From IMG/VR virus record IMGVR_UViG_2579778982_000025, positions 1 through 20,390 of that record: a DNA stretch of 20,390 bases; one strand, given 5' to 3'. The notes under the pieces are model-generated. The model had not been told where the DNA came from and did not search any database. It saw nothing but the letters and a program-made list of their open reading frames with translations. Position 1 is the first letter of the stretch; each line of letters begins with the position of its first letter. Shown one piece after another: positions 1 to 20,390 of the stretch. The translations under genes were made by a program, and so were the position numbers. The stretch comes from a virus (taxonomy: Duplodnaviria; Heunggongvirae; Uroviricota; Caudoviricetes).

Positions 1-456
1 AGACTCAGCAAAATTGCTGATAACACAGGTAAGCTGGTTGATGAGACGAAAAAACGCATTGGCCCCGGTGATATTGTCTTTAAGAACCTGCCCCGCGCAC
101 TTGCTGTTCGTGGAGAGTGGCAGGAGCGGAAGATTGCGCAGGTCAGTAAGCCTGCCCCCGCAATTACTATCACACCCGTGGTTCCGGCTCCGCTGCCTCC
201 GGCGCTGGTCCCTGTTGTTGCGGCCAGCTCCCGCCCGGTGGCGGAGGCTATACGATCGTCAGTGGCATCAGTTCCTGCAAATTCCCGTAACCGGGAGCCT
301 GTTGCCTCCGGATTTGGCGGTGAAATTCATGTTCATCTGCATAACGTTGTTACACAGAATCCCCGCGAACTGGCGAAACTGGTCGGTGAAATGGTCAGGG
401 CAGAAATGGAACGGCGCGCCCGTGCCGGACGTGGCAGTTTTTACGATAAAGATTGA
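1..456 (+). CDS. phage tail protein, C-terminal part (probable tail tape measure protein; 5' end lies outside the window)
   Basis: Frame 1 is open from position 1 to TGA at 454-456; the ORF track lists only the Met-initiated tail 178..456. Pro/Ala-rich stretch then a charged C-terminus. Sits directly upstream of a gpU-like tail gene, as the tape measure does in P2-type tail modules. Identity is from position and composition only. Confidence 0.45.
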   Translation, partial: RLSKIADNTGKLVDETKKRIGPGDIVFKNLPRALAVRGEWQERKIAQVSKPAPAITITPVVPAPLPPALVPVVAASSRPVAEAIRSSVASVPANSRNREPVASGFGGEIHVHLHNVVTQNPRELAKLVGEMVRAEMERRARAGRGSFYDKD

Positions 457-462
457 GGAGTC

Positions 463-957
463 ATGGCCATGATGATGATCTACGGCATGTTTGTTTTTGA
501 GCTGCGCACATTGCCGCATCAGCAGTTACAGCAAAACAAAAGCTGGCGGCATGTGAAAAATGAGCGCGTAAACCGCTCAGCAAGCTGGCAGTATATCGGT
601 GCAGGTGATGATCGCATCGTGCTTTCTGGCGTGCTTTATCCTGAAATTACAGGTGGCGAAGTGTCGCTTTCGCTGCTGACCACGCAGGCATATACAGGAC
701 GCCCCTGGCCTCTGATTGATGGTGTCGGGCAGATTTACGGCATGTATGTCCTGACCGGAACGAATACGACCCGTTCCGAGTTTGATCGCTACGGTAAGGC
801 GAAAAAGATAGAATTTTCACTGACACTTGAACGCTGTGATGAGGATTTGCGGGAGCGCCTGCAATCCTCATCATTCAGCGATATGCTGTCCGGCTTCAAA
901 GATAAGGTGACATCATCTCTTAACAGCGCGGCCAGTTCAGTTAAAGGGATGTTCTGA
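463..957 (+). CDS. phage tail protein, P2 gpU-like
   Basis: 164-aa ORF, N-terminus MMMIYGMFVFELRTLPHQQLQ... resembles my recollection of the P2 gpU tail protein family. Starts 7 bp after the upstream stop. Exact start (463/469/472, consecutive ATGs) is uncertain. Confidence 0.65.
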   Translation: MAMMMIYGMFVFELRTLPHQQLQQNKSWRHVKNERVNRSASWQYIGAGDDRIVLSGVLYPEITGGEVSLSLLTTQAYTGRPWPLIDGVGQIYGMYVLTGTNTTRSEFDRYGKAKKIEFSLTLERCDEDLRERLQSSSFSDMLSGFKDKVTSSLNSAASSVKGMF

Positions 958-968
958 TTTAACACAAA

Positions 969-1005
969 AACCGCTAATGGTCAGATTAGCGGTTATTTTG
1001 TTTCC
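969..1005. terminator. bidirectional rho-independent terminator between gpU-like gene and invertase 1
   Basis: Perfect 10-bp stem aaccgctaat (969-978), loop ggtcag, attagcggtt (985-994), followed by attttgtttcc on the + strand and flanked by A/T on the other strand. Overlaps the invertase 1 stop codon. Confidence 0.6.
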
Positions 1006-1580
1006 TGACTCTTCTCAATTGTTCCGCTTGATTCTCCTGCGGGGTGGTAACGATAAATCGTCGATATACCAATGCCGTAAATTATTGCCAGTTGTTTTCT
1101 GTCGTGACCGTTTTTAATCAGCCTTGCTATTTGCTCATGCTGTTCTTTTGTCAGCTTCGGTCGACGTCCGCCTGTGCGCCCCCGTGCGCGCGCTGCCGCC
1201 AGTCCGGCCAGTGTACGTTCAACAATTAATTCACGTTCCATTTCAGCCAGGGCCCCCATCACGTGGAAGAAAAAACGCCCCATTGGAGAAGATGTATCTA
1301 TGCTGTCGGTCAGACTGCGAAAATTAATCCCTCGCTCCCGTAGTTCCCCGACGAGAGAAATCAGATGTTTCATGCTTCGCCCGAGGCGATCCAGTTTCCA
1401 GACAACCAGCGTGTCACCTTTTTGAAGGCGCTTTAAAGCGCGTTTTAATCCCGGTCGGTCTGTCTTTGTCCCGCTTAATTTATCTTCAAATATTTGTTCA
1501 CATCCTGCACAAACAAGAGCGTTTCGTTGCAGGTCTGTATTCTGGTCATTTGTTGATACCCTTACATAGCCAATCAGCAC
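993..1580 (-). CDS. serine recombinase, DNA invertase (Hin/Gin/Pin/Cin family), invertase 1
   Basis: Translation (M)LIGYVRVSTNDQNTDLQRNAL...VVWKLDRLGRS...GRFFFHVMGALAEMERELIVERT...GGRRPKL...STIYRYHPAG has the catalytic-Ser N-terminus and C-terminal HTH of Hin-family invertases. Preferred start is GTG at 1578-1580, preceded by GGGAG 7 nt upstream. The ORF track's 1598 start is a TTG with no RBS. The 5' end faces the left crossover site. Confidence 0.85.
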   Translation of the reverse strand: MLIGYVRVSTNDQNTDLQRNALVCAGCEQIFEDKLSGTKTDRPGLKRALKRLQKGDTLVVWKLDRLGRSMKHLISLVGELRERGINFRSLTDSIDTSSPMGRFFFHVMGALAEMERELIVERTLAGLAAARARGRTGGRRPKLTKEQHEQIARLIKNGHDRKQLAIIYGIGISTIYRYHPAGESSGTIEKSQETK

Positions 1581-1634
1581 ACTGAATCTCCCGTCCAAAA
1601 GCGCAAATCATGCCATGCAGGCCAGAAACGGCCA

Positions 1635-1660
1635 TTATCTAAAACCTCGGTTTACAGGAA
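1635..1660. repeat. left inversion crossover site (gix/hix-like, 12-bp half-sites around a TC core)
   Basis: ttatctaaaacc-tc-ggtttacaggaa. Its inverted partner at 4685-4710 (reverse complement ttctcaaaaacc-tc-ggtttgcaggaa) differs at 3 positions and has the same core dinucleotide. Matches the known architecture of Gin/Hin recombination sites. Confidence 0.8.
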
Positions 1661-2605
1661 ACGGTAAATCAGGCTTCTGGCGCATTACAGAAAAAACAGA
1701 ACGGCGCAGATATTCCAGGAAAAGATACCTTCACCAAAAATATTGGTGCCTGCCGCGCATATAGCGCATGGCTGAATATTGGTGGCAATAGTCAGACCTG
1801 GACAACCGCACAATTCATTTCGTGGCTGGAGAGTCAGGGGGCATTTAACCATCCTTACTGGATGTGCAAAGGCTCATGGGCTTATGCAAACAATAAGGTC
1901 ATTACAGATACAGGTTGTGGAAATATTTGTCTTGCAGGTGCTGTGGTGGAAGTTATTGGCACTCGCGGCGCAATGACCATACGCGTTACTACGCCGAGTA
2001 CATCCAGCGGTGGCGGAATTACTAACGCTCAATTCACCTATATTAATCATGGTGATGCTTATGCTCCTGGCTGGCGACGAGACTACAACACGAAAAACCA
2101 GCAGCCTGCATTTGCTTTAGGGCAAACAGGAAGCAGGGTTGCAAATGATAAAGCTGTTGGCTGGAACTGGAATAGCGGCGTTTATGATGCAGATATCAGT
2201 GGCGCATCGACATTAATCCTCCACTTTAATATGAATGCGGGGAGTTGCCCTGCTGTACAGTTCCGCGTGAATTATAAAAACGGCGGTATTTTTTATCGTT
2301 CAGCGCGTGATGGTTATGGATTTGAGGCTGACTGGTCAGAGTTTTACACCACGACCCGCAAACCCTCTGCGGGAGATGTTGGTGCATACACGCAGGCAGA
2401 ATGTAACTCAAGGTTTATTACAGGTATTCGCCTTGGCGGTCTGTCATCTGTTCAGACATGGAATGGTCCCGGCTGGTCTGACAGGTCAGGTTATGTCGTT
2501 ACGGGTTCAGTTAACGGAAACCGTGATGAATTAATTGATACAACTCAGGCAAGGCCAATTCAGTATTGCATTAATGGGACGTGGTATAACGCGGGGAGTA
2601 TTTAA
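1643..2605 (+). CDS. tail fibre protein, variable C-terminal module (no constant N-terminal region or start codon in this orientation)
   Basis: Frame is open from just after TAA (1640-1642) to TAA at 2603-2605 and begins inside the crossover site with codons NLGLQETVN. First ATG is only at 1862. C-terminus ...IQYCINGTWYNAGSI is typical of Mu S / P1 S / e14 Stf-type fibre tips. Followed by a Tfa gene 2 bp downstream. Confidence 0.7.
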   Translation, partial: NLGLQETVNQASGALQKKQNGADIPGKDTFTKNIGACRAYSAWLNIGGNSQTWTTAQFISWLESQGAFNHPYWMCKGSWAYANNKVITDTGCGNICLAGAVVEVIGTRGAMTIRVTTPSTSSGGGITNAQFTYINHGDAYAPGWRRDYNTKNQQPAFALGQTGSRVANDKAVGWNWNSGVYDADISGASTLILHFNMNAGSCPAVQFRVNYKNGGIFYRSARDGYGFEADWSEFYTTTRKPSAGDVGAYTQAECNSRFITGIRLGGLSSVQTWNGPGWSDRSGYVVTGSVNGNRDELIDTTQARPIQYCINGTWYNAGSI

Positions 2606-2607
2606 CG

Positions 2608-3141
2608 ATGATGCACTTAAAAAACATTACTGCTGGCAACCCTAAAACAAAAGAGCAATACCAGCTAACGAAACAATTTAACATCAAATGGCTTTATTCA
2701 GAGGATGGAAAAAACTGGTATGAGGAACAAAAGAATTTCCAGCCAGACACTTTGAAAATGGTCTATGACCATAACGGCGTTATTATTTGTATTGAAAAGG
2801 ATGTTTCAGCAATTAATCCGGAAGGCGCAAGCGTCGTTGAATTACCTGATATTACAGCAAATCGCCGGGCTGATATTTCGGGTAAATGGATGTTCAAAGA
2901 TGGCGTAGTGATAAAGCGAACTTATACCGAGGAGGAACAGAGGCAGCAGGCAGAGAATGAAAAGCAAAGCCTGTTGCAACTTGTCAGGGATAAAACCCAG
3001 CTATGGGACTCACAGCTACGGCTGGGTATCATTTCCGACGAGAATAAACAAAAATTAACCGAGTGGATGCTCTATGCGCAGAAGGTCGAATCCACAGACA
3101 CCTCCAGCCTGCCTGTAACGTTTCCAGAACAACCAGAATGA
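2608..3141 (+). CDS. tfa: tail fibre assembly protein (Tfa / Mu U-like chaperone)
   Basis: 177 aa, [40 protein letters not shown]...[22 protein letters not shown]; conserved Tfa-like N-terminal region. Immediately downstream of the fibre module. Confidence 0.8.
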   Translation: MMHLKNITAGNPKTKEQYQLTKQFNIKWLYSEDGKNWYEEQKNFQPDTLKMVYDHNGVIICIEKDVSAINPEGASVVELPDITANRRADISGKWMFKDGVVIKRTYTEEEQRQQAENEKQSLLQLVRDKTQLWDSQLRLGIISDENKQKLTEWMLYAQKVESTDTSSLPVTFPEQPE

Positions 3142-3144
3142 AAC

Positions 3145-3172
3145 AAGGCCCGCTATCGGGCCTTAATTTTTA
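3145..3172. terminator. bidirectional terminator at the centre of the invertible segment
   Basis: aaggcccg-ctat-cgggcctt hairpin followed by aattttta, between the two convergent tfa genes. Confidence 0.6.
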
Positions 3173-3700
3173 TTCAGGCTTTTGTGGCCATTCAGGATTT
3201 GCCGTATCCACACGGCTGACCAGAACACTATAGCGTTCCCATGACTCCAGTCGTGCGCGTTCCTCATCCGTCGCCATATTCAGCCTGACAGCGCGTTCCA
3301 GTGGCTGAATAACGTTTTCTGCTTCGGAAAGTAACGCGGCCTTTTGTGATTCGGCCTGTTGTTGTTGCTCGTCTGCCGTATAAATCCGTTTAACCACAGC
3401 TCCGTCCTTAAACATCCACTTCCCTGAATCATCGGCACGACGATTGGCTGTTATATCTGGAATCTCAACGACGCTAAAGCCTTCGGGATTAAGCGTTGAG
3501 GCATCTTTGGTTATGGCAACAATAATATTATTTTCGTCGTATACAATCTTTATGGTGTCGTCCTGAAAGTTATTTACTTCTTCATACCAGTTTTTACCGT
3601 CTTCGGACCATAACCAGATAACATCAAAATTCTTTGTTAGCTGATATTGTTCTTTCGTTTTAGGATTTCCAGACTTAATATTTTTTAAATGCTGCATCAT
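3170..3700 (-). CDS. tfa: tail fibre assembly protein, alternative copy (Tfa')
   Basis: 176 aa, [41 protein letters not shown]...; paralogous to 2608..3141, with a divergent C-terminal third as expected for alternative host-range cassettes. Confidence 0.8.
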
Positions 3701-4765
3701 TTACACCTGTGCGACGTTATACCATGTGCCATTGATGTATTTTTGTATTGGCCTGAAGATGGCTTCATCATCGCCATCTACTTCACCAATGATTCTTAAT
3801 CCGGTAATTGCGTGTCCGGCTTTTTCATAACGACCACCACGCGCCATCAATTGAACAACACGTGTGCCAAGTCGGACATCTCTCACATAGCGTGAGTCAA
3901 AATTGCCATAATTGTCGGGAATAACTTGCGCACCACAAAGCCAGTTACCGTTATTATCCATGTACGCCTGACCATCGGTGCCATTGGCTGTCCTTGAGTT
4001 ATTAATCATGTAGATGCCAAATTGCTTGTTCCCCAGTCCACCTATCATGAACTTTCGGTCGGCGTGATTCTGGCGAAGTAACGCCTGAGCGCTATCAGTG
4101 TTAACTATATTTTTCCCAAAGATAGCGTTGTTATCGCGCATCTGAATCCACATACCATTACTGCTGTTAATAGCAAAACGGTCTGAAAGTGTCTCCCCTG
4201 AAACATTAAGACCACGCCCCATCGAAACAGCGCCAGTAGCGTTATTAATCCATAATGGCCTTAATCCGTTATAAGTCCCCATGTTGTCACCGGAGTTTGT
4301 CAACATGAAGTATGTATCTGAACCATCATTACGAATAAAGAATCCGTAATTACCATAAGCAATACGTAGGCCGTTTGCTGATTTTGATATGACTTCGCCA
4401 TTTACAATGGCATTGACAAGAACATACAAAGCATCCCATTTAAGATTCATCAGGTCTTTTGTTGTGGTACTTTGTTTGCTTCTCCATTTGAAATATTCAT
4501 TGCCGTTGTCGCCTGTCTCAAACCACATGTATGAATCAGTGTCACCATCGGCATCATTTTTAAATCCAATCTTCGCCCAGTCAGTATTTCGAATCCAAGC
4601 AAGGATTGAGTCATTTTCAAAAGTAAGCCCACCGGACAAGGTATCGCCATTCTTTTGCACGGCGTTACCAACCCTGTTTACCGTTTCCTGCAAACCGAGG
4701 TTTTTGAGAATTGCCTCTGTGTCGTCTGGACGATATTTTTTTCCGCTTTTAGCAACAATCGCGGT
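3701..4765 (-). CDS. tail fibre protein, alternative variable C-terminal module, fused to a 24-codon remnant of a constant region
   Basis: Minus-strand frame is open from the stop at 4766-4768 down to 3701. Passes through the right crossover site with the same NLGLQETVN codons as the left module. Only 24 codons (TAIVAKSGKKYRPDDTEAILKNLG) lie outside the site. C-terminus ...IQKYINGTWYNVAQV. The ORF-track start at 4693 is a TTG inside the crossover site. Confidence 0.7.
   Translation of the reverse strand, partial: TAIVAKSGKKYRPDDTEAILKNLGLQETVNRVGNAVQKNGDTLSGGLTFENDSILAWIRNTDWAKIGFKNDADGDTDSYMWFETGDNGNEYFKWRSKQSTTTKDLMNLKWDALYVLVNAIVNGEVISKSANGLRIAYGNYGFFIRNDGSDTYFMLTNSGDNMGTYNGLRPLWINNATGAVSMGRGLNVSGETLSDRFAINSSNGMWIQMRDNNAIFGKNIVNTDSAQALLRQNHADRKFMIGGLGNKQFGIYMINNSRTANGTDGQAYMDNNGNWLCGAQVIPDNYGNFDSRYVRDVRLGTRVVQLMARGGRYEKAGHAITGLRIIGEVDGDDEAIFRPIQKYINGTWYNVAQV
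4685..4710. repeat. right inversion crossover site (inverted partner of 1635-1660)
   Basis: Plus strand ttcctgcaaaccgaggtttttgagaa; reverse complement aligns to the left site with 3 mismatches. Confidence 0.8.
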
Positions 4766-4774
4766 TTAGAAAGT

Positions 4775-5329
4775 ATGCAATATGGTTATGCGAGGGTGTC
4801 AACTTTTGACCAGAATTTGGAATTACAACTGGAGGCGCTCAGGAGTTCAGGATGTGACCGGATTTTTGAAGATAAAATATCCGGTGCTAAATCAAAACGA
4901 CCAGGACTTGATAAGCTACTGAAGGTGTTACGTCCGGGCGATACGGTTATTGTCTGGAAGCTGGACCGAATGGGGCGTTCTCTGATTCATCTTGTTGATT
5001 TACTTAACCATTTTTTATCAAACAACATTGAGTTTATTTCGATTACGGAAGGGATAAAAATTAGCACTTCAATTGGCCGCTTTGCCTACACGATGCTGAG
5101 TGCAGTCGCAGAGATGGAGCGGGAAAATATGATTGAAAGAACGCGTGCAGGATTGGCGGTGGCAAGGGCTAACGGCAGGATAGGAGGACGCCGCTCAAAG
5201 CTGGCACCAGAGCAATGGGAACAGATCGGAAGGCTTATTGCGAATGGTGTTTCACGTAAGCGGATAGCGATTATCTTCGATGTTACCTTATCCACGCTTT
5301 ACCGCAGGTTTCCGGCTGGGAATCATTGA
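4775..5329 (+). CDS. serine recombinase (invertase/resolvase family), invertase 2
   Basis: MQYGYARVSTFDQNLELQLEAL...VIVWKLDRMGRS...AVAEMERENMIERT...GGRRSKL...STLYRRFPAG, 184 aa. ATG at 4775; the ORF-track 4655 start is an unsupported N-terminal extension. Candidate promoter TTGCCT (4711-4716) - N17 - TATTTT abuts the right crossover site. Clearly divergent in sequence from invertase 1. Confidence 0.8.
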   Translation: MQYGYARVSTFDQNLELQLEALRSSGCDRIFEDKISGAKSKRPGLDKLLKVLRPGDTVIVWKLDRMGRSLIHLVDLLNHFLSNNIEFISITEGIKISTSIGRFAYTMLSAVAEMERENMIERTRAGLAVARANGRIGGRRSKLAPEQWEQIGRLIANGVSRKRIAIIFDVTLSTLYRRFPAGNH

Positions 5330-5460
5330 CTGGAGTTAGGCCAGTAGTATGATGCTCGCAAAACGAGATCCAATTTAGATCCTTTTACTGGTGGATTATC
5401 GTTCGATCAGTGAGAGACTTCGTGCATGACCGAAAGTGTTGTGGTAGAGTTCTCTTAAAA

Positions 5461-5473
5461 CCACGTAACGTGG
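5461..5473. promoter_or_regulatory. operator-like palindrome CCACG-TAA-CGTGG upstream of the repA control region
   Basis: Perfect 5-3-5 inverted repeat with the same CCAC(A/G)-N3-(C/T)GTGG architecture as the sites clustered in the cI/cro intergenic region; next to a TATGAT -10-like hexamer at 5475-5480. Confidence 0.4.
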
Positions 5474-5511
5474 TTATGATTGTGGGTGTCTGGTTGGAAA
5501 CTGACCAGATA

Positions 5512-5630
5512 TGGAAACAAAAAGCCCGCAGATAAATCTGCGGGCTTCTTGCGACATCCACGGAAAACCAACAACAACAATCCATGGGCGCCTCGACAAC
5601 TCCCATTATACGTTGGTTTTCCGTGGACGC
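5512..5630 (-). ncRNA. candidate CopA-like antisense RNA of the repA leader (IncFII-type copy-number control)
   Basis: Two hairpins in the repA leader. A long stem-loop has a 15-bp stem ccacggaaaaccaac (5558-5572) / gttggttttccgtgg (5612-5626) and a ~39-nt loop. On the minus strand it is followed by aagcccgcaga-ttta-tctgcgggctt (5522-5547) and then a T-run (complement of 5509-5520), a rho-independent terminator oriented for minus-strand transcription. The RNA ends are not mapped. Confidence 0.45.
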
Positions 5631-5642
5631 AAGAGCGAACAT

Positions 5643-6491
5643 ATGGATAGACCAATGCCGTCTCTACGTTCCGCTTACGTTTGTAATTTGTCGCCGGAGT
5701 TCCAGCCTCCAAAGCACCATACGCACAAGCTGCCGCTGGTGTTATCTGATGCTTTACAGCGCATTAATGGGCGTGATCTTACGTGTGAGGTTGCGTTCTA
5801 CGTTAATCAACCGTCAGAGCGGAAGCGCCGGATAAACGAGCATCGTCGTCGGGCGATTAATGCTGTGATCGCTGCGATTTTGCACCATGTAAACATCATT
5901 TCTAAGCGGGTTCTGGCTAGTGCTGAGGCGTTGGCTGATTTTTGCGGCCTGTCTACCGTATCCGAAGCTGGGAACAAGTCTATAACGCGCTGTACAAGGG
6001 CGTTGTCGCAACTGAAAGCGTTAGGGTTTATTGATTATGAACGTCGCTGGGATCGGGTGAATAAACAGTATTGGCCAGCGAAAATAGAGATTCGTGATCA
6101 ACTGCTGGAAACCGTTGGTATTACTGAACAAGCATGGAGACGTGCGGTTAGCCAGAAACTTAATTACTTCAATGCGAAGAATAGCGAACGGCTTAAAAAA
6201 GCGATAACGGAGGCTGATTATAAGCGTATTGTTATTCAGGAGCAGATGGAGAATGTATGGCGTCAGAGGAAGACGGCCAGAGAGATAAAGGCAAAACAGA
6301 AAGCAGCGGAGAGAGCTGCGCGTCTTGTTCGGGAAAAGGGAGAGGCCGAACTTCGTCATCAAATCACTAGAGAGGTTAGCCAGGAATTTGCTGATGGCAT
6401 GTATCCTGGAGCTGACCTTGCATATTTACGATCCCTCGTTGAGCAGCGTTATAACAGGTTAAGAAAGACCTGGAAATCACTCCAACATTAA
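5643..6491 (+). CDS. repA: plasmid replication initiator RepA (IncFII RepA1-like)
   Basis: ...GNKSITRCTRALSQLKALGFIDYERRWD... resembles the R100/R1 RepA1 motif (..KLSITRATRALTFLSELGLITYQ..), with an Arg/Lys-rich C-terminal half. Preceded by antisense-RNA-like hairpins and followed by a DnaA box plus AT-rich region. Start at ATG 5643 (MDRPMPSLRS...) is preferred because the ORF-track start at 5511 lies inside the antisense terminator hairpin. An IncFII-type leader peptide may exist in another frame ending at 5648-5650, but I cannot place its start. Confidence 0.75.
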   Translation: MDRPMPSLRSAYVCNLSPEFQPPKHHTHKLPLVLSDALQRINGRDLTCEVAFYVNQPSERKRRINEHRRRAINAVIAAILHHVNIISKRVLASAEALADFCGLSTVSEAGNKSITRCTRALSQLKALGFIDYERRWDRVNKQYWPAKIEIRDQLLETVGITEQAWRRAVSQKLNYFNAKNSERLKKAITEADYKRIVIQEQMENVWRQRKTAREIKAKQKAAERAARLVREKGEAELRHQITREVSQEFADGMYPGADLAYLRSLVEQRYNRLRKTWKSLQH

Positions 6492-6599
6492 CCCACCTTA
6501 ATGATGAATCCGGTTTTACCGGAGGATTATCTACGTCGCAATAAAATATCTGTTCAAAAAACAAGCTAAATTAATTTTCTCTAAACCTGAACACAGCAA

Positions 6600-6740
6600 A
6601 AATATCGCCTTCACAGGCATCGGCTAATAAAGTTATCCACAGTTTTGATATGTATATGCAAATGGTTTTTTATAATAGATGCACTAAACAAATAAATGCA
6701 AAATCACTTTCTTTTATTAAGACTTTCTTTATTTAACTTA
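6600..6740. other. putative replication origin (DnaA box plus AT-rich unwinding region)
   Basis: Perfect DnaA box TTATCCACA at 6633-6641, ~140 bp downstream of repA, followed by ~100 bp of very AT-rich sequence (6642-6740). Matches the repA-then-oriR layout of IncFII replicons. Confidence 0.5.
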
Positions 6741-7134
6741 CGCAGGCTTTGCCTGTGAATATGTTCGCCCTTGCAGCGAGCTAAAGCTCGCGCCGGTTCG
6801 AGTCGCTACGCTCAAATATACCTCCTCCGGCACTTGCCGGAGGCATGGAGCAGCCTGATCATCCTTTTCGAAACGGCGCGTTTCGAACTATACAAAATCA
6901 ATTTATATAAGGCCGAAATGAGGCCTACGGCCGGGCTTTGCAGGAGGAAGGAGCGAGCCTTATCGATAAACGTCGATAAATACGCACACAGTAGCCATCA
7001 GAACGCGATAAAACGTAAGAAACATCATTTCCTATTAGACATAGAAAACTTGTCTTATACGCAATGTAGTAAATTTCTATTGCCACATAGGAAAAGATTT
7101 CCTACCATCGTAGATATAATAAATGGAGATGGTT

Positions 7135-7422
7135 ATGGATAAAGATACTGTTTTAAAAATGTTGAATCCGGCTTGTTTAAAAAAAGCGGATGAATGGGAA
7201 TCTCCTACATGTGGAGAAGTTCGGGCAGTCATTGGCCTGACCGGAATGAGCGGCTCGCAGTTGGCCAAAAAACTAGGCTTAAAAGATAGTCGCAATGTTC
7301 GCAACTGGCAGATGTTAAAGGAGTCCACATCCAGATCCAGCATTCCGTATGCAGCCTGGGCGCTGCTGTGTTACTTCGCTGGGTTAGGGTTAATCTTCAT
7401 TGATAACAAAACAGATGTTTGA
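7135..7422 (+). CDS. hypothetical protein with putative HTH motif and hydrophobic C-terminus
   Basis: ATG 7135 preceded by GGAG (7125-7128). 95 aa, MDKDTVLKMLNPACLKKADEWESPTCGEVRAVIGLTGMSGSQLAKKLGL... ending in IPYAAWALLCYFAGLGLIFI. No family recognised. Confidence 0.5.
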   Translation: MDKDTVLKMLNPACLKKADEWESPTCGEVRAVIGLTGMSGSQLAKKLGLKDSRNVRNWQMLKESTSRSSIPYAAWALLCYFAGLGLIFIDNKTDV

Positions 7423-7445
7423 AACATGCAAATATGAGGTTTGTT

Positions 7446-7709
7446 ATGGAACTTGTACGCAAAACACGCAAAGAGTTCTTGGACCTGTATCGCATGGGAG
7501 CTTTCACTTGTGTTGTGGCTACCCAGGACGAAGTGACAAAAAGCTGGCGGCTTTTTGCTCTCAATAAAAAAGGGATTGCCGTTTTCATTGAAAAAGCCCG
7601 TGGTGGTATCCGCGAATGGGCGGGATTGAATTATGTGGCTGATTTTTGCGCAGCTATGGGGATTCGTCGCTGGGAAGTCCATATGCCAGGAGTAAAGTCA
7701 CAAAAATAG
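7446..7709 (+). CDS. hypothetical protein
   Basis: ATG 7446 preceded by GAGG with 6-nt spacing, 24 bp after the upstream gene, so likely one operon. 87 aa, MELVRKTRKEFLDLYRMGAFTCVVATQDEVTKSWRLFALNKKG.... ORF-track start 7419 is probably too long. Confidence 0.45.
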   Translation: MELVRKTRKEFLDLYRMGAFTCVVATQDEVTKSWRLFALNKKGIAVFIEKARGGIREWAGLNYVADFCAAMGIRRWEVHMPGVKSQK

Positions 7710-7891
7710 GGCTTTCGCGTCGAAAATGAGGCGAAACTGAAAACGAGATTTCATTAACAAATAAGCAACATAAAAAACGGTGGAAAACGCCCAGGAAAAC
7801 ATGATCTTTTGAGCGGATTTTTTAGATCCGACAATGAACGGTGATCCGGTGGTGCCGATAACGTCCATTATGTTAAATAGCCCCGTTTTTC

Positions 7892-7945
7892 TTGAAATTA
7901 TAACCTACGGGTTATATAGTTAGTGATATAAACTACAGGTTATAG
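7892..7945 (+). promoter_or_regulatory. sigma70-type promoter with two operator palindromes for the toxin-antitoxin operon
   Basis: TTGAAA (7892-7897) - 17 bp - TATAGT (7915-7920). Inverted repeats tataacc-tacg-ggttata (about 7899-7916) and atataaactacaggttatag (7926-7945) overlap the -10 and start region. RBS AGGA at 7944-7947. Confidence 0.55.
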
Positions 7946-7953
7946 GATTGAGC

Positions 7954-8301
7954 ATGTGGACGGTACTTTTTAGCCAGCGATTTGACGACTGGCTAAATGA
8001 GCAAGAAGACGCTCTTCAGGAAAAGGTTTTGGCTGATTTGAAAAAGCTACAGGTTTACGGACCTGAGTTACCCAGGCCATATGCCGATACCGTAAAAGGT
8101 TCTCGGTACAAAAATATGAAAGAGCTTCGCGTTCAGTTTTCTGGCCGTCCGATAAGAGCCTTTTATGCGTTCGATCCGATTCGCCGGGCCATCGTTCTTT
8201 GTGCAGGAGACAAAAGTAACGATAAACGGTTTTATGAAAAACTGGTGCGTATAGCTGAGGATGAGTTTGCAGCACATCTGAACACACTGGAGAGCAAGTA
8301 A
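7954..8301 (+). CDS. higB: type II toxin, RelE/ParE superfamily (HigB-like, phage Gp49-type addiction-module killer)
   Basis: MWTVLFSQRFDDWLNEQEDALQEKVLADLKKLQVYGPELPRPYADTVKGSRYKNMKELRVQFSGRPIRAFYAFDPIRRAIVLCAGDKSNDKRFYEKL.... Toxin-first order. Stop TAA overlaps the ATG of the downstream HTH gene by 1 nt. The ORF-track start 7948 is a TTG; ATG 7954 has the RBS. Confidence 0.7.
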   Translation: MWTVLFSQRFDDWLNEQEDALQEKVLADLKKLQVYGPELPRPYADTVKGSRYKNMKELRVQFSGRPIRAFYAFDPIRRAIVLCAGDKSNDKRFYEKLVRIAEDEFAAHLNTLESK

Positions 8302-8600
8302 TGAGAACATTAGATGAGGTGATTGCCAGCCGTTCACCTGAAAGCCAGGCGCGAATTAAAGAAATGGCAGATGAGATGATTCTTGAGGTCGGCTTGCAGA
8401 TGATGCGTGAAGAACTCCAGTTATCACAAAAACAGGTTGCTGAGGCGATGGGTATAAGCCAGCCAGCAGTAACAAAGCTGGAGCAGCGCGGAAATGATTT
8501 AAAGCTGGCGACGTTAAAACGTTACGTTGAAGCTATGGGAGGCAAATTAAGCCTGGATGTTGAGCTTCCCACAGGAAAGCGAGTAGCGTTCCATGTCTAA
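8301..8600 (+). CDS. higA: type II antitoxin, XRE-family HTH (HigA-like)
   Basis: 99 aa with central HTH (LSQKQVAEAMGISQPAVTKLEQ). Translationally coupled to the upstream toxin gene. Confidence 0.7.
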   Translation: MRTLDEVIASRSPESQARIKEMADEMILEVGLQMMREELQLSQKQVAEAMGISQPAVTKLEQRGNDLKLATLKRYVEAMGGKLSLDVELPTGKRVAFHV

Positions 8601-8612
8601 CATAATGTAAGT

Positions 8613-8640
8613 GTAAGGCCCCATTGGGGCCTTACTTATT
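8613..8640. terminator. bidirectional terminator
   Basis: gtaaggcccc-attg-gggccttac hairpin followed by ttatttactt, between convergent genes. Confidence 0.6.
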
Positions 8641-8924
8641 TACTTACCATTTTTGCGGTTTTTTTCGGACTTCATAAGCTGGCTAACGCGCCCTGGTGTG
8701 ATATTTAACATGCGGCTTACTTCAGCTTGTGATCCTACTTCCTCTACTAGCGATGCAACATAGCGAGATTTTCCTGAGGAGGTTAATCCATTATATGTTG
8801 CTCGTGCGACTTTTCCCTGAGCTTCTCTCATATCAACTAATGCCTGAGCAACTTGCTCAAAACCTTTAATTGTTACTTCTGTTAATGCTCGAATAGCATC
8901 AATTTCAGATTTTGGTTTAGCCAT
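8640..8924 (-). CDS. putative DNA-binding regulator (C-terminal HTH)
   Basis: MAKPKSEIDAIRALTEVTIKGFEQ...VGSQAEVSRMLNITPGRVSQLMK. ATG at 8924 with GAGG 6 nt upstream. ORF-track start 8936 is a TTG. Confidence 0.5.
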   Translation of the reverse strand: MAKPKSEIDAIRALTEVTIKGFEQVAQALVDMREAQGKVARATYNGLTSSGKSRYVASLVEEVGSQAEVSRMLNITPGRVSQLMKSEKNRKNGK

Positions 8925-8972
8925 TTGGTACCTCAAATTGTTTAAAATGTGTTAATTACAAAATTCAGCCGA

Positions 8973-8997
8973 TACCATGTTCAATGGTATACCATTG
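8973..8997. promoter_or_regulatory. palindromic operator candidate (CAATGGTATACCATTG)
   Basis: Perfect 16-bp palindrome at 8982-8997, overlapping a second inverted repeat TACCAT-N5-ATGGTA (8973-8989), in the divergent intergenic region between 8640..8924 and 9192..9572. Confidence 0.4.
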
Positions 8998-9085
8998 CTG
9001 AAATGTCTTTTTCAAGACCTTGCCAATAAGCTAAACAAAAATGTTTAATCATTCGCCTAAAAAAACACCAGTCACTATTATTTAT

Positions 9086-9186
9086 ATAATTATATATTTA
9101 TATAAAAAGTGCTTTACAGGTGGGAAAAAATTTCCTAAGGTTATACCCGAAACCGAGCGATACCCGCCCTGGTTAAACCGGAGATA
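9086..9186 (+). promoter_or_regulatory. repeated promoter / 5'UTR cassette, copy 1
   Basis: Near-identical to 19153..19252. Contains TTTACA - 17 bp - TAAGGT (TATGGT in copy 2) promoter-like hexamers, a ~55-nt leader and a GGAG RBS, preceded by AT-rich palindromes. Confidence 0.5.
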
Positions 9187-9191
9187 ACCCG

Positions 9192-9572
9192 ATGAGCATG
9201 ATTAAAATCCGCAAAAACGCTTTCCTTAAAATTCAAACTATCCTGGCTGGTTCTGTTGGCGTGATTTGCCGTTCTTCTTCAAGCCGCATCGATGACGGCT
9301 ACGATGATGAGTACCGTGTGTCCTCGTGCGATGAGGCTTTAACCTGGCTGAAGGAGAATCAGGAACGTGCCCAGGTATATCTGGAAACAGAGAACGGCAA
9401 TCAGATGCTGCGTATTAGCGGTCGTTATGGATTTGAAACTACATTCATGGCCTATTTTAATCAGGCTTACTTTGACAAGGAGTTGGCCTGGTACACTGAT
9501 CGCATGAGCAAAAGCGAGCCAGCCCCGATTACACCGCCGAACAATAAACCATTTTTATTCCTCGTTAAGTAA
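9192..9572 (+). CDS. hypothetical protein
   Basis: 126-aa ORF driven by the repeated promoter cassette. Acidic, no recognisable motif. Confidence 0.5.
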   Translation: MSMIKIRKNAFLKIQTILAGSVGVICRSSSSRIDDGYDDEYRVSSCDEALTWLKENQERAQVYLETENGNQMLRISGRYGFETTFMAYFNQAYFDKELAWYTDRMSKSEPAPITPPNNKPFLFLVK

Positions 9573-9580
9573 ACACAATA

Positions 9581-9607
9581 CGCAAAGTGTCATTTTGACA
9601 CTTTGCG
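9581..9607. promoter_or_regulatory. 27-bp perfect palindrome (hairpin or operator)
   Basis: cgcaaagtgtca-ttt-tgacactttgcg, 9 nt after the 9192..9572 stop and 29 nt before the XRE-family gene. No U-tract follows, so it is an operator or RNA stability element rather than a classic terminator. Confidence 0.4.
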
Positions 9608-9635
9608 AGTGTTAATATTGTGCGAGGAGGATGCT

Positions 9636-9908
9636 ATGACGGGTTATGAATTGAAATTATGGCGTCGTGGGATGAACTGGACGCAGGAGCGAGCCGCCGA
9701 AGAATTTGGGATATCGTTGGCTACATATAAGCGATATGAGAAGGGGGAGCCGCCGAGGGTCATTGAGATGGCCATTCGCGTTCTGTCGTTTGACGATATG
9801 GTGAAGGATCTTTCACACCTTGATAAAGACGCGATTCTGTTAAGGCTGCAAACCCTTGTATGGGAAAAGGTTAAAGTGTCGTCAGAATTGGAACAAGGGA
9901 TCAAATGA
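9636..9908 (+). CDS. XRE-family HTH transcriptional regulator
   Basis: MTGYELKLWRRGMNWTQERAAEEFGISLATYKRYEKGE.... RBS GAGGAGG (9624-9630). The ORF-track start 9603 is upstream of the RBS. Confidence 0.7.
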   Translation: MTGYELKLWRRGMNWTQERAAEEFGISLATYKRYEKGEPPRVIEMAIRVLSFDDMVKDLSHLDKDAILLRLQTLVWEKVKVSSELEQGIK

Positions 9909-9957
9909 TCCTTTACGGATCGTTTTATGGTGGTGTAATGTAAGCGCCAGAAAGACA

Positions 9958-9985
9958 AAAACCGCCTTGCCGGGCGGTTTTCAGT
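9958..9985 (+). terminator. rho-independent terminator
   Basis: aaaaccgcc-ttgccg-ggcggtttt hairpin, then tcag. Confidence 0.5.
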
Positions 9986-10543
9986 CTGAAATTTAAATCT
10001 TGCTTGGTAGGCTGGATTTAAAAAGACACCTCTTGATTGGGGCGGCTTTCTTGCGTCTAAAGATAATCAAATCTTTTTGCGCCTGCAACCCCTTTTTTAC
10101 TGGTGCCTGTTTCAGACTCACGCTCGCGTCGTTGTCTTTGCCACTTCGTTGGGTTCGGTGTTTTTGGGCGGAGTGGCGCGCGGGTATGCGTACAAGGGGA
10201 AAGTGTGCTGACGCAAGCCAGGAACAGCGATCTAAACTAAGTCGAGTCTGAGAAAGGCAGGAGTGCGACAACTCGCCTGTGCTCTATGAGCAGAAGAAGG
10301 TATATCAGACGACCAATGGCATGATTGTGGGCCACAGGGCGCACACGGCGGCGAAGCATTGGAAACGATGTGGAGCTATCTGGTGGCATGAGTTCCGGTA
10401 CTCGATCTCGAGCTTTTTTTGATGCTTTTGAGAAGGGGCCGGAACTCCGGTAAAGGGCACCCTGTATGGGGGGAGGGGGGGTTGTGTCTAAAGGAAGATC
10501 CAATACGATATTGCTTTACCCTTATATCTAAAAGGAGATTTCT

Positions 10544-11179
10544 ATGGGGATGCTGGTGGCGTTTATTATTAGCCTGATTTTGTGTTTCTTCGTAGTTCGT
10601 GGTGCATATCGGAAACAATGTGGCCCATCTTCTGGTAGTAAGTTCAAAGCTGTTTTAGTGAGTGGGTTTCTTGGGATTGCTACTTTTGTTGTTGTTAATA
10701 CTCTTGCTGCTGTGGCCTTGATTCCAGAAGACTCCGGCACTACGGCTACTACCGGAGCTGCTTTCGATGGCGTGACCGTAGATAAGTTTAAGCAGCTATA
10801 TAATGATGACCTTGAAGGTATCGCTACATCAGGAAAATCCACCTCCACTATAAGAATTAAGTCAGTTAAACAAGGTAACAACACCGTTGAATTTGCCATC
10901 AATTCATCTGTTAACGGTCGAGCTAGAGTTGATAAGGATGGGAAGATTTCAGAGTTATTATGGCGAGTATCTAAGCCTAGCTCTGATTCCTTGCTTTCTA
11001 TGGCCGTAGCTGTTGAAGTCTTGGATGCATCAAGTGATAGAGACACAGTGATCGCGCAGTTAGAGCAGATTGTTAAATCTGATACGCAGAAAGCTGAGTT
11101 TAAGACTAAGAGAGGCGAGTATTACGTTTCTCGTGACAAATCAGGGCACGTGTCGCTACTGATTACACCGAAATATTAA
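10544..11179 (+). CDS. membrane protein with two predicted N-terminal transmembrane helices, function unknown
   Basis: Strong RBS AAGGAG 7 nt upstream. Hydrophobic segments MLVAFIISLILCFFVV and VLVSGFLGIATFVVVNTLAAVALI, then a Ser/Thr-rich soluble domain. Confidence 0.65.
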   Translation: MGMLVAFIISLILCFFVVRGAYRKQCGPSSGSKFKAVLVSGFLGIATFVVVNTLAAVALIPEDSGTTATTGAAFDGVTVDKFKQLYNDDLEGIATSGKSTSTIRIKSVKQGNNTVEFAINSSVNGRARVDKDGKISELLWRVSKPSSDSLLSMAVAVEVLDASSDRDTVIAQLEQIVKSDTQKAEFKTKRGEYYVSRDKSGHVSLLITPKY

Positions 11180-11188
11180 GAATTGAAG

Positions 11189-11216
11189 AAGCGCCCAAAT
11201 CGGGCGCTTTGTTTTA
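11189..11216. terminator. bidirectional terminator
   Basis: aagcgccc-aaatc-gggcgctt followed by tgtttt, between convergent genes. Confidence 0.6.
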
Positions 11217-12356
11217 TGGTTTTGCACCTGCGGCCAGTTTATCCGCCGATATCTTTATCAGTTCCTGTAGTGTCCTGGCTGGTAGGTTTGCATCCAGTAC
11301 GCTGAGTATGCTGCTGTGATCTGCCTGGTCGACTACTTTGCCTGTCGGTGGTAGTAGCTTGAGCTGAGGATTCAGGTTTTCGTCAAAGCTGATCAGTGCT
11401 CTGGCGTTTCTGAGCAGATCAAGAAGTAAGGCTGATATCACATTTTCCTGAGTCATTGCTGGCAGATTTAGCGCCGCTTTGGTTTTCCCTGTTGCCTTGT
11501 CAAACTCCTTGATTAGTTCCTTCCTGTAGTTCGGTTCCGTTAATAGCCGATTATGCTCTGTTGCCGCGCGGATAATCGTTTTTTCCTGGTACAGTCGTTT
11601 AGCCAGATCACGCTCGTACTGTGTTTTTAACACGCTGCTGATAGCGTTAAAGGCTTCAATGTAGGCCAGCTTGATATCTTTCACGCTTGGACCGTCGATG
11701 CTCTCCATGAGTAAGGTAAATCCGTCTTTTGTCATGCGATAGATTGTTATTTCGCGGTCGCTTCCTTCCAGCGGTCGTTGCTCTTTAAAGAAGTGACGCG
11801 CCGCAGCCGTGCGAGGAATGCGTAGCGCATCGATGGCCATAACGATGGAATTGTTTGTGGTGCTGAATGCCTGGGCAACATCGGCTGAGGTTGTGAGTGG
11901 CTCGTTGTTGCACACTTTAATGTAAAACATCGGTTTGGCGTTGAGCGTATCGACAACCTCACGAGCATTGTTTGGCGAGACGGTAACGGTCGCGGCCGTT
12001 TGCGCGTTCTGGTTGAAGTAGCAGTCTTCCAGCCGTTCGAACACATCCCACGCTTGGTTAGTTTCAAGCATTTTGGCGTGACGTGCAGCCCCGCGTTCGG
12101 TCCAGAGGATTAGTTTTCTAACGTTATTCGCGATGGTTTGAAAATCTCTTAAAGAGATTTTCAAACTTTGGAGATCTGTACCTTTTACAACTATGAAATG
12201 TTTTCCTTCTGTAAACCGGGACTTATTACGGTGGTGATTTCTGTGAAGACATTCGACGCTACAGCCATATAGTTTGGCAAGCAGCTCCGTGGTGATAACG
12301 GGGATCTGGTTATGCAGGATAGGCTGTAGGGTGTTAACGGTCGGAAGCGTTTTCAT
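11214..12356 (-). CDS. phage antirepressor-like protein (ORF6N/Rha-type N-terminal DNA-binding domains, long C-terminal region)
   Basis: 380 aa. N-terminal ...ITTELLAKLYGCSVECLHRNHHRNKSRFTEGKHFIVVKG... resembles ORF6N-type antirepressor domains; a second similar segment ...TTSADVAQAFSTTNNSIVMAIDAL follows. Family assignment is from memory of motifs only. Confidence 0.55.
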   Translation of the reverse strand: MKTLPTVNTLQPILHNQIPVITTELLAKLYGCSVECLHRNHHRNKSRFTEGKHFIVVKGTDLQSLKISLRDFQTIANNVRKLILWTERGAARHAKMLETNQAWDVFERLEDCYFNQNAQTAATVTVSPNNAREVVDTLNAKPMFYIKVCNNEPLTTSADVAQAFSTTNNSIVMAIDALRIPRTAAARHFFKEQRPLEGSDREITIYRMTKDGFTLLMESIDGPSVKDIKLAYIEAFNAISSVLKTQYERDLAKRLYQEKTIIRAATEHNRLLTEPNYRKELIKEFDKATGKTKAALNLPAMTQENVISALLLDLLRNARALISFDENLNPQLKLLPPTGKVVDQADHSSILSVLDANLPARTLQELIKISADKLAAGAKP

Positions 12357-12640
12357 TTTGCACCTCCCATAACTACTTTGGTTACGAGGGAGATTTTTGC
12401 GTCAGAAACAGCGTTATCGTTGCTGGCGATGCGCATAGCTTCGCGCTCGATGATTTCAGCCAGGCGGAATTTATCGGCGTATGAGGCTTTCTTGAGAAGG
12501 ATCTTTACGAGGTTGACGTAATAGTCATGGGGTAAGTTTGTCATGATGATAGTTCCAGTTTTGATATTGGAATAATCACCACCGCTGACGCCAATCAGTG
12601 AGGTGGTGAGACGTACAGGGTTGGCGTAACCGGTCATCAT
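12353..12640 (-). CDS. hypothetical protein
   Basis: Stop overlaps the start of the antirepressor-like gene in an ATGA arrangement, suggesting translational coupling. Start ambiguous between 12640 and an internal ATG (MTNLPHD...). Confidence 0.4.
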   Translation of the reverse strand: MMTGYANPVRLTTSLIGVSGGDYSNIKTGTIIMTNLPHDYYVNLVKILLKKASYADKFRLAEIIEREAMRIASNDNAVSDAKISLVTKVVMGGAK

Positions 12641-12844
12641 GATACCCGGCGAGCCTTACGGCTCCCCCGCACGCCCCACCATAATTCGGGTGTAGCTGTG
12701 CTTTACGCATAAAAAAACCGCTAACGCGGTATGCGCCATGATGATTATCGGGACGCCAATCCCGACCGTAGATTTTGCTACGGCTCGGAAAGTGTCCACC
12801 AATGGCGCATTTATGTCAATACAGCGGGATTTTAACAGACTAAA

Positions 12845-12857
12845 CCACATAGTGTGG
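12845..12857. promoter_or_regulatory. operator-like palindrome CCACA-TAG-TGTGG
   Basis: Same motif class as the cI/cro operators; in the divergent intergenic region 12641-12994. Confidence 0.4.
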
Positions 12858-12883
12858 GTTTGAATGCGGGGCTTTTAATTTTC

Positions 12884-12912
12884 TTGATATGCTAAAAACG
12901 GGAATGTATAGT
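12884..12912 (+). promoter_or_regulatory. sigma70-type promoter for 12995..13534
   Basis: TTGATA (12884-12889) - 17 bp - TATAGT (12907-12912). Confidence 0.5.
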
Positions 12913-12994
12913 TCCTGTAAGGAATCAATTAGTCCTGAGTTATGGTGTTTTGTTAAAGTCGGGAACAAGAAAAAATTCAGTATGGGGATAAAAA

Positions 12995-13534
12995 ATGATT
13001 GAACTGTCAAAAAACTCATGTTTTTCAACCATTCACCTAATGATCATAAAAGAACTTAGGCTAGAAAGAGGTGTGCATCAAGGAGTACTGGCTCAAGCTG
13101 CTGGAAAAACACCAAACGCATGGACAAAGATAGAGAACGGGCAGTCTGTATTAACAGTTGACGCCCTTTTTGGTGCTTTCACAGCCCTTAATATTACTCC
13201 AGTGAATTTCATGTCATTGGTAGAAAATCTTATTCCCGAATTTAACCGTTATGGTTACTTCTTTTTCCCTGGAACAATCAGTCAGGACGAGGATAACCTT
13301 TTACCTCTGATGCTGCGTTACTTTAATAGCAAGGGGTTTGAAGCATTGAGAAATAGGCCATTCGAAAGAGTTAGCATTAGCTCAATGGGATTCTCATTTG
13401 GGGGCGGCATCCCTGTTACTCCAACTGCTGTAATGTATTGTTGCGATGAAGCATATAGAAATTGGGTCGATAACGGTGCTGATGTGGATAATCGAGATTA
13501 TCTGGAGTCATCAACAGGTCGTGGACTGTTTTAA
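12995..13534 (+). CDS. HTH (XRE-like) domain protein with C-terminal domain of unknown function
   Basis: 179 aa. N-terminal LMIIKELRLERGVHQGVLAQAAGKTPNAWTKIENGQSV is HTH-like. RBS GGGGA upstream of ATG 12995. Confidence 0.55.
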   Translation: MIELSKNSCFSTIHLMIIKELRLERGVHQGVLAQAAGKTPNAWTKIENGQSVLTVDALFGAFTALNITPVNFMSLVENLIPEFNRYGYFFFPGTISQDEDNLLPLMLRYFNSKGFEALRNRPFERVSISSMGFSFGGGIPVTPTAVMYCCDEAYRNWVDNGADVDNRDYLESSTGRGLF

Positions 13535-13553
13535 TGAGTGAAGAAACAAAAAA

Positions 13554-13580
13554 ACCGTCCTATTGAGGACGGTCCTTTCG
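13554..13580 (+). terminator. weak rho-independent terminator
   Basis: accgtcc-tattga-ggacggt followed by cctttcg, preceded by an A-run. Confidence 0.35.
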
Positions 13581-13726
13581 TGCTGATCGGATTCGCGGTC
13601 CTTTCAGCATTACGTTGTTGTATAAACAACCACGCAAGCACAAGCAGCAAATTGATTTTACTCAAAAGGTAATAATAGTCCACTATTATACATCAAAAAA
13701 TTGTGGTTCTTGTTGTGTCAGCAAAC

Positions 13727-13739
13727 TCACAGATTGTGG
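13727..13739. promoter_or_regulatory. operator-like palindrome TCACA-GAT-TGTGG
   Basis: Same motif class; flanking aaactcac matches the site at 16685. Confidence 0.35.
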
Positions 13740-13971
13740 GTAGGTTACTGATTTTGTGAAAATAAACTGTTTTTTTCGTTTAATTTCTTTCCTATTACTA
13801 ATCTTAAAATAATCGTAAAATACCTGTGGACCTTCCCGCCGATTCGCACCCGGGCACCGACTTTAGGGGAGGATTTCCTGTTGCCGTACATGCAAGCACA
13901 AGCAGCCGTGCTTGCTCTCGCGTTGTTTTCGTCGGTGGGGATGTCGTGAAACGGCCTGTAAGGGCCACACA

Positions 13972-14094
13972 ATGAAAAAATACTACATGTGTATTTTTAT
14001 CGTTGTTACTGGAGCTTTGTTTACGCCACATGGGGAGGGTTGGAAGATTACTGATAACGCTCTGAATGTGACGATAAACATTAGCAGCAAGTAG
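13972..14094 (+). CDS. small hydrophobic peptide (40 aa), candidate small membrane protein or type I toxin
   Basis: MKKYYMCIFIVVTGALFTPHGEGWKITDNALNVTINISSK. RBS AGGG 7 nt upstream. Strong terminator immediately downstream. Confidence 0.4.
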   Translation: MKKYYMCIFIVVTGALFTPHGEGWKITDNALNVTINISSK

Positions 14095-14099
14095 CGATT

Positions 14100-14123
14100 A
14101 GGCCCCTTCGGGGGCCTTTTTTA
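14100..14123 (+). terminator. rho-independent terminator
   Basis: aggcccc-ttcg-ggggcct followed by tttttta. Confidence 0.7.
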
Positions 14124-14132
14124 TGGTTGAAT

Positions 14133-14282
14133 TTAAACGCTTGAGCGCATTAAGCCTTTCAGAACTGCTTCACGTACCCATTCTGGCCTGGTGGATAGCA
14201 GGGCAAATAAGCGACCAGCTTGCAGCCGTTTGAGGTCGGTTAGACGAGTTTTCAGTAACCGTGTATATTGTTGTTCGGACAT
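14133..14282 (-). CDS. small hypothetical protein (49 aa)
   Basis: MSEQQYTRLLKTRLTDLKRLQAGRLFALL...; ATG 14282 preceded by AAGGGGA. Co-oriented with and downstream of the partition genes. Confidence 0.35.
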   Translation of the reverse strand: MSEQQYTRLLKTRLTDLKRLQAGRLFALLSTRPEWVREAVLKGLMRSSV

Positions 14283-14344
14283 AACAAATTCCCCTTGTTG
14301 TGTCGCGACGGCCAACAGTTGGCGCTGGAGGCCGTCACCTTCTC

Positions 14345-14593
14345 TTACTTCTGGTTGTATTGAGCCTTGAGTAACTCAAAAGATTTTGTCAGCACTTCTT
14401 TCAATGACATATCCATTGAGCTGGCGAATGTTTTGTACTCACGTTTAAATTCAGGGTCGACGTTAAACGCCATTTGTGCCCCACCTGATTTGGTTCTGGT
14501 TGGCGTTTCAGTCGGGTCGAAAACCTGCGGTTGTTCGATCGATGGCGGTACGCCTTTGCTGTTCTTCTTTGGTGGTTTTGATGGTGCGGCCAT
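14345..14593 (-). CDS. ParG-like ribbon-helix-helix partition / centromere-binding protein
   Basis: 82 aa with a basic, flexible N-terminus and C-terminal ...AQMAFNVDPEFKREYKTFASSMDMSLKEVLTKSFELLKAQY, resembling RHH ParG-type partners of small ParA ATPases. RBS AGAGGGG. Immediately downstream of parA. Confidence 0.55.
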   Translation of the reverse strand: MAAPSKPPKKNSKGVPPSIEQPQVFDPTETPTRTKSGGAQMAFNVDPEFKREYKTFASSMDMSLKEVLTKSFELLKAQYNQK

Positions 14594-14636
14594 GTGTATC
14601 CCCTCTTATATAAATCTATAAAACTATAATTATATA

Positions 14637-15290
14637 TTACGCGGCAGTAGTCAGAGCCTCAAGCTGGTTGATAATCCCCTGAATAACGTCGTCTGCCTTT
14701 TTGCGTGGCGCAACGTATGAGCACTCAATGAGGCTTAAGCCCTTATCCTGAGCTTTGCTCAGAGCTGGCTTGTGGGGAATGTACTTATCGACAACAAAGT
14801 ATGGCGTATTAGCCAGGTACTCTTGGGCTTCAATGTAGTCGGCTTCGTTTTCAGCCGCGCCTGAGAACACCATGCAAATTTTCTTGATTGGCACACCCTT
14901 TTTAACGATGCCATGAGCTGTGTTAACGGTGGTTTCCAGGTCATCGGTAGAGAATCTGGTTGGCAAAATAACCATATCCAGAAATTCAGAGAGCTTCGGT
15001 ACTGATTCAGATGCGTAGGCACCGCCATCGACGATAACCAGGTCGTATACTTCTGATTCGATGATTTTCTGGACTTGTGATGGTGTGCCGCACGGCTGCG
15101 CCGCGATTGCAGGTTCGATATTGTTGGCCATTCTGCGTTGTACCCAACGCGTTACCGTTCCGTTAAGCACATCCATATCGATCAGGCATACATTCCAGCC
15201 GGCCTTTGCATAAGCAACTGCTAAAGCACGGGCAATTGTTGATTTGGTTACGCCGCCTTTTCCGTTGAAAATACCTACAGAGATAGTCAT
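14637..15290 (-). CDS. parA: ParA-family partition ATPase (small type Ib, deviant Walker A)
   Basis: MTISVGIFNGKGGVTKSTIARALAVAYAKAGWNVCLIDMD... has the KGGxxK[ST] deviant Walker A at the N-terminus. 217 aa from ATG 15290; the ORF-track start 15305 adds 5 residues without an RBS. Confidence 0.75.
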   Translation of the reverse strand: MTISVGIFNGKGGVTKSTIARALAVAYAKAGWNVCLIDMDVLNGTVTRWVQRRMANNIEPAIAAQPCGTPSQVQKIIESEVYDLVIVDGGAYASESVPKLSEFLDMVILPTRFSTDDLETTVNTAHGIVKKGVPIKKICMVFSGAAENEADYIEAQEYLANTPYFVVDKYIPHKPALSKAQDKGLSLIECSYVAPRKKADDVIQGIINQLEALTTAA

Positions 15291-15305
15291 TTGTCGAGAC
15301 TCCAT

Positions 15306-15420
15306 GTGTTTGGTTATATAATTCTATAAATCTATATTTATAGAACGAGGTAAGCATAACCAACTTTTTGGCGGATGAAAAGTGTTTTATATAATTATAT
15401 AAATCTATAATCATATAAGC
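15306..15420. repeat. AT-rich palindromic repeat cluster upstream of parA (candidate centromere / partition operator)
   Basis: Two blocks, ttatataattctataaatctatatttataga (15314-15344) and ttttatataattatataaatctataatcatata (15385-15417), built from TATAAATCTATA and TATATAATTATA units. Confidence 0.45.
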
Positions 15421-15440
15421 GGGCGTTAGCCCGCTTGCAG

Positions 15441-15815
15441 TCAGAGGTCAGCTATCGTTGATATCAGTTGATTTGCTAGCTGTCGCTGTTTACGTGAGAG
15501 GGTTAGAGCAGCTTCTGAGCGGTCGCTAAGAGGGGTGTTTTCATCAAGAATCATGAGGCATACAGAAATAATAGCCCTGTTATATGCCATCAATGGCTGG
15601 CACAGCTTCGATACCGCTGGCACATCGTATTGTAAGGCCGTTTTGAGGCAGACTTTTTGTTCTGATGCCAGATGAAGGATAGATTCTATCCAGTCGATAT
15701 CTTTCTCATTATCAATGATTTGGCATAACATACACTCAATCGCTATGTTCAACGCTTGGATTTCGATTCCAGCAGTGATCAGAGTTTCGTTTTTATTGGC
15801 TGTATGTAATTCCAT
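15441..15815 (-). CDS. hypothetical protein encoded downstream of and co-oriented with the repressor gene
   Basis: 124-aa ORF with RBS AGAGG; no motif recognised. An operator-like palindrome lies just upstream. Confidence 0.5.
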   Translation of the reverse strand: MELHTANKNETLITAGIEIQALNIAIECMLCQIIDNEKDIDWIESILHLASEQKVCLKTALQYDVPAVSKLCQPLMAYNRAIISVCLMILDENTPLSDRSEAALTLSRKQRQLANQLISTIADL

Positions 15816-15851
15816 GCGTAGCCTCTTTTATACTTTTACATGTTGTCAAAA

Positions 15852-15864
15852 CCACAAAATGTGG
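15852..15864. promoter_or_regulatory. operator-like palindrome CCACA-AAA-TGTGG
   Basis: Perfect inverted repeat within aaaccacaaaatgtggttttttt, between the repressor gene and 15441..15815. Confidence 0.45.
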
Positions 15865-15907
15865 TTTTTTTGAGCGTAGAAATGCACGGCTTTCGCCGTG
15901 CTGTGTA

Positions 15908-16564
15908 TCATAACCAGTTGACAACACTAACTACGCGGCCAAGAACTTTATAACGCTTAAATTCCTCGTTATTCAGATGATTAGTGTTCATTTCAGCGTC
16001 CCTTTCGGTTGACAGCATAACAGCATTGTCACCCGGTATGACTCTACAGTGCCTCAAAACAACCAGGCCATTTCTGTCTTCAAGGGCATAGATCCCCTCA
16101 TGAATCTCTGTATCGTCTGTATCAATCAGGACTTGGGAGCCAGGGGATATTGTTGGTGACATTAACTCATCGTTGCTCTGGAGAACTGACAGAGACGATG
16201 GGTTGATGTTCTTGCTTCGTAGAATCTCCTGTTCTATCGCCAGCACTGGCTTTTCTCCGGCGTGCGATGCTATGTCATTTTTTATAGCTACAAGCCCAGG
16301 AATAACAGGAGCGTTAGTATTCTGGGGTGGGAACGGGTTATCTGTTAAGCACGCGATATAAGGCGCTGATGCTTTCAGGGCGTGCGCGATTTTCTTGATG
16401 GCAGGTATAGATGGTTGTCTTAATCCGGCCTCATAGTTCTGCAAGGTGCTTAAGCCTATTCCAGTGACTTGCTGGAGATCTCCGGCAGTCATGCCGGATT
16501 GTTTCCGTAGAGTCTGAATGCGCAGACCTATTTCTTTCTTGATGTTCTCGTCGTTGCTTTTCAT
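15908..16564 (-). CDS. CI/LexA-like phage repressor (N-terminal HTH, C-terminal S24 peptidase-like autocleavage domain)
   Basis: 218 aa. N-terminal HTH (LRKQSGMTAGDLQQVTGIGLSTLQNYEAG). C-terminal region with MSPTISPGSQVLIDT and KVLGRVVSVV resembles the Ser/Lys dyad regions of LexA and lambda CI. Divergent from a Cro-like gene, with operators between. Confidence 0.8.
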   Translation of the reverse strand: MKSNDENIKKEIGLRIQTLRKQSGMTAGDLQQVTGIGLSTLQNYEAGLRQPSIPAIKKIAHALKASAPYIACLTDNPFPPQNTNAPVIPGLVAIKNDIASHAGEKPVLAIEQEILRSKNINPSSLSVLQSNDELMSPTISPGSQVLIDTDDTEIHEGIYALEDRNGLVVLRHCRVIPGDNAVMLSTERDAEMNTNHLNNEEFKRYKVLGRVVSVVNWL

Positions 16565-16602
16565 GTCTCATCAATCGTGAATGGTGGGTTATTTATACAT
16601 TA

Positions 16603-16718
16603 CCACATTTAGTGGTTTTCACATGGTAAGACGAGAGGTGGACCACAAATAGAAGGTTATTTTTTGTTTCGCCCATTGAAAAACTCACGATATGTGGTTT
16701 TAATACCACATATCGTGG
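16603..16718. promoter_or_regulatory. immunity-region operators and PR-like promoter
   Basis: Operator-like sites CCACA-TTT-AGTGG (16603-16615), TCACG-ATA-TGTGG (16685-16697) and CCACA-TAT-CGTGG (16706-16718). The last two are inverted copies of each other, 21 bp centre to centre. They bracket a strong promoter TTGAAA (16676-16681) - 17 bp - TTTAAT (16699-16704) reading into the Cro-like gene. Confidence 0.6.
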
Positions 16719-16737
16719 TTTAACTGGAGTTCGTTAA

Positions 16738-17232
16738 ATGACCTTTCAGGAGTGGGTTGACGAAAATGGAGGCCAAATTGGTGTTGCCAGAAAGTTTGGC
16801 TTTACGTCATCACTGATTGGTGCCTGGTATCGCTTCGAGAGATTCCCTCGTGCGGATAACCTGACGCTGCTGGTGGCGTATTCGGAAGGCCGGATTAACG
16901 TCCAGCAATGGGCGGCAGATTTTGCCGAACGTCAGCGCCAGCGTAGCGATGGCACATCGGTTCGGCAGAACAAGATCAAAGGGAATCTCCCTGTTAACTG
17001 CTTATCAAGGCTGAAAGCGGTTTTCTCTGAGCTGGGGATGCCTGCGGAGCGTTGCAATCTACGCGGTCCGCGATTCATTGCTCGCTGGAAACACTCACAC
17101 GTAACCGTTTCAGAGGTTCGTGATGCGATTGCCGTGCTGGAGCTTAAGAATAAAGATTCCAGCGATATCGAGCTGATTCATAAGGAGATTAGCAACGCCC
17201 GGCGTTCAGCACTTGGGAGGCTTGAGGAATGA
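16738..17232 (+). CDS. Cro/YdaS-like HTH regulator with C-terminal extension
   Basis: N-terminus ...GGQIGVARKFGFTSSLIGAWYRFERFPRADNLTLLVAYSEGRINVQ resembles Cro/YdaS-type HTH proteins. RBS GGAG (16726-16729). First gene of the operon divergent from the repressor. Confidence 0.6.
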   Translation: MTFQEWVDENGGQIGVARKFGFTSSLIGAWYRFERFPRADNLTLLVAYSEGRINVQQWAADFAERQRQRSDGTSVRQNKIKGNLPVNCLSRLKAVFSELGMPAERCNLRGPRFIARWKHSHVTVSEVRDAIAVLELKNKDSSDIELIHKEISNARRSALGRLEE

Positions 17233-17744
17233 TGATTCTGGCCTTCTTTGGTGATAATCACCAGATTCAATCGCAGGTGGTGCACTACCTTGATCAAACT
17301 ATTAAAGGATTTGTTATCGATCATATTGATAACGATAGCAAACATCTATCTGTAGATCAGAAAATTGGACGTGTGCAGCGACTGGTTGCCTGCCGTAACA
17401 GACGTGACACCGTAACAGTCGTCACGGGGATAACGGAGGTCATGGAGTACCAGATGTTGCTGCATCGTGGAGCTGTTTTCTGCGTTCTTCCTGGCATTCT
17501 GCCAGCAATTCTTGCTCGTGGTTTTGTCCCTATTGATGAGTCGTTCTTATATGTAACCCCAAGCCGTTCCCTTCTGGATACGGAGGCGAAGCGTCGCATT
17601 TATATGATGCCGGACGAGGCATTTTCTGAATGTTACCGCCGTGAAATGAGGTTGGGTAAACGAGAAGTGTCTGTTGTTCGTGATGGCAGGTTTTTAAGAA
17701 GCCGCACGGTGAAAAGCACCAGAAATGACGGGGGCCATCAATGA
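17229..17744 (+). CDS. hypothetical early-operon protein
   Basis: 171-aa ORF; start overlaps the upstream stop (ATGA), indicating translational coupling. Confidence 0.5.
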   Translation: MMILAFFGDNHQIQSQVVHYLDQTIKGFVIDHIDNDSKHLSVDQKIGRVQRLVACRNRRDTVTVVTGITEVMEYQMLLHRGAVFCVLPGILPAILARGFVPIDESFLYVTPSRSLLDTEAKRRIYMMPDEAFSECYRREMRLGKREVSVVRDGRFLRSRTVKSTRNDGGHQ

Positions 17745-17974
17745 GTAGTTATGTTCGCGGTGCTGCGATGCATTGCCAGAATCCCCAATTCTGGCGCTTT
17801 CTGACCAGTAAAACAGGGAAGAACGTTTCAAACAGTTCTGAGGCCTCTGTGATTCTGCGTGAGTTTTGCGGGATCTCATCCCGTAAAGAGCTGGCAAAGA
17901 ACTACGCGGCCAGAAGCATGTATGTCCAGTTAATCAACGAGTTCAACCTCTTTATCAATGGTAAGGGGCGCTGA
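17741..17974 (+). CDS. hypothetical early-operon protein
   Basis: 77-aa ORF; ATGA overlap with the upstream gene. Confidence 0.45.
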   Translation: MSSYVRGAAMHCQNPQFWRFLTSKTGKNVSNSSEASVILREFCGISSRKELAKNYAARSMYVQLINEFNLFINGKGR

Positions 17975-18378
17975 TGAACGGACGTACACCAACGAAGAAA
18001 GAGAAACTTTATATACAAGCGGTGCTCACTCACGTGGGTTGCATAGCTTGCATTATTGATGGCCGTGAAATTGAGAATCCAGAACTGTGGACGGAGCTGC
18101 ATCACGATCCTGATTACGGCAGCGTTGATGAGAATTGCCACTTCCATAGCTTTGGGCTGTGCGCACCACATCATCGCGGTGTTGTGCCTGGTGGTGGGCG
18201 TGTGCCTCCGCATATTGCCGTTCGTCACCCTCCCCTGAGTAATTGTGCTCGCTTTGTTGAGCGTTATGGCACAGATGAATTTTTGTGTGCGCAGACGTGG
18301 GAGCTGTTGCCGCAGTCAGTTAAAGACGAAATTGGGTTTGATCTTAGTCTTGGTGAAGTACCAGGGGATACCAAATGA
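17974..18378 (+). CDS. Cys/His-rich putative zinc-binding nuclease-like protein (HNH / Ref-like)
   Basis: 134 aa with CIACIIDG ... HHDPDYG ... CHFHSFGLCAPHH pattern; start overlaps the upstream stop by 1 nt. Family is a guess from the metal-ligand pattern. Confidence 0.45.
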   Translation: MNGRTPTKKEKLYIQAVLTHVGCIACIIDGREIENPELWTELHHDPDYGSVDENCHFHSFGLCAPHHRGVVPGGGRVPPHIAVRHPPLSNCARFVERYGTDEFLCAQTWELLPQSVKDEIGFDLSLGEVPGDTK

Positions 18379-18707
18379 GATATACCGGCTTTCGCAAACC
18401 AGCGACTAGGAAAAGCAAATACGGCAATAAAAAAACGGTTGTCGATGATATCGCTTTTGATAGCAAAAAAGAGGCTGATTACTACTGCGAACTGAAGCTA
18501 CTGAGAAAAGCTGGCCGCGTTGTGACGTTTCTTATGCAGGTGCCTTTTCATCTGCCAGGTGGTGTCGTTTATAAACTTGATTTCATGGTGTTTTATGACG
18601 ATGGGACGATTGATTGTGTCGACACTAAAGGTGTGCGAACAGACGTCTACATCATGAAGAAAAAGCAGGTAGAGGCGCTTTATCCCGTCACGATACGGGA
18701 GATCTGA
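18375..18707 (+). CDS. DUF1064-like phage protein
   Basis: 110 aa, ...KYGNKKTVVDDIAFDSKKEADYYCELKLL...YKLDFMVFYDDGTIDCVDTKGVRTDVYIMKKK..., matching my recollection of the DUF1064 phage family. ATGA overlap with the upstream gene. Confidence 0.55.
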   Translation: MRYTGFRKPATRKSKYGNKKTVVDDIAFDSKKEADYYCELKLLRKAGRVVTFLMQVPFHLPGGVVYKLDFMVFYDDGTIDCVDTKGVRTDVYIMKKKQVEALYPVTIREI

Positions 18708-18710
18708 ACA

Positions 18711-19088
18711 GTGAGACGCGATCTGGATAGCTTGTTTGAGCTATGGGCGCTGTGGGTGCGCAATGGCTGCAACGCCCGTAGCGGTTTCGCGTCGATGTTA
18801 GAAATGATGATGGTTACGCGCTGCCAGTTTACCGGAGGAGGCGGCGCACCAAATGACTCACTGGAAACCAGTATCGAGGGAGCGGTGACGGCCCTCACGG
18901 TAGTTGATGAGACTGCGGCGCTGGTTGTCCGAATTGAATACGGGGCGTGGGAGATTCGGGGCCTCGACATAAATGCACCGCATATTGATAAAGCCCACGC
19001 CCTTTCTCTTAGTCTCAGACAGTATCGCCGGAAGCTGGCAAAAGCCAGGGCGTATGTTGTCGACTATTTGAAAAAGCGAAGAGAGTGA
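18711..19088 (+). CDS. possible Q-like antiterminator / late regulator (weak assignment)
   Basis: 125 aa, GTG start 3 nt after the upstream stop. N-terminus MRRDLDSLFELWALWVRNG... is reminiscent of short Q-homologues of lambdoid prophages. Last gene of the early operon, just upstream of a promoter cassette. Confidence 0.35.
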   Translation: MRRDLDSLFELWALWVRNGCNARSGFASMLEMMMVTRCQFTGGGGAPNDSLETSIEGAVTALTVVDETAALVVRIEYGAWEIRGLDINAPHIDKAHALSLSLRQYRRKLAKARAYVVDYLKKRRE

Positions 19089-19152
19089 AAGTGTCATTTT
19101 GAGCTGTTTTGATGGTGTGTAGACATCGGGAACATCGAAAATCTATAAATAT

Positions 19153-19252
19153 ATAATTATAGATTTATATAAAAAGTGCTTTACAGGTGGGAAAAAATTT
19201 CCTATGGTTATACCCGAAACCGAGCGATACTCGCCCTGGTTAAACCGGAGAA
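19153..19252 (+). promoter_or_regulatory. repeated promoter / 5'UTR cassette, copy 2
   Basis: About 95% identical to 9086..9186 (offset ~10,066-10,068 bp). TTTACA - 17 bp - TATGGT, shared leader, GGAG RBS. Confidence 0.5.
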
Positions 19253-19257
19253 ATCTG

Positions 19258-20325
19258 ATGAATAAACAAGTAATTATTTCTGACTGGATCAACAACCCTA
19301 ACAGCCTGTTAAGCACTGATACTGGCTACCTATTACGCCATGTTAATGGTCGTATGGTCAAAAGCGATGAGCACGAAACCTTTTTCTTTGTTGAAGACGA
19401 TGGGCGTATCTATGAGGATGGTTACTCTTATGAAGCCCAAACTGGTTGTATCCCTGCGGAGCTGGTGGACGTAACAGAAGATCTGCGCAAAGCATGGCTT
19501 GAACAGCAGCAGCGCGGAGATGATTACGTAAACACCTATCAGGAACGCCAGAACGCGCGTCTTGCCCGATATATTGCTCGTGCAGAAAAAGCCAGAAAAG
19601 AAGGTGCGGTAGCGCATAAGCGAGCGCATGACCTGTTGGATGTGATCCCGTTAGGCCAGCCGATTTTAGTTGACCATTATAGCGCGAAAGGCCATCGCCG
19701 CCGTTTGTCTAAAGCTGATGCGTTATTCAGAAAAGCGTTTGTTGAATGCGAAAGTAAAGCATCACACTACGAGAGCAAAGCCGCTGGTGTTGGTCGTAAT
19801 GGAATTTCGTCTGATGATCCTGATGCGCTATTTAAGTTGCTTCGTAAGCTGCAAGGCTGCATGAAGTCACACGTCAAAATGAAGGCCGCAAATAAGGCCA
19901 TTCGCAAATACAAAAAAGACCAATTACAGCAGCTTTCTGCATTAATCGATCTCAGGTTTACAGAAAGCGAAGCCAAAGAGTTACTGGCCGGAGATTTCTG
20001 TGGGCGCATCGGATTCCCTTCATACGCACTGAGCAACAATAACGCCGAAATCAAACGACTACAGAGCCGTATTAAGGAGCTTGAATCGGTCAAGTCTGTA
20101 ACAGGGGCACAGCGCGAAGAATACGACGGCTTTTCTATGGAGATAGATCCAGAGGATAACCGCATCCTGTTTTATTTCCCTGGCAAACCAGAGGCAAACA
20201 TTCGTTCGCTGCTTAAATCACGCGCCTTTAAGTGGAGTCCAACCCGTAATGCATGGGTTCGCAAGATTACTCCAAACGCCCTGGCTGATGCCCGATATCT
20301 AAAAGAATCGCTATTGAAAGCCTGA
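19258..20325 (+). CDS. DUF3560-like protein
   Basis: 355 aa from ATG 19258 (RBS GGAG); the ORF-track start 19204 lies in the shared leader. C-terminal half (...DDPDALFKLLRKLQGC...FPGKPEANIRSLLKSRAFKWSPTRNAWVRKIT) resembles DUF3560 proteins of plasmids and phages, from memory. Confidence 0.55.
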   Translation: MNKQVIISDWINNPNSLLSTDTGYLLRHVNGRMVKSDEHETFFFVEDDGRIYEDGYSYEAQTGCIPAELVDVTEDLRKAWLEQQQRGDDYVNTYQERQNARLARYIARAEKARKEGAVAHKRAHDLLDVIPLGQPILVDHYSAKGHRRRLSKADALFRKAFVECESKASHYESKAAGVGRNGISSDDPDALFKLLRKLQGCMKSHVKMKAANKAIRKYKKDQLQQLSALIDLRFTESEAKELLAGDFCGRIGFPSYALSNNNAEIKRLQSRIKELESVKSVTGAQREEYDGFSMEIDPEDNRILFYFPGKPEANIRSLLKSRAFKWSPTRNAWVRKITPNALADARYLKESLLKA

Positions 20326-20335
20326 CAGTAAGCCT

Positions 20336-20390
20336 ACGGCGGGACGTCTCCCGCCGTATATAGAATTATATATTTATATAAATATATAAG
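20336..20390. terminator. hairpin terminator followed by an AT-rich palindromic repeat block
   Basis: acggcggga-cgtc-tcccgccgt (20336-20357), then tatagaattatatatttatataaatatataag, the same repeat family as at 9081, 14607, 15314, 15385 and 19139. Confidence 0.45.

Follow-up and report, generated by a model that had tools for sequence, protein, structure and literature searches.

What is the pair of small genes that lies downstream of the replication gene on this piece of viral DNA, and what would it do for the element that carries it? The window, by which we mean the whole stretch of 20,390 nucleotides (20.4 kb) that was analyzed, is part of a ~48-kb circular phage-plasmid with an IncFII-type RepA. 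An earlier inspection of the letters, made without database searches (hereafter the sequence-only reading), had proposed an addiction module resembling HigB/HigA, driven by its own repressible promoter. Our data make it very likely that the cassette at 7892-8600 functions as a type II toxin-antitoxin operon and belongs to the GP49-domain HigBA (Tad-Ata) class, working by the mechanism proposed in the last section. The pair is an ordinary member of a known module type; it is already annotated (RefSeq labels it as a RelE/ParE toxin and an HTH protein), and it leaves toxin-antitoxin biology unchanged.

Layout and setting of the cassette

The cassette consists of two small, adjacent, co-oriented ORFs with a single promoter on their 5′ side and a single terminator on their 3′ side:

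7865..8600, plus strand: complete cassette, from promoter and operators to the two genes, the block common with Yersinia pestis pPCP1
7892..7897, plus strand: -35 hexamer TTGAAA, from the promoter scan
7899..7916, no strand: predicted operator box 1 (TATAACC-TACG-GGTTATA); its 7-nt arms are perfect, and related loci have homologous boxes
7915..7920, plus strand: -10 hexamer TATAGT, from the promoter scan
7927..7944, no strand: predicted operator box 2 (TATAAAC-TACA-GGTTATA); its arms differ at one position, and related loci have homologous boxes
7954..8301, plus strand: toxin gene, 115 aa, GP49-domain HigB-like, RelE superfamily (PF05973, PHROG 3445, model fold)
8301..8600, plus strand: antitoxin gene, 99 aa, XRE helix-turn-helix (HTH_3, PHROG 2339, family profile against PDB)
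8607..8643, plus strand: terminator hairpin with a T-rich run behind it, from the terminator scan and RNA folding

The toxin ORF runs from the ATG at 7954 to the TAA at 8299-8301, with a ribosome-binding site (AGGA, 7944-7947) six nt 5′ of the start codon, and the antitoxin ORF from the ATG at 8301 to the TAA at 8598-8600, with a ribosome-binding site (GGAGAG) at 8289-8294. In TAATG, base 8301 belongs both to the stop codon of the toxin gene and to the start codon of the antitoxin gene, giving the 1-nt stop/start overlap of a toxin-first pair that had been described from the letters. The consensus-like promoter noted at the same time was also recovered: TTGAAA-17-TATAGT matches the consensus at 10 of 12 positions and is the best of only three promoter-like sites between 7000 and 9500. 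A TTG at 7948 was considered as the toxin start and rejected, as it falls inside the spacer between ribosome-binding site and ATG, and the ATG is used in RefSeq annotations. The terminator hairpin, which was absent from the features listed in the sequence-only reading, ends the unit. Its stem (8613-8635) has 10 pairs in the terminator scan, and folding of 8607-8643 gave -23.5 kcal/mol (z = -4.09), a stability equalled by none of 200 shuffles. It lies between the antitoxin gene and a convergent ORF (8640-8936).

The placement of the pair next to the replicon was roughly right: the IncFII-family repA (5511-6491) lies about 1.46 kb upstream, with two small ORFs in between. The element also encodes its own ParA partition gene. 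We found the phage-plasmid in 85 of 5,426 complete E. coli genomes, and the pair was plasmid-borne in 88 of its 89 occurrences in complete E. coli genomes. The gene order is strictly kept, with the toxin gene first and a homologous antitoxin gene directly 3′ on the same strand in 84/84 related loci. Both genes are under purifying selection, which is strong on the toxin (pN 0.04-0.19 vs. pS 0.64-0.96 over the two genes; pN and pS are given instead of a dN/dS ratio because synonymous sites are saturated).

Family and predicted activity of the toxin

A profile-based family assignment, which had been suggested as a check on the original proposal, matched the toxin to Pfam PF05973 (Gp49/HigB-like) with 81.3 bits against a cutoff of 23.9 (E 5.4e-23), toxin residues 12-105 covering profile positions 1-89 of 90. 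The toxin also matched PHROG 3445 'toxin' (E 2e-33), and its score with NCBIfam TIGR02683 (upstrm_HI1419 RelE/ParE toxin) was 18.9 bits, below the cutoff of 62.85. Searches of PDB sequences with the single sequence, a profile of close homologues (A1) and a broad profile (A2) gave no meaningful match up to E = 10. Since the toxin family has no solved representative, it was classified by Pfam and by a fold search with an AlphaFold2 model (pLDDT 86.6). RelE/HigB structures were the top PDB fold matches (probability 1.00), namely RelE of T. thermophilus (2KHE, E 3.9e-5), HigB2 of V. cholerae (5JAA, E 8.4e-5), RelE of E. coli (4FXE) and HigB of S. pneumoniae (6AF4, TM 0.72). The toxin thus models as a RelE fold.

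Two characterized plasmid systems are close to the pair. HigBA of IncC (IncA/C2) plasmids, the Tad-Ata of pEc158, is likewise toxin-first. Its GP49-domain toxin has 116 aa and its XRE antitoxin 100 aa, compared to 115 and 99 in the window, and identity is 55% to its HigB (E 8e-46) and 47% to its HigA. The IncC genes lie 4 nt apart, whereas those in the window overlap, and their host replicon is a large conjugative plasmid rather than a phage-plasmid, though both pairs are plasmid-borne. IncC HigB is toxic, is neutralized by HigA, lowers mRNA levels and stabilizes a plasmid (Qi et al. 2021, PMC8265657); it has been described as ribosome-dependent, and its toxicity is inactivated by the G64V mutation (PMC8265657). 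G64 of the window toxin aligns with G64 of IncC HigB and is invariant among close homologues; the window toxin keeps it along with every family-invariant residue. The second system, the HigBA of A. baumannii plasmids (HigBA1-Ab and HigBA2-Ab of pAB120), has the same reverse gene order as the window. One such plasmid pair, L006, which is either the HigBA1 or the HigBA2 variant, is 55% identical in toxin and 61% in antitoxin. RNase activity in vitro and complex formation have been reported for HigBA2-Ab (Armalyte et al. 2018, PMC5906591), and the A. baumannii toxin cleaved naked RNA in vitro (PMC5906591).

These relatives also bear on whether the toxin might be a ParE-like gyrase poison and not an RNase. 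The 'RelE/ParE family' name in RefSeq would fit either activity, ParE2 (5CW7) is among the weaker fold matches (E 0.019), and IncC HigB causes cell elongation (PMC8265657). However, RelE/HigB structures outscore ParE at least 100-fold in the fold search (3.9e-5 vs. 0.019), the A. baumannii homologue degrades RNA in vitro (PMC5906591), and the 55% identical IncC HigB elicits no SOS response, as lexA and recA were not induced upon its overexpression (PMC8265657). Residue conservation points the same way. Among representatives of 36-75% identity, conservation reaches at least 90% at R59, R68 and K87, and Y94 never varies; an hhalign comparison of the toxin family with E. coli RelE, full-length but weak (E 0.044, probability 1.2%), hints that R59, R68, K87 and Y94 are equivalent to RelE K52, R61, K80 and Y87. 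Gyrase poisoning is thus scarcely probable, and an mRNA-degrading RelE-type toxin is the reading that we retain.

The HigB/HigA-like label needs to be narrowed to the GP49-domain (Tad-Ata/HigBA-Ab/IncC) branch. It holds for that branch and not for the HigB proteins of P. vulgaris and V. cholerae, to which no sequence similarity was detectable; V. cholerae HigB2 (5JAA) was missed by the single protein and by profiles A1 and A2 at up to E = 10. V. cholerae HigB2-HigA2 shares the RelE fold and the toxin-first order with the window pair, but only 16-19% identity in structural alignments; in its HigA2, the N-terminal part neutralizes the toxin and the C-terminal part is the HTH, an arrangement that we also propose for the window antitoxin. 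The 'higB2' label on records of Yersinia phages traces to this V. cholerae protein, and HigBA of Y. ruckeri pYR4, considered as a close relative, was set aside because it belongs to the V. cholerae HigB-2 type. The class of GP49-domain modules with the toxin gene first and an XRE antitoxin was founded on Tad-Ata of Paracoccus aminophilus pAMI2, gp49-gp48 of N15 and s045-s044 of SXT, which are reported to stabilize replicons (Dziewit et al. 2007, cited by PMC5906591). N15 is a phage-plasmid, like the window element, but all three modules are only distantly related to the window pair: Tad toxins have about 20% identity to HigB-Ab (PMC5906591), and N15 was not recovered by tblastn at E 1e-5.

The antitoxin and its predicted operators

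The antitoxin matches HTH_3 (E 4e-10) and PHROG 2339 (E 1e-31). Its family profile (A3) aligned best among solved structures with HigA2 of M. tuberculosis (7EWC, E 9.8e-11, positions 8-90 against chain residues 11-94), followed by HigA3 (6LTY, E 2.8e-9) and S. pneumoniae HigA (6AF3, E 5e-7). The HigA2 and HigA3 alignments extend over almost the entire protein, taking in the N-terminal segment, the HTH bundle and the C-terminal beta-lid. These profile matches place it among the XRE-type HTH proteins, as a relative of HigA antitoxins. It can be divided into an N-terminal segment (1-30), the XRE HTH (about 32-83) and, at the C-terminus, a segment of two strands (84-99). This three-part architecture is taken from sequence alignment, because confidence in the AlphaFold2 model is low (pLDDT 62.9, pTM 0.32); the model, which places the C-terminal strands at 84-88 and 94-98, was built on a shallow alignment of homologues of at least 87% identity and was kept out of the fold search. 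In V. cholerae, HigA2 dimerizes via a short C-terminal helix and not a beta-lid (PMC8420761).

The two operator palindromes placed over the promoter by the sequence-only reading were confirmed as conserved elements, correctly positioned in related loci. Box 1, TATAACCTACGGGTTATA, and box 2, TATAAACTACAGGTTATA, are 18-nt palindromes 28 nt apart. The first occupies the spacer between the -35 and -10 hexamers and overlaps the -10 by 2 nt; the second lies over the expected transcription start and extends into the toxin ribosome-binding site. With up to three mismatches allowed, the box occurs at these two sites only in the 20.4-kb window, and none of 100 shuffles contained any match. At least one box was found in 70/80 non-redundant upstream regions of related loci (vs. 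16% of control windows), and at least two in 37/80 (vs. about 1% of control windows). Their placement falls into two clusters that recur from locus to locus, homologues of box 1 beginning between -53 and -60 relative to the start codon and those of box 2 between -27 and -35, with a box-to-box spacing of 24-29 nt, and a TTGA-type hexamer stands just 5′ of box 1 in many of these loci.

Position 6 of the box tracks residue 59 of the antitoxin, in the recognition helix. Counted over half-sites, Q59 occurs with G in 112/136, A59 with A in 28/30 and K59 with C in 14/16 cases, in statistics that ignore shared ancestry among the loci. Among all 99 antitoxin positions, residue 59 ranks first in mutual information. 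The window antitoxin has K59 together with ACC/GGT half-sites, whereas the IncC system has GGT/ATC half-sites and E at residue 59. This tracking and the conservation of the boxes indicate that the antitoxin very probably reads them as its operators.

Related systems carry comparable sites. The IncC higBA promoter has two boxes of the same TATA-N3-N4-N3-TATA type as the window. Ciprofloxacin induction and a putative SOS box were reported for this promoter (PMC8265657), and our comparison suggests that the 'non-canonical SOS box' overlaps HigA-type operator boxes. L006 has one strict upstream box (TATAGAC-TATA-ATCTATA), compared to two in the window. In HigBA2-Ab, HigA is autorepressing, with HigB as co-repressor (PMC5906591). 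M. tuberculosis HigA2 binds ATATCAC-N6-GTGATAT, a palindrome with ATAT as outer bases, and regulates several genes (PMC11205783). The palindrome resembles the window boxes, but it lies inside higB2, whereas the window boxes lie over the promoter.

The mycobacterial comparison raises another possibility, that the window pair is a domesticated module, acting chiefly in transcriptional control and pairing its regulator with a partner of weak toxicity or none. The HTH protein would then control its own operon and perhaps further genes of the phage-plasmid, in the manner reported for M. tuberculosis HigA2. The antitoxins of HigBA2 (Rv2022c-Rv2021c) and HigBA3 (Rv3182-Rv3183) are the best solved-structure relatives of the window antitoxin, their partners are GP49-domain toxins (PMC5906591), and expression of M. 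tuberculosis HigB2 caused no toxicity (PMC11205783). Structures have not been solved for these toxins, and the sequence searches of the PDB brought up none. They belong to chromosomal systems, whereas the window pair is on a phage-plasmid. A regulator with several genes under its control is also at odds with the distribution of the box: no further targets of the antitoxin are visible in the 20.4-kb window, since the box occurs nowhere else there. Moreover, the window toxin is far closer to proven toxins (55% identity) than to any mycobacterial protein, it has G64 and the family-invariant residues intact, and it is under strong purifying selection. We therefore regard domestication as very improbable. 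The description of the pair as a complete type II toxin-antitoxin unit is supported by the PF05973 match, the RelE-fold model, the XRE antitoxin, the invariant gene order and the proven toxicity of 55% identical toxins.

Predicted role and spread of the cassette

The mechanism that we propose is as follows. A single sigma-70 promoter would give a bicistronic mRNA, on which translation of the two genes would be coupled via the TAATG overlap. The 115-aa toxin, a predicted RelE-fold endoribonuclease, would degrade mRNA and so arrest translation and growth. The antitoxin, an XRE-type HTH protein, would act as a dimer. The first ~30 residues would bind and neutralize the toxin, while its pair of HTH domains binds the two palindromes over the -35/-10 spacer and the transcription start and turns the operon off, probably with the toxin as co-repressor. 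On loss of the phage-plasmid, the less stable antitoxin would decay and the toxin would stop growth, so that cells retaining the element would come to be favored in the population. In experiments, close relatives of the pair poison cells after plasmid loss. From the characterized relatives, we infer toxicity, RNase activity, neutralization, antitoxin lability and plasmid stabilization for the window pair, and post-segregational killing by the cassette would follow the same analogy. HigBA2-Ab stabilized an unstable test plasmid, but deletion of higBA2 left the native pAB120 stable (PMC5906591); a stabilizing role is therefore not guaranteed, especially as the window element has ParA.

A further explanation is that the pair may be a real toxin-antitoxin system selected for defense or competition and not for plasmid retention, either by abortive infection directed at other phages or by anti-addiction cross-talk with near-identical cassettes on other replicons, for example pPCP1. 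ParA would reduce the need for post-segregational killing. The element is a temperate phage-plasmid related to the Yersinia phages vB_YpM_39/41/44, whose isolation host was Y. pestis EV76, a strain of the species whose pPCP1 carries a pair 98% identical in protein; with such identity, cross-neutralization is plausible. A role in phage defense had also been raised by the sequence-only reading and found no support here. PADLOC gave no system-level match, only a domain-level match between the toxin and the C-terminal 100 positions of model NsnC (E 6e-7) and matches of the antitoxin to generic HTH models, and for this reason phage defense is kept as a low-probability rival. In the literature searched, we found no published defense phenotype for GP49-type HigBA, and the closest characterized relatives show plasmid stabilization and stress-responsive expression (PMC8265657; PMC5906591). 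Selection for defense or competition is thus unlikely, and maintenance of the phage-plasmid by a toxin-antitoxin operon remains our preferred reading.

The relationship to pPCP1 concerns the cassette as a whole. A 736-bp block is 95.2% identical to the Y. pestis plasmid (5001-5735 of its sequence, L003); the homology starts 27 nt 5′ of the -35 hexamer and stops at the antitoxin stop codon. On pPCP1 the cassette adjoins the virulence gene pla. Co-expression of YPPCP1.08c-09c as an operon has been reported for this plasmid (r = 0.97; PMC2231364); by their position adjoining pla, these genes are probably its copy of the pair. The mapping of the gene names is given as probable because the published pla-R1 primer, said to lie within YPPCP1.08c, maps 147 nt past the antitoxin stop codon in L003. 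In the literature searched, we found no functional study of the phage-plasmid copy, of YPPCP1.08c/09c or of the Yersinia phages.

The cassette is common among clinical and reference E. coli strains, the 48.5-kb plasmid of E. coli ATCC 25922 included, and it is also the pair beside pla for which co-expression, as an operon of unknown function, had been reported. Our analysis provides it with a firm family assignment and a proposed mechanism; the practical value is modest. The pairing of residue 59 with box position 6 constitutes a testable DNA-recognition rule. There is also some chance, albeit a small one, that the 736-bp cassette is a self-contained mobile unit moving between phage-plasmids and small plasmids, with its operator identity largely set by residue 59 and with a role in anti-addiction or displacement, or in phage defense, instead of plain plasmid retention. 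If so, the identity of residue 59 would keep the repressors of co-resident paralogues from acting on one another's operators, while near-identical copies, such as those of the phage-plasmid and pPCP1, would cross-regulate and cross-neutralize.

Anatomy and genetic setting of the module

The module (window 7865-8600) comprises a toxin-antitoxin gene pair, a promoter and two 18-nt palindromes, box 1 and box 2, which are candidate operators for the antitoxin.

Features of the module
7892-7920, plus strand: promoter TTGAAA-17-TATAGT, 10/12 consensus positions (promoter scan)
7899-7916, 18 nt: box 1, TATAACCTACGGGTTATA (repeat finder)
7927-7944, 18 nt: box 2, TATAAACTACAGGTTATA (repeat finder)
7944-7947, plus strand: AGGA, Shine-Dalgarno-like motif 6 nt ahead of the toxin start
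ATG 7954 to TAA 8299-8301, plus strand: toxin ORF, 115 aa (ORF listing of 7600-8900)
8289-8294, plus strand: GGAGAG, Shine-Dalgarno-like motif 6 nt ahead of the antitoxin start
ATG 8301 to TAA 8598-8600, plus strand: antitoxin ORF, 99 aa (same listing)
8607-8643, plus strand: terminator hairpin, then a T-rich run, ending the unit (-23.5 kcal/mol, z = -4.1)

The sequence-only reading had proposed a toxin-first pair with a 1-nt stop/start overlap, and the ORF listing bears this out: in the TAATG junction at 8301, the final A of the toxin stop codon doubles as the A of the antitoxin start codon. The two palindromes that it placed over a consensus-like promoter are also there. In each, two 7-nt arms in inverted orientation flank a 4-nt centre, and the two boxes are spaced 28 nt apart; box 1 occupies the spacer separating the -35 and -10 hexamers, while box 2 starts at about the expected transcription start. 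The promoter is the top-ranked of just three promoter-like sites between 7000 and 9500, and the boxes are the only such sites in the 20.4-kb window at up to 3 mismatches, with matches in 0/100 shuffled windows. Since ORFs, overlap, promoter and boxes are all present, the observation is fully confirmed.

The same reading was roughly right to place the module next to the replicon of a plasmid-state element: some 1.46 kb, including two small ORFs, separates it from repA on its upstream side. Circular E. coli plasmids of about 47-49 kb share 98-99% identity with the region; they carry genes for phage tail, baseplate and tail fibres together with a Hin-type invertase, repA and parA. Three Yersinia phages (vB_YpM_39, 41 and 44) match the region too.

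Context genes in the window (Pfam)
4655-5329: invertase
5511-6491: IncFII-family RepA
11214-12356, minus strand: Rha/ORF6N protein
14637-15305, minus strand: ParA
15908-16564, minus strand: CI-like HTH/S24 repressor

The phage genes and repA/parA of the plasmid relatives, taken with these context genes, indicate that the element carrying the module is a phage-plasmid. The module is found in 85 of 5,426 complete E. coli genomes and 88 of its 89 occurrences there are on plasmids, the 48.5-kb plasmid of ATCC 25922 among them. At every occurrence, RefSeq labels the toxin 'type II toxin-antitoxin system RelE/ParE family toxin' and the antitoxin 'helix-turn-helix domain-containing protein'.

Elsewhere in the window (11214-12640, minus strand), a 95-aa Ash-family protein precedes a 380-aa ORF6N and Rha-domain protein, the stop and start codons overlapping. 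Antirepressor-type regulators such as these are typical of phages, and the two confirm that the element has the character of a temperate phage. The adjacent small ORFs between repA and the pair (7135-7422 and 7446-7709, plus strand) match PHROG 8351 and 4595, of unknown function, the former also matching 'mobile mystery protein A' weakly (HTH-like, E 1e-4); they may form a further two-gene module. A convergent 98-aa ORF (8640-8936, minus strand) ends at the terminator hairpin it shares with the module; it matches PHROG 15590 (function unknown, E 1e-63) and, weakly, the HTH-like YdaS and sigma-70 region 4.

Families and characterised relatives

Profile-based family assignment, suggested earlier as a check, placed the toxin in Pfam PF05973 'Gp49-like' (81.3 bits, E 5.4e-23, cutoff 23.9, full domain covered) and PHROG 3445 'toxin'; the single NCBIfam model it touched scored under its cutoff. 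No solved structure was detected by sequence with the single protein, a close-homologue profile (A1) or a broad profile of representatives 36-75% identical to the toxin (A2). The AlphaFold2 model built from A1 was confident (pLDDT 86.6), its best PDB matches being T. thermophilus RelE, V. cholerae HigB2, E. coli RelE and S. pneumoniae HigB (TM ≤0.72). ParE2 scored much weaker than RelE/HigB in this fold search, and a ParE-like action of the toxin is less supported than RNA cleavage. Y94 does not vary across the broad family, in which conservation of E57, L58, R59, R68, D74, R77 and K87 reaches 90% or more. When the family profile is aligned with E. coli RelE, over the full length but weakly, R59, R68, K87 and Y94 fall opposite K52, R61, K80 and Y87; of these RelE residues K52, R61 and Y87 are catalytic, and K80 adjoins catalytic R81.

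An XRE-type helix-turn-helix spans residues 32-83 of the antitoxin (HTH_3, E 4e-10). Among PDB entries, the profile built from 31 antitoxins of related loci (A3) best matched M. tuberculosis HigA2 (7EWC, E 1e-10, nearly full length), followed by HigA3 (6LTY) and S. pneumoniae HigA (6AF3), and the window antitoxin aligned across the N-terminal segment, HTH and C-terminal part of HigA2-type antitoxins. Its own predicted structure was of low confidence and was left unused.

Two relatives are well characterised, the IncC-plasmid HigB/HigA pair (Tad-Ata; toxin 55%, antitoxin 47% identical to the window proteins) and an A. baumannii plasmid pair (55% and 61%). IncC HigB is toxic and neutralised by HigA, G64V abolishes its toxicity, its overexpression does not induce SOS, and it lowers the levels of a subset of mRNAs; the module stabilises a plasmid (PMC8265657). 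The window toxin keeps G64. A. baumannii HigBA2 has RNase activity in vitro, its toxin and antitoxin form a complex, HigA autorepresses with HigB as co-repressor, and the module stabilised an unstable plasmid, while its deletion left the native plasmid stable (PMC5906591). GP49-domain toxins form a distinct RelE-superfamily branch, toxin-first without exception and with little similarity to classical HigB proteins; members are A. baumannii HigB, M. tuberculosis Rv2022c and Rv3182, and the Tad toxins of pAMI2, N15 and SXT (PMC5906591). That the window module is chiefly a regulatory pair lacking toxicity, like the reported M. tuberculosis HigBA2 (PMC11205783), is less supported than the toxin-antitoxin reading. 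We found no published functional study of the window orthologue in the literature. The pair is a member of a well-described class, already annotated so in RefSeq, and came out as expected in every computational test.

Candidate operators and selection across related loci

Scanning one genome per species gave 80 loci whose toxins share 54-98% identity with the window toxin. With four plasmid loci added, an antitoxin homologue lay directly downstream on the same strand in 84/84. Both genes showed pN of 0.04-0.19 vs. pS of 0.64-0.96, and are therefore maintained as proteins; synonymous differences were saturated.

Using an 18-nt box criterion (7+4+7, at most 1 arm mismatch), 70 of 80 non-redundant upstream regions had at least one box and 37 at least two, compared to about 16% and 1% in controls (shuffles, or other 100-nt windows of the same loci). 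Relative to the start codon, the boxes concentrate at two positions, -27 to -35 and -53 to -60, with a spacing of 24-29 nt; the window has the same layout. They follow the pattern TATA-NNN-NNNN-NNN-TATA. Their inner three arm bases vary by lineage yet remain complementary (AGC/GCT, AAC/GTT, GAT/ATC; ACC/GGT in the window). Box position 6 tracks antitoxin residue 59, in the predicted recognition helix (Q with G in 112/136 half-sites, A with A in 28/30, K with C in 14/16), and this residue has the highest mutual information with it among all 99 antitoxin positions, in statistics that ignore the shared ancestry of the loci. Such co-variation is expected if the antitoxin reads the boxes.

The cassette (7865-8600) is 95.2% identical to Y. 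pestis pPCP1 (L003, 5001-5735), where it is convergent with pla; window 7768-7887, just upstream, is 80.8% identical to L003 7003-7122, on the other side of pla, which suggests cassette transfer or rearrangement around pla. Genes that are probably the pPCP1 pair have been reported only as an operon that is co-expressed and has no known function (PMC2231364). A 9,631-bp Amphibacillus jilinensis Y1 contig (Scaffold15, Bacillota assembly) shares 100% identity with pPCP1 along all 3,345 bp compared, and is most likely contaminating Y. pestis plasmid DNA. A mosaic relative on E. coli ETEC1702 plasmid unnamed5 (L004, 1815-2712, vs. window 7703-8590) is nearly identical for about 45 nt upstream of the -35, with antitoxin 90% and toxin only 67% identical; its operators are of the AGT/GCT type and its residue 59 is Q, vs. 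K in the window. This pattern suggests recombination inside the cassette. Upstream of higB on IncC plasmid pTC2 (L005, 1330-1380) are two boxes of the window-operator family, TATAGGTTTGAATCTATA and TATAGGATTGCACCTATA; it is possible that the 'putative non-canonical SOS box' published for the IncC higBA promoter (PMC8265657) overlaps HigA operator boxes like these.

Proposed mode of action and role

With anatomy, family membership, pairing, selection and operator evidence established in this analysis, the module is very probably a toxin-antitoxin pair. The single promoter would yield a coupled bicistronic mRNA; the RelE-fold toxin would cut RNA and halt translation, and an antitoxin dimer would bind and neutralise it via the N-terminal segment. 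On both boxes, which overlap RNA polymerase binding elements, the dimer would repress the promoter. Upon loss of the element, the antitoxin would decay and free the toxin. By analogy with the relatives, we expect toxicity, RNase activity, neutralisation, differential stability and stabilisation of the element.

Post-segregational killing is, on the same analogy, somewhat favoured as the main selected role; we rate it below the toxin-antitoxin reading because the element has ParA and the A. baumannii module is dispensable on its own plasmid. A defence or anti-addiction role is less supported than killing. Three points add a little to a routine annotation: the recognition rule proposed for residue 59, the sharing of the cassette with pPCP1 and the possible reinterpretation of the IncC 'SOS box'.

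Follow-up and report, generated by a model that had tools for sequence, protein, structure and literature searches.

Four-unit 8-bp repeat arrays in an enterobacterial phage-plasmid as probable sites for a ParG-like partition protein

The six AT-rich blocks that we examine in a 20,390-bp stretch of phage-plasmid DNA (the whole stretch analysed, here called the window; 46% G+C) are probably four-site, 8-bp arrays for a ParG-like protein, which would serve as centromere and operator at the par operon and as shared operators elsewhere. The window belongs to a ~48-kb E. coli phage-plasmid of the myovirus type, which is matched in 61 plasmid records and has the reference strain E. coli ATCC 25922, with plasmid NZ_CP009073.1, among its carriers. 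The whole ~48-kb element contains eight such arrays, every one intergenic. In L001 these eight are the sole extreme-AT stretches, and in L002 there is one extra AT-rich stretch, of a different composition, at 278-308. Enterobacterial phage-plasmids often carry accessory genes, and to our knowledge little is known of how a phage-plasmid keeps its plasmid maintenance and its phage gene expression in step. We found no paper on the ~48-kb phage-plasmid or on vB_YpM_41, from which one array orthologue is used below, in a search of the literature.

Anatomy of the AT-rich blocks

We begin by considering the blocks themselves. All six exist where the first-pass annotation placed them, to within 1-6 nt, and their positions relative to the genes are as it described. 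It called them palindromic repeats. The repeats are real, but four tandem units describe the blocks better: each consists of four contiguous 8-bp units in head-to-tail order (32 bp in total) with the consensus TATAKAWW. A true inverted repeat is found in some blocks only (e.g., AATCTATAA-N8-TTATAGATT in array B5), and the opposite strand fits the unit grammar at a 2-bp shift because the unit core is pseudo-palindromic. Both strings quoted for the family are present, TATAAATCTATA at 14609, 15325 and 15398 on the plus strand and 19158 on the minus strand, and TATATAATTATATA at 9083 and 15388.

The blocks have many TpA steps and are the only 30-mers in the 20,390-bp window with at least 27 of 30 A+T (at least 90%). 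The motif enrichment test that had been suggested as a check bears the family out: the pattern TATA-N4-TATA-N4-TATA has 11 matches, all inside the blocks, versus 0.00 in 100 dinucleotide-preserving shuffles. All 18 two-unit matches in the window fall in the blocks, as do 30 of the 34 single-unit matches, and the blocks make up 192 bp, or 0.94% of the window. The spacing from TATA to TATA peaks at 8, 16 and 24 bp. Two wider scans were also made. For TATAKAWWTATAKAWWTATAKAWW in genome contigs, the matches listed consist largely of (TA)n microsatellites and of sites in AT-rich MAGs, and are uninformative on the E. coli chromosome, and the 15-mer TATAGATTTATATAA is too unspecific, giving 120 single chance-like matches in viral contigs.

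The par locus, the small protein and the promoter cassettes

We turn our attention to the par locus, where three of the arrays lie:

14345..14593, minus strand: gene of the 82-aa ParG-like protein, a predicted disordered N-terminal tail followed by an RHH-type C-terminal domain
14605..14636, minus strand: array B2, read on the minus strand as TATATAAT TATAGTTT TATAGATT TATATAAG
14637..15290, minus strand: parA, a 217-aa small Walker-type partition ATPase with no N-terminal DNA-binding domain
15313..15344, minus strand: array B3, read on the minus strand as TCTATAAA TATAGATT TATAGAAT TATATAAC
15353..15381, minus strand: putative parA promoter, read from the sequence, with -35 TTTTCA (15381-15376), a 17-bp spacer and -10 TATGCT (15358-15353)
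15386..15417, minus strand: array B4, read on the minus strand as TATATGAT TATAGATT TATATAAT TATATAAA

The start codon of parA is taken from the RefSeq annotation of NZ_CP062206.1. Its product matches Pfam CbiA (1.7e-12) as well as Pfam ParA and MipZ, and it aligns to NCBIfam ParA_partition over residues 5-206 with 78.6 bits, below the 180-bit cut-off. The 82-aa gene follows 43 bp downstream, and B2 occupies the gap from the parA stop codon to the ribosome-binding site of that gene. The other two arrays sandwich the putative parA promoter. B3 starts 8 bp downstream of the -10 and hence spans about +2 to +34 of the predicted transcript, an operator position, while B4 ends 4 bp upstream of the -35 and stands directly after the terminator hairpin (15420-15435) of the preceding gene. 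The same promoter arrangement recurs in the Serratia, Salmonella and Vibrio relatives. Type Ib features of the locus are the small ParA without an N-terminal DNA-binding domain, the repeat arrays at the operon (three of 4x8 bp) and, at the level of its family, a small RHH-fold protein encoded directly downstream of parA, the predicted centromere binder.

Evidence from its homologues points to the 82-aa protein being a member of a large ribbon-helix-helix (RHH) family with a ParG-like layout. The AF2 model has a disordered tail and two helices (47-59 and 64-80) with pLDDT above 90. We base the RHH assignment on the family because the window protein alone has no Pfam match, ParG included, even at E up to 10. 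Fold searches and phmmer with this protein against PDB sequences found nothing, and PDB profile searches gave weak RHH matches only (SvtR 2kel, E 0.13; ParG 1P94, E 0.55). Among 50 homologues, 18 match Pfam RHH_10, 11 match Antitox_RHH and one matches Pfam ParG (PF09274, E 0.018). An hhalign comparison of the family with the TP228 ParG RHH domain gives E 1.5e-4 and a probability of 51%. The first, word-indexed homologue search found close relatives only; the profile search gives at least 1063 members and thereby defines a large, unannotated family of putative centromere-binding proteins.

The remaining arrays of the window are dispersed, two of them at copies of a promoter cassette:

9075..9106, plus strand: array B1, CTATTATT (degenerate) TATATAAT TATATATT TATATAAA
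9113..9141, plus strand: cassette promoter 1, -35 TTTACA (9113-9118), spacer 9119-9135, -10 TAAGGT (9136-9141)
19142..19173, plus strand: array B5, TCTATAAA TATATAAT TATAGATT TATATAAA
19180..19208, plus strand: cassette promoter 2, TTTACA, a 17-bp spacer and TATGGT, from a promoter scan and alignment
20359..20390, plus strand: array B6, TATAGAAT TATATATT TATATAAA TATATAAG, ending at the window end

B1 has three good units (9083-9106) and one degenerate unit, and in the vB_YpM_41 orthologue the first unit, CATAGAAT, is better. Both B1 and B5 end 6 bp upstream of the -35 of their cassettes, and a third cassette copy with an upstream array lies outside the window. Taking all eight arrays of the element together, four stop 4-6 bp short of a -35 hexamer, on its upstream side, and another begins 8 bp after a -10. 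Cassette promoter 1 was read from the sequence and was placed in an alignment with 8 further copies of the cassette, drawn from three lineages. It has a 17-bp, near-palindromic spacer and is followed by a conserved leader and the start codon of a 126-aa gene at 9192; cassette promoter 2 is predicted to drive the DUF3560 gene (19204/19258-20325) downstream of it. Because the spacer is a second, palindromic operator-like element, another regulator probably acts at the cassettes as well. No complementarity of at least 9 nt was found between the C4 antisense RNA of the element and the conserved cassette leaders.

B6 is preceded by a hairpin (20339-20357). In complete relatives (L002 38352-38399) this array immediately precedes the ribosome-binding site for a 93-aa gene, and the PHROG family that the gene product matches carries the annotation MarR regulator. 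PHROG and NCBIfam searches with the genes downstream of the arrays returned mostly "unknown function", so that a regulon cannot be named.

Combining these readings, we propose that each 8-bp unit would bind one dimer of the 82-aa ParG-like RHH protein. B2, B3 and B4 would form the partition complex (centromere) at the par operon and would also autoregulate it, as in other type Ib systems. B1, B5 and the array of the third cassette would make cassette expression depend on how much partition protein is present, most likely through occlusion of the A+T-rich upstream (UP-like) promoter region by bound protein; arrays upstream of a -35 could also activate instead of repress. B6 and one more array outside the window are placed where other gene groups begin, and all eight arrays may add centromere capacity. 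The binding of the 82-aa protein to the arrays, the direction of regulation and the centromere activity are what we infer in this model. A wider picture can be offered tentatively, as one possibility: a type Ib partition protein may be a genome-wide regulator in an enterobacterial phage-plasmid lineage and, independently, in a Vibrio phage. The eight 4 x 8 bp arrays would then double as dispersed centromeres and operators, coupling the protein dose (copy number or time since entry) to cassettes and gene blocks that include other regulators, with an expression burst on cell entry and a shut-down once the element is established.

Relatives and alternative explanations

In every relative examined, the parA promoter has arrays of the same architecture on both sides. 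They too have an 8-bp period, and the unit sequence varies with the lineage of the small protein, in a sample of ~7 lineages in which other genes have diverged alongside. The small protein of a Salmonella phage-plasmid is 91% identical, and the TATA units are those of the window, reshuffled. A Serratia phage-plasmid (39% identical) has seven sites with TTAAATAW-type units, and homologous promoter cassettes lie downstream of three of these sites. In Vibrio phage VPHZ6, where the identity is 35-38%, the unit is TTCGTKMW, with six arrays that place TTCGT at exactly 0, 8 and 16 bp versus 0.045 expected. Two metagenome contigs have units TAWWTCTT (L259) and TTCKT (L261). When five elements were scanned, TATA-N4, TTCGT-N3 and AAATA were each confined to their own lineage with one exception: plasmid L007 has a single TATA-type cluster at its parA promoter; the arrays of L007 are also TATA-type, and its small protein is only 32% identical. 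The units TATAKAWW, TTAAATAW, TTCGTKMW and TAWWTCTT would make a natural series for studies of how RHH proteins read DNA, and such lineage-specific units could supply orthogonal protein/site pairs.

The first-pass annotation had offered three candidate roles for the blocks. The comparative evidence favors a centromere to which the RHH protein binds and operators for a common regulator, probably both, and disfavors IHF/H-NS-type sites. One could still suppose that the arrays bind the ParG-like protein as dispersed centromeres only, as in N15, the promoter adjacency being incidental and without regulation. N15 has four separate centromere sites, IR1-4 (PMC7205306), an RHH-type ParB needs four contiguous repeats as its smallest competent centromere (PMC9499535), and B2 and B6 stand outside the classical operator positions. 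Such a restriction is unlikely in view of the placement of the arrays against -35 and -10 hexamers (four of eight and one of eight), which Serratia repeats with different units, and of the known RHH centromere binders ParG and omega, which are repressors (PMC3130281, PMC5016525). In L258 and the metagenome contigs L259 and L261 (13-20 kb examined) arrays are found at parA only. Dispersal is therefore not family-wide, and the dispersed copies could have a role unrelated to partition.

The next question is which protein reads the arrays. Four elements were compared gene by gene by blastp: the E. coli-type and Serratia elements, VPHZ6, and an ordinary T4SS plasmid in which arrays occur too. ParA and the small protein are the only proteins common to all four, so that cognate binding by the small protein is the best reading. 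The arrays might instead be operators of a different element-encoded regulator, with the ParG-like protein binding elsewhere; several small regulators do adjoin arrays, and at the cassette promoters one or more further operator-like palindromes are clearly present. The candidates are the 124-aa protein upstream of parA, a 101-aa HTH protein and the 93-aa MarR-family match after B6, and none of them is common to all elements with arrays around parA. Tandem 8-bp units are, moreover, typical of RHH proteins and not of HTH dimers, and no other repeat family that could serve as a centromere was found around the par operon in the window, which together make this second supposition quite improbable.

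Least probable of all is that the blocks are generic A+T-rich promoter DNA or host nucleoid sites (UP, curved or flexible DNA, H-NS, IHF, Fis): their composition and TpA steps, the position of four of them at about -40 to -75 of promoters and the cassette sequence beside the -35, TAAAAAGTG, which we take to resemble a proximal UP subsite, are set against a strict 8-bp register of exactly four units, the same array grammar downstream of a -10 and between cistrons, C and G in the Vibrio and L261 arrays (the Vibrio and metagenome equivalents are not AT-only), the lineage confinement of the three tested unit patterns apart from the L007 cluster, other promoter regions of the window without such a block (e.g., the divergent repressor region 16565-16737), and an IHF consensus, WATCAANNNNTTR, whose single window match is at chance level in coding sequence (15710), none being in or beside any block.

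Comparison with known systems

With the arrays read as sites for the ParG-like protein, the system differs in detail from the known ones, the closest precedents being TP228 ParG/parH, pSM19035 omega and N15. A further likeness is to MetJ-type RHH repressors, which use tandem 8-bp boxes with one dimer per unit and cooperative filling of two to five units. The tandem 8-bp units are shared, and binding of one dimer per unit is what we propose here by analogy; MetJ represses metabolic genes, is encoded on the chromosome, and has no known ParA partner or centromere role.

N15 is likewise a phage-plasmid with several separate sites for a partition protein, for which the eight arrays over ~48 kb would be the counterpart here. 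According to Ravin, Rech and Lane in 2008, its Sop system reportedly also influences late gene expression. N15 differs in being type Ia, with a large SopA, an HTH-type SopB and single 16-bp inverted repeats, and has no RHH protein on 8-bp arrays.

In TP228, ParG binds 4-bp boxes with 4-bp AT-rich spacers, one dimer per box, at both operator and centromere (PMC3130281). As with ParF-ParG, the partner encoded after a small Walker ATPase is a small protein whose N-terminal tail is flexible and whose C-terminal domain is of the RHH type (here at family level); the sites recur every 8 bp (box plus spacer) in direct and inverted orientation; and the family profile of the window protein aligns to the ParG RHH domain, although the protein itself has no significant direct sequence match. 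As at parH/OF, arrays lie upstream of the operon, and the double role of operator and centromere known from TP228 (PMC3130281) would apply here. The unit is TATAKAWW, however, and not ACTC plus spacer, ACTC boxes being absent from the arrays; the arrays have four units and not 8 and 12; and they sandwich the promoter, with one between the genes and five more dispersed over the replicon.

The first-pass annotation noted that a dispersed layout is unlike a single parC centromere, which is correct, yet the layout has precedents in pSM19035 omega (PMC5016525) and N15 (PMC7205306). Omega has three separate parS sites at promoters, with 9, 7 and 10 repeats (PMC5016525), and ParA activation takes 4 or more contiguous repeats (PMC9499535); at several promoters we likewise find arrays that reach this number. 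In both systems the centromere, as proposed here, is split into arrays that coincide with promoters, and one RHH protein would couple partition to the transcription of other maintenance genes. The pSM19035 repeats are 7-bp heptads (WATCACW) on a Gram-positive plasmid, and its delta and omega genes are transcribed separately, whereas here a phage-plasmid has eight arrays of exactly four units with an 8-bp period and another sequence, and parA and the small gene form an operon. If the arrays are as they appear, a single 82-aa protein would couple segregation with the regulation of four or more promoters, as an enterobacterial counterpart of pSM19035 omega.

The six AT-rich arrays and the element that carries them

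We consider six AT-rich blocks (B1 to B6) of the 20,390-bp window, which has 46% G+C and in which only these blocks contain 30-mers with at least 27 of 30 A+T. The first-pass annotation had described the blocks as sharing short units, and this is borne out: when the 8-bp register that fits best is chosen, each block consists of four contiguous units that match TATAKAWW (IUPAC codes) at 7-8 of 8 positions, with B1 of this isolate having three good units and one degenerate. The refined limits in this register are:

9075-9106, B1
14605-14636, B2
15313-15344, B3
15386-15417, B4
19142-19173, B5
20359-20390, B6

The spacing from TATA to TATA peaks at 8, 16 and 24 bp, and a motif enrichment check gives 11 matches to TATA-N4-TATA-N4-TATA in the window, all 11 within the blocks; the figure for 100 dinucleotide-preserving shuffles is 0.00. 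A window scan places two-unit matches inside the 192 bp of blocks in 18 of 18 cases and single-unit matches in 30 of 34. The unit core is pseudo-palindromic, and because the opposite strand fits the same grammar after a 2-bp shift, orientation is set by, and can be read from, only the C- and G-marked variants TCTATAA and TTATAGA; both orientations are present.

Window positions 14000-16700 match 61 PLSDB plasmids by megablast (58 of the 61 at 95-100% identity), nearly all of them from E. coli, non-mobilizable and 44-52 kb in size, as well as the Yersinia phages vB_YpM_39, 41 and 44; E. coli ATCC 25922 is among the carriers (NZ_CP009073.1). The annotated records describe a circular element of ~48 kb in which a structural module of myovirus type, lysis genes and a cI-like repressor are joined by an IncFII-type RepA, a RelE/ParE toxin-antitoxin pair and ParA, and the element is therefore a phage-plasmid. 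No published work on the element or its par system came up in a literature search. Each complete relative carries eight arrays, all of them intergenic, and the two that lie beyond the window are found after the lysis genes and before a third copy of the promoter cassette. The extreme-AT stretches of one complete relative (L001) are the eight arrays only; another (L002) has one extra AT-rich stretch at 278-308, whose composition differs from that of the arrays.

Placement of the arrays and neighbouring features

The earlier placement of two arrays upstream of parA (B4 and B3) and one between parA and the ParG-like gene (B2) holds. Read along the minus strand, the preceding gene's terminator hairpin is followed by B4, ACAC and the parA -35; 8 bp downstream of the -10 comes B3, ahead of the ribosome-binding site and the start of parA at 15290, with the promoter sandwiched between the two arrays. 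B2 fills the 43-bp gap from the parA stop to the start of the 82-aa gene. The elements of the parA promoter are:

15381-15376, minus strand, parA -35 (TTTTCA)
15358-15353, minus strand, parA -10 (TATGCT), 17-bp spacer from the -35

The arrays that had been assigned to the duplicated promoter cassettes, B1 and B5, are indeed found there, each followed by AAGTGC, the -35 TTTACA, a 17-bp spacer, a -10 (TAAGGT or TATGGT), a conserved leader of ~50 nt and the start codon; the third copy of this promoter is outside the window. B6 is located 3' of a hairpin and directly 5' of the ribosome-binding site of the next gene, which has the context of parA, GGAnnCTCGACAA(A)TG. This start context stands directly after an array at parA (15290-15306) and at the gene after B6 (L002 38385-38401) and is kept in the Serratia phage-plasmid pJSRIV006_2 (L003 22096 and 27727), which makes the array plus ribosome-binding site look like a second duplicated module.

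In the cassettes, the 17-bp stretch that separates -35 from -10 is itself palindromic, TGGGA-N7-TCCTA at 9119-9135 and 19186-19202 and, in the third copy, at about L002 44095-44111; it reads as a perfect TAGGAAAATATTTCCTA in Salmonella and as TAGGAAAAAAAGTCCTA in Serratia. A second, dimeric regulator, shared by all cassettes and distinct from the AT arrays, seems to have its operator here. The ~50-nt leaders (9142-9194 and 19209-19261) contain a stem, AACC...GGTT (9151-9174), immediately preceding the Shine-Dalgarno GGAG. Its two outer pairs differ on both sides in Serratia, giving GGCC...GGCC (RNAalifold), a single lineage event that lends the stem weak support. A terminator scan finds a perfect palindrome with 12-bp arms, CGCAAAGTGTCATTTTGACACTTTGCG, at 9581-9607 before a 101-aa HTH gene, and 15 of its bases, AAAGTGTCATTTTGA, are repeated at 19088-19102, 40 bp upstream of B5; in 20 kb a lone shared 15-mer is about what chance would give and may be meaningless. 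The DUF3560 protein under cassette 2 (19204-20325) also matches a primase-annotated PHROG over residues 191-369 (2.6e-37).

Other features of the window include three RNAs above the Rfam gathering score and the repressor gene:

12599-12686, minus strand, C4 antisense RNA (81 bits)
12711-12784, minus strand, isrK (70.9 bits)
13826-14122, plus strand, ryfA (144.7 bits)
15908-16564, cI-like repressor gene (HTH and S24 peptidase)

C4 and isrK lie just upstream of an Ash-like gene (12353-12640) and an ORF6N/Rha gene (11214-12356), an arrangement suggestive of a P1-like immI module for antirepressor control; C4 and the cassette leaders show no complementary stretch of 9 nt or longer. The divergent region from the repressor gene to the rightward genes (16565-16737) has CCACA...TGTGG-type repeats, among them a 13-pair palindrome at 16686-16717, which are presumably immunity operators, and no AT array is present in this region.

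ParA, the small protein and the arrays of relatives

ParA has 217 aa, Pfam matches to CbiA, ParA and MipZ, and no extra N-terminal domain. The 82-aa product encoded directly downstream (the small protein) gives no match in Pfam or NCBIfam, nor a direct one to PDB sequences, and it does not belong to the Pfam ParG family. The AF2 model from a 50-sequence alignment has a disordered tail (residues 1-45) and then two helices (47-59 and 64-80, pLDDT >90). The family contains 62 cluster representatives, mostly of 73-92 aa, in an exhaustive HMMER search and at least 1063 proteins in a profile search. Among 50 aligned members, Pfam matches RHH_10 in 18, Antitox_RHH in 11, 56B_RHH in four and ParG in one, and the family profile aligns with residues 30-71 (the RHH domain) of TP228 ParG (sequence checked against 1P94), gap-free over the helices, with E 1.5e-4 and 51% probability (hhalign). 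Given the tail and two helices, the RHH matches of the family and the ParG alignment, the small protein has a ParG-like architecture and, very probably, the RHH fold. Its candidate beta-strand residues are QMAFNV, and those of the counterpart from Vibrio are PLNFKR. By analogy with ParG, the conserved N-terminal motif of the family, M-A-x-P-x-K-P...K-G-x-P-P, is a candidate ParA-stimulating tail.

The main evidence tying the arrays to the small protein is the comparison of sequences across relatives. A Salmonella phage-plasmid whose small protein is 91% identical has eight arrays, positioned as in the E. coli-type element, with the unit vocabulary unchanged and the units reshuffled. The Serratia pJSRIV006_2, a phage-plasmid of siphovirus type whose backbone is related and whose small protein is 39% identical, has seven AT blocks built on a different, TTAAATAW-type unit with a 4/8-bp period: the parA promoter lies between two of them, three are directly upstream of the -35 of the homologous cassettes, and one precedes a ribosome-binding site with CTCGACAATG context. 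In the Vibrio phage VPHZ6 (ParA 43%, small protein 35-38% identical), TTCGT recurs at exactly 0, 8 and 16 bp in six arrays, where 0.045 clusters are expected from shuffles:

L005 8750, 12230, 13820, 13879, 23024 and 34371, VPHZ6 arrays

Two of these sandwich the parA promoter in inverted orientation and four are dispersed, some in or between tail and capsid genes, and VPHZ6 seems to be an independent instance of array dispersal. The Salmonella Poona plasmid, an ordinary T4SS plasmid (ParA 46%, small protein 32% identical), has TATA-type arrays on either side of the parA promoter and also between parA and the small gene, with weaker AT blocks in further intergenic regions. Of three further phage-like contigs, L259 carries four TAWWTCTT units on the upstream side of the parA promoter and, downstream, an inverted four-unit array; the units of L261 are TTCKT, and the picture in L258 is less clear. 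In the 13-20 kb examined per contig, no arrays were found away from parA. A Tara Oceans plasmid contig has, between its Rep3 gene and the parA/small-gene pair (L260 8900-9260), an extended array whose repeats of about 16 bp (CTTGCTATCTGTCTTT) could be iterons, a centromere or both.

When three unit patterns (TATA-N4, TTCGT-N3 and AAATA) are compared across five elements, each is confined to its own lineage with one exception: the Poona plasmid, itself a carrier of TATA-type arrays, has one TATA-type cluster at its parA promoter. In blastp of all ORFs, the E. coli-type, Serratia, VPHZ6 and Poona elements have no protein in common other than ParA and the small protein. Taken together, the comparisons indicate that promoter-sandwiching arrays with an 8-bp period characterize this ParA/RHH family and that array sequence follows the small-protein lineage. 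Dispersal over the replicon is a lineage-specific elaboration, seen in the enterobacterial phage-plasmid group and VPHZ6.

It is possible that the dispersed arrays are purely centromeric, as in N15. That the arrays serve another regulator encoded by the element is less likely, since the elements compared share only the two par proteins. Generic AT-rich, UP, IHF or H-NS sites (the first-pass annotation had raised IHF/H-NS-type sites as an architectural role and a generic feature of AT-rich promoters as a refutation) agree with the arrays in composition but do not fit their strict four-unit register, their presence also downstream of a -10 and between cistrons, or the C/G in the arrays of relatives; no IHF consensus was found in or next to the blocks, and the other promoters of the window carry no such block.

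Proposed mechanism and known systems

We return to the arrays as sites of the small protein, for which we infer every step past the anatomy. By analogy with the studied systems, each 32-bp array would be coated by four dimers of the small protein. The arrays of the par operon would then support both a partition complex and autorepression, the latter because B3 spans about +2 to +34. The cassette arrays occupy about -42 to -73, adjoining a UP-like TAAAAAGTG; repression by blocking the upstream contacts of RNA polymerase would be the simplest expectation there, with activation as the alternative.

The closest experimentally studied systems are TP228 ParG and pSM19035 omega. ParG binds 4-bp boxes with 4-bp AT-rich spacers cooperatively, one dimer per box, its sites upstream of parFG being an operator of eight boxes and a centromere of 12 (PMC3130281). 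For omega the targets are three separate parS arrays, all coinciding with promoters (PMC5016525), and its activation of ParA requires at least four contiguous repeats (PMC9499535). The type Ib system, the RHH centromere-binding protein, the tandem repeats and the arrays at promoters are of known kinds. What is new is the fixed array format of four 8-bp units, its occurrence at eight sites of a phage-plasmid, three promoter-cassette copies included, and a large unannotated family of what, by analogy, would be centromere-binding proteins.

Follow-up and report, generated by a model that had tools for sequence, protein, structure and literature searches.

A promoter-leader cassette repeated in a family of phage-plasmids probably puts accessory genes under the control of the plasmid's partition protein

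A repeated cassette in front of unrelated genes

The window is the whole stretch of viral DNA that we analyzed (20,390 nucleotides; IMGVR_UViG_2579778982_000025:1-20390). A repeat search of the window found that positions 9083-9184 (copy 1) and 19150-19251 (copy 2) are 97% identical over 102 nt, with a spacing of 10067. With blastn, the match grows to about 113 nt, with one indel adjoining the ribosome binding site (RBS). The near-identical duplication of about 100 bp that had been described, about 10 kb apart, is therefore real, and the coordinates first given for it (9086-9186 and 19153-19252) are correct to within 3 nt. The three mismatches are in an AT-rich array (T 9095 versus G 19162), in the -10 hexamer (A 9138 versus T 19205, or TAAGGT versus TATGGT), and in the loop of a hairpin (C 9165 versus T 19232). 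The copies part ways 3' of GGAGA (ATAACCCGATG in copy 1 and AATCTGATG in copy 2). A 100-nt repeat with 97% identity cannot have arisen by chance in 20 kb. An assembly artifact, which the preliminary description had named as a possible explanation, is ruled out as well: we found the same cassette in the genomes of 3 Yersinia phages, in 65 plasmid records, and in 74 complete E. coli genomes, and the median was 3 copies per replicon.

From 5' to 3', the cassette begins with four 8-bp units in an array. A sigma-70-type promoter follows, with a palindrome in its 17-bp spacer, and then come a hairpin and a GGAG RBS. The copy 1 promoter (9113..9141, + strand; -35 TTTACA at 9113-9118, 17-bp spacer, -10 TAAGGT at 9136-9141) was identified from its sequence and its conservation. 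In a scan of the region with the consensus promoter, promoter-like sites were no more common than in shuffled sequence, and copy 1 was under the threshold. The copy 2 promoter (19180..19208, + strand; -35 TTTACA at 19180-19185, 17-bp spacer, -10 TATGGT at 19203-19208) matches the consensus at 9 of 12 positions. The -35 (TTTACA, TTGCAG, or TTGTCA), the invariant 17-bp spacer, the -10 (TAnnnT), and the GGAG are kept in six diverged lineages, which upholds the original view of a promoter, leader, and RBS module placed before unrelated genes; the hexamers and their 17-bp spacing are conserved across 14 cassettes from 5 lineages. Assuming a transcription start about 7 nt past the -10, the leader is about 42-44 nt, not about 55 nt as originally estimated.

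Copy 1 drives a gene for a 126-aa protein of unknown function (9192..9572, + strand; phrog_8090), with a perfect hairpin 3' of it at 9581-9607. Its translation-initiation block (AAACCGGAGATAACCCGATG, 9175..9194, + strand; GGAG at 9180-9183, ATG at 9192) hardly differs between the E. coli and the Serratia lineages. Copy 2 (RBS and start codon at 19242..19260, + strand; GGAG at 19247-19250) drives a gene for a 355-aa DUF3560 protein (19258..20325, + strand; PF12083, E = 3.8e-31). Copy 2 does lie ahead of the DUF3560 gene, as had been proposed, with ATG 19258 as the start; the in-frame ATG at 19204 is within the -10 and is not the start. Upstream of copy 2 is the last gene of the early operon (18711..19088, + strand), which encodes a 125-aa protein with a sigma-region-4-like or Q21-like fold.

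Copy number and genomic setting

A 48-kb phage-plasmid carries this conserved promoter-plus-leader module three times, and two of the copies are in the window. A search for further copies found the third one beyond it: in L001, a complete relative, the cassettes are at 27256, 37146, and 44058 (the third copy). The preliminary description overlooked this copy, as well as the 8-bp arrays that are shared with the par locus, the operator in the spacer, and the covarying hairpin. More than 60 phage-plasmids from E. coli, Salmonella, and Serratia have about three copies each; plasmids from Salmonella, S. marcescens, and Serratia sp. JSRIV006 have three copies apiece. Another Serratia-type relative (IMG/VR contig 640753048_000002, 46.8 kb) has at least two cassettes in the parts that we examined.

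These phage-plasmids are about 44-49 kb and have an IncFII-type RepA. Their virion modules vary: some cassette-bearing relatives have contractile-tail genes and one has lambda-like tail genes. Between the E. coli and the Serratia elements, backbone proteins share just 17-53% identity, which bears on the age of the cassette arrangement. The genes downstream of the cassettes vary from lineage to lineage. In the E. coli type, each cassette precedes one accessory gene (for the 126-aa protein, the DUF3560 protein, or a 73-aa protein) and then a hairpin or terminator. Copy 1 of this type is in the plasmid-maintenance region; copy 3 is 3' of a methyltransferase gene and is followed by the 73-aa ORF, a strong terminator, and the packaging genes. 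The plasmid-maintenance region of the Serratia plasmids contains two of their three cassettes.

Arrays of an 8-bp unit in the cassettes and around parA

E. coli and Salmonella elements have the array unit WTMTATAA, Serratia elements have WTMTTTAA, and this one-base switch covers every array of a genome (all 6-9 of them). The copy 1 array (ACTATTAT TTATATAA TTATATAT TTATATAA, 9074..9105) was found as a repeat family and by a scan for clusters of units; it ends 7 bp 5' of the -35, and its counterpart in L001 has four clean units. A repeat search and the cluster scan also identified the copy 2 array (ATCTATAA ATATATAA TTATAGAT TTATATAA, 19141..19172) and an array between parA and the gene for a candidate centromere-binding protein (14606..14637). 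A free-standing array lies 3' of the DUF3560 gene (20358..20389), after a GC-rich hairpin and directly 5' of the next gene's RBS (GGATGCCTCGACAATG in L001).

In a strict scan, L001 has 8 array loci, all of them intergenic: 3 in cassettes, 3 around parA, and 2 free-standing. An unbiased scan for 28-nt segments with at least 27 A/T returned array loci only, and missed some arrays. L001 has 9 TATA-type clusters (the 8 array loci and one short cluster within a tail gene, which we take to be due to chance), compared to 8 in L002, and TTTA-type clusters are absent from both. The pattern is the opposite in the Serratia plasmids, where all of the clusters are TTTA-type (7 in L003 and 6 in L050) and none is TATA-type. 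The number of clusters expected by chance is 0.2 or less.

The parA control region (15314..15418, - strand) has array A (15387-15418), a -35 (TTTTCA, 15381-15376), a 17-bp spacer, a -10 (TATGCT, 15358-15353), array B (15314-15345), and an RBS (GGAGTCTCGACAAATG). The Serratia parA promoter is sandwiched between two arrays in the same way, with the Serratia-type unit. At the parA promoter, as in the cassettes, the array ends 5-9 bp 5' of the -35. parA (14637..15305, - strand) encodes a small ParA-type ATPase of 222 aa (Pfam CbiA/ParA/MipZ; NCBIfam ParA_partition with E = 4.7e-22, which is below the model's cut-off).

The gene 3' of parA (14345..14593, - strand) encodes the candidate centromere-binding protein. 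It has 82 aa, with a disordered N-terminal tail rich in lysine and proline followed by a predicted strand-helix-helix, and it looks like a ParG-type ribbon-helix-helix protein. When we compared a profile of its family to PDB, ParG (1P94) was the top match (E = 0.44), and a smaller profile matched the ribbon-helix-helix protein SvtR (2KEL, E = 0.1). Pfam's RHH_10 matched 16 of the 49 family members; the 82-aa protein from the window had no match in Pfam. In the AlphaFold model, the N-terminal tail is disordered and there are two helices, and a Foldseek search with this monomer model was uninformative. At the predicted DNA-facing end of the beta-strand, the residue is Q in four lineages whose arrays are of the TATA/ATAT type, and A, P, or L in four whose arrays are of the TTTAA type. 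This correlation reflects perhaps 2-3 independent evolutionary events. Alternatively, the arrays could be bound by a conserved 124-aa protein that is encoded adjoining parA.

A palindrome in the promoter spacer

In copy 1, the spacer contains the palindrome TGGGAAAAAATTTCCTA (9121..9137; inverted arms GGAAA/TTTCC), and in copy 2 the corresponding site is at 19188-19204, within the 17-bp spacer. A fourth promoter in the window has the same putative operator (7080..7108, + strand; TTGCCA at 7080-7085, TAGGAAAAGATTTCCTA at 7088-7104 in the spacer, and TACCAT at 7103-7108). It precedes a gene for a 95-aa helix-turn-helix (HTH) protein (7135..7422, + strand), which is a candidate autoregulator. This gene is conserved, lies in the plasmid region, and adjoins repA. 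Across 5 lineages, the cassettes and the HTH gene's promoter carry matching versions of the site: the E. coli and Salmonella version is TAGGAAA-N3-TTTCCTA, and the Serratia version is TAGGAnnAAAAGTCCTA. The symmetry of the palindrome survives sequence change (AGGAAA/TTTCCT, AGGAC/GTCCT, and AGGTC/GACCT). L053, a partial contig, has neither the HTH gene nor the operator nor the cassette, but it retains parA, the arrays, and the genes for the small protein and the 125-aa protein. This co-occurrence, including the one case of absence on a partial contig, suggests that the HTH protein binds the operator.

A hairpin at the start of the leader

The copy 1 leader hairpin (AACC-GA-GCG-ATACC-CGC-CCT-GGTT; 9151..9174, + strand) starts 9 nt past the -10 and was identified with RNAalifold, pair counts, and folds of single sequences. 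The copy 2 hairpin (19218..19241, + strand) has the C-to-T difference in its loop. The hairpin is an interrupted stem of 7 bp and starts at a near-constant distance past the -10 (9-10 nt), which is within 2-4 nt of the predicted 5' end of the RNA. RNAalifold recovers it with 2 covarying pairs and none broken. With a manual register, for which the inner stem was chosen by eye, all 7 pairs are kept across 11 distinct sequences and 5 of the 7 show double changes. The z-scores for single-sequence folds are modest (-1.3 to -2.5).

A cassette that may be co-regulated with partition

Given the anatomy of the cassette, its copy number, its conservation, and the three kinds of covariation that we observed, we think it fairly likely that the cassette is a modular expression unit that is co-regulated with partition, with its arrays bound by the small protein and its spacer palindrome bound by a second regulator. 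We think it probable that the cassette subjects accessory genes to the partition protein of the plasmid, instead of being a late promoter. We propose that the arrays, which are the same element as around the parA promoter, bind the 82-aa ribbon-helix-helix-type protein and serve both as operators and as centromere-like sites. If so, the three cassette promoters would be co-regulated with the partition operon. Full occupancy would most likely cause repression, as with ParG at its own operator or omega at its own promoters. The arrays 5' of the -35 could equally be UP elements or activator sites. The second regulator is most likely the 95-aa HTH protein, because its own promoter bears the same element.

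The hairpin may protect or tune the mRNA. Stem-loops at the 5' end stabilize mRNAs such as ompA's, and the cassette's hairpin, like that in the ompA 5' UTR, is within a few nt of the (predicted) 5' end. It could instead be a site for a protein or an RNase, or it could tune translation. A phage moron is a unit of a promoter, a single gene, and then a hairpin or terminator, and each E. coli-type cassette with its accessory gene would behave like a moron unit.

Overall, the original interpretation is partly supported. Its suggestion of a late promoter is a weak one, and we consider it unlikely that the cassette is a lambda PR'-type promoter at which the 125-aa protein loads as a Q-like antiterminator, for instance at the spacer element, for read-through past the terminators 3' of each unit's first gene and into lysis and morphogenesis genes. 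In a Q cassette, by definition, the Q gene comes first, and a promoter, a pause element, a terminator, and the late genes come after it (bioRxiv 10.1101/651190). In five lineages, one cassette is directly 3' of the 125-aa gene (sometimes with a small ORF between), much as in lambdoid phages, where a constitutive sigma-70 promoter is 3' of the last early gene and terminators precede the late genes. The order of features after copy 3 would also fit, as would the terminator before the holin gene (in 4 of 4 lineages examined) and the spacer element, which sits where lambda's Q-binding element sits.

The last early gene does encode a small protein with a Q21-like or sigma-region-4-like fold, but the protein does not match either Pfam family for Q (PF06530 or PF03589), and a profile search against PDB gave a weak HTH match alone. 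The first 25 nt of the cassette transcript have no conserved -10-like (sigma-dependent) pause element. Q21's binding element is a direct repeat with two 8-bp subsites (bioRxiv 10.1101/651190), whereas the spacer element is palindromic and also occurs in the promoter of the HTH gene beside repA. Unlike PR', the cassette leads into a translated gene and not into a short terminated RNA. The 125-aa gene is kept in L053 and L055 with no cassette 3' of it, and two of the three Serratia cassettes are among plasmid-maintenance genes (in the E. coli type, this is so for copy 1 only). Finally, a unit with a promoter, TAACGT, and a strong terminator is conserved directly 5' of the holin gene in four lineages (L001 41177-41288; L002 32082-32197; L003 42056-42167; L050 35608-35723) and is a better fit to PR'/tR'.

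It is also quite unlikely that the cassette is just a strong constitutive promoter that was copied along with its leader, with arrays that are UP elements or curved DNA and with no dedicated trans-acting partners for the palindrome and the hairpin. UP elements lie at about -40 to -75 and are AT-rich there, which is where the cassette's AT-rich arrays are; the -35 is near consensus with 17-bp spacing; and the three driven genes are unrelated and have a hairpin 3' of each, as in morons. But UP elements would need neither strict units of 8 bp nor a one-base switch that is coherent across all 6-9 arrays, and they would not explain the arrays that are 3' of the parA -10, between parA and the gene for the candidate centromere-binding protein, or after terminators. 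Nor would a constitutive promoter account for the symmetry of the palindrome being kept through changes or for the compensatory changes in the hairpin.

We consider it very unlikely that the cassettes are mainly substrates for recombination (direct repeats for the deletion, amplification, or shuffling of the blocks that they flank), since this leaves the purifying selection on the promoter, operator, and hairpin unexplained, three copies are retained in nearly all of the more than 60 plasmids, and two shortened natural plasmids, which bear on the earlier idea of repeat-mediated deletion or amplification, have end points away from the cassettes (L001 30862/48027 and 39469/1). A deletion between copies 1 and 2 should also be lost, as it would remove parA, the small protein, and a CI-like repressor. 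A similar role in recombination was proposed for the promoter-stem-loop cassettes of T4-type phages. Cassettes from the same genome are 92-98% identical in E. coli and Salmonella, versus 86-89% for positional counterparts between genomes, which points to gene conversion among the copies. The turnover of the genes 3' of the cassettes would also fit with recombination, as would an IS26-truncated copy on an unrelated conjugative plasmid that also bears a predicted cfr resistance gene.

Comparison with known systems

Returning to co-regulation with partition, one similar system is omega (a ribbon-helix-helix ParB) and delta (a ParA) of pSM19035, which, like the proteins predicted here, are a small ParA and a small ribbon-helix-helix protein. 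Omega's sites are mixed-orientation arrays of 7-bp units (8-bp units here), and several arrays at promoters (P-delta, P-omega, and P-copS) are both operators and centromeres (PMC9499535; PMC4627068), as we propose here. A functional parS takes at least 4 contiguous repeats (PMC9499535), and the arrays here have about four units. At low occupancy omega can activate, and at full occupancy it can repress. We did not detect sequence homology between the small protein and omega. The elements described here also differ from pSM19035 in being Gram-negative phage-plasmids with 8 arrays instead of 3, three of which are fused to an otherwise identical promoter and leader cassette, and in having an extra palindromic operator in the spacer and a covarying 5' hairpin.

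ParF/ParG of TP228 is a type Ib system from E. coli, and ParG is a 76-aa ribbon-helix-helix protein with a flexible N-terminal tail, comparable to the tailed 82-aa protein. ParG's sites are 4-bp boxes with 4-bp AT-rich spacers, in direct and inverted orientations, and its operator serves as a centromere too; the resulting 8-bp period of parH/OF is like that of our units (PMC3130281). The ParG sites form one block 5' of parFG with the box ACTC, whereas the arrays here are dispersed and have TATA or TTTA. ParG is the top PDB match of the family profile, but the match is weak. We know of no promoters beyond its own operator that are under ParG's control.

In RK2 (IncP-1), the partition protein KorB and the small HTH repressor KorA jointly control dispersed promoters (PMC5577506, PMC2680271, PMC4889941), which parallels the proposed pairing of the arrays with the spacer operator. 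KorB is a large HTH ParB-type CTPase that acts on 13-bp palindromes, unlike our ribbon-helix-helix candidate for 8-bp arrays, and RK2 is a conjugative plasmid whose promoters are not copies of each other. The phage-plasmid N15 has several separate SopB centromere sites (IR1-IR4) instead of one compact centromere (PMC7205306), which resembles the dispersed arrays. The Sop system of N15 is of type Ia, with palindromes of 16 bp that occur singly, and N15 lacks arrays of units or a shared promoter and leader cassette. Grigoriev and Lobocka reportedly noted in 2001 that some N15 SopB sites are near phage promoters. If the co-regulation that we propose is correct, then the cassette system would be akin to omega of pSM19035 or to KorB/KorA of RK2.

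A conserved regulatory module in a phage-plasmid

The preliminary description had reported a near-identical stretch of about 100 bp that is duplicated about 10 kb apart, and a repeat search bore this out: 9083-9184 and 19150-19251 are 97% identical over 102 nt, at a spacing of 10067 bp, which is far beyond chance. In a gapped comparison, the match grows to about 113 nt. Copy 1 and copy 2 differ at three positions (T/G at 9095; A/T at 9138, or TAAGGT vs. TATGGT; and C/T at 9165), and they part ways just past GGAGA. The repeat is not an artefact of assembly, as three Yersinia phages that were sequenced independently carry the cassette, as do 65 plasmid records and 74 of 5,426 complete E. coli genomes. 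Among these E. coli genomes, the median number of places with the cassette is three. Rather than being a recent accident, the repeat is a conserved regulatory module. Most likely, three promoters for accessory genes are co-regulated with the partition operon, via arrays of 8-bp units, a second operator, and an RNA hairpin.

Yersinia phages vB_YpM_39, 41, and 44 (circular records of 49 kb) match the window at about 97% identity, and the element is a phage-plasmid. The window encodes an IncFII-type RepA (5511-6491), a HigB/HigA-like pair, a small ParA (14637-15305, minus strand), a CI-like S24 repressor (15908-16564, minus strand) that faces an early operon (16738-19088), and an ORF6N/Rha antirepressor. 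Beyond the window, vB_YpM_41 has lysis genes, a tRNA-Met, a methyltransferase, ParB-like nucleases, the terminase, and myovirus structural genes. In vB_YpM_41, cassettes are located at 27256, before a gene for a 126-aa protein (copy 1 of the window); at 37146, before the DUF3560 gene (copy 2); and at 44058, before a gene for a 73-aa protein (copy 3).

Most database copies of the cassette are at least 95% identical, and the informative ones are in more divergent relatives. These are Salmonella pAR-0407-1 (three copies, 86-89% identical); Serratia marcescens YL4 p2 (three copies, about 70% identical); a plasmid from Serratia sp. JSRIV006 that has lambda-like tail genes (three copies); the Serratia-type IMG/VR contig 640753048_000002 (46.8 kb, with two copies in the parts that we fetched); and two Logan contigs, of which L055 has one cassette in the part that we fetched and L053 has arrays but no cassette. 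One family member (NZ_CP009073.1; 48,488 bp, with three cassettes) is found in E. coli ATCC 25922, a reference strain. A 94-kb E. coli plasmid (NZ_CP032086.1) has six cassettes and two genes for the small par protein, and probably consists of two family members, joined as a dimer or as a cointegrate. pSLy3 was considered as the same element, but it belongs to the SSU5 supergroup (about 100 kb).

When we scanned species-representative genomes for the conserved 20-mer AAACCGGAGATANNCCGATG, we found 31 loci, all from unrelated taxa, and we take these to be chance matches. Our literature search did not find a paper that describes the module, and the paper on pseudolysogeny of HQ103 has nothing about the regulation of this phage-plasmid element.

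The predicted promoter and the palindrome in its spacer

In copy 1, an array of 8-bp units (9074-9105) is followed by 7 bp, a putative -35 box (TTTACA, 9113-9118), a 17-bp spacer with TGGGAAAAAATTTCCTA (9121-9137), and a putative -10 box (TAAGGT, 9136-9141), with another 9 nt to the leader hairpin. Copy 2 has the identical layout at an offset of 10067 bp, with its ATG at 19258. A consensus promoter scan of the single sequence did not score the cassette region above chance, so our promoter call is based on conservation across lineages. Across 14 cassettes and L055, there is no variation at the first two positions of the -35 box (TT), at positions 1, 2, and 6 of the -10 box (TAnnnT), or in the 17-bp spacing, and such conserved hexamers, set 17 ± 1 bp apart, point to a sigma-70 promoter.

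The inverted repeat in the spacer changes its arms across lineages yet stays symmetric: the arms are AGGAAA/TTTCCT in E. coli and Salmonella, AGGAC/GTCCT in copy C from S. marcescens, and AGGTC/GACCT in the IMG/VR contig. A fourth promoter with this spacer design (TTGCCA, a spacer with TAGGAAAAGATTTCCTA, and TACCAT; 7080-7108) drives the gene for a 95-aa HTH protein (7135-7422), which adjoins the replication region. This promoter, with its spacer element, is present in all five lineages, and the element matches the cassettes of its own lineage (it ends in TTTCC in E. coli and Salmonella vs. AGTCC in Serratia). Contig L053 retains the 125-aa gene, parA, the gene for the small protein, and seven arrays, and the 18.5 kb that we saw lacks the cassette, any AGG-N9-CCTA promoter, and any homolog of the HTH gene. 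The simplest reading of this co-occurrence is that the HTH protein regulates itself and would act on the cassettes as well.

Divergent from copy 1 is a gene for a 98-aa protein with a weak HTH signal (8640-8936, minus strand), and there is a minus-strand promoter-like site within the array of copy 1 (9106-9077). In vB_YpM_41, a terminator takes the place of the 98-aa gene.

The leader hairpin and the ribosome binding site

The leader is about 42-44 nt long if transcription starts about 7 nt past the -10 box. In copy 1, it contains an interrupted hairpin (AACC-GA-GCG-ATACC-CGC-CCT-GGTT, 9151-9174), which is followed by AAACCGGAGATAACCCG and then by the ATG at 9192. RNAalifold predicted the hairpin from 11 distinct leaders, with two pairs that change on both sides and none that are broken; the changes are A-U/A-U, G-C/G-C, and G-C/A-U combinations. 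With L055 included and the register set manually, 11 of 11 sequences have standard pairs at all seven positions and five pairs have double changes, although the register of the inner stem was picked by eye, so this count leans towards structure. The z-scores from folding single sequences are modest (-1.3 to -2.5). In every lineage, the hairpin begins 9-10 nt past the -10 box, which places it within a few nucleotides of the likely 5' end. Known stabilising 5' stem-loops have this layout.

After the hairpin, the block AAACCGGAGATAACCCGATG is almost invariant between the E. coli and Serratia elements, even though their backbone proteins are just 17-53% identical, which suggests that this block is constrained beyond what a generic ribosome binding site would require. 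We looked across vB_YpM_41 for a complement to the block, as an antisense partner would have, and found only the cassettes themselves. In Rfam, the leader had no match at the gathering threshold in a scan of the window, and no match with E ≤ 1 within 9040-9260.

Arrays of 8-bp units at the cassettes and at the par locus

The 5' part of the cassette belongs to a family of dispersed AT-rich arrays (repeat family D1). Within the window, arrays are located in copy 1 (9074-9105), between parA and the gene for an 82-aa protein (14606-14637), on both sides of the parA promoter (15314-15345 and 15387-15418), in copy 2 (19141-19172), and after the DUF3560 gene (20358-20389). With another at 42914 and one in copy 3, vB_YpM_41 has eight arrays, all intergenic. 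An unbiased scan of the four complete genomes for 28-nt windows with at least 27 A/T found array loci only, and missed some of the arrays.

Along the minus strand, the order of elements at parA is: terminator, array A, 5 bp, TTTTCA, 17 bp, TATGCT, 7 bp, array B, ribosome binding site, ATG. So the array at parA is placed relative to the -35 box as it is in the cassettes. As in type Ib par loci, two four-unit arrays bracket the -35 and -10 boxes of parA, and the third lies in the gap between parA and the 82-aa gene; Salmonella and Serratia keep this layout. At the three cassette promoters in each of the four complete plasmids, arrays lie 5-9 bp upstream of the -35 box (the partly recovered Serratia-type IMG/VR contig and L055 contribute two cassettes and one cassette). 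As far as site placement goes, this is what would be expected of a global regulator, with sites at several promoters besides its own.

Elements from E. coli, Yersinia, and Salmonella have WTMTATAA units (in either orientation) and those of the Serratia lineages have WTMTTTAA units, so one position differs. There are nine clusters of TATA-type units in vB_YpM_41 and eight in pAR-0407-1, with no TTTA-type clusters in either; conversely, there are seven TTTA-type clusters in YL4 p2 and six in the JSRIV006 plasmid, with no TATA-type clusters in either. (The chance expectation is 0.2 clusters or less. We take the ninth cluster in vB_YpM_41, a short one within a tail gene at 13053-13064, to be due to chance.) The switch is coherent over every array of a genome, and the arrays at the cassettes and at the par locus change together, which is our chief reason to think that they are all read by a single trans-acting factor.

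We also noticed a second recurring module, in which an array is directly followed by a ribosome binding site of the form GGAG/GGAT-N-CTCGACAA-ATG. It is found at parA (15306-15313), at the gene after the DUF3560 gene (vB_YpM_41, 38386-38401), at the parA starts in Serratia, and after the 125-aa gene in L055.

ParA and a candidate for the protein that binds the arrays

ParA has 222 amino acids and matches CbiA (E = 1.7e-12), ParA, and MipZ in Pfam. It also matches NCBIfam's ParA_partition over its full length (E = 4.7e-22), below that model's cut-off. It is a small Walker-type ParA without an N-terminal DNA-binding domain, as in type Ib systems.

The gene for the 82-aa protein (14345-14593, minus strand) starts 44 bp past parA. 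The protein has a Lys/Pro-rich N-terminal tail that is followed by a predicted strand and two predicted helices; in the AlphaFold model of the monomer, residues 1-46 are disordered and 47-59 and 62-81 are helices. A word-indexed protein search found close relatives only, so we defined the family with an exhaustive search, which gave about 50 representatives of 73-92 amino acids. The top PDB match for the family's profile is ParG of TP228 (1P94), with a weak E value of 0.44, and a smaller profile matches the ribbon-helix-helix (RHH) protein SvtR (2KEL), also weakly (E = 0.1). In Pfam, 16 of 49 family members match RHH_10 and 11 of 49 match Antitox_RHH, and the 82-aa protein from the window has no match of its own. 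Foldseek with the monomer model was uninformative, as would be expected for half of an RHH dimer. The indications from the model, the profiles, and Pfam are each weak, yet they agree in suggesting a possible RHH protein.

The first outward-facing residue of the predicted strand covaries with the type of array. In the four lineages whose arrays are of the TATA/ATAT type (the window, pAR-0407-1, the plasmid NZ_CP037908.1, and L055), it is Q; in the four whose arrays are of the TTTAA type (YL4 p2, the JSRIV006 plasmid, the IMG/VR contig, and L053), it is A, P, or L. This would be expected if the protein binds the arrays, and supports it indirectly. ParG binds 4-bp boxes in direct and inverted orientation, each of which takes one dimer and is set apart from the next by a regular 4-bp AT-rich spacer, and its operator also has centromere activity (PMC3130281); the 8-bp period of its sites is the period of the arrays in the phage-plasmids. 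For parS to be functional, the omega protein of pSM19035 needs four or more contiguous repeats (PMC9499535), and it shifts from activation to repression as occupancy rises (PMC4627068). From the weak RHH matches, the covariation of the strand residue, and the likeness to ParG and omega, we infer that the arrays are probably operator and centromere sites of the 82-aa protein.

The cassette and the late-promoter hypothesis

The cassette had been proposed to be a late-type promoter, and a Q-like role is possible for the product of the last gene of the early operon (the 125-aa gene, 18711-19088). However, the cassette does not have the defining parts of a Q target. Across 14 aligned cassettes, there is no conserved TAnnnT pause element in the first 25 nt, and the hairpin fills that region. 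There is a palindrome within the promoter, which the cassette has in common with the promoter in the plasmid region. And a translated gene always lies between the cassette promoter and the downstream hairpin or terminator. As for terminators ahead of the late genes, copy 3 is followed by a strong one (44412-44433 in vB_YpM_41), copy 2 by a GC hairpin without a T run, and copy 1 by a hairpin without a T run on the plus strand. The arrays themselves might have been binding sites for Q, as Q21 has 8-bp subsites, but they are at about -43 to -75, they bracket parA, and they persist in lineages that lack the cassette.

A better candidate for a late switch of the PR'/tR' type lies outside the window. 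In each of the four complete genomes, the holin gene is immediately preceded by a conserved promoter-like unit, with a -35 box (TTGTTT, TTGACA, or TTTACA), 17 bp, a -10 box (TAGTGT or TACCTT), TAACGT 6-7 nt further on, and a strong intrinsic terminator about 45-55 nt beyond TAACGT (41177-41288 in vB_YpM_41, 32082-32197 in pAR-0407-1, 42056-42167 in YL4 p2, and 35608-35723 in the JSRIV006 plasmid). This unit is a likely target of the 125-aa protein, which is Q21/sigma-4-like.

Evolution and mobility of the copies

Within a genome, copies of the cassette in E. coli and Salmonella are 92-98% identical, vs. 86-89% for positional counterparts in different genomes, which suggests that gene conversion homogenises them. 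In Serratia, the copy that follows the early operon stands apart, as it is 74-79% identical to the other two copies and closer (82%) to its counterpart in the other Serratia plasmid, so homogenisation is partial and the three-copy arrangement is old.

The preliminary description had also raised the possibility that the direct repeats mediate deletion or amplification of the block between them. Two shortened plasmids, of 32 kb and 39 kb, have sizes that suggested deletions from cassette to cassette, but they break at 30862/48027 and 39469/1 (in vB_YpM_41 coordinates), away from the cassettes, which argues against this proposal. The block does move, though by another route than the proposed one, as a copy is found on an unrelated plasmid. 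This is NZ_CP037908.1, a 28.5-kb conjugative MOBC plasmid with a predicted cfr resistance gene, where IS26 cuts the cassette (4001-4053) after GGGAAAAA. Beside the cut cassette are the same HigBA pair and a distantly related pair of genes for ParA and the small protein, with TATA-type arrays.

Other features of the window

An Ash-like gene and the gene for the ORF6N/Rha antirepressor are preceded by Rfam matches to C4 antisense RNA (81 bits, 12599-12686, minus strand) and to the Hfq-binding RNA isrK (70.9 bits, 12711-12784, minus strand). This layout resembles the antisense control of the antirepressor at immI of P1. A full-length match to ryfA RNA (144.7 bits, 13826-14122, plus strand) lies between another HTH gene (12995-13534) and the par locus.

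Around the gene for the CI-like repressor and the start of the early operon, there is a cluster of AACCAC-N5-GTGGTT palindromes (15843-15868, 16602-16623, 16676-16701, 12836-12861, and 5452-5477), which are probably CI operators. A half-site of this kind, TAACCAC, is also found upstream of the promoter before the holin gene. An exact 14-mer, AAGTGTCATTTTGA, occurs at about 9586-9599 and 19091-19104 (27759 and 37085 in vB_YpM_41); the first is half of a perfect hairpin after the 126-aa gene, and the second lies 60 bp ahead of copy 2 and closely follows the stop codon of the 125-aa gene. Finally, a Mu/P1-type invertible tail-fibre segment at 1630-4715, which has 66-nt inverted repeats (1630-1695 and 4650-4715) and adjoins an invertase gene, matches the G and C segments of Mu, D108, P1, and D6 at 92-96% identity.

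Implications

We infer which factors bind, the sign of the regulation, and the role of the hairpin. A fuller picture, which we offer tentatively and with rather less than even confidence, is that the 82-aa protein is a genome-wide regulator and that the eight dispersed arrays are centromeres and operators at once. Three of them are fused to otherwise identical promoter cassettes, each with a second operator and a hairpin, which would act as portable sockets for the expression of accessory genes (perhaps for establishment or anti-defence). Gene conversion would keep the copies alike, and the change from TATA to TTTA in each unit, together with the change in the beta strand, would set apart groups that differ in specificity or incompatibility. 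The expression of accessory genes in a phage would in this way be tied to partition status.

Phage-plasmids are common in clinical Enterobacteriaceae, and to our knowledge, almost nothing is known of their regulatory wiring outside of P1 and N15. This family is in at least 74 of 5,426 complete E. coli genomes, including that of ATCC 25922. If our proposal is true, then it is a compact and testable case of a ParG/omega-type partition protein that controls a regulon in a Gram-negative phage, with a specificity that is apparently switched by one base per 8-bp unit, and with a promoter module that has two operators and then a covarying 5' hairpin. It would also give a practical rule for finding genes that are expressed in the plasmid state, as each cassette would mark one of them (for example, the DUF3560 gene). 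The proposed logic relates to that of omega of pSM19035, ParG of TP228, KorB-KorA of RK2, and SopB of N15, and would be a variant of these systems.

Follow-up and report, generated by a model that had tools for sequence, protein, structure and literature searches.

A stretch of about 560 bp in an Escherichia coli virus that is kept as a plasmid is poor in open reading frames (ORFs), and we ask here what it does. The window analyzed, a 20,390-nucleotide stretch of DNA (IMG/VR record IMGVR_UViG_2579778982_000025, positions 1 to 20,390), comes from a P2-like phage-plasmid of about 48 kb with an IncFII RepA. A first-pass annotation, made from the sequence alone, had placed the region at positions 9986 to 10543, listed nested inverted repeats and a G tract upstream of a membrane-protein gene, and proposed an sRNA gene, a phase-variation tract controlling that gene, or a G-quadruplex-forming element. 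The reading that we favor, with a probability of about 60% on the strength of sequence comparison, is that a highly diverged RNA-primed origin of replication of the ColE1 family has its core here.

Genomic context

The phage-plasmid belongs to a family of circular elements of about 48 kb, represented by 72 E. coli records together with Salmonella, Klebsiella, and three Yersinia phages; none of the family's records has a gene annotated at 9986-10543. Besides the RepA replicon, it carries a ParA system and toxin-antitoxin genes. Phage replication genes are missing from the complete plasmid annotation, a RepL homologue is absent, no rom/rop gene was seen, and a tRNA/tmRNA scan found none. A C4 RNA and an antirepressor operon, the latter convergent to the candidate origin, adjoin it. 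MOB-suite typing in PLSDB assigns no ColRNAI replicon to the family's plasmids. A 32-kb deletion derivative retains both repA and the element and so does not separate the two replicons. GC skew in the complete plasmid is positive throughout, even where a block of genes lies on the minus strand, consistent with unidirectional plus-direction replication; because it rises monotonically with no inflection, it is uninformative for mapping an origin position.

The left part of the functional block, from about 9897 onward, is overlapped by the 3′ end of a helix-turn-helix (HTH) gene related to controller proteins that adjoin restriction endonuclease genes in other plasmids; tblastn with the HTH protein returned mostly unrelated contexts. 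More distant phage-plasmid relatives, reached via a 126-aa neighbor protein, have neither the HTH gene nor the element, which suggests that the pair was acquired as a module. A metagenome scan yielded 15 loci with 83 to 99% identity. Two viral DNA-pattern scans for wider relatives recovered close relatives only, and a two-anchor pattern run on one genome per species gave 37 matches, none related by blastn. Searching PLSDB by blastn found the phage-plasmid family only and none of its more than 5,000 ColE1-like plasmids. Literature searches on the phage names, the ATCC 25922 plasmid accession, and the G-tract sequence turned up no mention of the element.

Extent, conservation, and structure

The noncoding block extends from about 9897 to 10494. 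The limits first assigned to it were therefore too far right on the left side, since the block begins near 9897, and too generous on the other, where conservation ends at about 10494 and not at 10543. The description as ORF-poor stands: the region holds no conserved ORF, and each ORF of at least 40 aa on either strand is frameshifted or stopped in at least 7 of 17 relatives, despite which the DNA is 86 to 91% conserved. Between E. coli and Salmonella copies, positions 9931 to 10480 are 84 to 100% identical, versus 46 to 78% for the adjacent genes. The element is under strong purifying selection.

It also encodes a structured RNA on the plus strand, with covariation. The predicted plus-strand pairs (n = 171) are 99.2% paired, and 7 have changed on both sides, a count reached in 0 of 500 shuffles and compared with 0 to 2 in slid controls; many G-U pairs are possible on the plus strand only. 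This covariation rests on few lineages because the family is narrow (identity at least 83%). The covariance-model search for a known noncoding RNA family that the first-pass annotation had proposed came back empty: no Rfam family matches the region in a gathering-threshold scan of the whole window or in a permissive scan of the region with E values up to 10. An sRNA gene in the usual sense is not supported, the sense RNA being predicted at about 510 to 545 nt and a candidate antisense RNA at about 100 nt.

The individual motifs listed at the outset are nearly all where they had been placed. The inverted repeat GAGTTCCGG/CCGGAACTC occupies 10390-10398 and 10439-10447 (a 2-nt offset from the original 10388-10446), the palindrome CTCGATCTCGAG lies at 10402-10413, the T7 run at 10414-10420, and the downstream ATG at 10544. 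With 21 inverted pairs in 800 nt and a minimum free energy z-score of only −2.2 on either strand, the 9-bp inverted repeat by itself is not beyond chance; the nested repeat stands out from chance through its conservation, its covariation, and its match to a ColE1 structural model. The evidence supports the nested inverted repeat and the G-rich sequence being parts of one functional element, with the following features.

9899-9902, 9907-9910, and 9918-9921, plus strand: three GATC (Dam) sites, overlapping the putative sense-RNA promoter
9912-9941, plus strand: putative RNA II-like promoter (−35 TTTACG at 9912-9917, 18-nt spacer, −10 TAATGT at 9936-9941)
9949-10494, plus strand: predicted RNA II-like untranslated pre-primer, with covariation and no conserved ORF
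9953-9987 (core 9958-9981), both strands: stem-loop I of the sense RNA, doubling as the antisense terminator hairpin
9992-10022: stem-loop II, where the element is least conserved
10025-10050: stem-loop III, whose helix 4 is 100% paired
10053 to 9950, minus strand: candidate RNA I-like antisense RNA of about 104 nt, comprising three stem-loops and closed by the minus-strand terminator
10060-10088, minus strand: putative antisense promoter (−35 TTGCAG, complement of 10083-10088; 17-nt spacer; −10 TATCTT, complement of 10060-10065)
10140-10177, plus strand: hairpin with five compensatory pairs (helix 11, 5 pairs changed on both sides)
10356-10371, plus strand: GAAA-tetraloop hairpin GCAUUG-GAAA-CGAUGU, counterpart of ColE1 CCAGGGGGAAACGCCUGG
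10390-10447, plus strand: long origin-proximal hairpin, the nested inverted repeat, counterpart of ColE1 GGGUUUCGCC...UGAUGCUCGUCAGGGGGGCGGAGCC
10449-10456, plus strand: CGGUAAAG, first candidate primer 3′ end, aligned to the ColE1 switch sequence AUGGAAAAA(C)
10468-10481, plus strand: G6AG7 tract GGGGGGAGGGGGGG, just downstream of the aligned RNA-to-DNA switch point

Similarity to ColE1 origins

In profile and covariance-model comparisons, both ends of the element are significantly similar to real ColE1 origins, in the right order, on the right strand, and at the right spacing. Pairwise Smith-Waterman alignment to single ColE1 plasmids was only marginal, z reaching about 4 for the 5′ end and 3.3 for the 3′ end, and profiles were therefore needed. 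An nhmmer profile was built from 10 real ColE1-like origins, the query sequence having been verified as 100% identical to NC_009716.1. The profile has one significant match in the 20-kb window, at 9885-9980 on the plus strand (E = 3.5e-6), which spans the three GATC sites, the TAATGT −10, and stem-loop I and aligns the profile's TAATCT −10 and downstream A-run with the putative promoter stretch. The match recurs in 8 relatives (E = 1e-6 to 5e-5), and in 252 kb of unrelated DNA the best match reaches only E = 0.41.

The GATC triplet, spaced GATC-N4-GATC-N7-GATC, is the tightest in the window (P = 0.07 under random placement); GATC-N4-GATC-N8-GATC is found upstream of the RNA II promoter in 4 of the 10 ColE1-like plasmids compared. 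Both hexamers of the putative RNA II-like promoter are invariant in relatives and its spacer is variable. The sense RNA probably starts near A9949, a position placed by alignment only. A promoter scan requiring at least 9 of 12 consensus positions called neither the sense nor the antisense promoter proposed here.

For the other end, a covariance model (R1) was made of the origin-proximal 150 nt of ColE1 from nine ColE1-like plasmids. Its best match in the window is full length, at 10322-10467 on the plus strand, and is also the best of the whole 48.7-kb plasmid. The score of 16.7 bits falls within the noise of GC-rich unrelated DNA (maximum, 18.9 bits in 96 kb), so the 3′ case rests on the position of the match, on the scores at the equivalent site in seven relatives (25 to 33 bits; E = 2e-6 to 2e-4), and on the independent 5′ match. 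The central 270 nt or so (10055-10320) has no detectable ColE1 similarity; the hairpin at 10140-10177 within it is precisely missing from one metagenomic variant (locus L061).

The GAAA hairpin (helix 19) is aligned to its ColE1 counterpart by both nhmmer and the covariance model. Its variants GUGCUG/CGGCGC, GUACUG/CGGUAC, and GUGUUG/CGGCAC are all paired and are independent compensatory variants beyond the 7 pairs counted above. The origin-proximal hairpin (helix 20) comprises 21 pairs, 99% paired, with three one-sided changes from G-U to G-C or A-U. The palindrome and T7 run that it encloses had been likened to a terminator; this hairpin aligns instead to the internal hairpin of the ColE1 origin-proximal structure. 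Within the long hairpin, AAGGGGCC (10433-10440) aligns to the ColE1 G6 run. The placement of CGGUAAAG comes from the covariance-model alignment and marks a predicted switch; according to the work of Tomizawa and Masukata, the ColE1 RNA-to-DNA switch reportedly lies in the A-run. Processing of the pre-primer 3′ end is predicted to occur somewhere between about 10449 and 10494. The sense RNA is predicted to be 507 to 545 nt long, depending on whether it is counted from 9949 to the aligned switch, at about 10455, or as far as conservation extends (10494).

Stem-loops I to III and the candidate antisense RNA

Stem-loop I aligns to stem-loop I of ColE1, AAAAACCACC...GGTGGTTT. A terminator scan recognizes it solely on the minus strand, where its U-run, TTTTTGTCTTTCT, is invariant; its plus-strand T-run is only 3 to 4 nt long and is shortened in 11 of 18 relatives. 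In stem-loop II, identity drops to 60 to 74%, versus 92 to 100% in neighboring blocks, and the upper stem changes from GCUU/AGGC to GGUU/GACC and GGUU/AACC with pairing kept. The loop of stem-loop III reads UUGAUU, UCAAUU, UUAAAU, or UUGAAU in relatives. Variation that clusters in this way, in loops and upper stems of the second and third stem-loops, is what one expects of the specificity determinants of an antisense RNA.

Folding predicts three stem-loops for the minus strand from 10056 to 9946, with −32.1 kcal/mol and z = −2.9; 0 of 200 shuffled sequences reached that stability. The predicted start of the candidate antisense RNA corresponds to +105 of the sense RNA, and the ColE1 antisense start is at about +110. 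The putative antisense promoter matches only 7 of 12 consensus positions; its hexamers do not change in any of 18 relatives, and its spacer does so at two positions. Matches to the Rfam RNAI family (RF00106) stay below its gathering score of 47 bits, at 18.1 bits in the window and 19.9 and 17.2 bits in relatives; these matches (15 to 20 bits overall) consist mostly of the palindromic terminator hairpin and are ambiguous as to strand.

The G6AG7 tract

The tract lies exactly where it was first reported. It is specific to this lineage and has no counterpart in the ColE1 plasmids compared. Among 42 retrieved copies, which are assembled consensus sequences with some loci repeating the same contig, 36 are identical; the other six comprise four T-to-G substitutions that leave the length unchanged, one G-to-T substitution, and one tract that is 1 nt shorter (G6AG6, L101). 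A length that is constant in nearly all copies argues against slipped-strand phase variation, as judged from assembled sequences. Conservation continues for 13 nt past the tract and then stops. The tract is also predicted to form a long-range helix with C4U6 at 10085-10098, for which covariation gives no evidence because all 14 pairs are invariant. We consider the tract a candidate R-loop anchor or the candidate 3′ strand of that helix; formation of a G-quadruplex or an R-loop by it is possible.

Proposed mechanism and alternatives

As an origin, the element would work as follows; the transcription starts, the antisense RNA, R-loop formation, and origin activity are all predicted from sequence. 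The weak GATC-rich promoter at about 9912-9941 would drive an untranslated RNA from near 9949. This RNA would fold cotranscriptionally into stem-loops I to III, a long irregular body, the GAAA hairpin, and the origin-proximal hairpin, and would stay hybridized to the template at its G-rich end (AAGGGGCC and G6AG7). RNase H would then cleave it somewhere in 10449-10494, and DNA polymerase I would extend the primer rightwards. The antisense RNA, about 100 nt long and running from about 10053 to 9950, would pair with the nascent stem-loops I to III and block primer formation, thereby setting copy number and incompatibility.

Such an origin could serve either prophage maintenance or lytic replication. 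The IncFII RepA, ParA, and toxin-antitoxin genes already present are typical of low copy number, so that the need for a ColE1-type origin with constitutive activity is not obvious. In a more specific version, which we think unlikely, the element would be the phage's lytic origin, using host enzymes only and silenced in the prophage by the antisense RNA and by Dam/SeqA at the GATC-rich promoter; G6AG7 would be the bacterial counterpart of the mitochondrial CSBII, stalling transcription, anchoring an R-loop (possibly as an RNA-DNA quadruplex), and fixing the primer 3′ end. If true, this would explain how a 48-kb myovirus without recognizable replication genes amplifies its genome.

The element might, on the other hand, be a ColE1-derived origin that no longer initiates and whose RNA has been co-opted, as a stable regulatory or protective prophage RNA or as a unit insulating the convergent antirepressor operon; the origin could have come, for example, with the cointegration of a small plasmid bearing the HTH controller gene. 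We regard this as rather unlikely. It would fit ColE1 homology limited to the two ends, a plasmid with its own RepA replicon, partition system, and toxin-antitoxin genes, an HTH gene akin to controllers beside restriction endonuclease genes, the acquired-module look left by distant relatives without this gene and the element, and a bidirectional terminator that in cargo-less relatives directly follows the element, as it would a discrete RNA gene. However, the ColE1-like remnants are exactly the priming and control parts (GATC promoter, stem-loop I/antisense terminator, origin-proximal hairpin, G-rich segment, and A-run), and the rest of the 48.7-kb plasmid offers no meaningful complementarity that would suggest a target in trans (best, 14 nt; E = 0.085). 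That the ColE1 likeness is convergence or chance, and the RNA an unrelated, family-specific, large structured noncoding RNA of about 420 to 550 nt, appears highly improbable. The lack of an Rfam family even at E values up to 10, the strong structure and conservation, and the predicted 5′-3′ closing helix between 10085-10098 and 10472-10485, typical of stable RNAs, would suit it, but two independent ColE1 models are each best at the matching end, on the same strand and in the same order with ColE1-like spacing, and unrelated-DNA controls score lower.

We give hardly any credence to a 5′ leader or phase-variable switch for the membrane-protein gene, acting by G-tract slippage or by the hairpin and T7 run as an attenuator. 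In this window the element and the ATG at 10544 have no terminator between them, so the gene is probably cotranscribed, and the G6AG6 copy does differ in length. But the gene that the G tract was thought to control (10544-11179) is variable cargo: relatives have a 62-aa gene in its place or nothing, with the bidirectional terminator directly after the element in the latter, and the element itself is unchanged. Conservation also ends 50 nt before the ATG, tract length is kept in 40 of 42 copies, and the tract falls within neither a reading frame nor a promoter spacer. Several further classes were rejected: a type I toxin-antitoxin system of the hok/sok kind (no ORF survives in relatives, and substitutions lack codon periodicity on inspection of the alignment); a CsrB-like sponge (GGA motifs at about chance frequency on inspection); a group I or II intron, retron, TnpB/IscB guide RNA, or type III antitoxin (no partner protein, repeats, or Rfam match); and a restriction-enzyme pseudogene downstream of the controller-like HTH gene, since the region is better conserved than its coding flanks and evolves by compensatory changes.

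Relation to known systems

A diverged ColE1-type origin, the reading we prefer, would sit among several known replicons. ColE1 has an RNA II of about 550 nt and an RNA I of about 100 nt with three stem-loops (PMC8683028), a geometry that the predicted sense RNA and the candidate antisense RNA share. A G-rich stretch upstream of the ColE1 origin is essential (PMC6317783). Like ColE1, pMB1, and p15A, the element has three GATC sites and a TAATNT −10 before a predicted untranslated sense RNA. Shared with ColE1 are also an A-run, GC hairpin, and T-run that form stem-loop I and double as the antisense terminator; three 5′ stem-loops with variable loops; a hairpin with a GGAAAC loop; and a long origin-proximal hairpin with a G-rich 3′ arm, followed by an A-run. 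ColE1 origins replicate by the theta mode, dependent on RNase H and Pol I, and the likeness here is one of sequence and model matches. Unlike ColE1, the element shows no blastn-level similarity, an unrelated center, and a subthreshold RNAI score, has the extra invariant G6AG7 downstream of the aligned switch point, and resides in a 48-kb phage-plasmid with IncFII RepA, ParA, and toxin-antitoxin genes and not in a small multicopy mobilizable plasmid.

Marine RNA-based (MRB) plasmids of Vibrionaceae pair a long RNA II with a short antisense RNA I that have no sequence similarity to ColE1 (Le Roux et al. 2011, PMC3035462; PMC6380287). Their RNAs are described as evolutionarily unrelated to those of ColE1, whereas both ends of our element keep ColE1 similarity. 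RNA-based origins are documented for extrachromosomal mycobacteriophage prophages (Wetzel et al. 2020, PMC7157519). There too a temperate phage is kept as a plasmid with initiation based on RNA and not on a Rep protein, as is the candidate here; those hosts belong to another phylum, and those prophages mostly lack repA, whereas an IncFII repA is present here as well.

Phage P1 has a plasmid origin, oriR/repA, plus a lytic one, oriL/repL, adjoining the c4-icd-ant immunity region. The present phage-plasmid likewise combines a Rep-type replicon with a second candidate origin beside a C4 RNA/antirepressor operon, but it has no RepL homologue, and its second origin would need host enzymes and RNA only. 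Conserved sequence block II (CSBII) of the human mitochondrial H-strand origin has the form G5-6AG7-8. G6AG7 resembles it as a G-run with one A on the nontemplate strand beside RNA-to-DNA transition sites, which are predicted here; the polymerases differ and there is no homology. In mitochondrial H-strand synthesis, a quadruplex of the CSBII G-run anchors an R-loop from which RNase H1 makes the primer, a system that the same source likens to ColE1 (PMC6317783). The tract would offer a simple bacterial system in which to test how a G-run fixes an R-loop primer.

If active, the element would be a second, RNA-primed replicon in a phage-plasmid family, missed by standard replicon typing and annotation. 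It would bear on copy-number control, on compatibility with ColE1-type plasmids and cloning vectors, on the replication of a phage without replication genes, and on the divergence and spread of ColE1-type origins beyond small mobilizable plasmids. If not active, it would still be the most strongly conserved noncoding element of these phage-plasmids and a clear case of selection keeping an origin-derived RNA. About 1.3% of complete E. coli genomes carry a member of the family, the quality-control strain ATCC 25922 among them, and the family's range takes in Citrobacter in addition to Salmonella, Klebsiella, and the Yersinia-infecting phages.

The conserved noncoding block at about 9897 to 10494 is best read as a ColE1-family origin, highly diverged and carried within a phage-plasmid, and we put the probability that it is a descendant or member of that family at roughly 0.8. 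It adds a variant to the known ColE1-type origins and is not a new class. The ColE1-like replicon is unannotated and untyped in these phage-plasmids, a widespread family with a member in E. coli ATCC 25922, and an unusual invariant G-run adjoins its predicted priming site.

Phage-plasmid context

Plasmid and genome searches matched the window at more than 99% identity to circular plasmids of about 48 kb, present in 72 of 5,426 complete E. coli genomes. Other members of this family are plasmids of Salmonella and Klebsiella and the three Yersinia myophages vB_YpM_39, 41, and 44. The annotation of one full plasmid record includes P2-like genes for tail, capsid, terminase, and lysis, along with a ParA system and toxin-antitoxin pairs. 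Features outside the element are as follows.

5511-6491: IncFII-type RepA (annotation of the full record)
10495-11213: cargo slot, between the element's end and the convergent antirepressor gene
12599-12784, minus strand: C4 antisense RNA (81 bits) and isrK (70.9 bits) in tandem (Rfam)

The C4/isrK pair lies upstream of an Ash-like ORF (12353-12640) and an ORF6N/Rha antirepressor gene (11214-12356), which is the P1/P7-type immI arrangement, transcribed toward the element. Given the P2-like virion and lysis genes together with RepA, ParA, toxin-antitoxin pairs, and this immunity region, the 48-kb molecule is a phage-plasmid.

Extent and neighbors

No record annotates a gene between the gene for a helix-turn-helix (HTH) protein (9636-9908, plus strand) and the 211-aa gene starting at 10544. 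Each ORF in this gap is interrupted by a frameshift or a stop in 7 or more of 17 relatives despite 86 to 91% DNA identity, and the gap is therefore truly noncoding. The first-pass annotation had marked 9986-10543 as a possible small RNA gene, phase switch, or G-quadruplex. Every feature it listed was found, with coordinates off by at most 2 nt, and the finding is real and functional-looking, but those specific interpretations were mostly wrong. The limits also shift: conservation begins at about 9897, within the 3′ end of the HTH gene, and ends at about 10494, 13 nt past the G tract (G6AG7, 10468-10481).

The DNA 3′ of the block is variable cargo that differs among relatives. In this window it encodes the 211-aa membrane protein (N-terminal hydrophobic segment; phrog_23465; no Pfam match), and elsewhere 214- to 218-aa homologues, an unrelated 62-aa ORF (ATCC 25922 and the Yersinia phages), or nothing. 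Several Salmonella and Citrobacter plasmids without cargo have a bidirectional terminator, AAAGGGGCC...GGCCCCTTT, and then the convergent antirepressor gene. An exact Chi site, GCTGGTGG, lies just within the cargo gene (10552-10559, plus strand), and a Chi-like CTGGTGG (7/8) lies inside the element at 10380-10386.

The 90-aa HTH protein shares about 42% identity with HTH regulators that, on plasmids of many Enterobacterales, are annotated next to restriction endonuclease genes and look like controller proteins. Its gene always accompanies the element within the phage-plasmid family. In more distant phage relatives (IMG/VR contigs L077 to L080), the 126-aa protein encoded to the left of the element has a 98-aa homologue (47% identity), immediately after whose gene comes the convergent antirepressor gene, and the HTH gene, element, and cargo are all absent. 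Because these relatives lack both and the HTH protein resembles restriction-modification controller proteins of other plasmids, a small plasmid may have been the source of the HTH-plus-origin module. A second conserved noncoding block, located upstream of the gene for the 126-aa protein (9081-9190; 86 to 92% identity between E. coli and Salmonella versus 46 to 74% for the gene itself), is probably a promoter and operator, and transcription from it would run on into the element.

Similarity to ColE1-type origins

The pBR322 origin used as a query (100% identical to NC_009716.1 over 626 nt) matched more than 5,000 PLSDB plasmids at 60 to 100% identity, of which ten, spanning 75 to 100%, were fetched. 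An nhmmer search of the window, on both strands, with a profile of the ten origins gave one significant match (E = 3.5e-6), at 9885-9980 on the plus strand (profile positions 14 to 111). The match was repeated in eight relatives (E = 1e-6 to 5e-5), and the best value in 252 kb of unrelated DNA was E = 0.41. The aligned 5′ ends are as follows.

ColE1 profile: GATCAAAGGATC...GATCC...GTAATCT...AAACGAAAAAACCACC-loop-GGTGGTTT
Window: GATCAAATGATCC...GATCG...GTAATGT...AAAGACAAAAACCGCC-loop-GGCGGTTT

The alignment places the predicted start of the sense RNA near A9949. Three GATC sites in 23 bp and a TAATGT hexamer precede a hairpin at 9956-9983, a layout that recalls the RNA II promoter and RNA I terminator of pMB1/ColE1. 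In a terminator scan the hairpin was the better terminator on the minus strand, where its U-run is invariant; the plus-strand T-run is only 3 to 4 nt long, and 11 of 18 relatives have a shortened version.

For the 3′ end, the final ~150 nt of RNA II from nine ColE1-like plasmids served to build a covariance model. Its best match in the window was full length, at 10322-10467 on the plus strand (16.7 bits, rough E = 0.006; runner-up, E = 0.22), and was also the top match across the whole 48.7-kb plasmid. The window's copy alone is unconvincing, because 96 kb of unrelated, mostly GC-rich DNA reached 18.9 bits. The family as a whole is convincing, with 24.9 to 33.1 bits (E = 2e-6 to 2e-4) at the same position in seven relatives, as is the coincidence with the independent 5′ match. 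In the converse search, with an element-family profile, the matches near the origin of ColE1 plasmids were weak, though colinear in repeated instances. The covariance-model alignment pairs the following features.

10356-10371: GAAA hairpin, equivalent to ColE1 CCAGGGGGAAACGCCUGG
10390-10447: nested inverted repeat, including a T-run and UGAUGCU, equivalent to the long ColE1 hairpin GGGUUUCGCC...UUGAGCGUCGAUUUUUGUGAUGCUCGUCAGGGGGGCGGAGCC
10433-10440: AAGGGGCC, equivalent to the ColE1 G6 run
10449-10456: CGGUAAAG, equivalent to ColE1 AUGGAAAAAC, the RNA-to-DNA switch

From the inferred start, the distance is about 507 nt to the aligned switch and about 545 nt to the end of conservation; ColE1 RNA II is about 550 nt long (PMC8683028). 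A putative antisense promoter (TTGCAG-N17-TATCTT, complement of 10088-10060, minus strand), with an RNA start predicted near 10053, and the terminator at 9983-9956 delimit a candidate antisense RNA of about 104 nt, which folds into three stem-loops (z = -2.9; 0 of 200 shuffles equally stable). As modeled, it agrees in size and in its three stem-loops with RNA I, a complement of nascent RNA II about 100 nt long (PMC8683028). Sequence differences among relatives cluster in the loops and upper stems of stem-loops II and III, where antisense specificity would lie. Weaknesses are that both putative promoters, sense and antisense, fit the consensus poorly in a promoter scan and that Rfam RNAI scored at most 20 bits (threshold, 47) in the window and relatives.

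The G tract lies inside the conserved block, 12 to 26 nt downstream of the aligned switch point, and has no counterpart in the ColE1 plasmids compared. Of 42 retrieved copies (some loci are the same contig repeated), 36 have exactly this tract. Four copies have G6AG8 through a T-to-G substitution, with the total length the same, and the other two have a G-to-T substitution and, in a 32-kb derivative, G6AG6. This length pattern, read from consensus assemblies only, does not fit a phase-variable tract. Thermodynamic folding pairs the tract with C4U6 at 10085-10098, a helix neither supported nor refuted because all 14 of its pairs are invariant. A G-rich stretch upstream of the ColE1 origin is essential for R-loop formation, and in human mitochondria the CSBII G-run serves as the anchor of the primer R-loop (PMC6317783). 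The G tract may, by analogy, anchor an RNA-DNA hybrid, with the true primer end just past it, near 10490; for this reason the switch is predicted to lie in the interval 10449-10494.

Selection as structured RNA

Between E. coli and Salmonella, 9931-10480 is 84 to 100% identical per 50-nt window, except for the hairpin at 9981-10030 (60 to 74%), and adjoining protein-coding genes are only 46 to 78% identical. In Klebsiella and Citrobacter relatives the HTH proteins are 68 to 76% identical and the neighboring element about 90%. RNAalifold (11 sequences) predicted 171 pairs, 99.2% paired, with two-sided changes at 7, a number reached in 0 of 500 column shuffles; structures slid by 1 to 3 columns gave 0 to 2. 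The GAAA-tetraloop hairpin occurs in four stem versions among 18 sequences, each fully paired, and a hairpin at 10140-10177 has five compensatory positions. Many substitutions change G-U to G-C or A-U, compatible with the plus strand only. A permissive Rfam covariance-model scan, the check proposed in the first-pass annotation for a known noncoding RNA family, returned none for the element at E values up to 10.

Two metagenome contigs carry natural deletion variants. L061 (252-758) lacks exactly the hairpin equivalent to 10138-10187 and has the tract G6AG5TG, and L066 (2424-2956) lacks 22 nt equivalent to about 10241-10262. The missing segments may be dispensable, or the copies may be defective.

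Function and alternatives

Retention of exactly the priming and control parts, with compensatory evolution, argues that the element probably still works as an origin. A descendant co-opted for a nonreplicative role would show the same ColE1 matches, and this retention makes it unlikely. A novel large RNA unrelated to ColE1 would fit the compensatory changes and the empty Rfam scan; it is improbable beside the profile and covariance-model matches at the two ends. Least probable is a leader or phase switch of the cargo gene, which does start just downstream of the G tract here; the cargo is replaced or missing in relatives, and the tract is nearly constant in length.

The IncFII RepA replicon, ParA, and toxin-antitoxin modules argue that the origin-like element is not the main maintenance replicon. 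Phage P1 has a plasmid replicon plus a separate lytic replicon beside its c4-ant region; likewise, the element is a candidate second origin beside a plasmid replicon. A possible use in lytic growth is consistent with the lack of recognizable phage replication genes in the annotation of the complete plasmid record and with a uniformly positive GC skew. In L069 (NZ_CP028194.1, 1-48684), the skew is above zero in all 1-kb bins except three in the tail-fiber region, stays positive over the minus-strand genes at 16 to 21 kb, and gives a cumulative curve without a turn, which suggests that replication is unidirectional or that some other strand-wide bias acts. Extrachromosomal mycobacterial prophages provide documented cases of RNA-based origins (PMC7157519).

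Elsewhere in the window, a GATC triplet spanning 42 bp (5367-5408), the second-tightest present, lies just upstream of the IncFII repA. Salmonella chromosomal ryfA encodes the type I toxin TimP. A full-length Rfam match to ryfA (13826-14122, plus strand; 144.7 bits, E = 1e-37) sits between the ParA operon and the immunity region and may represent a type I toxin-antitoxin locus carried on the plasmid.

Follow-up and report, generated by a model that had tools for sequence, protein, structure and literature searches.

The window analysed here is the whole 20,390-nt stretch of a Caudoviricetes record (IMG/VR IMGVR_UViG_2579778982_000025, positions 1 to 20,390). On its minus strand, a probable CI operator, tandem candidate promoters, an IsrK-like leader RNA with sites a1 and b1 and a putatively leaky terminator, a c4-type antisense RNA, sites a2 and b2, the small gene orf63 and the putative antirepressor gene ant were found in this order (Table 1). 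At its 3' end, ant converges with a gene for a 211-aa membrane protein (10544..11179, plus strand) with two N-terminal hydrophobic segments, as a sequence-only reading of this DNA had stated. The two genes share a GC-rich hairpin that is likely the end of both convergent transcripts; on the minus strand a weaker U tract, UUCAAUUCUU, comes after its stem. The module was present across a phage-plasmid family of about 49 kb that is often found in E. coli (ATCC 25922 has a relative), Salmonella, E. albertii and Yersinia, and for which a literature search found no specific description. Either an HTH gene or ryfA was located upstream of the module.

Table 1 Features of the ant operon and of the CI-like repressor gene (positions in the window).
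Feature	Position	Strand	Description
Palindrome	12845..12857	.	CCACAtagTGTGG, extended AAACCACAnnnTGTGGGTTT; over the -35/spacer region of the candidate upstream promoter
Candidate upstream promoter P2	12829..12837	-	extended -10 TGTTAAAAT; -35 region would be under the palindrome; read from sequence
Predicted promoter P1	12791..12819	-	-35 TTGACA 12819..12814, 17-nt spacer, -10 GACACT 12796..12791; start near 12784
IsrK-like leader RNA	12711..12797	-	contains a1 and b1; ends in intrinsic terminator; Rfam isrK and c4-a1b1
a1	12759..12753	-	UUGGCGU
b1	12744..12737	-	UCAUCAUG
Intrinsic terminator of IsrK-like leader	hairpin 12730..12717, U run to 12711	-	
c4-type antisense RNA	12599..12686	-	Rfam C4 RF01695, 81 bits (cut-off 45), full-length model 1-87
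b'	12642..12634	-	UCAUGAUGA, loop of c4 hairpin 2
a'	12627..12621	-	ACGCCAA, single-stranded segment after c4 hairpin 2
Downstream c4 target region	12541..12594	-	sites a2 and b2
a2	12594..12588	-	UUGGCGU, loop of small hairpin
b2	12549..12541	-	UCAUCAUGA, covers AUG of orf63
orf63	12353..12544	-	63 aa, phrog_7886; position of P1 icd; stop overlaps ant start (ATGA)
ant	11214..12356	-	380 aa; ORF6N, Rha and helical C-terminal part; putative antirepressor
GC-rich hairpin	11188..11210	.	between convergent ant and membrane-protein genes; terminator-like on plus strand
CI-like repressor gene	15908..16564	-	HTH_3, phrog_4 transcriptional repressor; outside the module

The antirepressor-like gene and its upstream partner

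Two Pfam domains, ORF6N (aa 12-96, E 5e-18) and Phage_pRha (aa 155-239, E 1.6e-12), were found in Ant, in agreement with the antirepressor-like ORF that had been proposed at this position. The full length of Ant was matched by phrog_8244, and residues 6-155 were matched by anti-repressor PHROGs. The first 153 residues are 49% identical to AnrP of Gifsy-1 (E 1e-45), and the other 227 residues have no counterpart in AnrP. Full-length relatives of Ant (at least 81% identity) were located on 45-50 kb contigs. BLASTP comparison with Ant1 and Ant2 of P1 gave no significant similarity (best E-value 5.0), and an AlphaFold2 model built from a 12-sequence alignment was unusable (mean pLDDT 39).

Judging from the conservation of its sequence, orf63 is a conserved coding gene. 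The 39 homologues found were mostly called at exactly 63 aa, down to 67% identity, phrog_7886 matched 63 of the 63 positions, and nucleotide changes fell mostly on the third codon position (for example, 6, 3 and 25 changes at the three positions against L128). A profile search of 1.84 billion proteins for remote relatives returned only six representative clusters, all of the same family, and only two loci were found by scanning species-representative genomes. P1 Icd gave no BLASTP alignment with orf63 at E <= 100. The orf63 stop and the ant ATG overlap at 12356..12353, and this 4-nt junction was kept in 19 of the 20 loci carrying the small ORF, which supports that orf63 is positioned for translational coupling to ant. 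Coupling of ant to an upstream ORF had been suggested before; that part of the suggestion stood, but the upstream ORF has 63 aa rather than the 95 aa assumed.

The 95-aa form was rejected as a real gene. Its extra 32 codons run through the c4 gene. Codons 1-14 lie within this antisense RNA gene, where the loop of c4 hairpin 2 supplies the Met1 ATG. The frame is nevertheless open from 12640, and translation from the AUG in the loop of c4 might yield a true 'Ash family' protein, so that the leader would have a dual function like that of Gifsy-1 orf45 and the long form would drive the coupling. Consistent with this, Pfam Phage_ASH was matched at 26.1 bits against a cut-off of 26, one relative was called 'ash family protein' by RefSeq, and anrP expression in Gifsy-1 requires an ORF that starts within the c4-like region and is translated (PMC4825925). 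We consider such a protein very improbable here, given that the extension beyond 63 aa was interrupted in all but 3 of 8 close relatives in the family, that other c4 types had stops 10-15 codons upstream and a loop without AUG, and that homologues were called at 63 aa even at 67% identity. Moreover, b2 covaried around the AUG that is Met33 of the 95-aa frame, and the AUG equivalent to that of Gifsy orf45, in the 5' stem of c4 (AUGGUGGGG...), is followed by UAA after 8 codons. A domain search, which had been proposed for both proteins, was informative for Ant, but for the 95-aa form it returned Phage_ASH as the sole match (aa 2-39; profile positions 64-102 of 107). This match is limited to the leader-derived extension, namely the 3' part of c4, a2 and the spacer, which is not conserved as coding. 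Calls of 'ash family protein' can thus arise when a c4 RNA gene is translated together with the adjacent leader.

Leader RNAs and covariation of their target sites

The leader at 12599..12797, which had been read as promoter or untranslated sequence, is mostly filled by two RNAs, the IsrK-like RNA and the C4 RNA. Rfam isrK (RF01394) was matched with 70.9 bits (cut-off 50) at 12784..12711, and c4-a1b1 (RF03163) with 41 bits (cut-off 46.7) at 12797..12745. The c4 RNA folds into a long closing stem around two hairpins, and its minimum free energy structure (-47.5 kcal/mol, z = -5.26) matches the Rfam consensus. Both exposed c4 segments, a' and b', have one partner site upstream, within the IsrK-like leader, and another downstream of c4. 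The complementarities of a' with a1 and a2 and of b' with b1 and b2 are perfect and 7-9 nt long, a' and a2 being complementary over 7 nt and b' and b2 over 9 nt. In the minimum free energy structure of the whole leader, b' pairs with b2 in cis, sequestering the orf63 AUG.

We compared 54 parsed unique leaders from viral contigs and found 25 distinct combinations of a' and b'. Cognate a' pairings were always at least 7 nt long, a length reached by 0-2% of the non-cognate pairs, and the mean b' pairing was 7.1-7.9 nt for cognate pairs versus 4.2-4.8 nt for non-cognate pairs. The phage-plasmid family alone contained at least five specificity types, with changes that correspond at each of the three places, and in every type b2 spanned the AUG of orf63. 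The cI gene and operator region were 97-99.7% identical in all 58 plasmids. At least five orthogonal c4/target specificities on a near-identical backbone provide a convenient natural set for studying the evolution of antisense-RNA heteroimmunity, and the same set suits the study of the role of the conserved 63-aa leader protein.

These observations suggest how the switch may work. Transcripts that stop at the leader terminator would yield a short IsrK-like RNA, and those that are proposed to read through it into the operon would carry c4. The c4 RNA, either in cis or after its presumed release from the primary transcript by processing, would expose a' and b' for pairing with a2 and b2. Since b2 spans the orf63 AUG, this pairing would block initiation of orf63. 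The ant start lies inside the orf63 stop and would have no independent access for ribosomes, so that no Ant would be made unless orf63 is translated; as in P1, Rho-dependent polarity probably strengthens the silencing. Both target sites are repeated in the IsrK-like RNA, which would titrate c4 and thereby turn translation on, as IsrK does in Gifsy-1. Once made, Ant would inactivate the CI-like repressor and send the prophage-plasmid into lytic growth. Because c4 would act in trans and its specificity varies between relatives that are otherwise identical in CI, the module may also determine heteroimmunity when members of the family infect the same cell, as in P1 and P7.

We regard the module in the 11214..12797 region as a likely RNA-controlled antirepressor operon of the secondary-immunity (immI) type, belonging to a circular phage-plasmid of about 49 kb with myovirus-type relatives. 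The antirepressor-type module expected from the sequence-only reading is borne out by the N-terminal resemblance of Ant to AnrP, which induces Gifsy-1 when expressed, but the main control appears to be the c4 antisense RNA and not a repressor acting at an operator. What had carried the uninformative labels 'ORF6N domain protein' and 'hypothetical/ash family protein', together with intergenic DNA that had no annotation, can now be read as a switch of the phage-plasmid family.

Candidate promoters, a probable operator and the CI-like repressor

Promoter P1 aligns position-for-position with a promoter-like TTGACA-17-TATATT directly upstream of isrK in Gifsy-1 and was invariant in the phage-plasmid family; it is absent from the list of the consensus scan because its -10 element is weak (3/6). 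The consensus promoter scan did not call P2 either, which we propose as a candidate promoter from its extended -10 element. This element was invariant in 8 of 8 family leaders and stood at a fixed distance in L138-L145.

The operator-like palindrome noticed earlier at 12845 was confirmed as a recurrent motif. With at most one mismatch, five copies were counted in the window where 0.43 would be expected, and none of 100 shuffles reached five. The other copies are located at 13727, 15852, 16603 and 16706, and a further site with two mismatches at 16685. The palindrome at 12845 was conserved in all eight family leaders. Because the motif recurs in the window, with two copies (16603 and 16706) and the weaker third (16685) between the CI-like gene and the early operon, the palindrome at 12845 is probably an operator of the CI-like repressor, which would bind there. 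The palindrome does not overlap P1, the better-supported promoter, which is a point against the scheme proposed above. Although it appeared on the minus-strand list of the terminator scan, it was rejected as an intrinsic terminator, having a 5-bp stem and a poor U tract. The earlier description of this segment as a divergent region was misleading, since the HTH gene at 12995..13534 is a variable insertion absent from several relatives that keep palindrome and promoters at fixed spacing; this gene was accordingly dismissed as a divergent partner of the operon.

The CI-like repressor, the presumed target of Ant and binder of the palindrome, matched HTH_3 (4.5e-11) and phrog_4, with a weak match to Peptidase_S24 below the cut-off (19.4 bits). 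A sequence search against solved structures returned HTH domains only, the C-terminal half being without match, and a MAFFT alignment of its C-terminus with approximate sequences of LexA and lambda CI placed the catalytic serine ambiguously. No lysine is present between residues 119 and 202, and the protein thus appears to be without the catalytic lysine; if so, induction would depend on a protein antagonist. In a search for LexA boxes, we found no perfect CTGT-N8-ACAG and no box near the ant promoters, and the counts were not above chance, so that SOS control via LexA is not supported.

Ant could, under the same RNA control, be a DNA-binding transcription factor that activates lytic promoters or competes with CI at the DNA, without binding or inactivating the repressor. 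Both of its domains, the KilA-N-like ORF6N and Rha, are of DNA-binding-type folds, which counts against reading Ant as a repressor inactivator. In addition, the middle part of Ant matched 'Rha-like transcriptional regulator' PHROGs, and Pfam gave no match in Ant to a repressor-binding domain like those of P22 Ant or KilAC. When AnrP is expressed, transcription of the antQ operon rises and Gifsy-1 is induced, and the authors of the Gifsy-1 study suggested that AnrP may activate transcription (PMC4825925). We nevertheless consider this alternative unlikely, given that the N-terminal domain matched nine PHROG families annotated as anti-repressor with E-values down to 7e-54, that the same slot is held by bona fide antirepressors in P1 and by P22_AR_N proteins in sister loci, and that a repressor apparently without catalytic lysine would need a protein antagonist for induction. 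Inactivation of the repressor, with Ant binding to CI, is the reading that we favour.

The cassette might also be an accessory module, a moron or a defence system, that stands apart from the lysis-lysogeny switch and serves, for example, in the exclusion of other phages. The cargo of the neighbouring slots varies and includes the gene for the 211-aa membrane protein, the HTH gene and ryfA, and PADLOC gave weak ORF6N matches to the candidate system PDC-S05 (20-22 bits). The ant gene was truncated or split in several family members, which indicates that it is dispensable for maintenance. However, scanning Ant, orf63, the HTH protein and the neighbouring proteins with PADLOC and NCBIfam yielded marginal matches only, the operator motif of the element's own CI, which would bind it, is located at the module's promoter, the module persists across the family, and the c4 specificity diversifies like that of immunity determinants. 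An accessory role is hardly credible on this evidence, and the moron option of the earlier reading gives way to a regulatory cassette of known type.

Comparison with related immunity operons

The operon is a mosaic member of the P1 immI/Gifsy-1 isrK-anrP kind, a well-supported assignment of modest novelty. Switches of this type are already known, in which the leader of an operon gives rise to a small antisense RNA (c4 in phage P1) that silences the antirepressor by blocking a short gene ahead of it. The immI regions of P1 and P7 (Oc4-P51a/b, a1 b1, c4, a2 b2, icd, ant1/ant2) have the same order of parts and the same RNA family. The annotated order in P1, namely Oc4, P2c4, P1c4, a1, b1, c4, a2, b2, icd and ant1 with a 4-nt overlap, matches the operon here. 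In both, two pairs of target sites flank c4, and the stop of the small ORF overlaps the ant start by 4 nt. The probable operator here precedes two candidate promoters, as the repressor operator of P1 precedes its tandem promoters, with about 38-40 nt between the -10 elements; the geometry of probable operator, P2 and P1 here parallels that of Oc4, P2c4 and P1c4. P1 c4 is released by RNase P processing. In P1 and P7, as here, the specificity of a' and b' diversifies with a constant primary repressor, which is the basis of P1/P7 heteroimmunity. Unlike in P1, however, orf63 is unrelated to Icd and Ant to Ant1/2, so the parallel rests on the RNA part and the gene order. Furthermore, b2 covers the AUG itself here but the Shine-Dalgarno sequence in P1, ant is followed by a hairpin instead of kilA-repL, and the place of P1 C1 with its asymmetric 17-mers is taken by an HTH protein resembling lambda CI, the probable operators of which are palindromic.

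The experimentally best-studied relative is isrK-orf45-anrP of Gifsy-1 (Hershko-Shalev et al. 2016, PMC4825925). The two operons share an IsrK RNA with a terminator that is presumably read through here too, the same a' sequence (ACGCCAA/UUGGCGU), the AnrP-like ORF6N N-terminal domain and AUGA coupling, putative here, to an upstream ORF. In Gifsy-1, IsrK supplied in trans raises anrP translation about 140-fold, the upstream coupled ORF is required, and a processed RNA of ~80 nt (STnc1160) comes from the region called C4 by Rfam (PMC4825925). In Gifsy-1 it is the c4-like region that is translated as the coupled orf45, and b2 lies directly next to the Shine-Dalgarno sequence of anrP, whereas a separate conserved 63-aa gene, unrelated to orf45, is interposed here. 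Ant is twice as long as AnrP, with added Rha and C-terminal parts, and the host element is a plasmid-prophage, in contrast to the integrated lambdoid Gifsy-1. Also unlike in Gifsy-1, isrJ had no match in the window at Rfam gathering thresholds, and the upstream gene is not antQ/Q. The comparison joins two literatures that describe one device under two names, the P1 c4 and a1b1 targets and the Salmonella IsrK and STnc1160 RNAs.

In Erwinia, Yersinia and other prophages, the same 63-aa ORF (67-75% identical) with the same ATGA junction was found in modules led by RNAs of the sRNA-Xcc1 type. These modules have a c4-like RNA topology upstream and, in L124, their own a/b-type complementarities, as read by eye. 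They differ from the operon here in the RNA family (Rfam RF02221), in the downstream antirepressor, which is P22_AR_N, and in the position of b2 on the Shine-Dalgarno sequence instead of the AUG. We tentatively raise the idea, which we hold to be rather doubtful, that orf63 is more than a coupling device and acts as a portable partner conserved at the protein level, such as a host effector resembling Icd or a cofactor of Ant. It travels with two Rfam leader families (C4 and sRNA-Xcc1), the antirepressor is swapped among at least four types, the b2 target of c4 has shifted onto its start codon with at least five specificities on an invariant CI background, and CI appears to be without the catalytic lysine. 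If this idea were true, RNA-gated Ant would be the only route of induction and the determinant of heteroimmunity within the family.

The leader-derived CA RNA of N15 is a further case of antisense-RNA-controlled anti-immunity. As in the operon here, the small RNAs of P4 (CI RNA) and N15 are processed from a leader and pair with sites upstream and downstream of themselves, but they are described as acting by transcription termination. The comparison with P4 was drawn by the authors of the Gifsy-1 study (PMC4825925).

Two RNA genes and a conserved leader gene ahead of ant

The ant operon is a mosaic member of the P1 immI / Gifsy-1 isrK-anrP family, a known kind, and its leader is composed of two known RNAs, an isrK-like RNA and C4 antisense RNA, matched by Rfam at curated thresholds (Table). 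The c4 fold, at -47.5 kcal/mol and z = -5.26, agreed with the family consensus in having two hairpins inside a long closing stem, a loop of 12 nt and a single-stranded stretch of 8 nt, and the isrK match ended with a terminator hairpin followed by a U run. The sequence-only reading, in which a coupled leader ORF and an operator accompany an antirepressor module, was partly right, but it gave the wrong length for the upstream ORF and missed both RNA genes, the decisive parts, between this ORF and the palindrome.

Table. Features of the ant operon and other parts of the window
Feature	Position	Strand	Remarks
Plasmid-prophage genes: IncFII-type RepA, Hin-type invertase, Gp49/HigB-like toxin with HTH antitoxin	5511-6491, 4655-5329, 7948-8600	+	plasmid-prophage backbone
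211-aa ORF	10544..11179	+	two N-terminal hydrophobic segments
GC-rich hairpin	11188-11210		between ant and 211-aa ORF
ant, 380-aa ORF	11214..12356	-	open reading frame
95-codon open frame	12353..12640	-	stop overlaps ant start (ATGA)
b2 (UCAUCAUGA)	12549..12541	-	perfect 9-nt complement of b'
a2 (UUGGCGU)	12594..12588	-	small hairpin just 3' of c4; complementary to a'
C4 antisense RNA	12686..12599	-	81 bits (cut-off 45)
a' (ACGCCAA)	12627..12621	-	single-stranded c4 segment
b' (UCAUGAUGA)	12642..12634	-	loop of c4 hairpin 2
isrK RNA	12784..12711	-	70.9 bits (cut-off 50)
isrK terminator hairpin	12730..12717	-	U run follows
b1 (UCAUCAUG)	12744..12737	-	in isrK element; complementary to b'
a1 (UUGGCGU)	12759..12753	-	loop of second isrK hairpin; complementary to a'
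Rfam 'a1, b1 targets of C4'	12797..12745	-	overlaps isrK; 41 bits (cut-off 46.7; relaxed threshold)
Candidate downstream promoter, TTGACA-17-GACACT	12819..12791	-	~38 nt further down; putative
Candidate upstream promoter, extended -10 TGTTAAAAT	12837..12829	-	-35 zone is the palindrome; putative
Palindrome CCACAtagTGTGG	12845-12857		proposed earlier; present
CCACA-N3-TGTGG sites	12845, 13727, 15852, 16603, 16706		at most 1 mismatch
Sixth CCACA-N3-TGTGG site	16685		2 mismatches

The upstream gene, taken earlier for a 95-aa ORF, is 63 aa long (orf63, residues 33-95 of that frame), and the 32-codon extension is leader-derived; the ATGA overlap with ant was borne out. Homologues of orf63 comprised 39 proteins, all from Enterobacterales; at identities as low as 67%, most were called with a length of exactly 63 aa, and phrog_7886 was matched over 63/63 positions. 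Changes in divergent members were concentrated at third codon positions (e.g. 6/3/25 and 15/9/31 by codon position), so orf63 is a real coding gene. The extension was open in three of eight relatives, only in those of the window's c4 type, and relatives of other c4 types carried stops 10-15 codons upstream of orf63 and lacked an AUG in the loop of c4. Phage_ASH (26.1 bits, aa 2-39) was the sole Pfam match when all 95 aa were considered, and it fell on the extension. A search of the orf63 profile against 1.84 billion representative proteins returned six clusters, all of the orf63 family, and P1 Icd showed no similarity to orf63. Phage_ASH or RefSeq 'ash family protein' calls were also observed to fall on the C4 gene and the a2/b2 region in the window (12545-12640, minus strand), in the locus L002 (4884-5171) and in phage vB_EcoP_ZX5 (H89); translation of RNA genes may have given rise to at least the C-terminal part of the ash protein family.

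As a leader gene orf63 is conserved, and the cargo behind it changes. Its end met the start of the following gene as ATGA in 19 of 20 loci; this following gene encoded an ORF6N-Rha protein of 380-403 aa, a P22_AR_N antirepressor (178-247 aa), a short ORF6N protein of 199 aa or others. Upstream of orf63 lay isrK and C4 or an sRNA-Xcc1-family RNA, except in the locus L130, where Rfam matched no RNA upstream of orf63. Read by eye, the sRNA-Xcc1-type RNA of the locus L124 had c4-like topology and a/b-type complementarities of its own, and sRNA-Xcc1 may provide this antisense device with a second scaffold. RNAs of this family were seen in the position of c4 before orf63 in L124 (3376-3460), L126, L137 and L147-L150; in L124, sites matching the RNA (CUAGAAA, UUCACG) lay both upstream and downstream of it. 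In viral contigs, c4-led modules with orf63 and ORF6N-Rha were confined to the phage-plasmid family, and other classes led straight to an AnrP-like gene, P1 icd or a 76-aa ORF that begins MANRKQ. The latter was conserved after c4 leaders in L088 and 24 other viral-contig loci, replacing icd, orf63 or the antirepressor.

The antirepressor-like protein proposed earlier was supported by domain search, which identified ORF6N (aa 12-96, E 5e-18) and Phage_pRha (aa 155-239, E 1.6e-12), and by matches to phrog_8244 along the full length and to nine 'anti-repressor' PHROGs at aa 6-155. Gifsy-1 AnrP was 49% identical to Ant aa 1-153 (E 1e-45), and P1 Ant1 was unrelated to Ant. The structure model of Ant was too poor in quality for use.

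Target sites of c4 and their covariation

The minus strand was read against the annotated P1 immI region and Gifsy-1, and each of the exposed c4 segments a' and b' had an upstream (a1, b1) and a downstream (a2, b2) complement. The AUG within b2 (12544..12542) is codon 33 of the 95-codon frame, and in the whole-leader minimum-energy fold b' was paired with b2 in cis and this AUG was buried. A scan of viral contigs for the conserved 5' end of c4 gave more than 119 loci and 76 unique leaders, of which 54 were parsed automatically and showed 25 distinct (a', b') combinations. Cognate a'-a1 and a'-a2 complements were always at least 7 nt long at fixed positions, a length reached by 0-2% of non-cognate pairs, and the mean b' complement was 7.1 nt (b1) and 7.9 nt (b2) compared with 4.2 and 4.8 nt for non-cognate pairs.

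Comparison within the phage-plasmid family is a sharper test of pairing than the viral-contig scan. At least five c4 types were present there, combining a' ACGCCAA with b' AUCAUGAUGA (the window's type) or UCAUUGUG, a' GUUCCAA with b' UCAUUGUGU or CCAUGGUGA, and a' AGGCUAA with b' UCAUUGUGU. In each type a1, a2, b1 and b2 were all altered to match, and b2 always lay over the same orf63 AUG (AUCAUCAUGAC, AUCACAAUGAC or AUCACCAUGAC).

In Gifsy-1, IsrK in trans increased anrP translation ~140-fold and the coupled upstream ORF was needed, AnrP raised antQ-operon transcripts and induced the prophage, and STnc1160 is a processed ~80-nt RNA from the region that Rfam labels C4; P1 c4 goes unmentioned in that paper (PMC4825925). 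For the ant operon, the most likely mechanism is that transcription from the promoters would yield either a short RNA of IsrK type or, where the terminator is read through, a c4-containing transcript from which c4 may be processed. By pairing with a2, and with b2 at the AUG, c4 would block orf63 initiation and also Ant, via the ATGA junction and probably polarity, and the putative decoy sites of the IsrK-like RNA could free the mRNA from c4. CI bound to the palindrome would limit the upstream promoter, and Ant, once produced, would interact with CI and antagonise it; the orf63 protein may also have a function.

Palindrome, promoters and the CI-like repressor

The palindrome suggested as an operator of a divergent region is real, recurrent and kept with the ant operon, but the diverging HTH gene was missing in several relatives. 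Five sites with at most one mismatch to CCACA-N3-TGTGG occurred in the window against 0.43 expected, and 0/100 shuffles reached five. Those at 16603, 16685 and 16706 lie within the 173-bp gap from the CI-like gene to the first early gene, two of them flanking a TTGAAA...TTTAAT promoter-like stretch. Because of this location, the motif is most simply read as the CI operator. Copies of (A)AACCACAnnnTGTGGTTT were observed at 13727-13739 (upstream of ryfA), 15852-15864 (just downstream of cI, before a 124-aa ORF at 15441..15815), 16603-16615, 16685-16697 and 16706-16718, together a putative CI regulon.

The 12845 copy was kept in 8/8 aligned relatives, and in relatives without the HTH gene it stood at a fixed distance to TGTTAAAAT and TTGACAT; since the spacing is fixed there, the palindrome belongs to the ant operon. 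The candidate downstream promoter aligned with a promoter-like TTGACA-17-TATATT just upstream of Gifsy-1 isrK. Both minus-strand promoters are putative, because neither passed the consensus promoter scan. An operator followed first by the upstream and then by the downstream promoter parallels the Oc4-P2c4-P1c4 arrangement of P1.

The CI-like repressor (15908..16564, minus strand) contained an HTH and a sub-threshold Peptidase_S24 match (19.4 bits). No lysine was found between residues 119 and 202, so that a canonical Ser-Lys self-cleavage dyad is unlikely; alignment of the catalytic Ser was ambiguous. Judged from its sequence, the repressor may be non-cleavable, with induction dependent on the antirepressor. 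The missing lysine, the sub-threshold S24 match and the absence of a LexA box near the ant operon make induction via the antirepressor plausible.

The HTH gene (179-aa XRE-type, 12995-13534, plus strand) is a variable insertion. In several relatives it was absent and ryfA lay ~370 nt from isrK, in ATCC 25922 it had a different upstream region, and the C-terminal 110 aa of its product matched no family. The ryfA-family RNA on the phage-plasmid (Rfam RF00126, 13826-14122, plus strand, 144.7 bits, cut-off 80) was also conserved beside the ant operon in relatives (L139 594-890, L145, L146), with a CI-type palindrome ~90-100 nt upstream (13727 in the window, 977 in L139). Loci of the ryfA family code for type I toxin-antitoxins, TimP/TimR in the case of Salmonella, and ryfA here could be a module for addiction or stress that is linked to CI.

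The phage-plasmid family

The window comes from a circular phage-plasmid of ~49 kb. Yersinia phage vB_YpM_41 was 96.6% identical to window 11233-13600, non-mobilizable plasmids of 48-50 kb from E. albertii and from E. coli strains such as ATCC 25922 were ~93% identical to the window, and Salmonella and Klebsiella plasmid records were also among the matches. The HigB/HigA-like toxin/antitoxin pair, RepA and the invertase, which adjoins tail-fibre-like genes, are ordinary plasmid-prophage backbone; ParA and the CI-like repressor opposite the early operon are also encoded.

In the 58 plasmids that carry the cI and operator region, this region was 97-99.7% identical throughout, and the ant leader was ~92-94% identical with at least five c4 specificities. 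In P1 and P7 the primary repressor is constant and the antisense RNA has diversified, and the family shows the same immunity pattern of constant CI and varied c4. The features to retain are the conserved leader protein of 63 aa, the centring of b2 on the start codon, and the natural set of c4 specificities against a single CI background.

Within the family, nearly all amino-acid variation of Ant was observed in aa 32-80 of the ORF6N domain, the remainder being almost invariant (alignment A2), and aa 32-80 represent a patch of recombination or else a region that sets specificity. The ant gene was split or truncated in several relatives. It was split, truncated or unannotated in the family plasmids L131 (513-1658), L133, L134 (382-1098) and L143, where orf63 and the RNA leader were intact; this breakage of ant beside an intact leader suggests repeated loss of the antirepressor in family plasmids.

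The convergent membrane protein gene noted earlier was present as the 211-aa ORF. Its product (phrog_23465) was seen only in the window and pOkiPb01714_2 among the fetched relatives, other relatives had a 62-aa ORF in this slot, and the position looks like a cargo slot.

Follow-up and report, generated by a model that had tools for sequence, protein, structure and literature searches.

An optional cassette in the window, as we call the whole stretch of 20,390 nucleotides from virus record IMGVR_UViG_2579778982_000025 that was analysed, carries a single gene for a DNA-binding protein, and is best described as an XRE autoregulator that travels as a single-gene cassette, with a C-terminal fold of its own and a predicted operator that is conserved. 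The reading that sequence comparison supports best is that of a solitary, negatively autoregulated XRE repressor cassette. The whole explanation, in which this autorepressed cassette would owe its benefit to an action in trans on incoming phages or mobile elements, is given a probability of about 0.45.

The window stems from a myovirus-type phage-plasmid of about 48 kb with an IncFII RepA, ParA and a CI-like repressor. The region resembles circular plasmids of about 48–52 kb from Escherichia coli, E. albertii, E. fergusonii, Salmonella and Klebsiella, and is also matched by three Yersinia myophages (vB_YpM_39, 41 and 44), in both cases at 89–93% identity. One complete relative, NZ_CP070025, carries terminase, portal, capsid, contractile tail and tail-fibre genes together with an invertase and holins, and also encodes RepA, ParA and a CI-like repressor; this combination of virion genes with replication and partition genes identifies it as a phage-plasmid. 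The features of the window to which we refer are collected in Table 1.

Table 1. Features of the XRE cassette and its surroundings, in window positions
Feature	Position	Strand	Remarks
Hin-type invertase	4655-5329		tail-fibre genes also in window
IncFII RepA	5511-6491		
Gp49/HigB-like toxin, then XRE antitoxin HigA	7948-8600	+	toxin 81 bits
ORF6N/pRha antirepressor gene	11214-12640	-	preceded by ash-like ORF
C4 antisense RNA	12599-12686	-	Rfam, 81 bits
isrK	12711-12784	-	Rfam, 70.9 bits
Presence/absence cassette, ~679 bp	12862..13540	+	promoter, operators, 5' UTR and XRE gene; alignment A1
Sigma-70-type promoter TTGATA-N17-TATAGT	12884..12912	+	10/12 consensus positions; conserved in alleles
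Predicted operator O1, GGAATGTATAGTTCC	12901..12915	.	palindrome enclosing -10 hexamer
Predicted operator O2, GGAATCAATTAGTCC	12921..12935	.	one mismatch; 20 bp from O1, at about +2 to +16
Extra GGGAAC half-site in 5' UTR	12961..12966	+	conserved in alignment A1; putative function
XRE-family CDS	12995..13534	+	ATG ORF, 179 aa (190 aa in relatives)
XRE/Cro-C1 helix-turn-helix domain	13046..13201	+	residues 18-69
Family-specific C-terminal helical region	13208..13480	+	residues 72-162
T4 run (T5 in ATCC 25922 allele)	13529..13532	+	stop 11 codons early: 179 aa vs 190 aa
Hairpin CCGTCC/GGACGG	13555..13572	-	outside cassette; reads as intrinsic terminator of TimR-like sRNA
ryfA	13826-14122	+	Rfam, 144.7 bits
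Small ORF MKKYYMCIFIVVTGALF..., 40 codons	13972-14094	+	inside ryfA
ParA	14637-15305		
CI-like HTH protein	15908-16564		strong HTH_3; Peptidase_S24 weak (E 0.00085, 19.4 bits, below 23.3 cut-off)

The initial annotation had described the gene product as an N-terminal XRE-like helix-turn-helix (HTH) joined to an uncharacterised C-terminal domain, and both parts of this description hold. The open reading frame begins at an ATG and encodes 179 residues, of which residues 18–69 score above the Pfam cut-offs for both HTH_31 (27.6 bits, cut-off 27) and HTH_3 (26.5 bits, cut-off 23), and HTH matches in Pfam were obtained for 53–54 of 63 family members. The C-terminal 90–100 residues have no match in Pfam, PHROGs, NCBIfam or PADLOC, either in the window protein or in the 63 relatives, these collections recognising the HTH alone. 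A model built by AlphaFold2 with the family alignment (pLDDT 84.9, pTM 0.81) has a five-helix XRE core followed by four short helices, and the Pfam scores and this fold place the protein in the XRE/Cro-C1 superfamily. In the model a short N-terminal strand (residues 6–9) appears to be paired with a strand at residues 88–91, and the C-terminal helical part of about 90 residues appears to pack with the HTH into one globule. The FGGGIPVT motif, which had been singled out as a glycine-rich hallmark of the C-terminal domain, falls in a long, low-confidence loop at about residues 120–143; this loop is variable (pLDDT about 59), and the motif is not a feature of the family. Structure prediction and remote-homology searching, which had been suggested as a check, recognised the XRE HTH and left the C-terminal region without relatives outside the family. 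No structural neighbour of the C-terminal region was found, the full model reached a TM score of at most 0.40 against the BFVD viral structures with the HTH alone matched, and a sequence-profile search of the PDB gave HTH-only matches, that to SaPI Stl over residues 11–115 (E 0.011) being non-significant.

The family to which the protein belongs is widely distributed. A word-indexed search found 28 clusters with 47–99% identity to the window protein by local BLASTP, from Vibrio, Photobacterium, Deefgea, Advenella and metagenomes, and an HMM search of 1.8 billion representatives found 774 sequences at E<1e-3, 102 at E<1e-10 and 21 at E<1e-30, mostly of 160–190 aa and aligned end to end. A distant branch of equal length and layout occurs in Pseudomonas, Limnohabitans, Endozoicomonas and Photobacterium piscicola, and its members share the motif ...LRELR.E.G.HQAQVADWIGKTPSAWTKIE.... 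A profile of the C-terminal region alone recovers only proteins with this HTH, plus a few short fragments, and as the region is thus never seen without the HTH, fragments apart, it is not a shuffling domain. Conserved positions in this region (E99/D100, L102/L103, Y109, S112, G114, R125, S127, P143/T144, Y148/C149, W157 and D159) make up the motifs ED..LL, Y..S.G, R..S, PT...YC and W.D. No transmembrane segment, nuclease, NTPase or other effector signature is visible in it, and it is most simply regarded as an oligomerisation and/or partner-binding module private to the family. No publication was found under the protein accessions or the name of the Yersinia phage, and the main text of a 2026 paper on P2/P4 hotspots (PMC13586616) contains none of the terms 'HTH', 'helix-turn-helix', 'XRE' or 'transcriptional regulator'.

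The gene is preceded by TTGATA-17-TATAGT, the top promoter-like site of the region, and the promoter claimed for it was confirmed, the site matching 10 of 12 consensus positions and being conserved in three of the four aligned alleles (the window, CP070025 and vB_YpM_41). Promoter-like sites are no commoner in the region than chance would give (4 found, 4.4 expected), so that the case for this promoter is made by its position, its conservation and the flanking operators and not by the scan alone. These predicted operators are two copies of a 15-bp palindrome with the consensus GGAAY-N5-RTTCC, which overlap the -10 box and the transcription start. Within the 20-kb window O1 and O2 alone have no more than one mismatch, O1 is the only window site to score at least 9/10 with the N5 spacer, and the whole 48.85-kb relative has one N5 site at this threshold, at the XRE gene's own promoter. 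Neither the window nor the whole related plasmid has further operators of the kind that a regulon would need. A scan of IMG/VR with the double operator GGAA-N7-TTCC-N5-GGAA-N7-TTCC likewise gave no regulon signal, with 28 matches and none adjoining a family gene. Recurrent paired GGAA-N7-TTCC palindromes, e.g. GGAAAATGTATTTCCGCGATGGAAAAATGATTTCC, are present on unrelated IMG/VR contigs with no family gene on the stretch (L043/L044 and L047/L059), and these may be operators of another regulator.

The same palindrome is found upstream of homologues, with the form GGAACATAATGTTCC in V. parahaemolyticus, GGAACAATAAGTTCC in Deefgea, GGAACTAAATGTTCT in V. splendidus, GGAACAATACATTCC in an IMG/VR contig and GGAACTAATTGTTCC in locus L033, beside GGAATGTATAGTTCC in the window. 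Either the palindrome or reiterated GGAAC half-sites precede homologues in Vibrio, Deefgea, Pandoraea, phage contigs and other loci, and in several 16-kb loci no other site scores as well as the palindrome, which precedes the start codon by 8–123 bp. Within positions -160 to -1 of 16 independent loci, GGAAC/GTTCC was observed 22 times against 3.8 expected (Poisson P 1.4e-10), and paired sites 20 bp apart occur in the window and in four further loci (L011, L014, L018 and L023). The arrangement is not uniform. The perfect palindrome of V. parahaemolyticus closely precedes the best -35/-10 pair instead of overlapping it, which means that the regulatory logic may differ between family members, and the ATCC 25922 allele and an Advenella locus have direct repeats of the half-site, not a clean palindrome. 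In the latter, a metagenome-assembled genome (L009), the AGGAAC half-site recurs in at least six tandem 20-bp repeats of TTTTCAGGAACATGCATATC at about 7740–7870, upstream of the homologue at 8001 and adjoining an IS66 element, an unusual iteron-like operator array. On the ATCC 25922 plasmid (L004, 4260–4517) the upstream region differs from window positions 12862–12994 and is about 120 bp longer, with the direct repeats GGAACTTTAACGTGA and GGGAACTTAACGTGA and a further GGGAAC half-site replacing the O1/O2 palindromes; the comparison suggests a promoter swap with the half-site retained.

The window gene thus has what is expected of an autoregulated repressor, a cognate palindromic operator, as predicted, overlapping its own promoter, and judged by the conservation and position of the sites the protein very likely regulates its own expression through O1 and O2. 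We propose that one dimer would bind each palindrome, and that two dimers on one face of the helix probably cooperate via the family-specific C-terminal helical region. Binding would shut off the gene's own strong promoter and so keep the protein constant at a low level, and any protein lost by titration would be replenished by negative feedback. The conserved predicted operator makes reporter and binding assays of this scheme straightforward.

Promoter, operators and gene are gained or lost as a unit. In alignment A1, plasmid pMB9880_3 joins window position ~12861 directly to ~13540, a clean absence, and among related plasmids about 15 have the cassette and at least 38 an empty site with about 929 bp between the flanks. 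None of the related plasmids has alternative cargo at the site, which holds the cassette or nothing and is therefore not a multi-cargo hotspot. Naturally isogenic phage-plasmids exist, with the cassette or with the clean empty site. Among 5426 complete E. coli genomes the cassette is present in 20, always on plasmids of 48–52 kb and never in the chromosome. Target-site duplications at its ends are not convincing, imperfect GTTTNAATG similarity alone being present, and no conserved partner gene of the family was found among about 25 loci examined.

Pairwise dN/dS values of 0.12–0.22 among four alleles (codons 1–162) indicate that the gene is maintained by purifying selection, and this bears on the possibility that the cassette is a decaying remnant, e.g. 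an orphaned restriction-modification (R-M) controller or a leftover repressor with no current function. Such decay might be read from the absence of the gene from most related plasmids and from the shortening of its tail by a one-base change in the T run. The early stop is, however, unlikely to matter much, since it removes only residues beyond ~162, which are not conserved and of which the last ~28 occur in two unrelated versions among relatives, and different bacterial classes share both the two-part architecture and the operator. Given these points, and above all the dN/dS values, a dead remnant is highly improbable.

Several known groups of regulators resemble the protein in part, and it may well work as the small autoregulators among them do (C proteins, ClgR and antitoxins). 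The C proteins of R-M systems (C.Esp1396I, C.BclI and C.AhdI) are about 80 aa long and encoded with a restriction gene, whereas the XRE family has an extra region of about 100 residues and a different operator, GGAAC-N5-GTTCC. No R-M gene flanks the cassette in the window or is found on the whole related plasmid, and no R-M partner was seen in any locus; with no adjoining restriction endonuclease gene and with neighbours that vary across loci, an R-M controller protein was rejected. For the N-terminal 80 residues the best matches in structure and sequence are ClgR and other small stand-alone XRE regulators (PDB 5woq, 3f51 and 3f6w). To judge from their PDB descriptions these are chromosomal regulators of defined regulons, and they differ in having neither the C-terminal region nor the mobile-cassette lifestyle. 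SaPI Stl, SPC32H Rep and CI-type repressors are likewise found on temperate elements and likewise join an N-terminal XRE HTH to a C-terminal partner-binding or oligomerisation part, but a repressor of the CI/LexA type was rejected as the XRE protein has no Peptidase_S24 match. Unlike the BrxR/CapW WYL proteins and CapH, the family has no WYL domain or partner protease, has no fixed position or orientation beside a neighbouring system and is often entirely solitary. An Aca regulator was also rejected, the gene not lying downstream of an acr gene in the same operon, as was any known system in PADLOC-DB 2.0, where matches are at the level of the HTH alone (residues 16–78; HTH_VI at 1e-4 to 1e-6, RmrA and Control_protein).

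The type II antitoxins HigA, HipB and PezA, to which there are weak profile matches, likewise combine an HTH with palindromes that overlap the promoter, and in PezA the HTH is followed by a C-terminal helical part. A type II antitoxin in the usual sense was rejected, with no adjacent toxin in about 25 loci and a TIGR03070 score of 24.5 bits against a cut-off of 71.65. A related proposal is that of an orphan antitoxin or anti-defence factor with a layout like that of HigA, HipB or PezA, which mobile elements would keep to neutralise a toxin from another locus. Antitoxins typically have autoregulated palindromes, the carriers are phages and a phage-plasmid, and there is some likeness at the HTH level to the HigA and HipB structures and to HipB/Y4mF (TIGR03070, E 1.9e-5, far below cut-off). 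This proposal is nevertheless given little weight, for a toxin gene adjoins the family gene in 0 of about 25 loci, the family also occurs in chromosomal defence islands and housekeeping contexts, and the HigB/HigA and timP/TimR modules of the window are complete without the XRE gene.

The genomic contexts of the relatives have no fixed orientation or constant neighbours and differ in every lineage examined. In phages the gene adjoins the integrase where a P2-like prophage or island ends, separates ogr from the portal gene in a P2-like Vibrio phage, in a gap reminiscent of the tin/old position of P2, or is found directly upstream of the tail-sheath gene in another P2-like contig, a placement that recalls the Z/fun position of P2. 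It also occurs near Abi_2 in a P2-like phage-plasmid and, in a siphovirus, as a moron on the opposite strand, flanked by NinG and the terminase. Elsewhere its neighbours are defence genes, namely ThsB (3e-135) with a type I R-M system and SIR2; GajA (2e-196) with the GmrSD-type enzyme Orf5 (3e-186); NsnA/PD-T4-2_A with a HEPN protein; a split HamB helicase with a PIN protein; DUF499; Cas1/Cas2; and SLATT_5, a PLD nuclease and HigB. Gabija, Thoeris, Hachiman, GmrSD, Abi_2 and Cas genes are thus represented beside relatives, and defence genes lie within about 3 kb of the family gene in at least ten independent loci. Solitary copies among housekeeping genes are also known, stably in the chromosome of one abundant environmental lineage and in another metagenome. 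In Deefgea rivuli (L007, 4181–9430) the Hachiman-like HamB is split into overlapping ORFs of 412 and 442 aa with a 252-aa ORF beside them; the XRE family gene and a PIN_4 protein come next, and this may be a decaying or unusual Hachiman locus.

This pattern is that of a classic 'defence island resident', and it is also to be expected of a promiscuous mobile-element regulator; HTH regulators are common on mobile elements, which weakens any argument from guilt by association. Any defence-related role of the cassette is accordingly put forward as tentative, with the balance somewhat against it. A serious, though rather unlikely, rival reading is that of an ordinary accessory transcription factor, which would regulate itself and a few host or neighbour genes in lysogenic conversion or element housekeeping, with no part in defence. 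That the XRE HTH is the sole recognisable domain, that classical palindromes lie over the promoter and that chromosomal copies persist amid housekeeping genes, in the abundant environmental lineage and the other metagenome, all agree with it, but no second operator exists on the whole plasmid, the neighbours vary by lineage with no fixed orientation, and the gene recurs beside defence genes and in phage accessory positions. Were the cassette merely to regulate itself and a few genes, it would be an ordinary mobile-element regulator of minor importance.

The explanation that we prefer, a solitary autorepressed cassette acting in trans, starts from the same absence of a second operator. As there is no other operator on the element, and as the cassette is optional yet selected, any benefit must come in trans; and as the family is in addition recurrent in defence islands and phage accessory positions, it probably acts on incoming elements. 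The gene of this unnamed family of ~170-residue XRE DNA-binding proteins would arrive in the phage-plasmid as a self-sufficient 'moron' cassette, and its product might act on incoming phages or mobile elements by repression or, perhaps, by binding one of their proteins via the C-terminal region. Killing of the host is unlikely as a mode of action since no effector-like domain is visible.

The last point also applies to a single-gene abortive-infection or sensor protein, the role at which the initial annotation had hinted, in which autorepression would limit a potentially toxic protein until a phage cue lifted the repression or activated the C-terminal region, which would then harm the cell or the phage. 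The optional, moron-like cassette with its predicted tight autorepression, the purifying selection (dN/dS 0.12–0.22), the relatives in defence islands and P2-like phage accessory positions and the conserved polar residues of the C-terminal region (ED..LL, R..S, PT...YC and W.D) would all suit such a protein. It is nonetheless quite improbable, given that the C-terminal helical piece has no effector signature or structural neighbour and is modelled in one globule with the HTH (pTM 0.81), that PADLOC matches are confined to the HTH, that some members sit stably amid housekeeping genes and that the sole mechanism with sequence support is ordinary autorepression via the conserved operator.

A bolder form of the trans-acting explanation, which we consider unlikely, is an effector-less anti-phage or anti-mobile-element system in which the XRE protein would capture a phage component through its C-terminal region and serve as a self-refilling sponge or decoy repressor. 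Binding of the phage component would pull the protein off its own operators, so that the cell would make more of it. Such a sponge would account for the strong promoter and tight operators, for the absent partner gene and for the placement in defence islands and P2-like accessory positions. The family is compact and solitary and recurs beside Gabija, Thoeris, Hachiman, GmrSD and Abi genes as well as in P2-like accessory positions, and if phage resistance proved true it would provide an effector-less, HTH-based single-gene defence system and a named function for a C-terminal fold without structural relatives.

The gene had further been described as a self-contained promoter-to-terminator unit with its own terminator, and here the annotation has to be amended: promoter and gene do form an accessory insert, but the terminator belongs to the plasmid backbone. 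The hairpin downstream of the gene is kept in related plasmids without the XRE gene (alignment A1), and its tail is U7 on the minus strand but UCCUUUC on the plus strand. The minus-strand RNA from 13655 to 13540, which ends in this hairpin and U7, has a fold of -43.7 kcal/mol (z = -5.8). Farther downstream the 15-mer GCAAGCACAAGCAGC, which is present at 13892–13906 inside ryfA, recurs at 13634–13648, with no such recurrence expected by chance (0 expected), and over these 15 nt the minus-strand sRNA candidate (~13545–13650) is therefore complementary to the ryfA/timP mRNA next to it. The type I toxin TimP is encoded by the ryfA mRNA, and its arrangement with the antitoxin sRNA TimR has been published (PMC7667032); the window matches that layout in having ryfA with a small ORF, a divergent folding sRNA and the shared 15-mer. 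The region at 13545–14122 thus appears to be a plasmid-borne type I toxin-antitoxin like timP/TimR, with the sRNA as a candidate. Retention of the hairpin without the gene, the minus-strand U7 and the TimR-like fold and complement together assign the hairpin to the opposite-strand TimR-like sRNA as its terminator, which might at best also end the XRE mRNA as a weak, bidirectional stop. The XRE stop codon of the 190-aa alleles falls within the loop of this hairpin.

The corrected regional map should help annotation of a widespread family of E. coli phage-plasmids. The gene order is isrK-C4-ash-ant, XRE cassette, TimR/timP and parAB, so that the cassette is placed between the isrK-C4-ash-antirepressor module and the timP/TimR type I toxin-antitoxin, and the early operon of the window includes a Ref nuclease and DUF3560. 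C4 RNA and isrK, which like ryfA reach the Rfam gathering score, are in tandem upstream of the ash-like ORF and antirepressor genes, a layout reminiscent of the immI region of P1. The start of the annotated 'ash family' ORF overlaps the C4 RNA, and conservation of the first ~170 bases of the C4/isrK stretch extends to Stx2c phages and Gifsy-1. Together with ParA, Gp49/HigB-HigA and timP/TimR give the element at least two modules for addiction or stability within a span of 7 kb. A second variable spot of the accessory region is seen at window positions 9908–11214, which are about 500 bp longer than the corresponding stretch of NZ_CP070025 (2902–3712) and contain overlapping ORFs at 10544–11179 (+) and 10528–11046 (-) with no Pfam match.

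Follow-up and report, generated by a model that had tools for sequence, protein, structure and literature searches.

A probable timPR-type type I toxin-antitoxin module next to the par genes of a phage-plasmid

Results

A diverged timP mRNA encoding a TimP-like peptide

The DNA analysed here, referred to as the window, is a 20,390-nucleotide stretch of a Caudoviricetes virus (IMG/VR record IMGVR_UViG_2579778982_000025, positions 1 to 20,390). On its plus strand, positions 13826-14122 correspond to a 297-nt RNA that matches the Rfam family ryfA (RF00126), the timP mRNA or RyfA RNA, with 144.7 bits (gathering score 80, E=1.1e-37) over model positions 1-296 of 296, and that folds with a z-score of -4.0; no Rfam family besides ryfA matches 13545-14125. 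Eleven sister plasmid and phage loci scanned with the same model scored 129-145 bits. Chromosomal copies reached 274-317 bits, and the phage-plasmid copy, at 145, thus attains under half of their score. Blastn, distant mode included, revealed no link between the locus and chromosomal ryfA, and the connection to chromosomal ryfA/timP is made only by the covariance model together with a peptide profile.

A putative timP promoter -10 box, TAAAAT (13816-13821, plus strand), read from the sequence, lies 5-7 nt before the RNA start, and a -10-like hexamer occupies the equivalent position in the variants. Sequence scanning and the Rfam alignment place an intrinsic terminator at the other end of the RNA (14100-14123, plus strand): a 7-bp stem at 14100-14117, with 6 G-C pairs, is followed by TTTTTT, in agreement with the canonical terminator reported in the initial annotation. 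That annotation had also given the small gene a leader of ~430 bp. The true leader is 146 nt long (13826-13971), and the remainder of the region consists of a divergent sRNA gene and two promoters.

The timP ORF (13972-14094, plus strand) is the 40-codon frame noticed initially, running from an ATG at 13972 to a TAG at 14092-14094, and encodes a small protein with a hydrophobic N-terminus, MKKYYMCIFIVVTGALFTPHGEGWKITDNALNVTINISSK; the ribosome-binding site is likewise where it was expected, with AAGGG at 13960-13964, 7 nt ahead of the ATG. The sole NCBIfam match of this peptide is toxic_TimP (NF040796; E=1.2e-4), to which it aligns over residues 1-40 of 40. Its score of 22.2 bits falls below the curated cut-off of 45, which is an annotation threshold and not a functional criterion, and chromosomal TimP scores far higher (86.8 bits for K-12 TimP); the sub-cut-off score sets this copy apart as an outlying TimP subfamily. 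The window peptide and K-12 TimP are 35% identical, with 14 invariant columns, and have in common an N-terminal MK..C/Y.CI..IV.GAL.T and a C-terminal ..SSK. Mean Kyte-Doolittle hydropathy over residues 4-17 is 2.09 (2.34 in K-12), and the ORF starts at +147 of the RNA, compared with +145 in Salmonella (PMC7667032). The N-terminus of the TimP-like protein is of the signal-anchor type, and the protein is expected to cause inner-membrane damage.

Conservation of the ORF across relatives, proposed initially as a check, was borne out: the frame is intact in all 17 loci examined. Among plasmid variants the ORF is nearly invariant, with few substitutions, all of them non-synonymous, and an invariant 3' part, and the O145 plasmid pO145_122715_2 carries an in-frame deletion of one codon that preserves the reading frame. 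Neither Pfam nor PHROGs holds a family for the peptide, and a homologous-protein search returned one 40-aa cluster only, identical to it, from a collection in which ORFs this small are evidently under-represented. A tblastn search of contigs yielded no passing locus when the window peptide stood first in the alignment; with K-12 TimP in that place, it recovered 11 chromosomal loci from Escherichia, Shigella and Citrobacter.

The leader folds into four stem-loops joined by a covarying pseudoknot

The Rfam alignment, folding and pair counts divide the leader into four plus-strand stem-loops, SL1-SL4. SL1 (13831-13872) consists of a lower stem, 13831-13837 with 13866-13872, and an upper hairpin (88-91% paired). 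SL2 (13892-13915; 97.9% paired), with an 8-bp stem and an 8-nt loop, is the stem recognised in the initial annotation, in which GCAAGCAC (13892-13899) pairs with GTGCTTGC (13908-13915). SL3 occupies 13918-13949. SL4 (13953-13966), with 5 bp and a GUAA loop, sequesters the Shine-Dalgarno sequence AAGGG (13960-13964) in its 3' arm; it has 5 bp in the plasmid clade as compared to 7 bp in chromosomal copies, whose two outer pairs are missing from the plasmid clade. Across a 12-sequence alignment of the leader, 93.3% of cells are paired, as compared to 34-44% when the 3' partners are slid.

Pseudoknot site 1, CACCGAC (13855-13861, plus strand), pairs with the apical GUCGGUG of SL3, which is pseudoknot site 3 (13931-13937). 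The resulting 7-bp SL1-SL3 pseudoknot is 100% paired in 12 of 12 sequences, and the MFE fold recovers its helix too. Two of its pairs have changed on both sides, UA<->CG and AU<->GC, dividing the plasmid from the chromosomal clade. In Salmonella, this pseudoknot is essential for timP translation (PMC11228461). Site 2, GCCGU (13883-13887, plus strand), is complementary to site 4 in the 5' flank of SL4 (ACGGC, 13951-13955); the plasmid clade retains five of the six published pairs of this interaction (PMC13000454), and the overall share of paired cells is 91.7%. In the chromosomal register, the site 1-2 'inactive lock' is broken at two of its five pairs in all six plasmid variants, and a shifted 4-bp register, GGCA/UGCC, is available in five of the six. 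Because the lock is broken at these two pairs and SL4 has 5 bp rather than 7, the switch may work differently in the plasmid lineage. The only upstream ORF, at 13890-13949, was considered as a mok-like leader and ruled out, as its ATG is lost in sister variants; the upstream ORF of Salmonella is dispensable (PMC11228461).

A divergent TimR-like sRNA is complementary to SL2

Alignment with K-12 timR locates, on the minus strand at 13545-13648, the gene for a TimR-like antitoxin sRNA of ~104 nt; the RNA has an unpaired 5' end for recognition, a pair of internal hairpins and a terminator. The body of this RNA aligns as a homologue of annotated K-12 timR and of other chromosomal TimRs, its central stem-loop is conserved with two pairs changed on both sides, and its fold has a z-score of -5.55; the 5' end was positioned by homology with the K-12 timR 5' end, GCUG.... 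The intrinsic terminator, identified from the fold and an inverted repeat, reads GGACCGUCCUC-AAUA-GGACGG followed by U7 (13545-13581, minus strand). It may also end the upstream plus-strand HTH gene (12995-13534), and is retained in variants without that gene. A consensus scan points to a putative timR promoter (13655-13682, minus strand) with a -35 box TGGACT (13682-13677), a 16-nt spacer, a -10 box TAAAAT (13660-13655) and a start site at G13648; the K-12 promoter, TTGACA-17-GAGTAT, has the same spacing to the TimR 5' end. Where the initial annotation had suggested searching for an antisense or overlapping sRNA, an antitoxin sRNA gene appears to be present as a divergent TimR homologue on the minus strand; the overlap did not materialise, the two genes being divergent and 178 nt apart.

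When the timP leader is compared with the 750 nt upstream, read on the minus strand, the longest helix measures 18 nt, including one G.U pair. It joins the TimR 5' recognition sequence, 5'-GCUGCUUGUGCUUGCGUG-3' (13631-13648, minus strand), to CAUGCAAGCACAAGCAGC, a target that covers the SL2 5' arm and loop (13889-13906, plus strand) and emerged from both the repeat and the helix search. In Salmonella and E. coli the target occupies the same place in the RNA, +64 to +81 (PMC7667032, PMC11228461). In 16 other plasmid and phage loci the TimR/SL2 helix is 18-21 nt long and in each of them is the longest complement, as it is in six of seven chromosomal loci examined. Three allelic TimR-target pairs were found, in which the partners co-change (G to A at repeat position 11, A to G at position 13); in sister plasmids, the TimR-SL2 pairing has been kept through compensatory double changes that arose twice independently.

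The same relationship underlies a repeated 15-mer, GCAAGCACAAGCAGC, described in the initial annotation. The motif occurs in exactly two copies, as claimed, and the second lies at 13892-13906, also as claimed; the first lies at 13634-13648, not 13633-13647. Allowing up to two mismatches, 0.06 chance matches to the 15-mer are expected in the whole window, and none of 100 shuffles reached two; the repeat grows to 18 nt with one G.U pair. The repeat and the stem seen earlier are thus explained as the TimR-timP pairing site and as SL2, which bears the TimR target.

The pair is predicted to be insulated from chromosomal TimR

Chromosomal timPR was found in every one of 5426 E. coli genomes, never on a plasmid, and each E. 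coli host of the phage-plasmid also has the chromosomal pair. Chromosomal TimRs form uninterrupted helices of 6-9 nt only with plasmid timP, as compared to 18-21 nt for cognate pairs. RNAduplex, which discriminates pairs only for the TimR 5' end against the SL2 region and is uninformative for whole RNAs, gave a duplex energy of -24.9 kcal/mol for K-12 TimR with the window timP and -35.9 kcal/mol for the cognate pair. Since the chromosomal recognition sequence differs from that of the phage-plasmid copy, these models predict no cross-pairing between the plasmid pair and the host's chromosomal TimR.

Genomic context, distribution and annotation

On its ~48-kb phage-plasmid the locus has the C4/isrK-antirepressor immunity region on one side and the parA operon on the other, with genes for an IncFII-type RepA and a CI-like repressor (15908-16564) nearby; the element encodes, in addition to its par system, a HigB-like type II toxin-antitoxin system. 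Members of this phage-plasmid family were found in 72 of 5426 complete E. coli genomes, and three Yersinia phages also belong to it. The locus was found in 60 plasmid records, and the par operon of the element in 61, so that the module is in essentially every Escherichia member of the family. It also occurs in three Yersinia phage isolates, vB_YpM_39, vB_YpM_41 and vB_YpM_44, and in 6 IMG/VR contigs. Salmonella relatives of the element carry a different gene in the timPR slot. Two affiliations were considered and dropped: the pSLy3 group, since pSLy3 is part of the SSU5 supergroup, and kinship with phage vB_YpM_HQ103, an unrelated 32-kb Peduoviridae phage (PMC11177050).

No public record examined annotates a timP-like gene or any RNA feature at the locus, and this includes the quality-control strain E. 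coli ATCC 25922, whose carrier plasmid measures 48,488 bp, and the three isolated Yersinia phages. The likely reason that annotation missed the gene is that the peptide scores below the NCBIfam cut-off.

Discussion

The homology, anatomy and covariation established in the present analysis identify a system of a known type in a new and mobile place, alongside the partition genes of a ~48-kb phage-plasmid. The ORF for the small hydrophobic peptide is timP (RyfA RNA) in a diverged form that has gone unannotated, and it is paired with a divergent TimR sRNA gene. Judged from its sequence, the locus is very probably a complete, diverged timPR-type type I toxin-antitoxin module, in molecular mechanism as well as in identity. 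The initial suspicion of a type I toxin-like locus is thereby supported, and given a name: the RNA passes the ryfA gathering score and the peptide aligns with the TimP model over its full length, as befits a timPR homologue. [quoted passage not shown] TimP toxicity, TimR repression and relative RNA stability were described in PMC7667032, the timP pseudoknot in PMC11228461 and sites 1-4 in PMC13000454; toxicity on overexpression, inner-membrane location and repression by TimR were demonstrated for the Salmonella system only (PMC7667032). Full-text literature searches retrieved no paper connecting timPR or ryfA with plasmids or phages.

The phage-plasmid locus resembles chromosomal timPR of Salmonella and E. 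coli in nearly every part of its layout. Both are divergent, non-overlapping gene pairs (PMC7667032, PMC11228461, PMC13000454) in which an mRNA of ~300 nt carries a 146-nt leader folded as SL1-SL4, with the Shine-Dalgarno sequence in SL4. A 7-bp SL1-SL3 pseudoknot and site 2-4 complementarity are shared, as are an 18-nt pairing of the TimR 5' end with SL2 at +64 to +81, a peptide of 38-41 aa with a hydrophobic N-terminus, intrinsic terminators on both RNAs and a homologous TimR body. The differences lie elsewhere. Chromosomal timPR is located between sseA and sseB, whereas the present copy is on a phage-plasmid; Rfam scores are about 315 bits for the former and 145 for the latter, and the peptides are only 35% identical; the recognition sequences are not the same; and the phage-plasmid copy has a weaker site 1-2 'inactive lock' and an SL4 with two pairs fewer. 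The distance from the TimR 5' end to the timP start also varies, being 178 nt in the phage-plasmid copy, 399 nt in K-12 and 78-82 nt in the other chromosomal loci examined. This divergence amounts to a natural mutagenesis of the RNA switch, in which the pseudoknot and the site 2-4 interaction were kept via compensatory changes and the site 1-2 lock was not.

Other type I systems are similar in design only. Like the present locus, hok/sok of plasmid R1 is a plasmid-borne type I module with a small membrane toxin whose translation is blocked by mRNA structure and an antisense RNA, and it serves as the functional model for the maintenance role proposed below (post-segregational killing). It has no sequence or structural homology with the phage-plasmid locus, and it features an overlapping cis-antisense RNA, a mok leader ORF and 3'-end processing, whereas timP requires neither processing nor an upstream ORF (PMC11228461). 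Membership of the hok/sok (Hok/Gef) family was rejected: the antitoxin gene lies 178 nt from the toxin gene with no overlap, the only upstream ORF is without its ATG in sister variants, ryfA is the sole Rfam match, and the sole family match of the peptide is TimP. The E. coli systems tisB/istR-1, shoB/ohsC, zor/orz and dinQ/agrB likewise encode a divergent sRNA whose pairing site in the toxin mRNA leader lies far upstream of the ribosome-binding site, but their sequences are unrelated to this locus; their toxin mRNAs are activated by processing or through a ribosome standby site, and the toxins are without a signal-sequence-like N-terminus (PMC7667032, Discussion).

The molecular mechanism that we propose for the phage-plasmid copy is carried over from the published chromosomal system. 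A plus-strand promoter (-10 at 13816-13821) would produce the 297-nt timP mRNA (13826-14122), whose 146-nt leader would fold into SL1-SL4 and trap the Shine-Dalgarno sequence in SL4. If the RNA behaves like Salmonella timP, translation of the 40-aa TimP-like protein would require both the SL1-SL3 pseudoknot (13855-61 with 13931-37) and the site 2-4 interaction, which would open SL4, and the signal-anchor-type product would damage the inner membrane. The divergent promoter 178 nt upstream would direct synthesis of the ~104-nt TimR-like sRNA (13648-13545, minus strand), and its 5' end would pair over 18 nt with the SL2 5' arm and loop, destabilise the active fold and block translation.

What the module does for its carrier is a more tentative matter. 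The role that we favour among those considered, without putting it at even chances, is stabilisation of the plasmid-prophage by post-segregational killing or growth arrest. This proposal is based on three arguments: the replicon is low in copy number and has the module adjacent to its par operon, timP mRNA is reportedly the more stable of the two RNAs (PMC7667032), and the chromosomal TimR of every E. coli host is predicted not to act on the plasmid pair. Deletion of timR at the native Salmonella locus caused no growth inhibition (PMC7667032), which argues against maintenance. Also against this role, the element already has par and a HigB-like type II system, and its Salmonella relatives differ in the slot. 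A broader formulation, which we put forward with slightly more reserve, is that the phage-plasmid copy represents a functionally specialised, mobile branch of timPR, an addiction or competition module insulated by its re-coded recognition sequence. If so, the weaker inactive lock and the shorter SL4 would tune the mRNA toward readier toxin translation after loss of the plasmid TimR, and the phage-plasmid would provide the first natural setting in which timPR has a selectable function. The control of timPR is understood in molecular detail, as an RNA switch with a pseudoknot, but the biological role of chromosomal timPR is still unknown (PMC7667032, Discussion), and a diverged, complete and apparently insulated copy beside par genes offers a natural test case for post-segregational killing or phage-phage competition.

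A working timPR could instead serve purposes other than addiction, such as abortive infection or exclusion of competing phages, or coupling to the lysis-lysogeny switch of the element, for example if a regulator controlled the timR promoter and thereby allowed TimP synthesis upon induction. We regard this as the less likely kind of role, although several features are consistent with it. The locus sits within an immunity and regulatory region, with C4/isrK-antirepressor genes on one side and the CI-like repressor gene on the other, and exclusion of phage T4 has been reported for type I toxins such as hok/sok (cited in PMC13000454). There is also a perfect 7+2+7 palindrome, TAATAGTCCACTATTA (13673-13688), that shares positions with the putative timR -35 box, and in the ATCC 25922-type and JE86-type variants its symmetry is preserved by a change at both ends. 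This palindrome is, however, unique in the window, absent from strain-222-type variants and linked with no regulator; deletion of timPR in Salmonella was without effect on P22 infection (PMC7667032), and the position adjacent to par favours maintenance. A different palindrome, at 13727, had been called operator-like in the initial annotation, a description that we do not uphold: CTCACA-gat-TGTGGG matches at 5 of 6 arm positions, is one of 23 similar short imperfect palindromes in the region and falls in the least conserved stretch of the locus.

The remaining explanations dispute that a toxin-antitoxin module is present at all. RyfA was originally described as an sRNA, and the 297-nt RNA might be purely non-coding and regulatory, with an incidental ORF. 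RyfA is reported to have regulatory and virulence phenotypes in UPEC, APEC and Shigella (PMC8205139, PMC10664665, PMC13188913), and the ORF is too invariant among plasmid variants for dN/dS. We nonetheless consider this reading very improbable: the ORF start position and a similar length are kept between clades that are beyond the reach of blastn at the RNA level, the sister-plasmid indel is exactly one codon, the peptide matches the TimP model over its full length, and a Salmonella start-codon mutant is non-toxic though the RNA is retained (PMC7667032). Equally hard to sustain is the view that the locus is a decaying, non-functional timPR remnant hitch-hiking on the phage-plasmid. The low Rfam score (145 bits against 274-317), the sub-cut-off peptide and the weakened site 1-2 lock and outer SL4 pairs might suggest decay, but all functional elements are intact, the TimR-target pair, the pseudoknot and the TimR stem-loop co-vary, the ORF is unbroken in 17 of 17 loci examined, and the module occurs in 60 plasmid records as compared to 61 with the par operon, that is, in essentially all Escherichia members. 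Finally, the region described initially as ORF-poor deserves that name only in part, since it is overlapped by two 75-aa minus-strand ORFs (13745-13972 and 13804-14031) from the mechanical ORF list, either of which could be the true gene, with coincidental plus-strand features. We give this almost no credence. Neither ORF has a Pfam or PHROG match or is annotated in any public record examined, and both open stretches shift in length and frame among variants via 1-2-nt leader indels, whereas the plus-strand RNA passes a curated covariance model.

A full-length timP-like toxin mRNA in the window

An Rfam scan of the whole window revealed a full-length match to ryfA (RF00126) on the plus strand at 13826-14122, scoring 144.7 bits (E=1.1e-37) against a gathering score of 80 bits. 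RyfA is now recognised as the timP mRNA, and in Salmonella timP encodes a 38-amino-acid toxic inner-membrane protein whose translation is repressed by a divergently encoded sRNA, TimR (PMC7667032); in E. coli K-12, timR, ryfA and timP are now annotated by RefSeq. Together with a peptide that matches the TimP model and a TimR-like antitoxin, this RNA match supports the type I toxin-like locus proposed in the initial annotation. The elements on which that proposal was built include a 40-codon ORF (MKKYYMCIFIVVTGALFTPHGEGWKITDNALNVTINISSK) running from an ATG at 13972 to a TAG at 14092-14094, a ribosome-binding site 7 nt 5' of the ATG (AAGGG, 13960-13964), a terminator 3' of the ORF consisting of a G+C-rich hairpin and then a T-run (14100-14123), and a GCAAGCAC/GTGCTTGC stem, all of which we confirmed. 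An operator-like palindrome near 13727 was not retained: it matches at 5 of 6 positions, the region has 23 short palindromes of this kind in all, and conservation within the locus is lowest where it lies.

The sole NCBIfam match of the peptide is NF040796 'toxic_TimP', aligned over residues 1-40 of 40 (E=1.2e-4) with a score of 22.2 bits, which is below the curated cut-off of 45 bits; K-12 TimP scores 86.8 bits. The two peptides share 14 invariant columns (MKIRCFCIVLIVSGALLTEVNNNRSLSGDNLLVVNNLQSSK) and the same hydrophobic N-terminal segment. The ORF starts at +147 of the RNA, as compared to +145 in Salmonella timP. Conservation among relatives was a check called for by the initial annotation, and the ORF is intact in 17/17 plasmid or phage loci. 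One plasmid variant carries an exact one-codon deletion (MRKYVCIL...); coding evidence inside the plasmid clade is limited, variation otherwise being too low for dN/dS. Minus-strand ORFs of 75 amino acids were dismissed, having zero family matches and frames that are not kept between variants.

A TimR-like antitoxin complementary to the timP leader

The initial annotation described a repeated 15-mer, GCAAGCACAAGCAGC. Exactly two copies exist, the second at 13892-13906 as reported and the first at 13634-13648, one base from where it had been placed; 0.06 matches are expected by chance in the window with two mismatches allowed. This repeat is an antitoxin-target pair. The minus strand at 13648-13631 reads 5'-GCUGCUUGUGCUUGCGUG-3' and is complementary to timP leader positions +64 to +81 (18 nt including one G.U), a segment comprising the 5' arm and loop of stem-loop SL2. 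Among all helices that the leader could form with the minus strand of the preceding 750 nt, this is the longest, and a helix of 18-21 nt is found at the same place in 17/17 plasmid or phage loci examined. Moreover, the two sites change together: at repeat position 11, G becomes A in ATCC 25922-type and strain-222-type loci, and at position 13, A becomes G in JE86.

A putative minus-strand timR promoter (TGGACT, 16-nt spacer, TAAAAT) puts the start at G13648, which is homologous to the 5' end annotated for K-12 timR. The TimR-like RNA, ~104 nt long (fold z-score -5.55), ends at ~13545 at a strong minus-strand terminator, and its body can be aligned with TimR of K-12, Shigella, E. whittamii and Citrobacter. 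In the central stem-loop, which is conserved, two pairs differ at both partners when the plasmid clade is compared with the chromosomal one.

A perfect 7+2+7 palindrome, TAATAGTCCACTATTA (13673-13688), is unique in the window and overlaps the putative timR -35 box. In ATCC 25922-type and JE86-type variants it reads GAATAGTCCACTATTC, both ends having changed with symmetry kept; in the strain-222 type the right arm is missing. It is a possible operator.

Leader structure is maintained across plasmid and chromosomal timP

In an alignment of 12 leaders, six from plasmids and six from chromosomes (K-12, two further Escherichia species and three Citrobacter), SL1-SL4 and the pseudoknot are paired in 93.3% of cells, as compared to 34-44% when the 3' partners are slid. 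A 7-bp pseudoknot is essential for timP translation in Salmonella (PMC11228461); in the window, CACCGAC (13855-61) pairs with GUCGGUG (13931-37), and the pseudoknot is 100% paired in 12/12 sequences, with UA<->CG and AU<->GC double changes separating the plasmid and chromosomal clades. The site 2-4 interaction, which frees the Shine-Dalgarno sequence (PMC13000454), keeps 5/6 pairs. The published 'inactive lock', a site 1-2 pairing (PMC13000454), has 2/5 pairs broken in every plasmid variant, the only alternative being a shifted 4-bp pairing. SL4 of the plasmid copies lacks two outer pairs present in chromosomal timP SL4.

By homology and covariation, we consider it established that the locus is a timPR module with all its RNA elements. 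By analogy with the published system, the TimP-like protein would insert into the inner membrane and be toxic, its mRNA would be translated only in the conformation with the pseudoknot and site 2-4 pairing, and TimR binding to SL2 would destabilise that translatable conformation.

Three alleles of the locus exist, which are about 96-99%, about 83% and about 80% identical to the window. Divergence among plasmid alleles is very uneven (loci L001-L011): most falls in 13650-13930, which spans both promoters and the first two-thirds of the timP leader, and there is very little difference between any of the variants in the TimR body and terminator (13545-13630) or in the 3' stretch 13930-14125. This pattern may stem from recombination with a boundary within the leader, or from the ORF and the 3' end being under strong constraint.

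A mobile timPR beside the chromosomal copy

At the RNA level the locus qualifies as a timPR family member, and it agrees with the family in every structural feature tested, the site 1-2 lock aside; it falls short only of the NCBIfam annotation threshold. It is not a member of hok/sok. In the full-text library searched, we found no paper tying timPR or ryfA to plasmids or phages, and the locus is therefore a new, mobile, unannotated timPR: a known kind of system, not a new kind, and arguably a timPR subfamily. It exposes an annotation gap, offers a natural context for testing the function of timPR, and its alleles provide a natural compensatory-mutation series for the timPR RNA switch.

We found the locus in 72 of 5426 complete E. 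coli genomes, 73 of its 74 places being on plasmids of about 47-51 kb, as well as in 60 PLSDB plasmid records, 3 isolated Yersinia phages and 6 IMG/VR contigs; no RefSeq or GenBank record that we examined annotates it. Since chromosomal timPR is present in 5426/5426 E. coli genomes (and never on a plasmid), carrier cells hold two paralogous timPR systems. The two have distinct recognition sequences: uninterrupted pairing between a chromosomal TimR and plasmid timP extends over only 6-9 nt, as compared to 18-21 nt in cognate pairs, and the duplex energy is -24.9 kcal/mol for K-12 TimR with window timP versus -35.9 kcal/mol for the cognate pair.

timR and ryfA are 178 nt apart in the window; among chromosomal loci, K-12 has 399 nt between them and the others examined have 78-82 nt. 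The wider spacing in K-12 is due to the Rfam IS128 RNA element, which sits between the genes (2016-2224 of L003, the K-12 chromosome locus).

Phage-plasmid neighbourhood and possible roles

The window belongs to a phage-plasmid of ~48 kb. An IncFII-type RepA gene lies at 5511-6491, and a Gp49/DUF891 (HigB/RelE-like) toxin ORF (7948-8301, plus strand) overlaps an HTH antitoxin ORF (8301-8600), probably forming a type II toxin-antitoxin pair (7948-8600) and thus a second addiction-type module on the element, near the IncFII-type repA. The timPR locus stands beside a parA operon convergent with timP, and among Escherichia plasmids this par operon is essentially always accompanied by timPR (61 records have the par operon and 60 have timPR). 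On such a low-copy replicon, maintenance by post-segregational killing or growth arrest appears the likeliest role, at a little less than an even chance.

The main rivals are phage exclusion and coupling to prophage induction, and the regulatory neighbourhood of the locus suggests them. C4 antisense RNA (81 bits) and isrK RNA (70.9 bits) lie on the minus strand at 12599-12784, directly 5' of a minus-strand ORF6N/Rha antirepressor gene (11214-12356), a stretch resembling the immI-type antirepressor control region of P1/P7. A minus-strand CI-like repressor gene with HTH and S24 peptidase domains lies at 15908-16564. The 16-bp palindrome over the timR -35 box would also fit such a role, although it is absent from one allele. 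Maintenance of the replicon is still the reading we prefer.

Several other features surround the locus. A 179-aa HTH gene (12995-13534, plus strand), upstream of TimR, occurs in some variants only; it is a mosaic insertion, because many sister elements without it have C4/isrK abutting the TimR terminator. Between the CI-like repressor gene and a divergent operon, in the 16686-17232 region, a near-perfect 16+16 palindrome, CACGATATGTGGTTTT/AATACCACATATCGTG (16686-16717), is probably the main operator, and AT-rich overlapping inverted repeats of the TTATATAA type, clustered just 5' of parA (15311-15418), are probably a par operator or centromere. Tail-fibre and tail-fibre-assembly genes of Mu/P1/D108 type, with 92-96% identity to their counterparts, come with a Gin/Cin-type serine invertase (4655-5329), and together this segment (1-5329) is an invertible host-range segment common to otherwise unrelated phages.

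In three Salmonella relatives, whose par genes are 81% identical, the timPR slot has a different 93-aa ORF; in the Salmonella Weltevreden phage-plasmid NZ_LN890526.1, the slot between C4/isrK and par (1937-2500 of its locus, L029) has no ryfA match and holds this unannotated ORF on the minus strand. Downstream of the par operon, a small minus-strand ORF (14133-14315) stops ~10 nt short of the timP terminator. Its counterpart in some records is the 49-aa protein WP_000003577.1; it has a weak phrog_22022 match and is conserved in the Salmonella relative.

Follow-up and report, generated by a model that had tools for sequence, protein, structure and literature searches.

A co-oriented repressor, gene X and partition block in an E. 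coli p-p47 phage-plasmid may comprise three separately controlled units

Results

The repressor block and its setting

We propose, with about even confidence, that the co-oriented repressor block of this E. coli phage-plasmid consists of three separately controlled units, in which a small gene (here called X) is gated by the repressor and the partition genes are autonomous, in a layout resembling those of lambda and N15. The window, that is the whole 20,390-nucleotide stretch of DNA analysed, is part of a 48-kb element of the p-p47 family, to which the plasmid of E. coli ATCC 25922 and the Yersinia phages vB_YpM_39/41/44 also belong. The family was named recently, is common in clinical E. coli, and its phage-plasmids are able to carry and amplify resistance genes (bioRxiv 10.64898/2026.08.19.745698). 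We found no paper mentioning these Yersinia phages or the locus tags. Searches for genomic context outside the family gave nothing among GTDB species representatives and returned only the same element from metagenome and IMG/VR contigs.

All five minus-strand ORFs of the original prediction (repressor, X, parA, an 82-aa gene and a small ORF) are present in the order and at the coordinates it gave, with two starts corrected (Table 1). The parA ORF, first given as 14637..15305, almost certainly begins at its second ATG, since GGAG precedes this codon and relatives have GTG in place of the first ATG. The small ORF, first given as 14133..14315, most likely begins at the conserved ATG at 14282, because the genes called there in relatives encode 48–49 aa. 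The five-gene order is maintained in every relative found, and the variable cargo spot is located on the downstream side of the 49-aa gene. Of the 65 CDS of the complete ATCC 25922 plasmid, nearly all lie on the strand opposite to the repressor block, the exceptions being the block itself, the genes of the antirepressor operon and a single gene for tail-fibre assembly. Given this opposite orientation of most CDS, the shared strand of the block is not trivial.

Table 1. Positions of genes and predicted control elements in the window.
Feature	Position	Strand	Remarks
Strong hairpin AGGCCCC-TTCG-GGGGCCT	14100..14117	.	Common to convergent ryfA/timP transcript
49-aa very basic ORF (pI 11.3), third partition-unit gene	14133..14282	-	Conserved; preceded by conserved hairpin at ~14307-14336
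82-aa basic protein (pI 9.5), candidate ParG-like centromere-binding protein	14345..14593	-	Model with tail and helices
Third iteron array	14606..14637	.	43-nt spacer between parA and 82-aa gene
Small (type Ib-like) ParA ATPase, 217 aa	14637..15290	-	Walker A KGGVTKST; CbiA/ParA/MipZ, phrog_164
Proximal iteron array	15314..15345	.	Over predicted parA transcription start
Predicted partition promoter	15353..15381	-	PWM; TTTTCA (15381-15376), 17-nt spacer, TATGCT (15358-15353)
Distal array of four 8-bp iterons, TATA(G/T)WWT type	15387..15418	.	One of two arrays flanking predicted promoter
Hairpin AAGCGGGC-TAAC-GCCCGCTT	15417..15436	-	-14.9 kcal/mol; 4 nt after X stop
Gene X, 124-aa acidic (pI 4.8) soluble four-helix-bundle protein	15441..15815	-	phrog_7632 (unknown function); core to family
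OL-type operator (AAA)ACCAC-ATTTT-GTGGT(TTT)	15851..15865	.	Perfect palindrome; 36 nt upstream of X ATG
Intrinsic-terminator-type hairpin GCACGGC-GAAA-GCCGTGC	15878..15901	-	-15 kcal/mol; 6 nt after repressor stop
CI-like prophage repressor, 218 aa	15908..16564	-	N-terminal HTH and S24-like C-terminal domain
Repressor-proximal operator ACCACATTTAGTGGT	16602..16616	.	38 nt upstream of repressor ATG
OR-type operators adjoining cro-like gene	16684..16719	.	Motif match; overlap rightward promoter

The repressor and its divergent switch region

The repressor assignment was borne out by matches to HTH_3 in Pfam (E 4.5e-11) and to phrog_4, 'transcriptional repressor', in PHROGs (1.8e-27). The S24-like C-terminal domain is a weak match and the Ser/Lys catalytic dyad is absent from it; a non-cleavable repressor of this kind fits the lack of mitomycin or ciprofloxacin induction that has been reported for p-p47 phage-plasmids. 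The gene is divergent from a cro-like gene, and between the two (16565-16737) lie two perfect copies of the palindrome ACCAC-N5-GTGGT, one imperfect copy and one half-site. We infer these palindromes to be putative repressor-binding sites. There are five copies in the window against 0.38 expected, with perfect ones at 16602, 16705, 15851 and 5460, and eight in the whole plasmid against 0.71 expected. Their positions in the window include one near the antirepressor operon and one ahead of repA, where a perfect copy stands 37 nt upstream of the gene.

The OR-type pair is made up of an imperfect CTCAC-N5-GTGGT (16684-16698) and a perfect ACCAC-N5-GTGGT (16705-16719). The predicted rightward promoter, TTGAAA (16676-16681) and TTTAAT (16699-16704) at a spacing of 17 nt, is strong (PWM score 12.5) and carries an operator in its spacer. 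On the minus strand, a TATAAA hexamer lies 4 nt downstream of the repressor-proximal operator. In the Serratia-type clade the divergent region and the stretch upstream of X both contain variant half-sites (ACTAC/GTAGT). Vibrio phage cI homologues (27–29% identity) were dropped as too distant to inform on X.

As the first unit, we suggest that the CI-like repressor would be transcribed leftward from this divergent region with its several operators, and that its transcript would meet the intrinsic-terminator hairpin that closely follows the stop codon.

A terminator and an operator precede X

Nothing lies between the repressor gene and this hairpin, which is unusually stable on folding (z = -4) and is preserved across relatives, where 95.9% of stem cells are paired, the loops vary and one compensatory pair is seen. 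Beyond it comes the OL-type operator. The succession of stop codon, GC hairpin, T-tract, operator, about 35 nt, GAGG and ATG is maintained across 10 diverged lineages, and the layout extends to repressors of 29% identity and to Serratia plasmids. Every lineage has an additional operator downstream of the repressor and ahead of the co-oriented gene X, with one site in the E. coli clade and two in the L021, Serratia-type and L026 clades. Among 21 near-identical loci the half-sites of this operator are invariant and its central 5 nt variable; taken together with its A/T flanks, this palindrome is also able to form a hairpin of -9.3 kcal/mol. Together, the terminator and the operator look like a fence between X and the repressor transcript.

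Consensus and PWM scans of the repressor–X spacer for a σ70 promoter of X found nothing conserved in position, the best PWM scores (3.8–8.3) being within background (random 100-nt median 6.1). By our reading, only a weak xAxxAT hexamer recurs, 4–7 nt downstream of the OL-type operator. Two candidates were ruled out: TTGACA at 15849-15844 as a -35 element, since its -10 would land on the Shine-Dalgarno sequence, and the extended -10 TGTAAAAGT, which is present in only about half of the lineages. An OL-type site without a detectable PL counts against the lambda/N15 picture. With no recognisable promoter for X and a poor T-tract in the E. coli clade, some leaky, low-level transcription of X together with the repressor may occur in lysogens.

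In the three-unit explanation, X stands behind the terminator and a single perfect operator copy, an order seen directly in the DNA. Repressor at the OL-type site would keep X low in the established plasmid prophage, either by occluding a weak promoter whose spacer the operator occupies or by forming a roadblock to polymerases that read through a leaky terminator, and it may also loop to the operators some 750–850 bp away. X would then be made mainly just after infection, or upon inactivation of the repressor by the C4/isrK-controlled antirepressor.

Alternatively, although we regard this as somewhat unlikely, X could be the promoterless distal gene of an attenuated lysogenic operon, made in lysogens through a deliberately leaky terminator and acting in immunity, exclusion or defence, with the operator contributing chiefly to looping and to cooperative repression at the rightward promoter. 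The outcome of the promoter scans would be as expected, and the terminator itself points both ways. In 21 of 32 loci, those of the window's own E. coli clade, the T-tract is a weak ATTTCT, given which there may be substantial read-through from the repressor promoter and X may be made in lysogens, but in all other, diverged clades it is T6–T8. Moreover, repressor bound 20–35 nt past the terminator would stop read-through when repressor is abundant. The common strand of X and the repressor, with almost all other genes opposite, is consistent with such an operon, as is the finding that X evolves faster than any other protein of the block, which is expected of conflict-related genes; X is, however, a fixed core gene, neither variable nor moron-like, and has neither a defence-family match nor the membrane features typical of exclusion proteins.

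Gene X belongs to the family core

The original prediction had treated X as a cargo gene. We find it instead in 61/61 family plasmids of E. coli, Salmonella and Klebsiella, always in the same slot, and remote homologues fill this slot in Serratia-type relatives. X is found at the equivalent position in every diverged relative and not in the patchy manner of an accessory gene. Judged from this conservation, X is a real core gene and not cargo.

The proposed function of X in superinfection exclusion or defence also found no support. A PADLOC search gave only NucC at E 0.022, which is noise, neither a transmembrane segment nor a signal peptide is predicted, and the protein is modelled as a generic soluble four-helix bundle. 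There was no Pfam or NCBIfam match and no informative fold match for the model, and phrog_7632 was the sole hit at E ≤ 0.01 in PHROGs. The remote-homology check that had been proposed for the 124-aa protein returned its own family only, with no exclusion or defence protein, whether by PDB profile search, by a word-indexed search of 5.8 billion proteins or by an exhaustive profile search of 1.84 billion representatives. X is modelled as a mildly acidic, soluble bundle of four helices, one face of which is polar and conserved, and on these grounds we speculate that it most likely acts by binding another protein, for example as a modulator of the switch or on a host factor. A mirror-tree signal of co-evolution between X and the C-terminal domain of the repressor was dropped, as it came from six lineages and ParA and Ref tracked at least as well.

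An autonomous partition unit

The predicted partition cassette of ParA and a small partner is supported. The ParA is a short Walker-type protein without an N-terminal DNA-binding domain, as in type Ib systems; it matches CbiA (1.7e-12) and phrog_164, weakly also ParF (PDB 4dzz, E 3e-4), and its match to NF041546 ParA_partition (4.7e-22) is below cutoff (78.5 vs 180 bits). For the 82-aa protein there was no Pfam match and no sequence match in PDB. The AF2 monomer model, of low confidence (pLDDT 65.5), has residues 1–40 disordered and helices at 47–59 and 62–79; this is compatible with an RHH fold, whose strand would need a dimer, and on the model a ParG-like protein is plausible.

Around these genes the iterons form three arrays of four 8-bp units, two of which flank the predicted parA promoter, as iterated sites do in type Ib systems; the iteron motif has 21 matches against 0.04 expected. 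At least five further arrays are scattered across 16 kb of the plasmid, and the iteron sequence co-varies with the ParG-like protein in distant relatives. In six diverged lineages an equivalent of the promoter occupies the same position, 65–73 nt ahead of the ATG, with PWM scores of 9.0–11.2 compared to a median of 6.1 and a 95th percentile of 9.9 for random 100-nt sequences. The hairpin behind X, with a short, T/A-rich tail, is kept in most relatives; the one at 14100..14117 has a T-run on the plus strand only.

We suggest that parA, the ParG-like gene and the 49-aa gene would form the third unit, with a conserved promoter of their own between the iteron arrays, and that the 82-aa protein probably binds these arrays, which would provide both type Ib-style autoregulation and the centromere. 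Expression of this unit in the prophage state would not depend on the repressor transcript. In P1 and N15 the partition genes act in the plasmid-prophage state, and this established knowledge, with the autonomous promoter found here, agrees with the earlier expectation that they are active in that state. What does not hold up is a single 'maintenance operon': a terminator and an operator follow the repressor, a hairpin follows X, and parA has its own predicted promoter. The claimed linkage of repressor, X and partition genes is therefore retained as head-to-tail co-orientation and not as one shared transcript.

It seems to us improbable that X acts on the plasmid-maintenance side, as an accessory or regulator of ParA/ParG-like partition or of replication and not in immunity. 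X always lies directly upstream of the par iterons and parA, yet a hairpin and the par promoter stand between them. The pairwise distances of X track those of ParA (Spearman 0.90, over only 6 lineages), but near-identical plasmids show abrupt changes in dS from X to parA, evidence that the two recombine apart, and X is conserved at 49–60% where ParA and the ParG-like protein are conserved at 91–97%, a poor fit for an obligate partner. The putative operator upstream of repA would place maintenance genes within the repressor regulon; to our knowledge, however, type Ib systems (TP228 ParFG, pB171 par2) require no third protein. That X is a decaying or functionless ORF, retained by linkage between two essential modules, is hardly credible: its family is a very small one, with 7 representative clusters out of 1.84 billion, and is annotated nowhere, but dN/dS is 0.14–0.28 over saturated synonymous divergence, indicating purifying selection, the ORF is intact at 121–133 aa from E. 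coli to Serratia with its Shine-Dalgarno sequence and ATG conserved, and the compact fold is predicted confidently (pLDDT 91.7).

Discussion

The three-unit layout that we favour would be that of lambda (cI-rex, t-imm, OL/PL, N) and of N15/phiKO2 (cB, OL operators, repA). As in lambda (PRM-cI-rexA-rexB, t-imm, OL/PL, N), a repressor transcript is followed by a terminator, an operator and the next co-oriented gene, and lambda shows that a gene on the same strand as the repressor need not be expressed along with it in the lysogen. The differences are that rexAB are true lysogen-expressed passengers inside the lambda repressor transcript, whereas there is none here before the terminator, and that in lambda OL comprises three sites and PL is strong.

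N15 and phiKO2 are likewise phage-plasmids with a CI-like repressor, CB, that lacks the Ser/Lys autocleavage dyad, and CB has three OR and two OL binding sites, the latter between cB and the co-oriented repA (PMC4997575). The element studied here shares several operators in the divergent repressor/cro region, a further operator (or two) just past the repressor gene and ahead of a co-oriented gene, and contact of the repressor with a replication gene (PMC4997575), here predicted from the operator before repA. In contrast to N15/phiKO2, the gene behind the downstream operator is X and not repA, this operator is single in the E. coli clade and no overlapping promoter was recognised, the ACCAC-N5-GTGGT sequence is unrelated, and the element, which is circular, has an IncFII-like RepA/CopA replicon (bioRxiv 10.64898/2026.08.19.745698).

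The window also resembles P1 (C1, Coi, Lxc, c4 RNA/Ant) in encoding a C4 antisense RNA and isrK ahead of the antirepressor, the Ref nuclease and dispersed operators. P1 Coi is a small repressor-adjacent, repressor-controlled protein that inactivates C1 by 1:1 binding (PMC8546580), and by analogy could be a model for what a small helical protein beside a repressor does. The repressor here is nevertheless HTH_3/S24-like and not a C1 homologue, and X, unlike Coi, lies downstream of the repressor and matches no annotated antirepressor PHROG. The partition unit is like type Ib systems (TP228 ParF/ParG/parH, pB171 par2, pSM19035 delta/omega) in its short ParA with weak ParF similarity, in a small basic partner modelled as flexible in its N-terminal tail and helical towards the C-terminus, and in tandem short iterons around the promoter. 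It is unlike them in that no similarity between the sequence of the partner and that of ParG or omega could be detected, in the extra iteron array between parA and the partner and the further scattered arrays, and in its conserved third gene.

A bolder idea, which we consider doubtful, is that X founds a new class of phage-plasmid-specific switch proteins: four-helix bundles made only when repressor occupancy falls, which would bind the non-cleavable repressor or ParA/RepA and so couple the lysis–lysogeny decision to plasmid establishment, alongside a ParG-like protein that would be a global silencer acting through iterons over 16 kb and not only a centromere binder.

The immunity and maintenance circuitry of p-p47 phage-plasmids had previously not been described. 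The map presented here predicts an operator sequence with five positions, an insulated, repressor-gated core gene and an autonomous, iteron-controlled partition unit, and it cautions that co-orientation with the repressor should not be read as co-expression.

Gene order and family

The five minus-strand ORFs of the original prediction (repressor, 124-aa gene, parA, ParG-like gene and small ORF) are all present at the positions and in the order proposed, and in the complete ATCC 25922 plasmid nearly all other genes lie on the opposite strand. The order cro-like gene/divergent repressor, the 124-aa gene (here X), ParA, small partner (the ParG-like candidate) and 48–49-aa gene is kept in every relative found, namely Citrobacter, Yokenella, Salmonella, Serratia and unassigned assemblies. 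Protein identities to relatives are 49–60% for X, 61–66% for the repressor, 74–76% for the cro-like protein, 92–96% for ParA and 91–97% for the partner. The 4.3 kb surrounding this block share 96% identity with Yersinia phages vB_YpM_39/41/44 (49 kb) and 95–99% with some 60 non-mobilizable plasmids of 46–52 kb, mostly from E. coli and including that of ATCC 25922 (48,488 bp). Since the named members of the "p-p47" phage-plasmids include one of the matches, CP032086 (94,204 bp), we place the window in this newly described family, which has an IncFII-like RepA/CopA replicon and demonstrated phage-mediated transfer, and whose immunity and partition regions the preprint leaves undescribed (bioRxiv 10.64898/2026.08.19.745698).

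Positions of the features discussed (window coordinates)
Feature	Position	Strand	Remarks
Repressor gene	15908–16564	-	218 aa
S24-like domain	15908–16240	-	C-terminal domain of repressor
Predicted switch operators	16602, 16705; 16684		perfect; imperfect
Repressor–X spacer	15816–15907		
OL-type operator	15851–15865		
X	15441–15815	-	124 aa
X–parA spacer	15306–15440		
ParA start	15290	-	probable
Partner gene	14345–14593	-	82 aa
Hairpin GACGGCC...GGCCGTC	~14307–14336	-	between 82-aa gene stop and 49-aa ORF
49-aa gene	14133–14282	-	probably the predicted small ORF, start 14282
Shared hairpin	14100–14117		common to ryfA/timP and partition unit
ryfA	13826–14122	+	Rfam match, 144.7 bits; ORF 13972–14094
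Variable cargo spot	12995–13534	+	
P1 immI-like module	11214–12860	-	isrK, C4, Ash-like ORF, antirepressor in order
isrK	12711–12784	-	first in immI-like module
C4 antisense RNA	12599–12686	-	second in immI-like module, after isrK
One-mismatch operator	12844–12858		~27 nt upstream of TTGACA hexamer, at immI-like module
Perfect operator ACCACGTAACGTGGT	5460–5474		37 nt upstream of repA start (5511); TATGAT immediately after
Further iteron arrays	9081–9106, 19140–19173, 20359–20388		intergenic; same 8-bp type as partition region

Repressor and predicted operators

The repressor combines an HTH_3 domain with a weakly S24-like C-terminal domain, and its PHROG match is phrog_4 'transcriptional repressor'. 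When it is aligned with LexA and lambda CI, Glu or Asn occupies the catalytic Ser column and Arg the Lys column, and the Ser/Lys dyad is absent in all relatives. By these replacements the repressor is a predicted non-cleaving CI-like protein resembling CB of N15 and phiKO2 (PMC4997575), in agreement with the published failure of mitomycin C or ciprofloxacin to induce p-p47 (bioRxiv 10.64898/2026.08.19.745698). Induction is probably antirepressor-based: the window carries a counterpart of the P1 immI module, in which C4 is followed by an Ash-like 95-aa ORF and a 380-aa ORF6N/Rha antirepressor.

The palindrome ACCAC-N5-GTGGT fills the repressor/cro-like divergent region, with two perfect copies, an imperfect copy and one half-site. 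It occurs five times in the window (0.38 expected) and eight times in the whole plasmid (0.71 expected), and the imperfect copy lies in the spacer of a strong plus-strand promoter, TTGAAA-17-TTTAAT (PWM score 12.5), which together mark these sites as predicted operators of the switch. By analogy with CB at repA of N15/phiKO2, the copy upstream of repA suggests that replication of the plasmid may be under the control of the prophage repressor.

The repressor–X spacer

On the minus strand, 6 nt past the repressor stop, lies the hairpin GCACGGC-GAAA-GCCGTGC (−15 kcal/mol, z = −4) followed by ATTTCT, then, after about 13 nt, the palindrome AAACCAC-ATTTT-GTGGTTT and, about 35 nt beyond it, a GAGG Shine-Dalgarno and the ATG of X. 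This order is the same in ten diverged lineages, including L021, a related locus whose repressor is 29% identical, and Serratia-type plasmids. The stem is conserved (95.9% of cells paired, one compensatory A-U to G-C change; covariation across lineages statistically not significant) while the loop is free to vary, and T6–T8 follows the hairpin in every clade but the E. coli one. The operator half-sites are invariant, and the central five bases variable, across 21 nearly identical loci of the E. coli clade; the Serratia-type clade has variant half-sites (ACTAC/GTAGT) in the divergent region as well as upstream of X. From element order, stem and half-sites we conclude that the predicted terminator and OL-type operator are selected features of the spacer.

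Consensus and PWM scans of the spacer found no promoter for X (best scores 3.8–8.3, at positions not conserved), so its mRNA must come either from a weak or activator-dependent promoter whose own spacer holds the operator, or from terminator read-through. A weak xAxxAT hexamer recurs 4–7 nt downstream of the OL-type operator, mirroring the placement of −10 elements beside other operators. Because only ATTTCT follows the hairpin in the E. coli clade, read-through may be appreciable there. Repressor bound at the OL-type operator would reduce X expression with either mRNA source.

The predicted partition unit

A second hairpin follows X (AAGCGGGC-TAAC-GCCCGCTT, −14.9 kcal/mol), and past it lie two arrays, each of four 8-bp iterons of type TATA(G/T)WWT; a third array occupies the parA–partner spacer. 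A PWM scan places a predicted parA promoter between the two upstream arrays (TTTTCA-17-TATGCT in the window). This promoter keeps its distance to the ATG in six lineages with otherwise diverged spacers and scores 9.0–11.2 (random windows: median 6.1, 95th percentile 9.9). ParA is a short Walker ATPase distantly similar to ParF. No similarity to ParG was found in the sequence of the partner, which is modelled, at low confidence, as a disordered basic tail plus two C-terminal helices, a shape that a ribbon-helix-helix protein could have. In Serratia-type relatives, where the partner is only 40% identical, the iterons switch to the TTTAAATA type, which argues for binding of the iterons by the partner. 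As read from sequence, this is the standard layout for type Ib partition: a cassette under autoregulation, with a predicted promoter to itself. The hairpin preceding the 49-aa ORF is kept in Citrobacter and others.

Iterons also extend beyond this unit: the ATCC 25922 plasmid has eight clusters over 16 kb (L023 16211–32560; 28 motif matches, 0.13 expected), and dispersed arrays flank a DUF3560 gene and an MT-A70 methyltransferase. Such a spread suggests a dispersed centromere, or else a ParG-like protein that acts as a global regulator.

Convergent with the partition unit is ryfA, which is the mRNA of the type I toxin timP (PMC7667032) and whose ORF codes for a hydrophobic 40-aa protein (MKKYYMCIFIVVTGALF...). 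The variable cargo spot proper separates the 49-aa gene from the antirepressor operon; it holds a 179-aa HTH gene and ryfA in the window and a NinX gene in Citrobacter (L002), and L004 and L006 are without such an insert. Here ryfA/timP is probably a post-segregational killing module.

Gene X

X is a real gene, as its dN/dS of 0.14–0.28 against relatives with saturated synonymous sites indicates, and within the block its protein evolves fastest. Contrary to the proposal, it is not cargo: the 61 PLSDB plasmids with X are precisely those of E. coli, Salmonella and Klebsiella that carry the partner, and in the two remaining Serratia plasmids its place is taken by a remote homologue (hhalign E 0.001, full length). 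The family is very narrow, with seven clusters among 1.84 billion representatives and 21 with a broadened profile, none of them named, and we found no positive evidence for the suggested exclusion or defence role. AlphaFold models X with confidence (pLDDT 91.7) as an up-down bundle of four helices, mildly acidic (pI 4.8) and free of hydrophobic spans. Its conserved polar residues cluster in helices 1–2 and a DIDW turn, which suggests a binding surface.

At either end of X synonymous divergence jumps, even in pairs of plasmids that are nearly identical elsewhere. Against L015 the repressor has a dS of 0.013 and X one of 0.183; against L001 the values are 0.012 (X) and 0.090 (ParA). The conserved spacers on both sides thus seem to serve as recombination junctions.

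Possible roles and expression of X

In lambda, cI-rex, t-imm, OL/PL and N are arranged as repressor, terminator, operator and co-oriented gene. N15 and phiKO2, both phage-plasmids, have OL sites for CB in the interval from cB to repA, which runs in the same direction (PMC4997575). The predicted arrangement here is the same, and by this analogy we give an even chance to X being a repressor-gated gene rather than a passenger of the lysogenic transcript, with the partition cassette autonomous. The main rival has X supplied in lysogens by leaky read-through past the terminator, as part of an attenuated operon; it would rescue part of the original idea, and we consider it rather unlikely. That X is a partition or replication accessory is improbable given the very different evolutionary rates and the recombination breakpoints on either side of it. 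In a mirror-tree comparison over six lineages, X tracked ParA and Ref no less closely than it did the repressor.

With a predicted terminator and OL-type operator before X and a separate predicted par promoter, the single lysogen-expressed maintenance operon with a cargo gene of the original prediction is largely unsupported. The region reads as an ordinary lambda/N15-type immunity layout beside an ordinary type Ib-like partition cassette, with one conserved uncharacterised protein, in the setting of a recently recognised phage-plasmid family.
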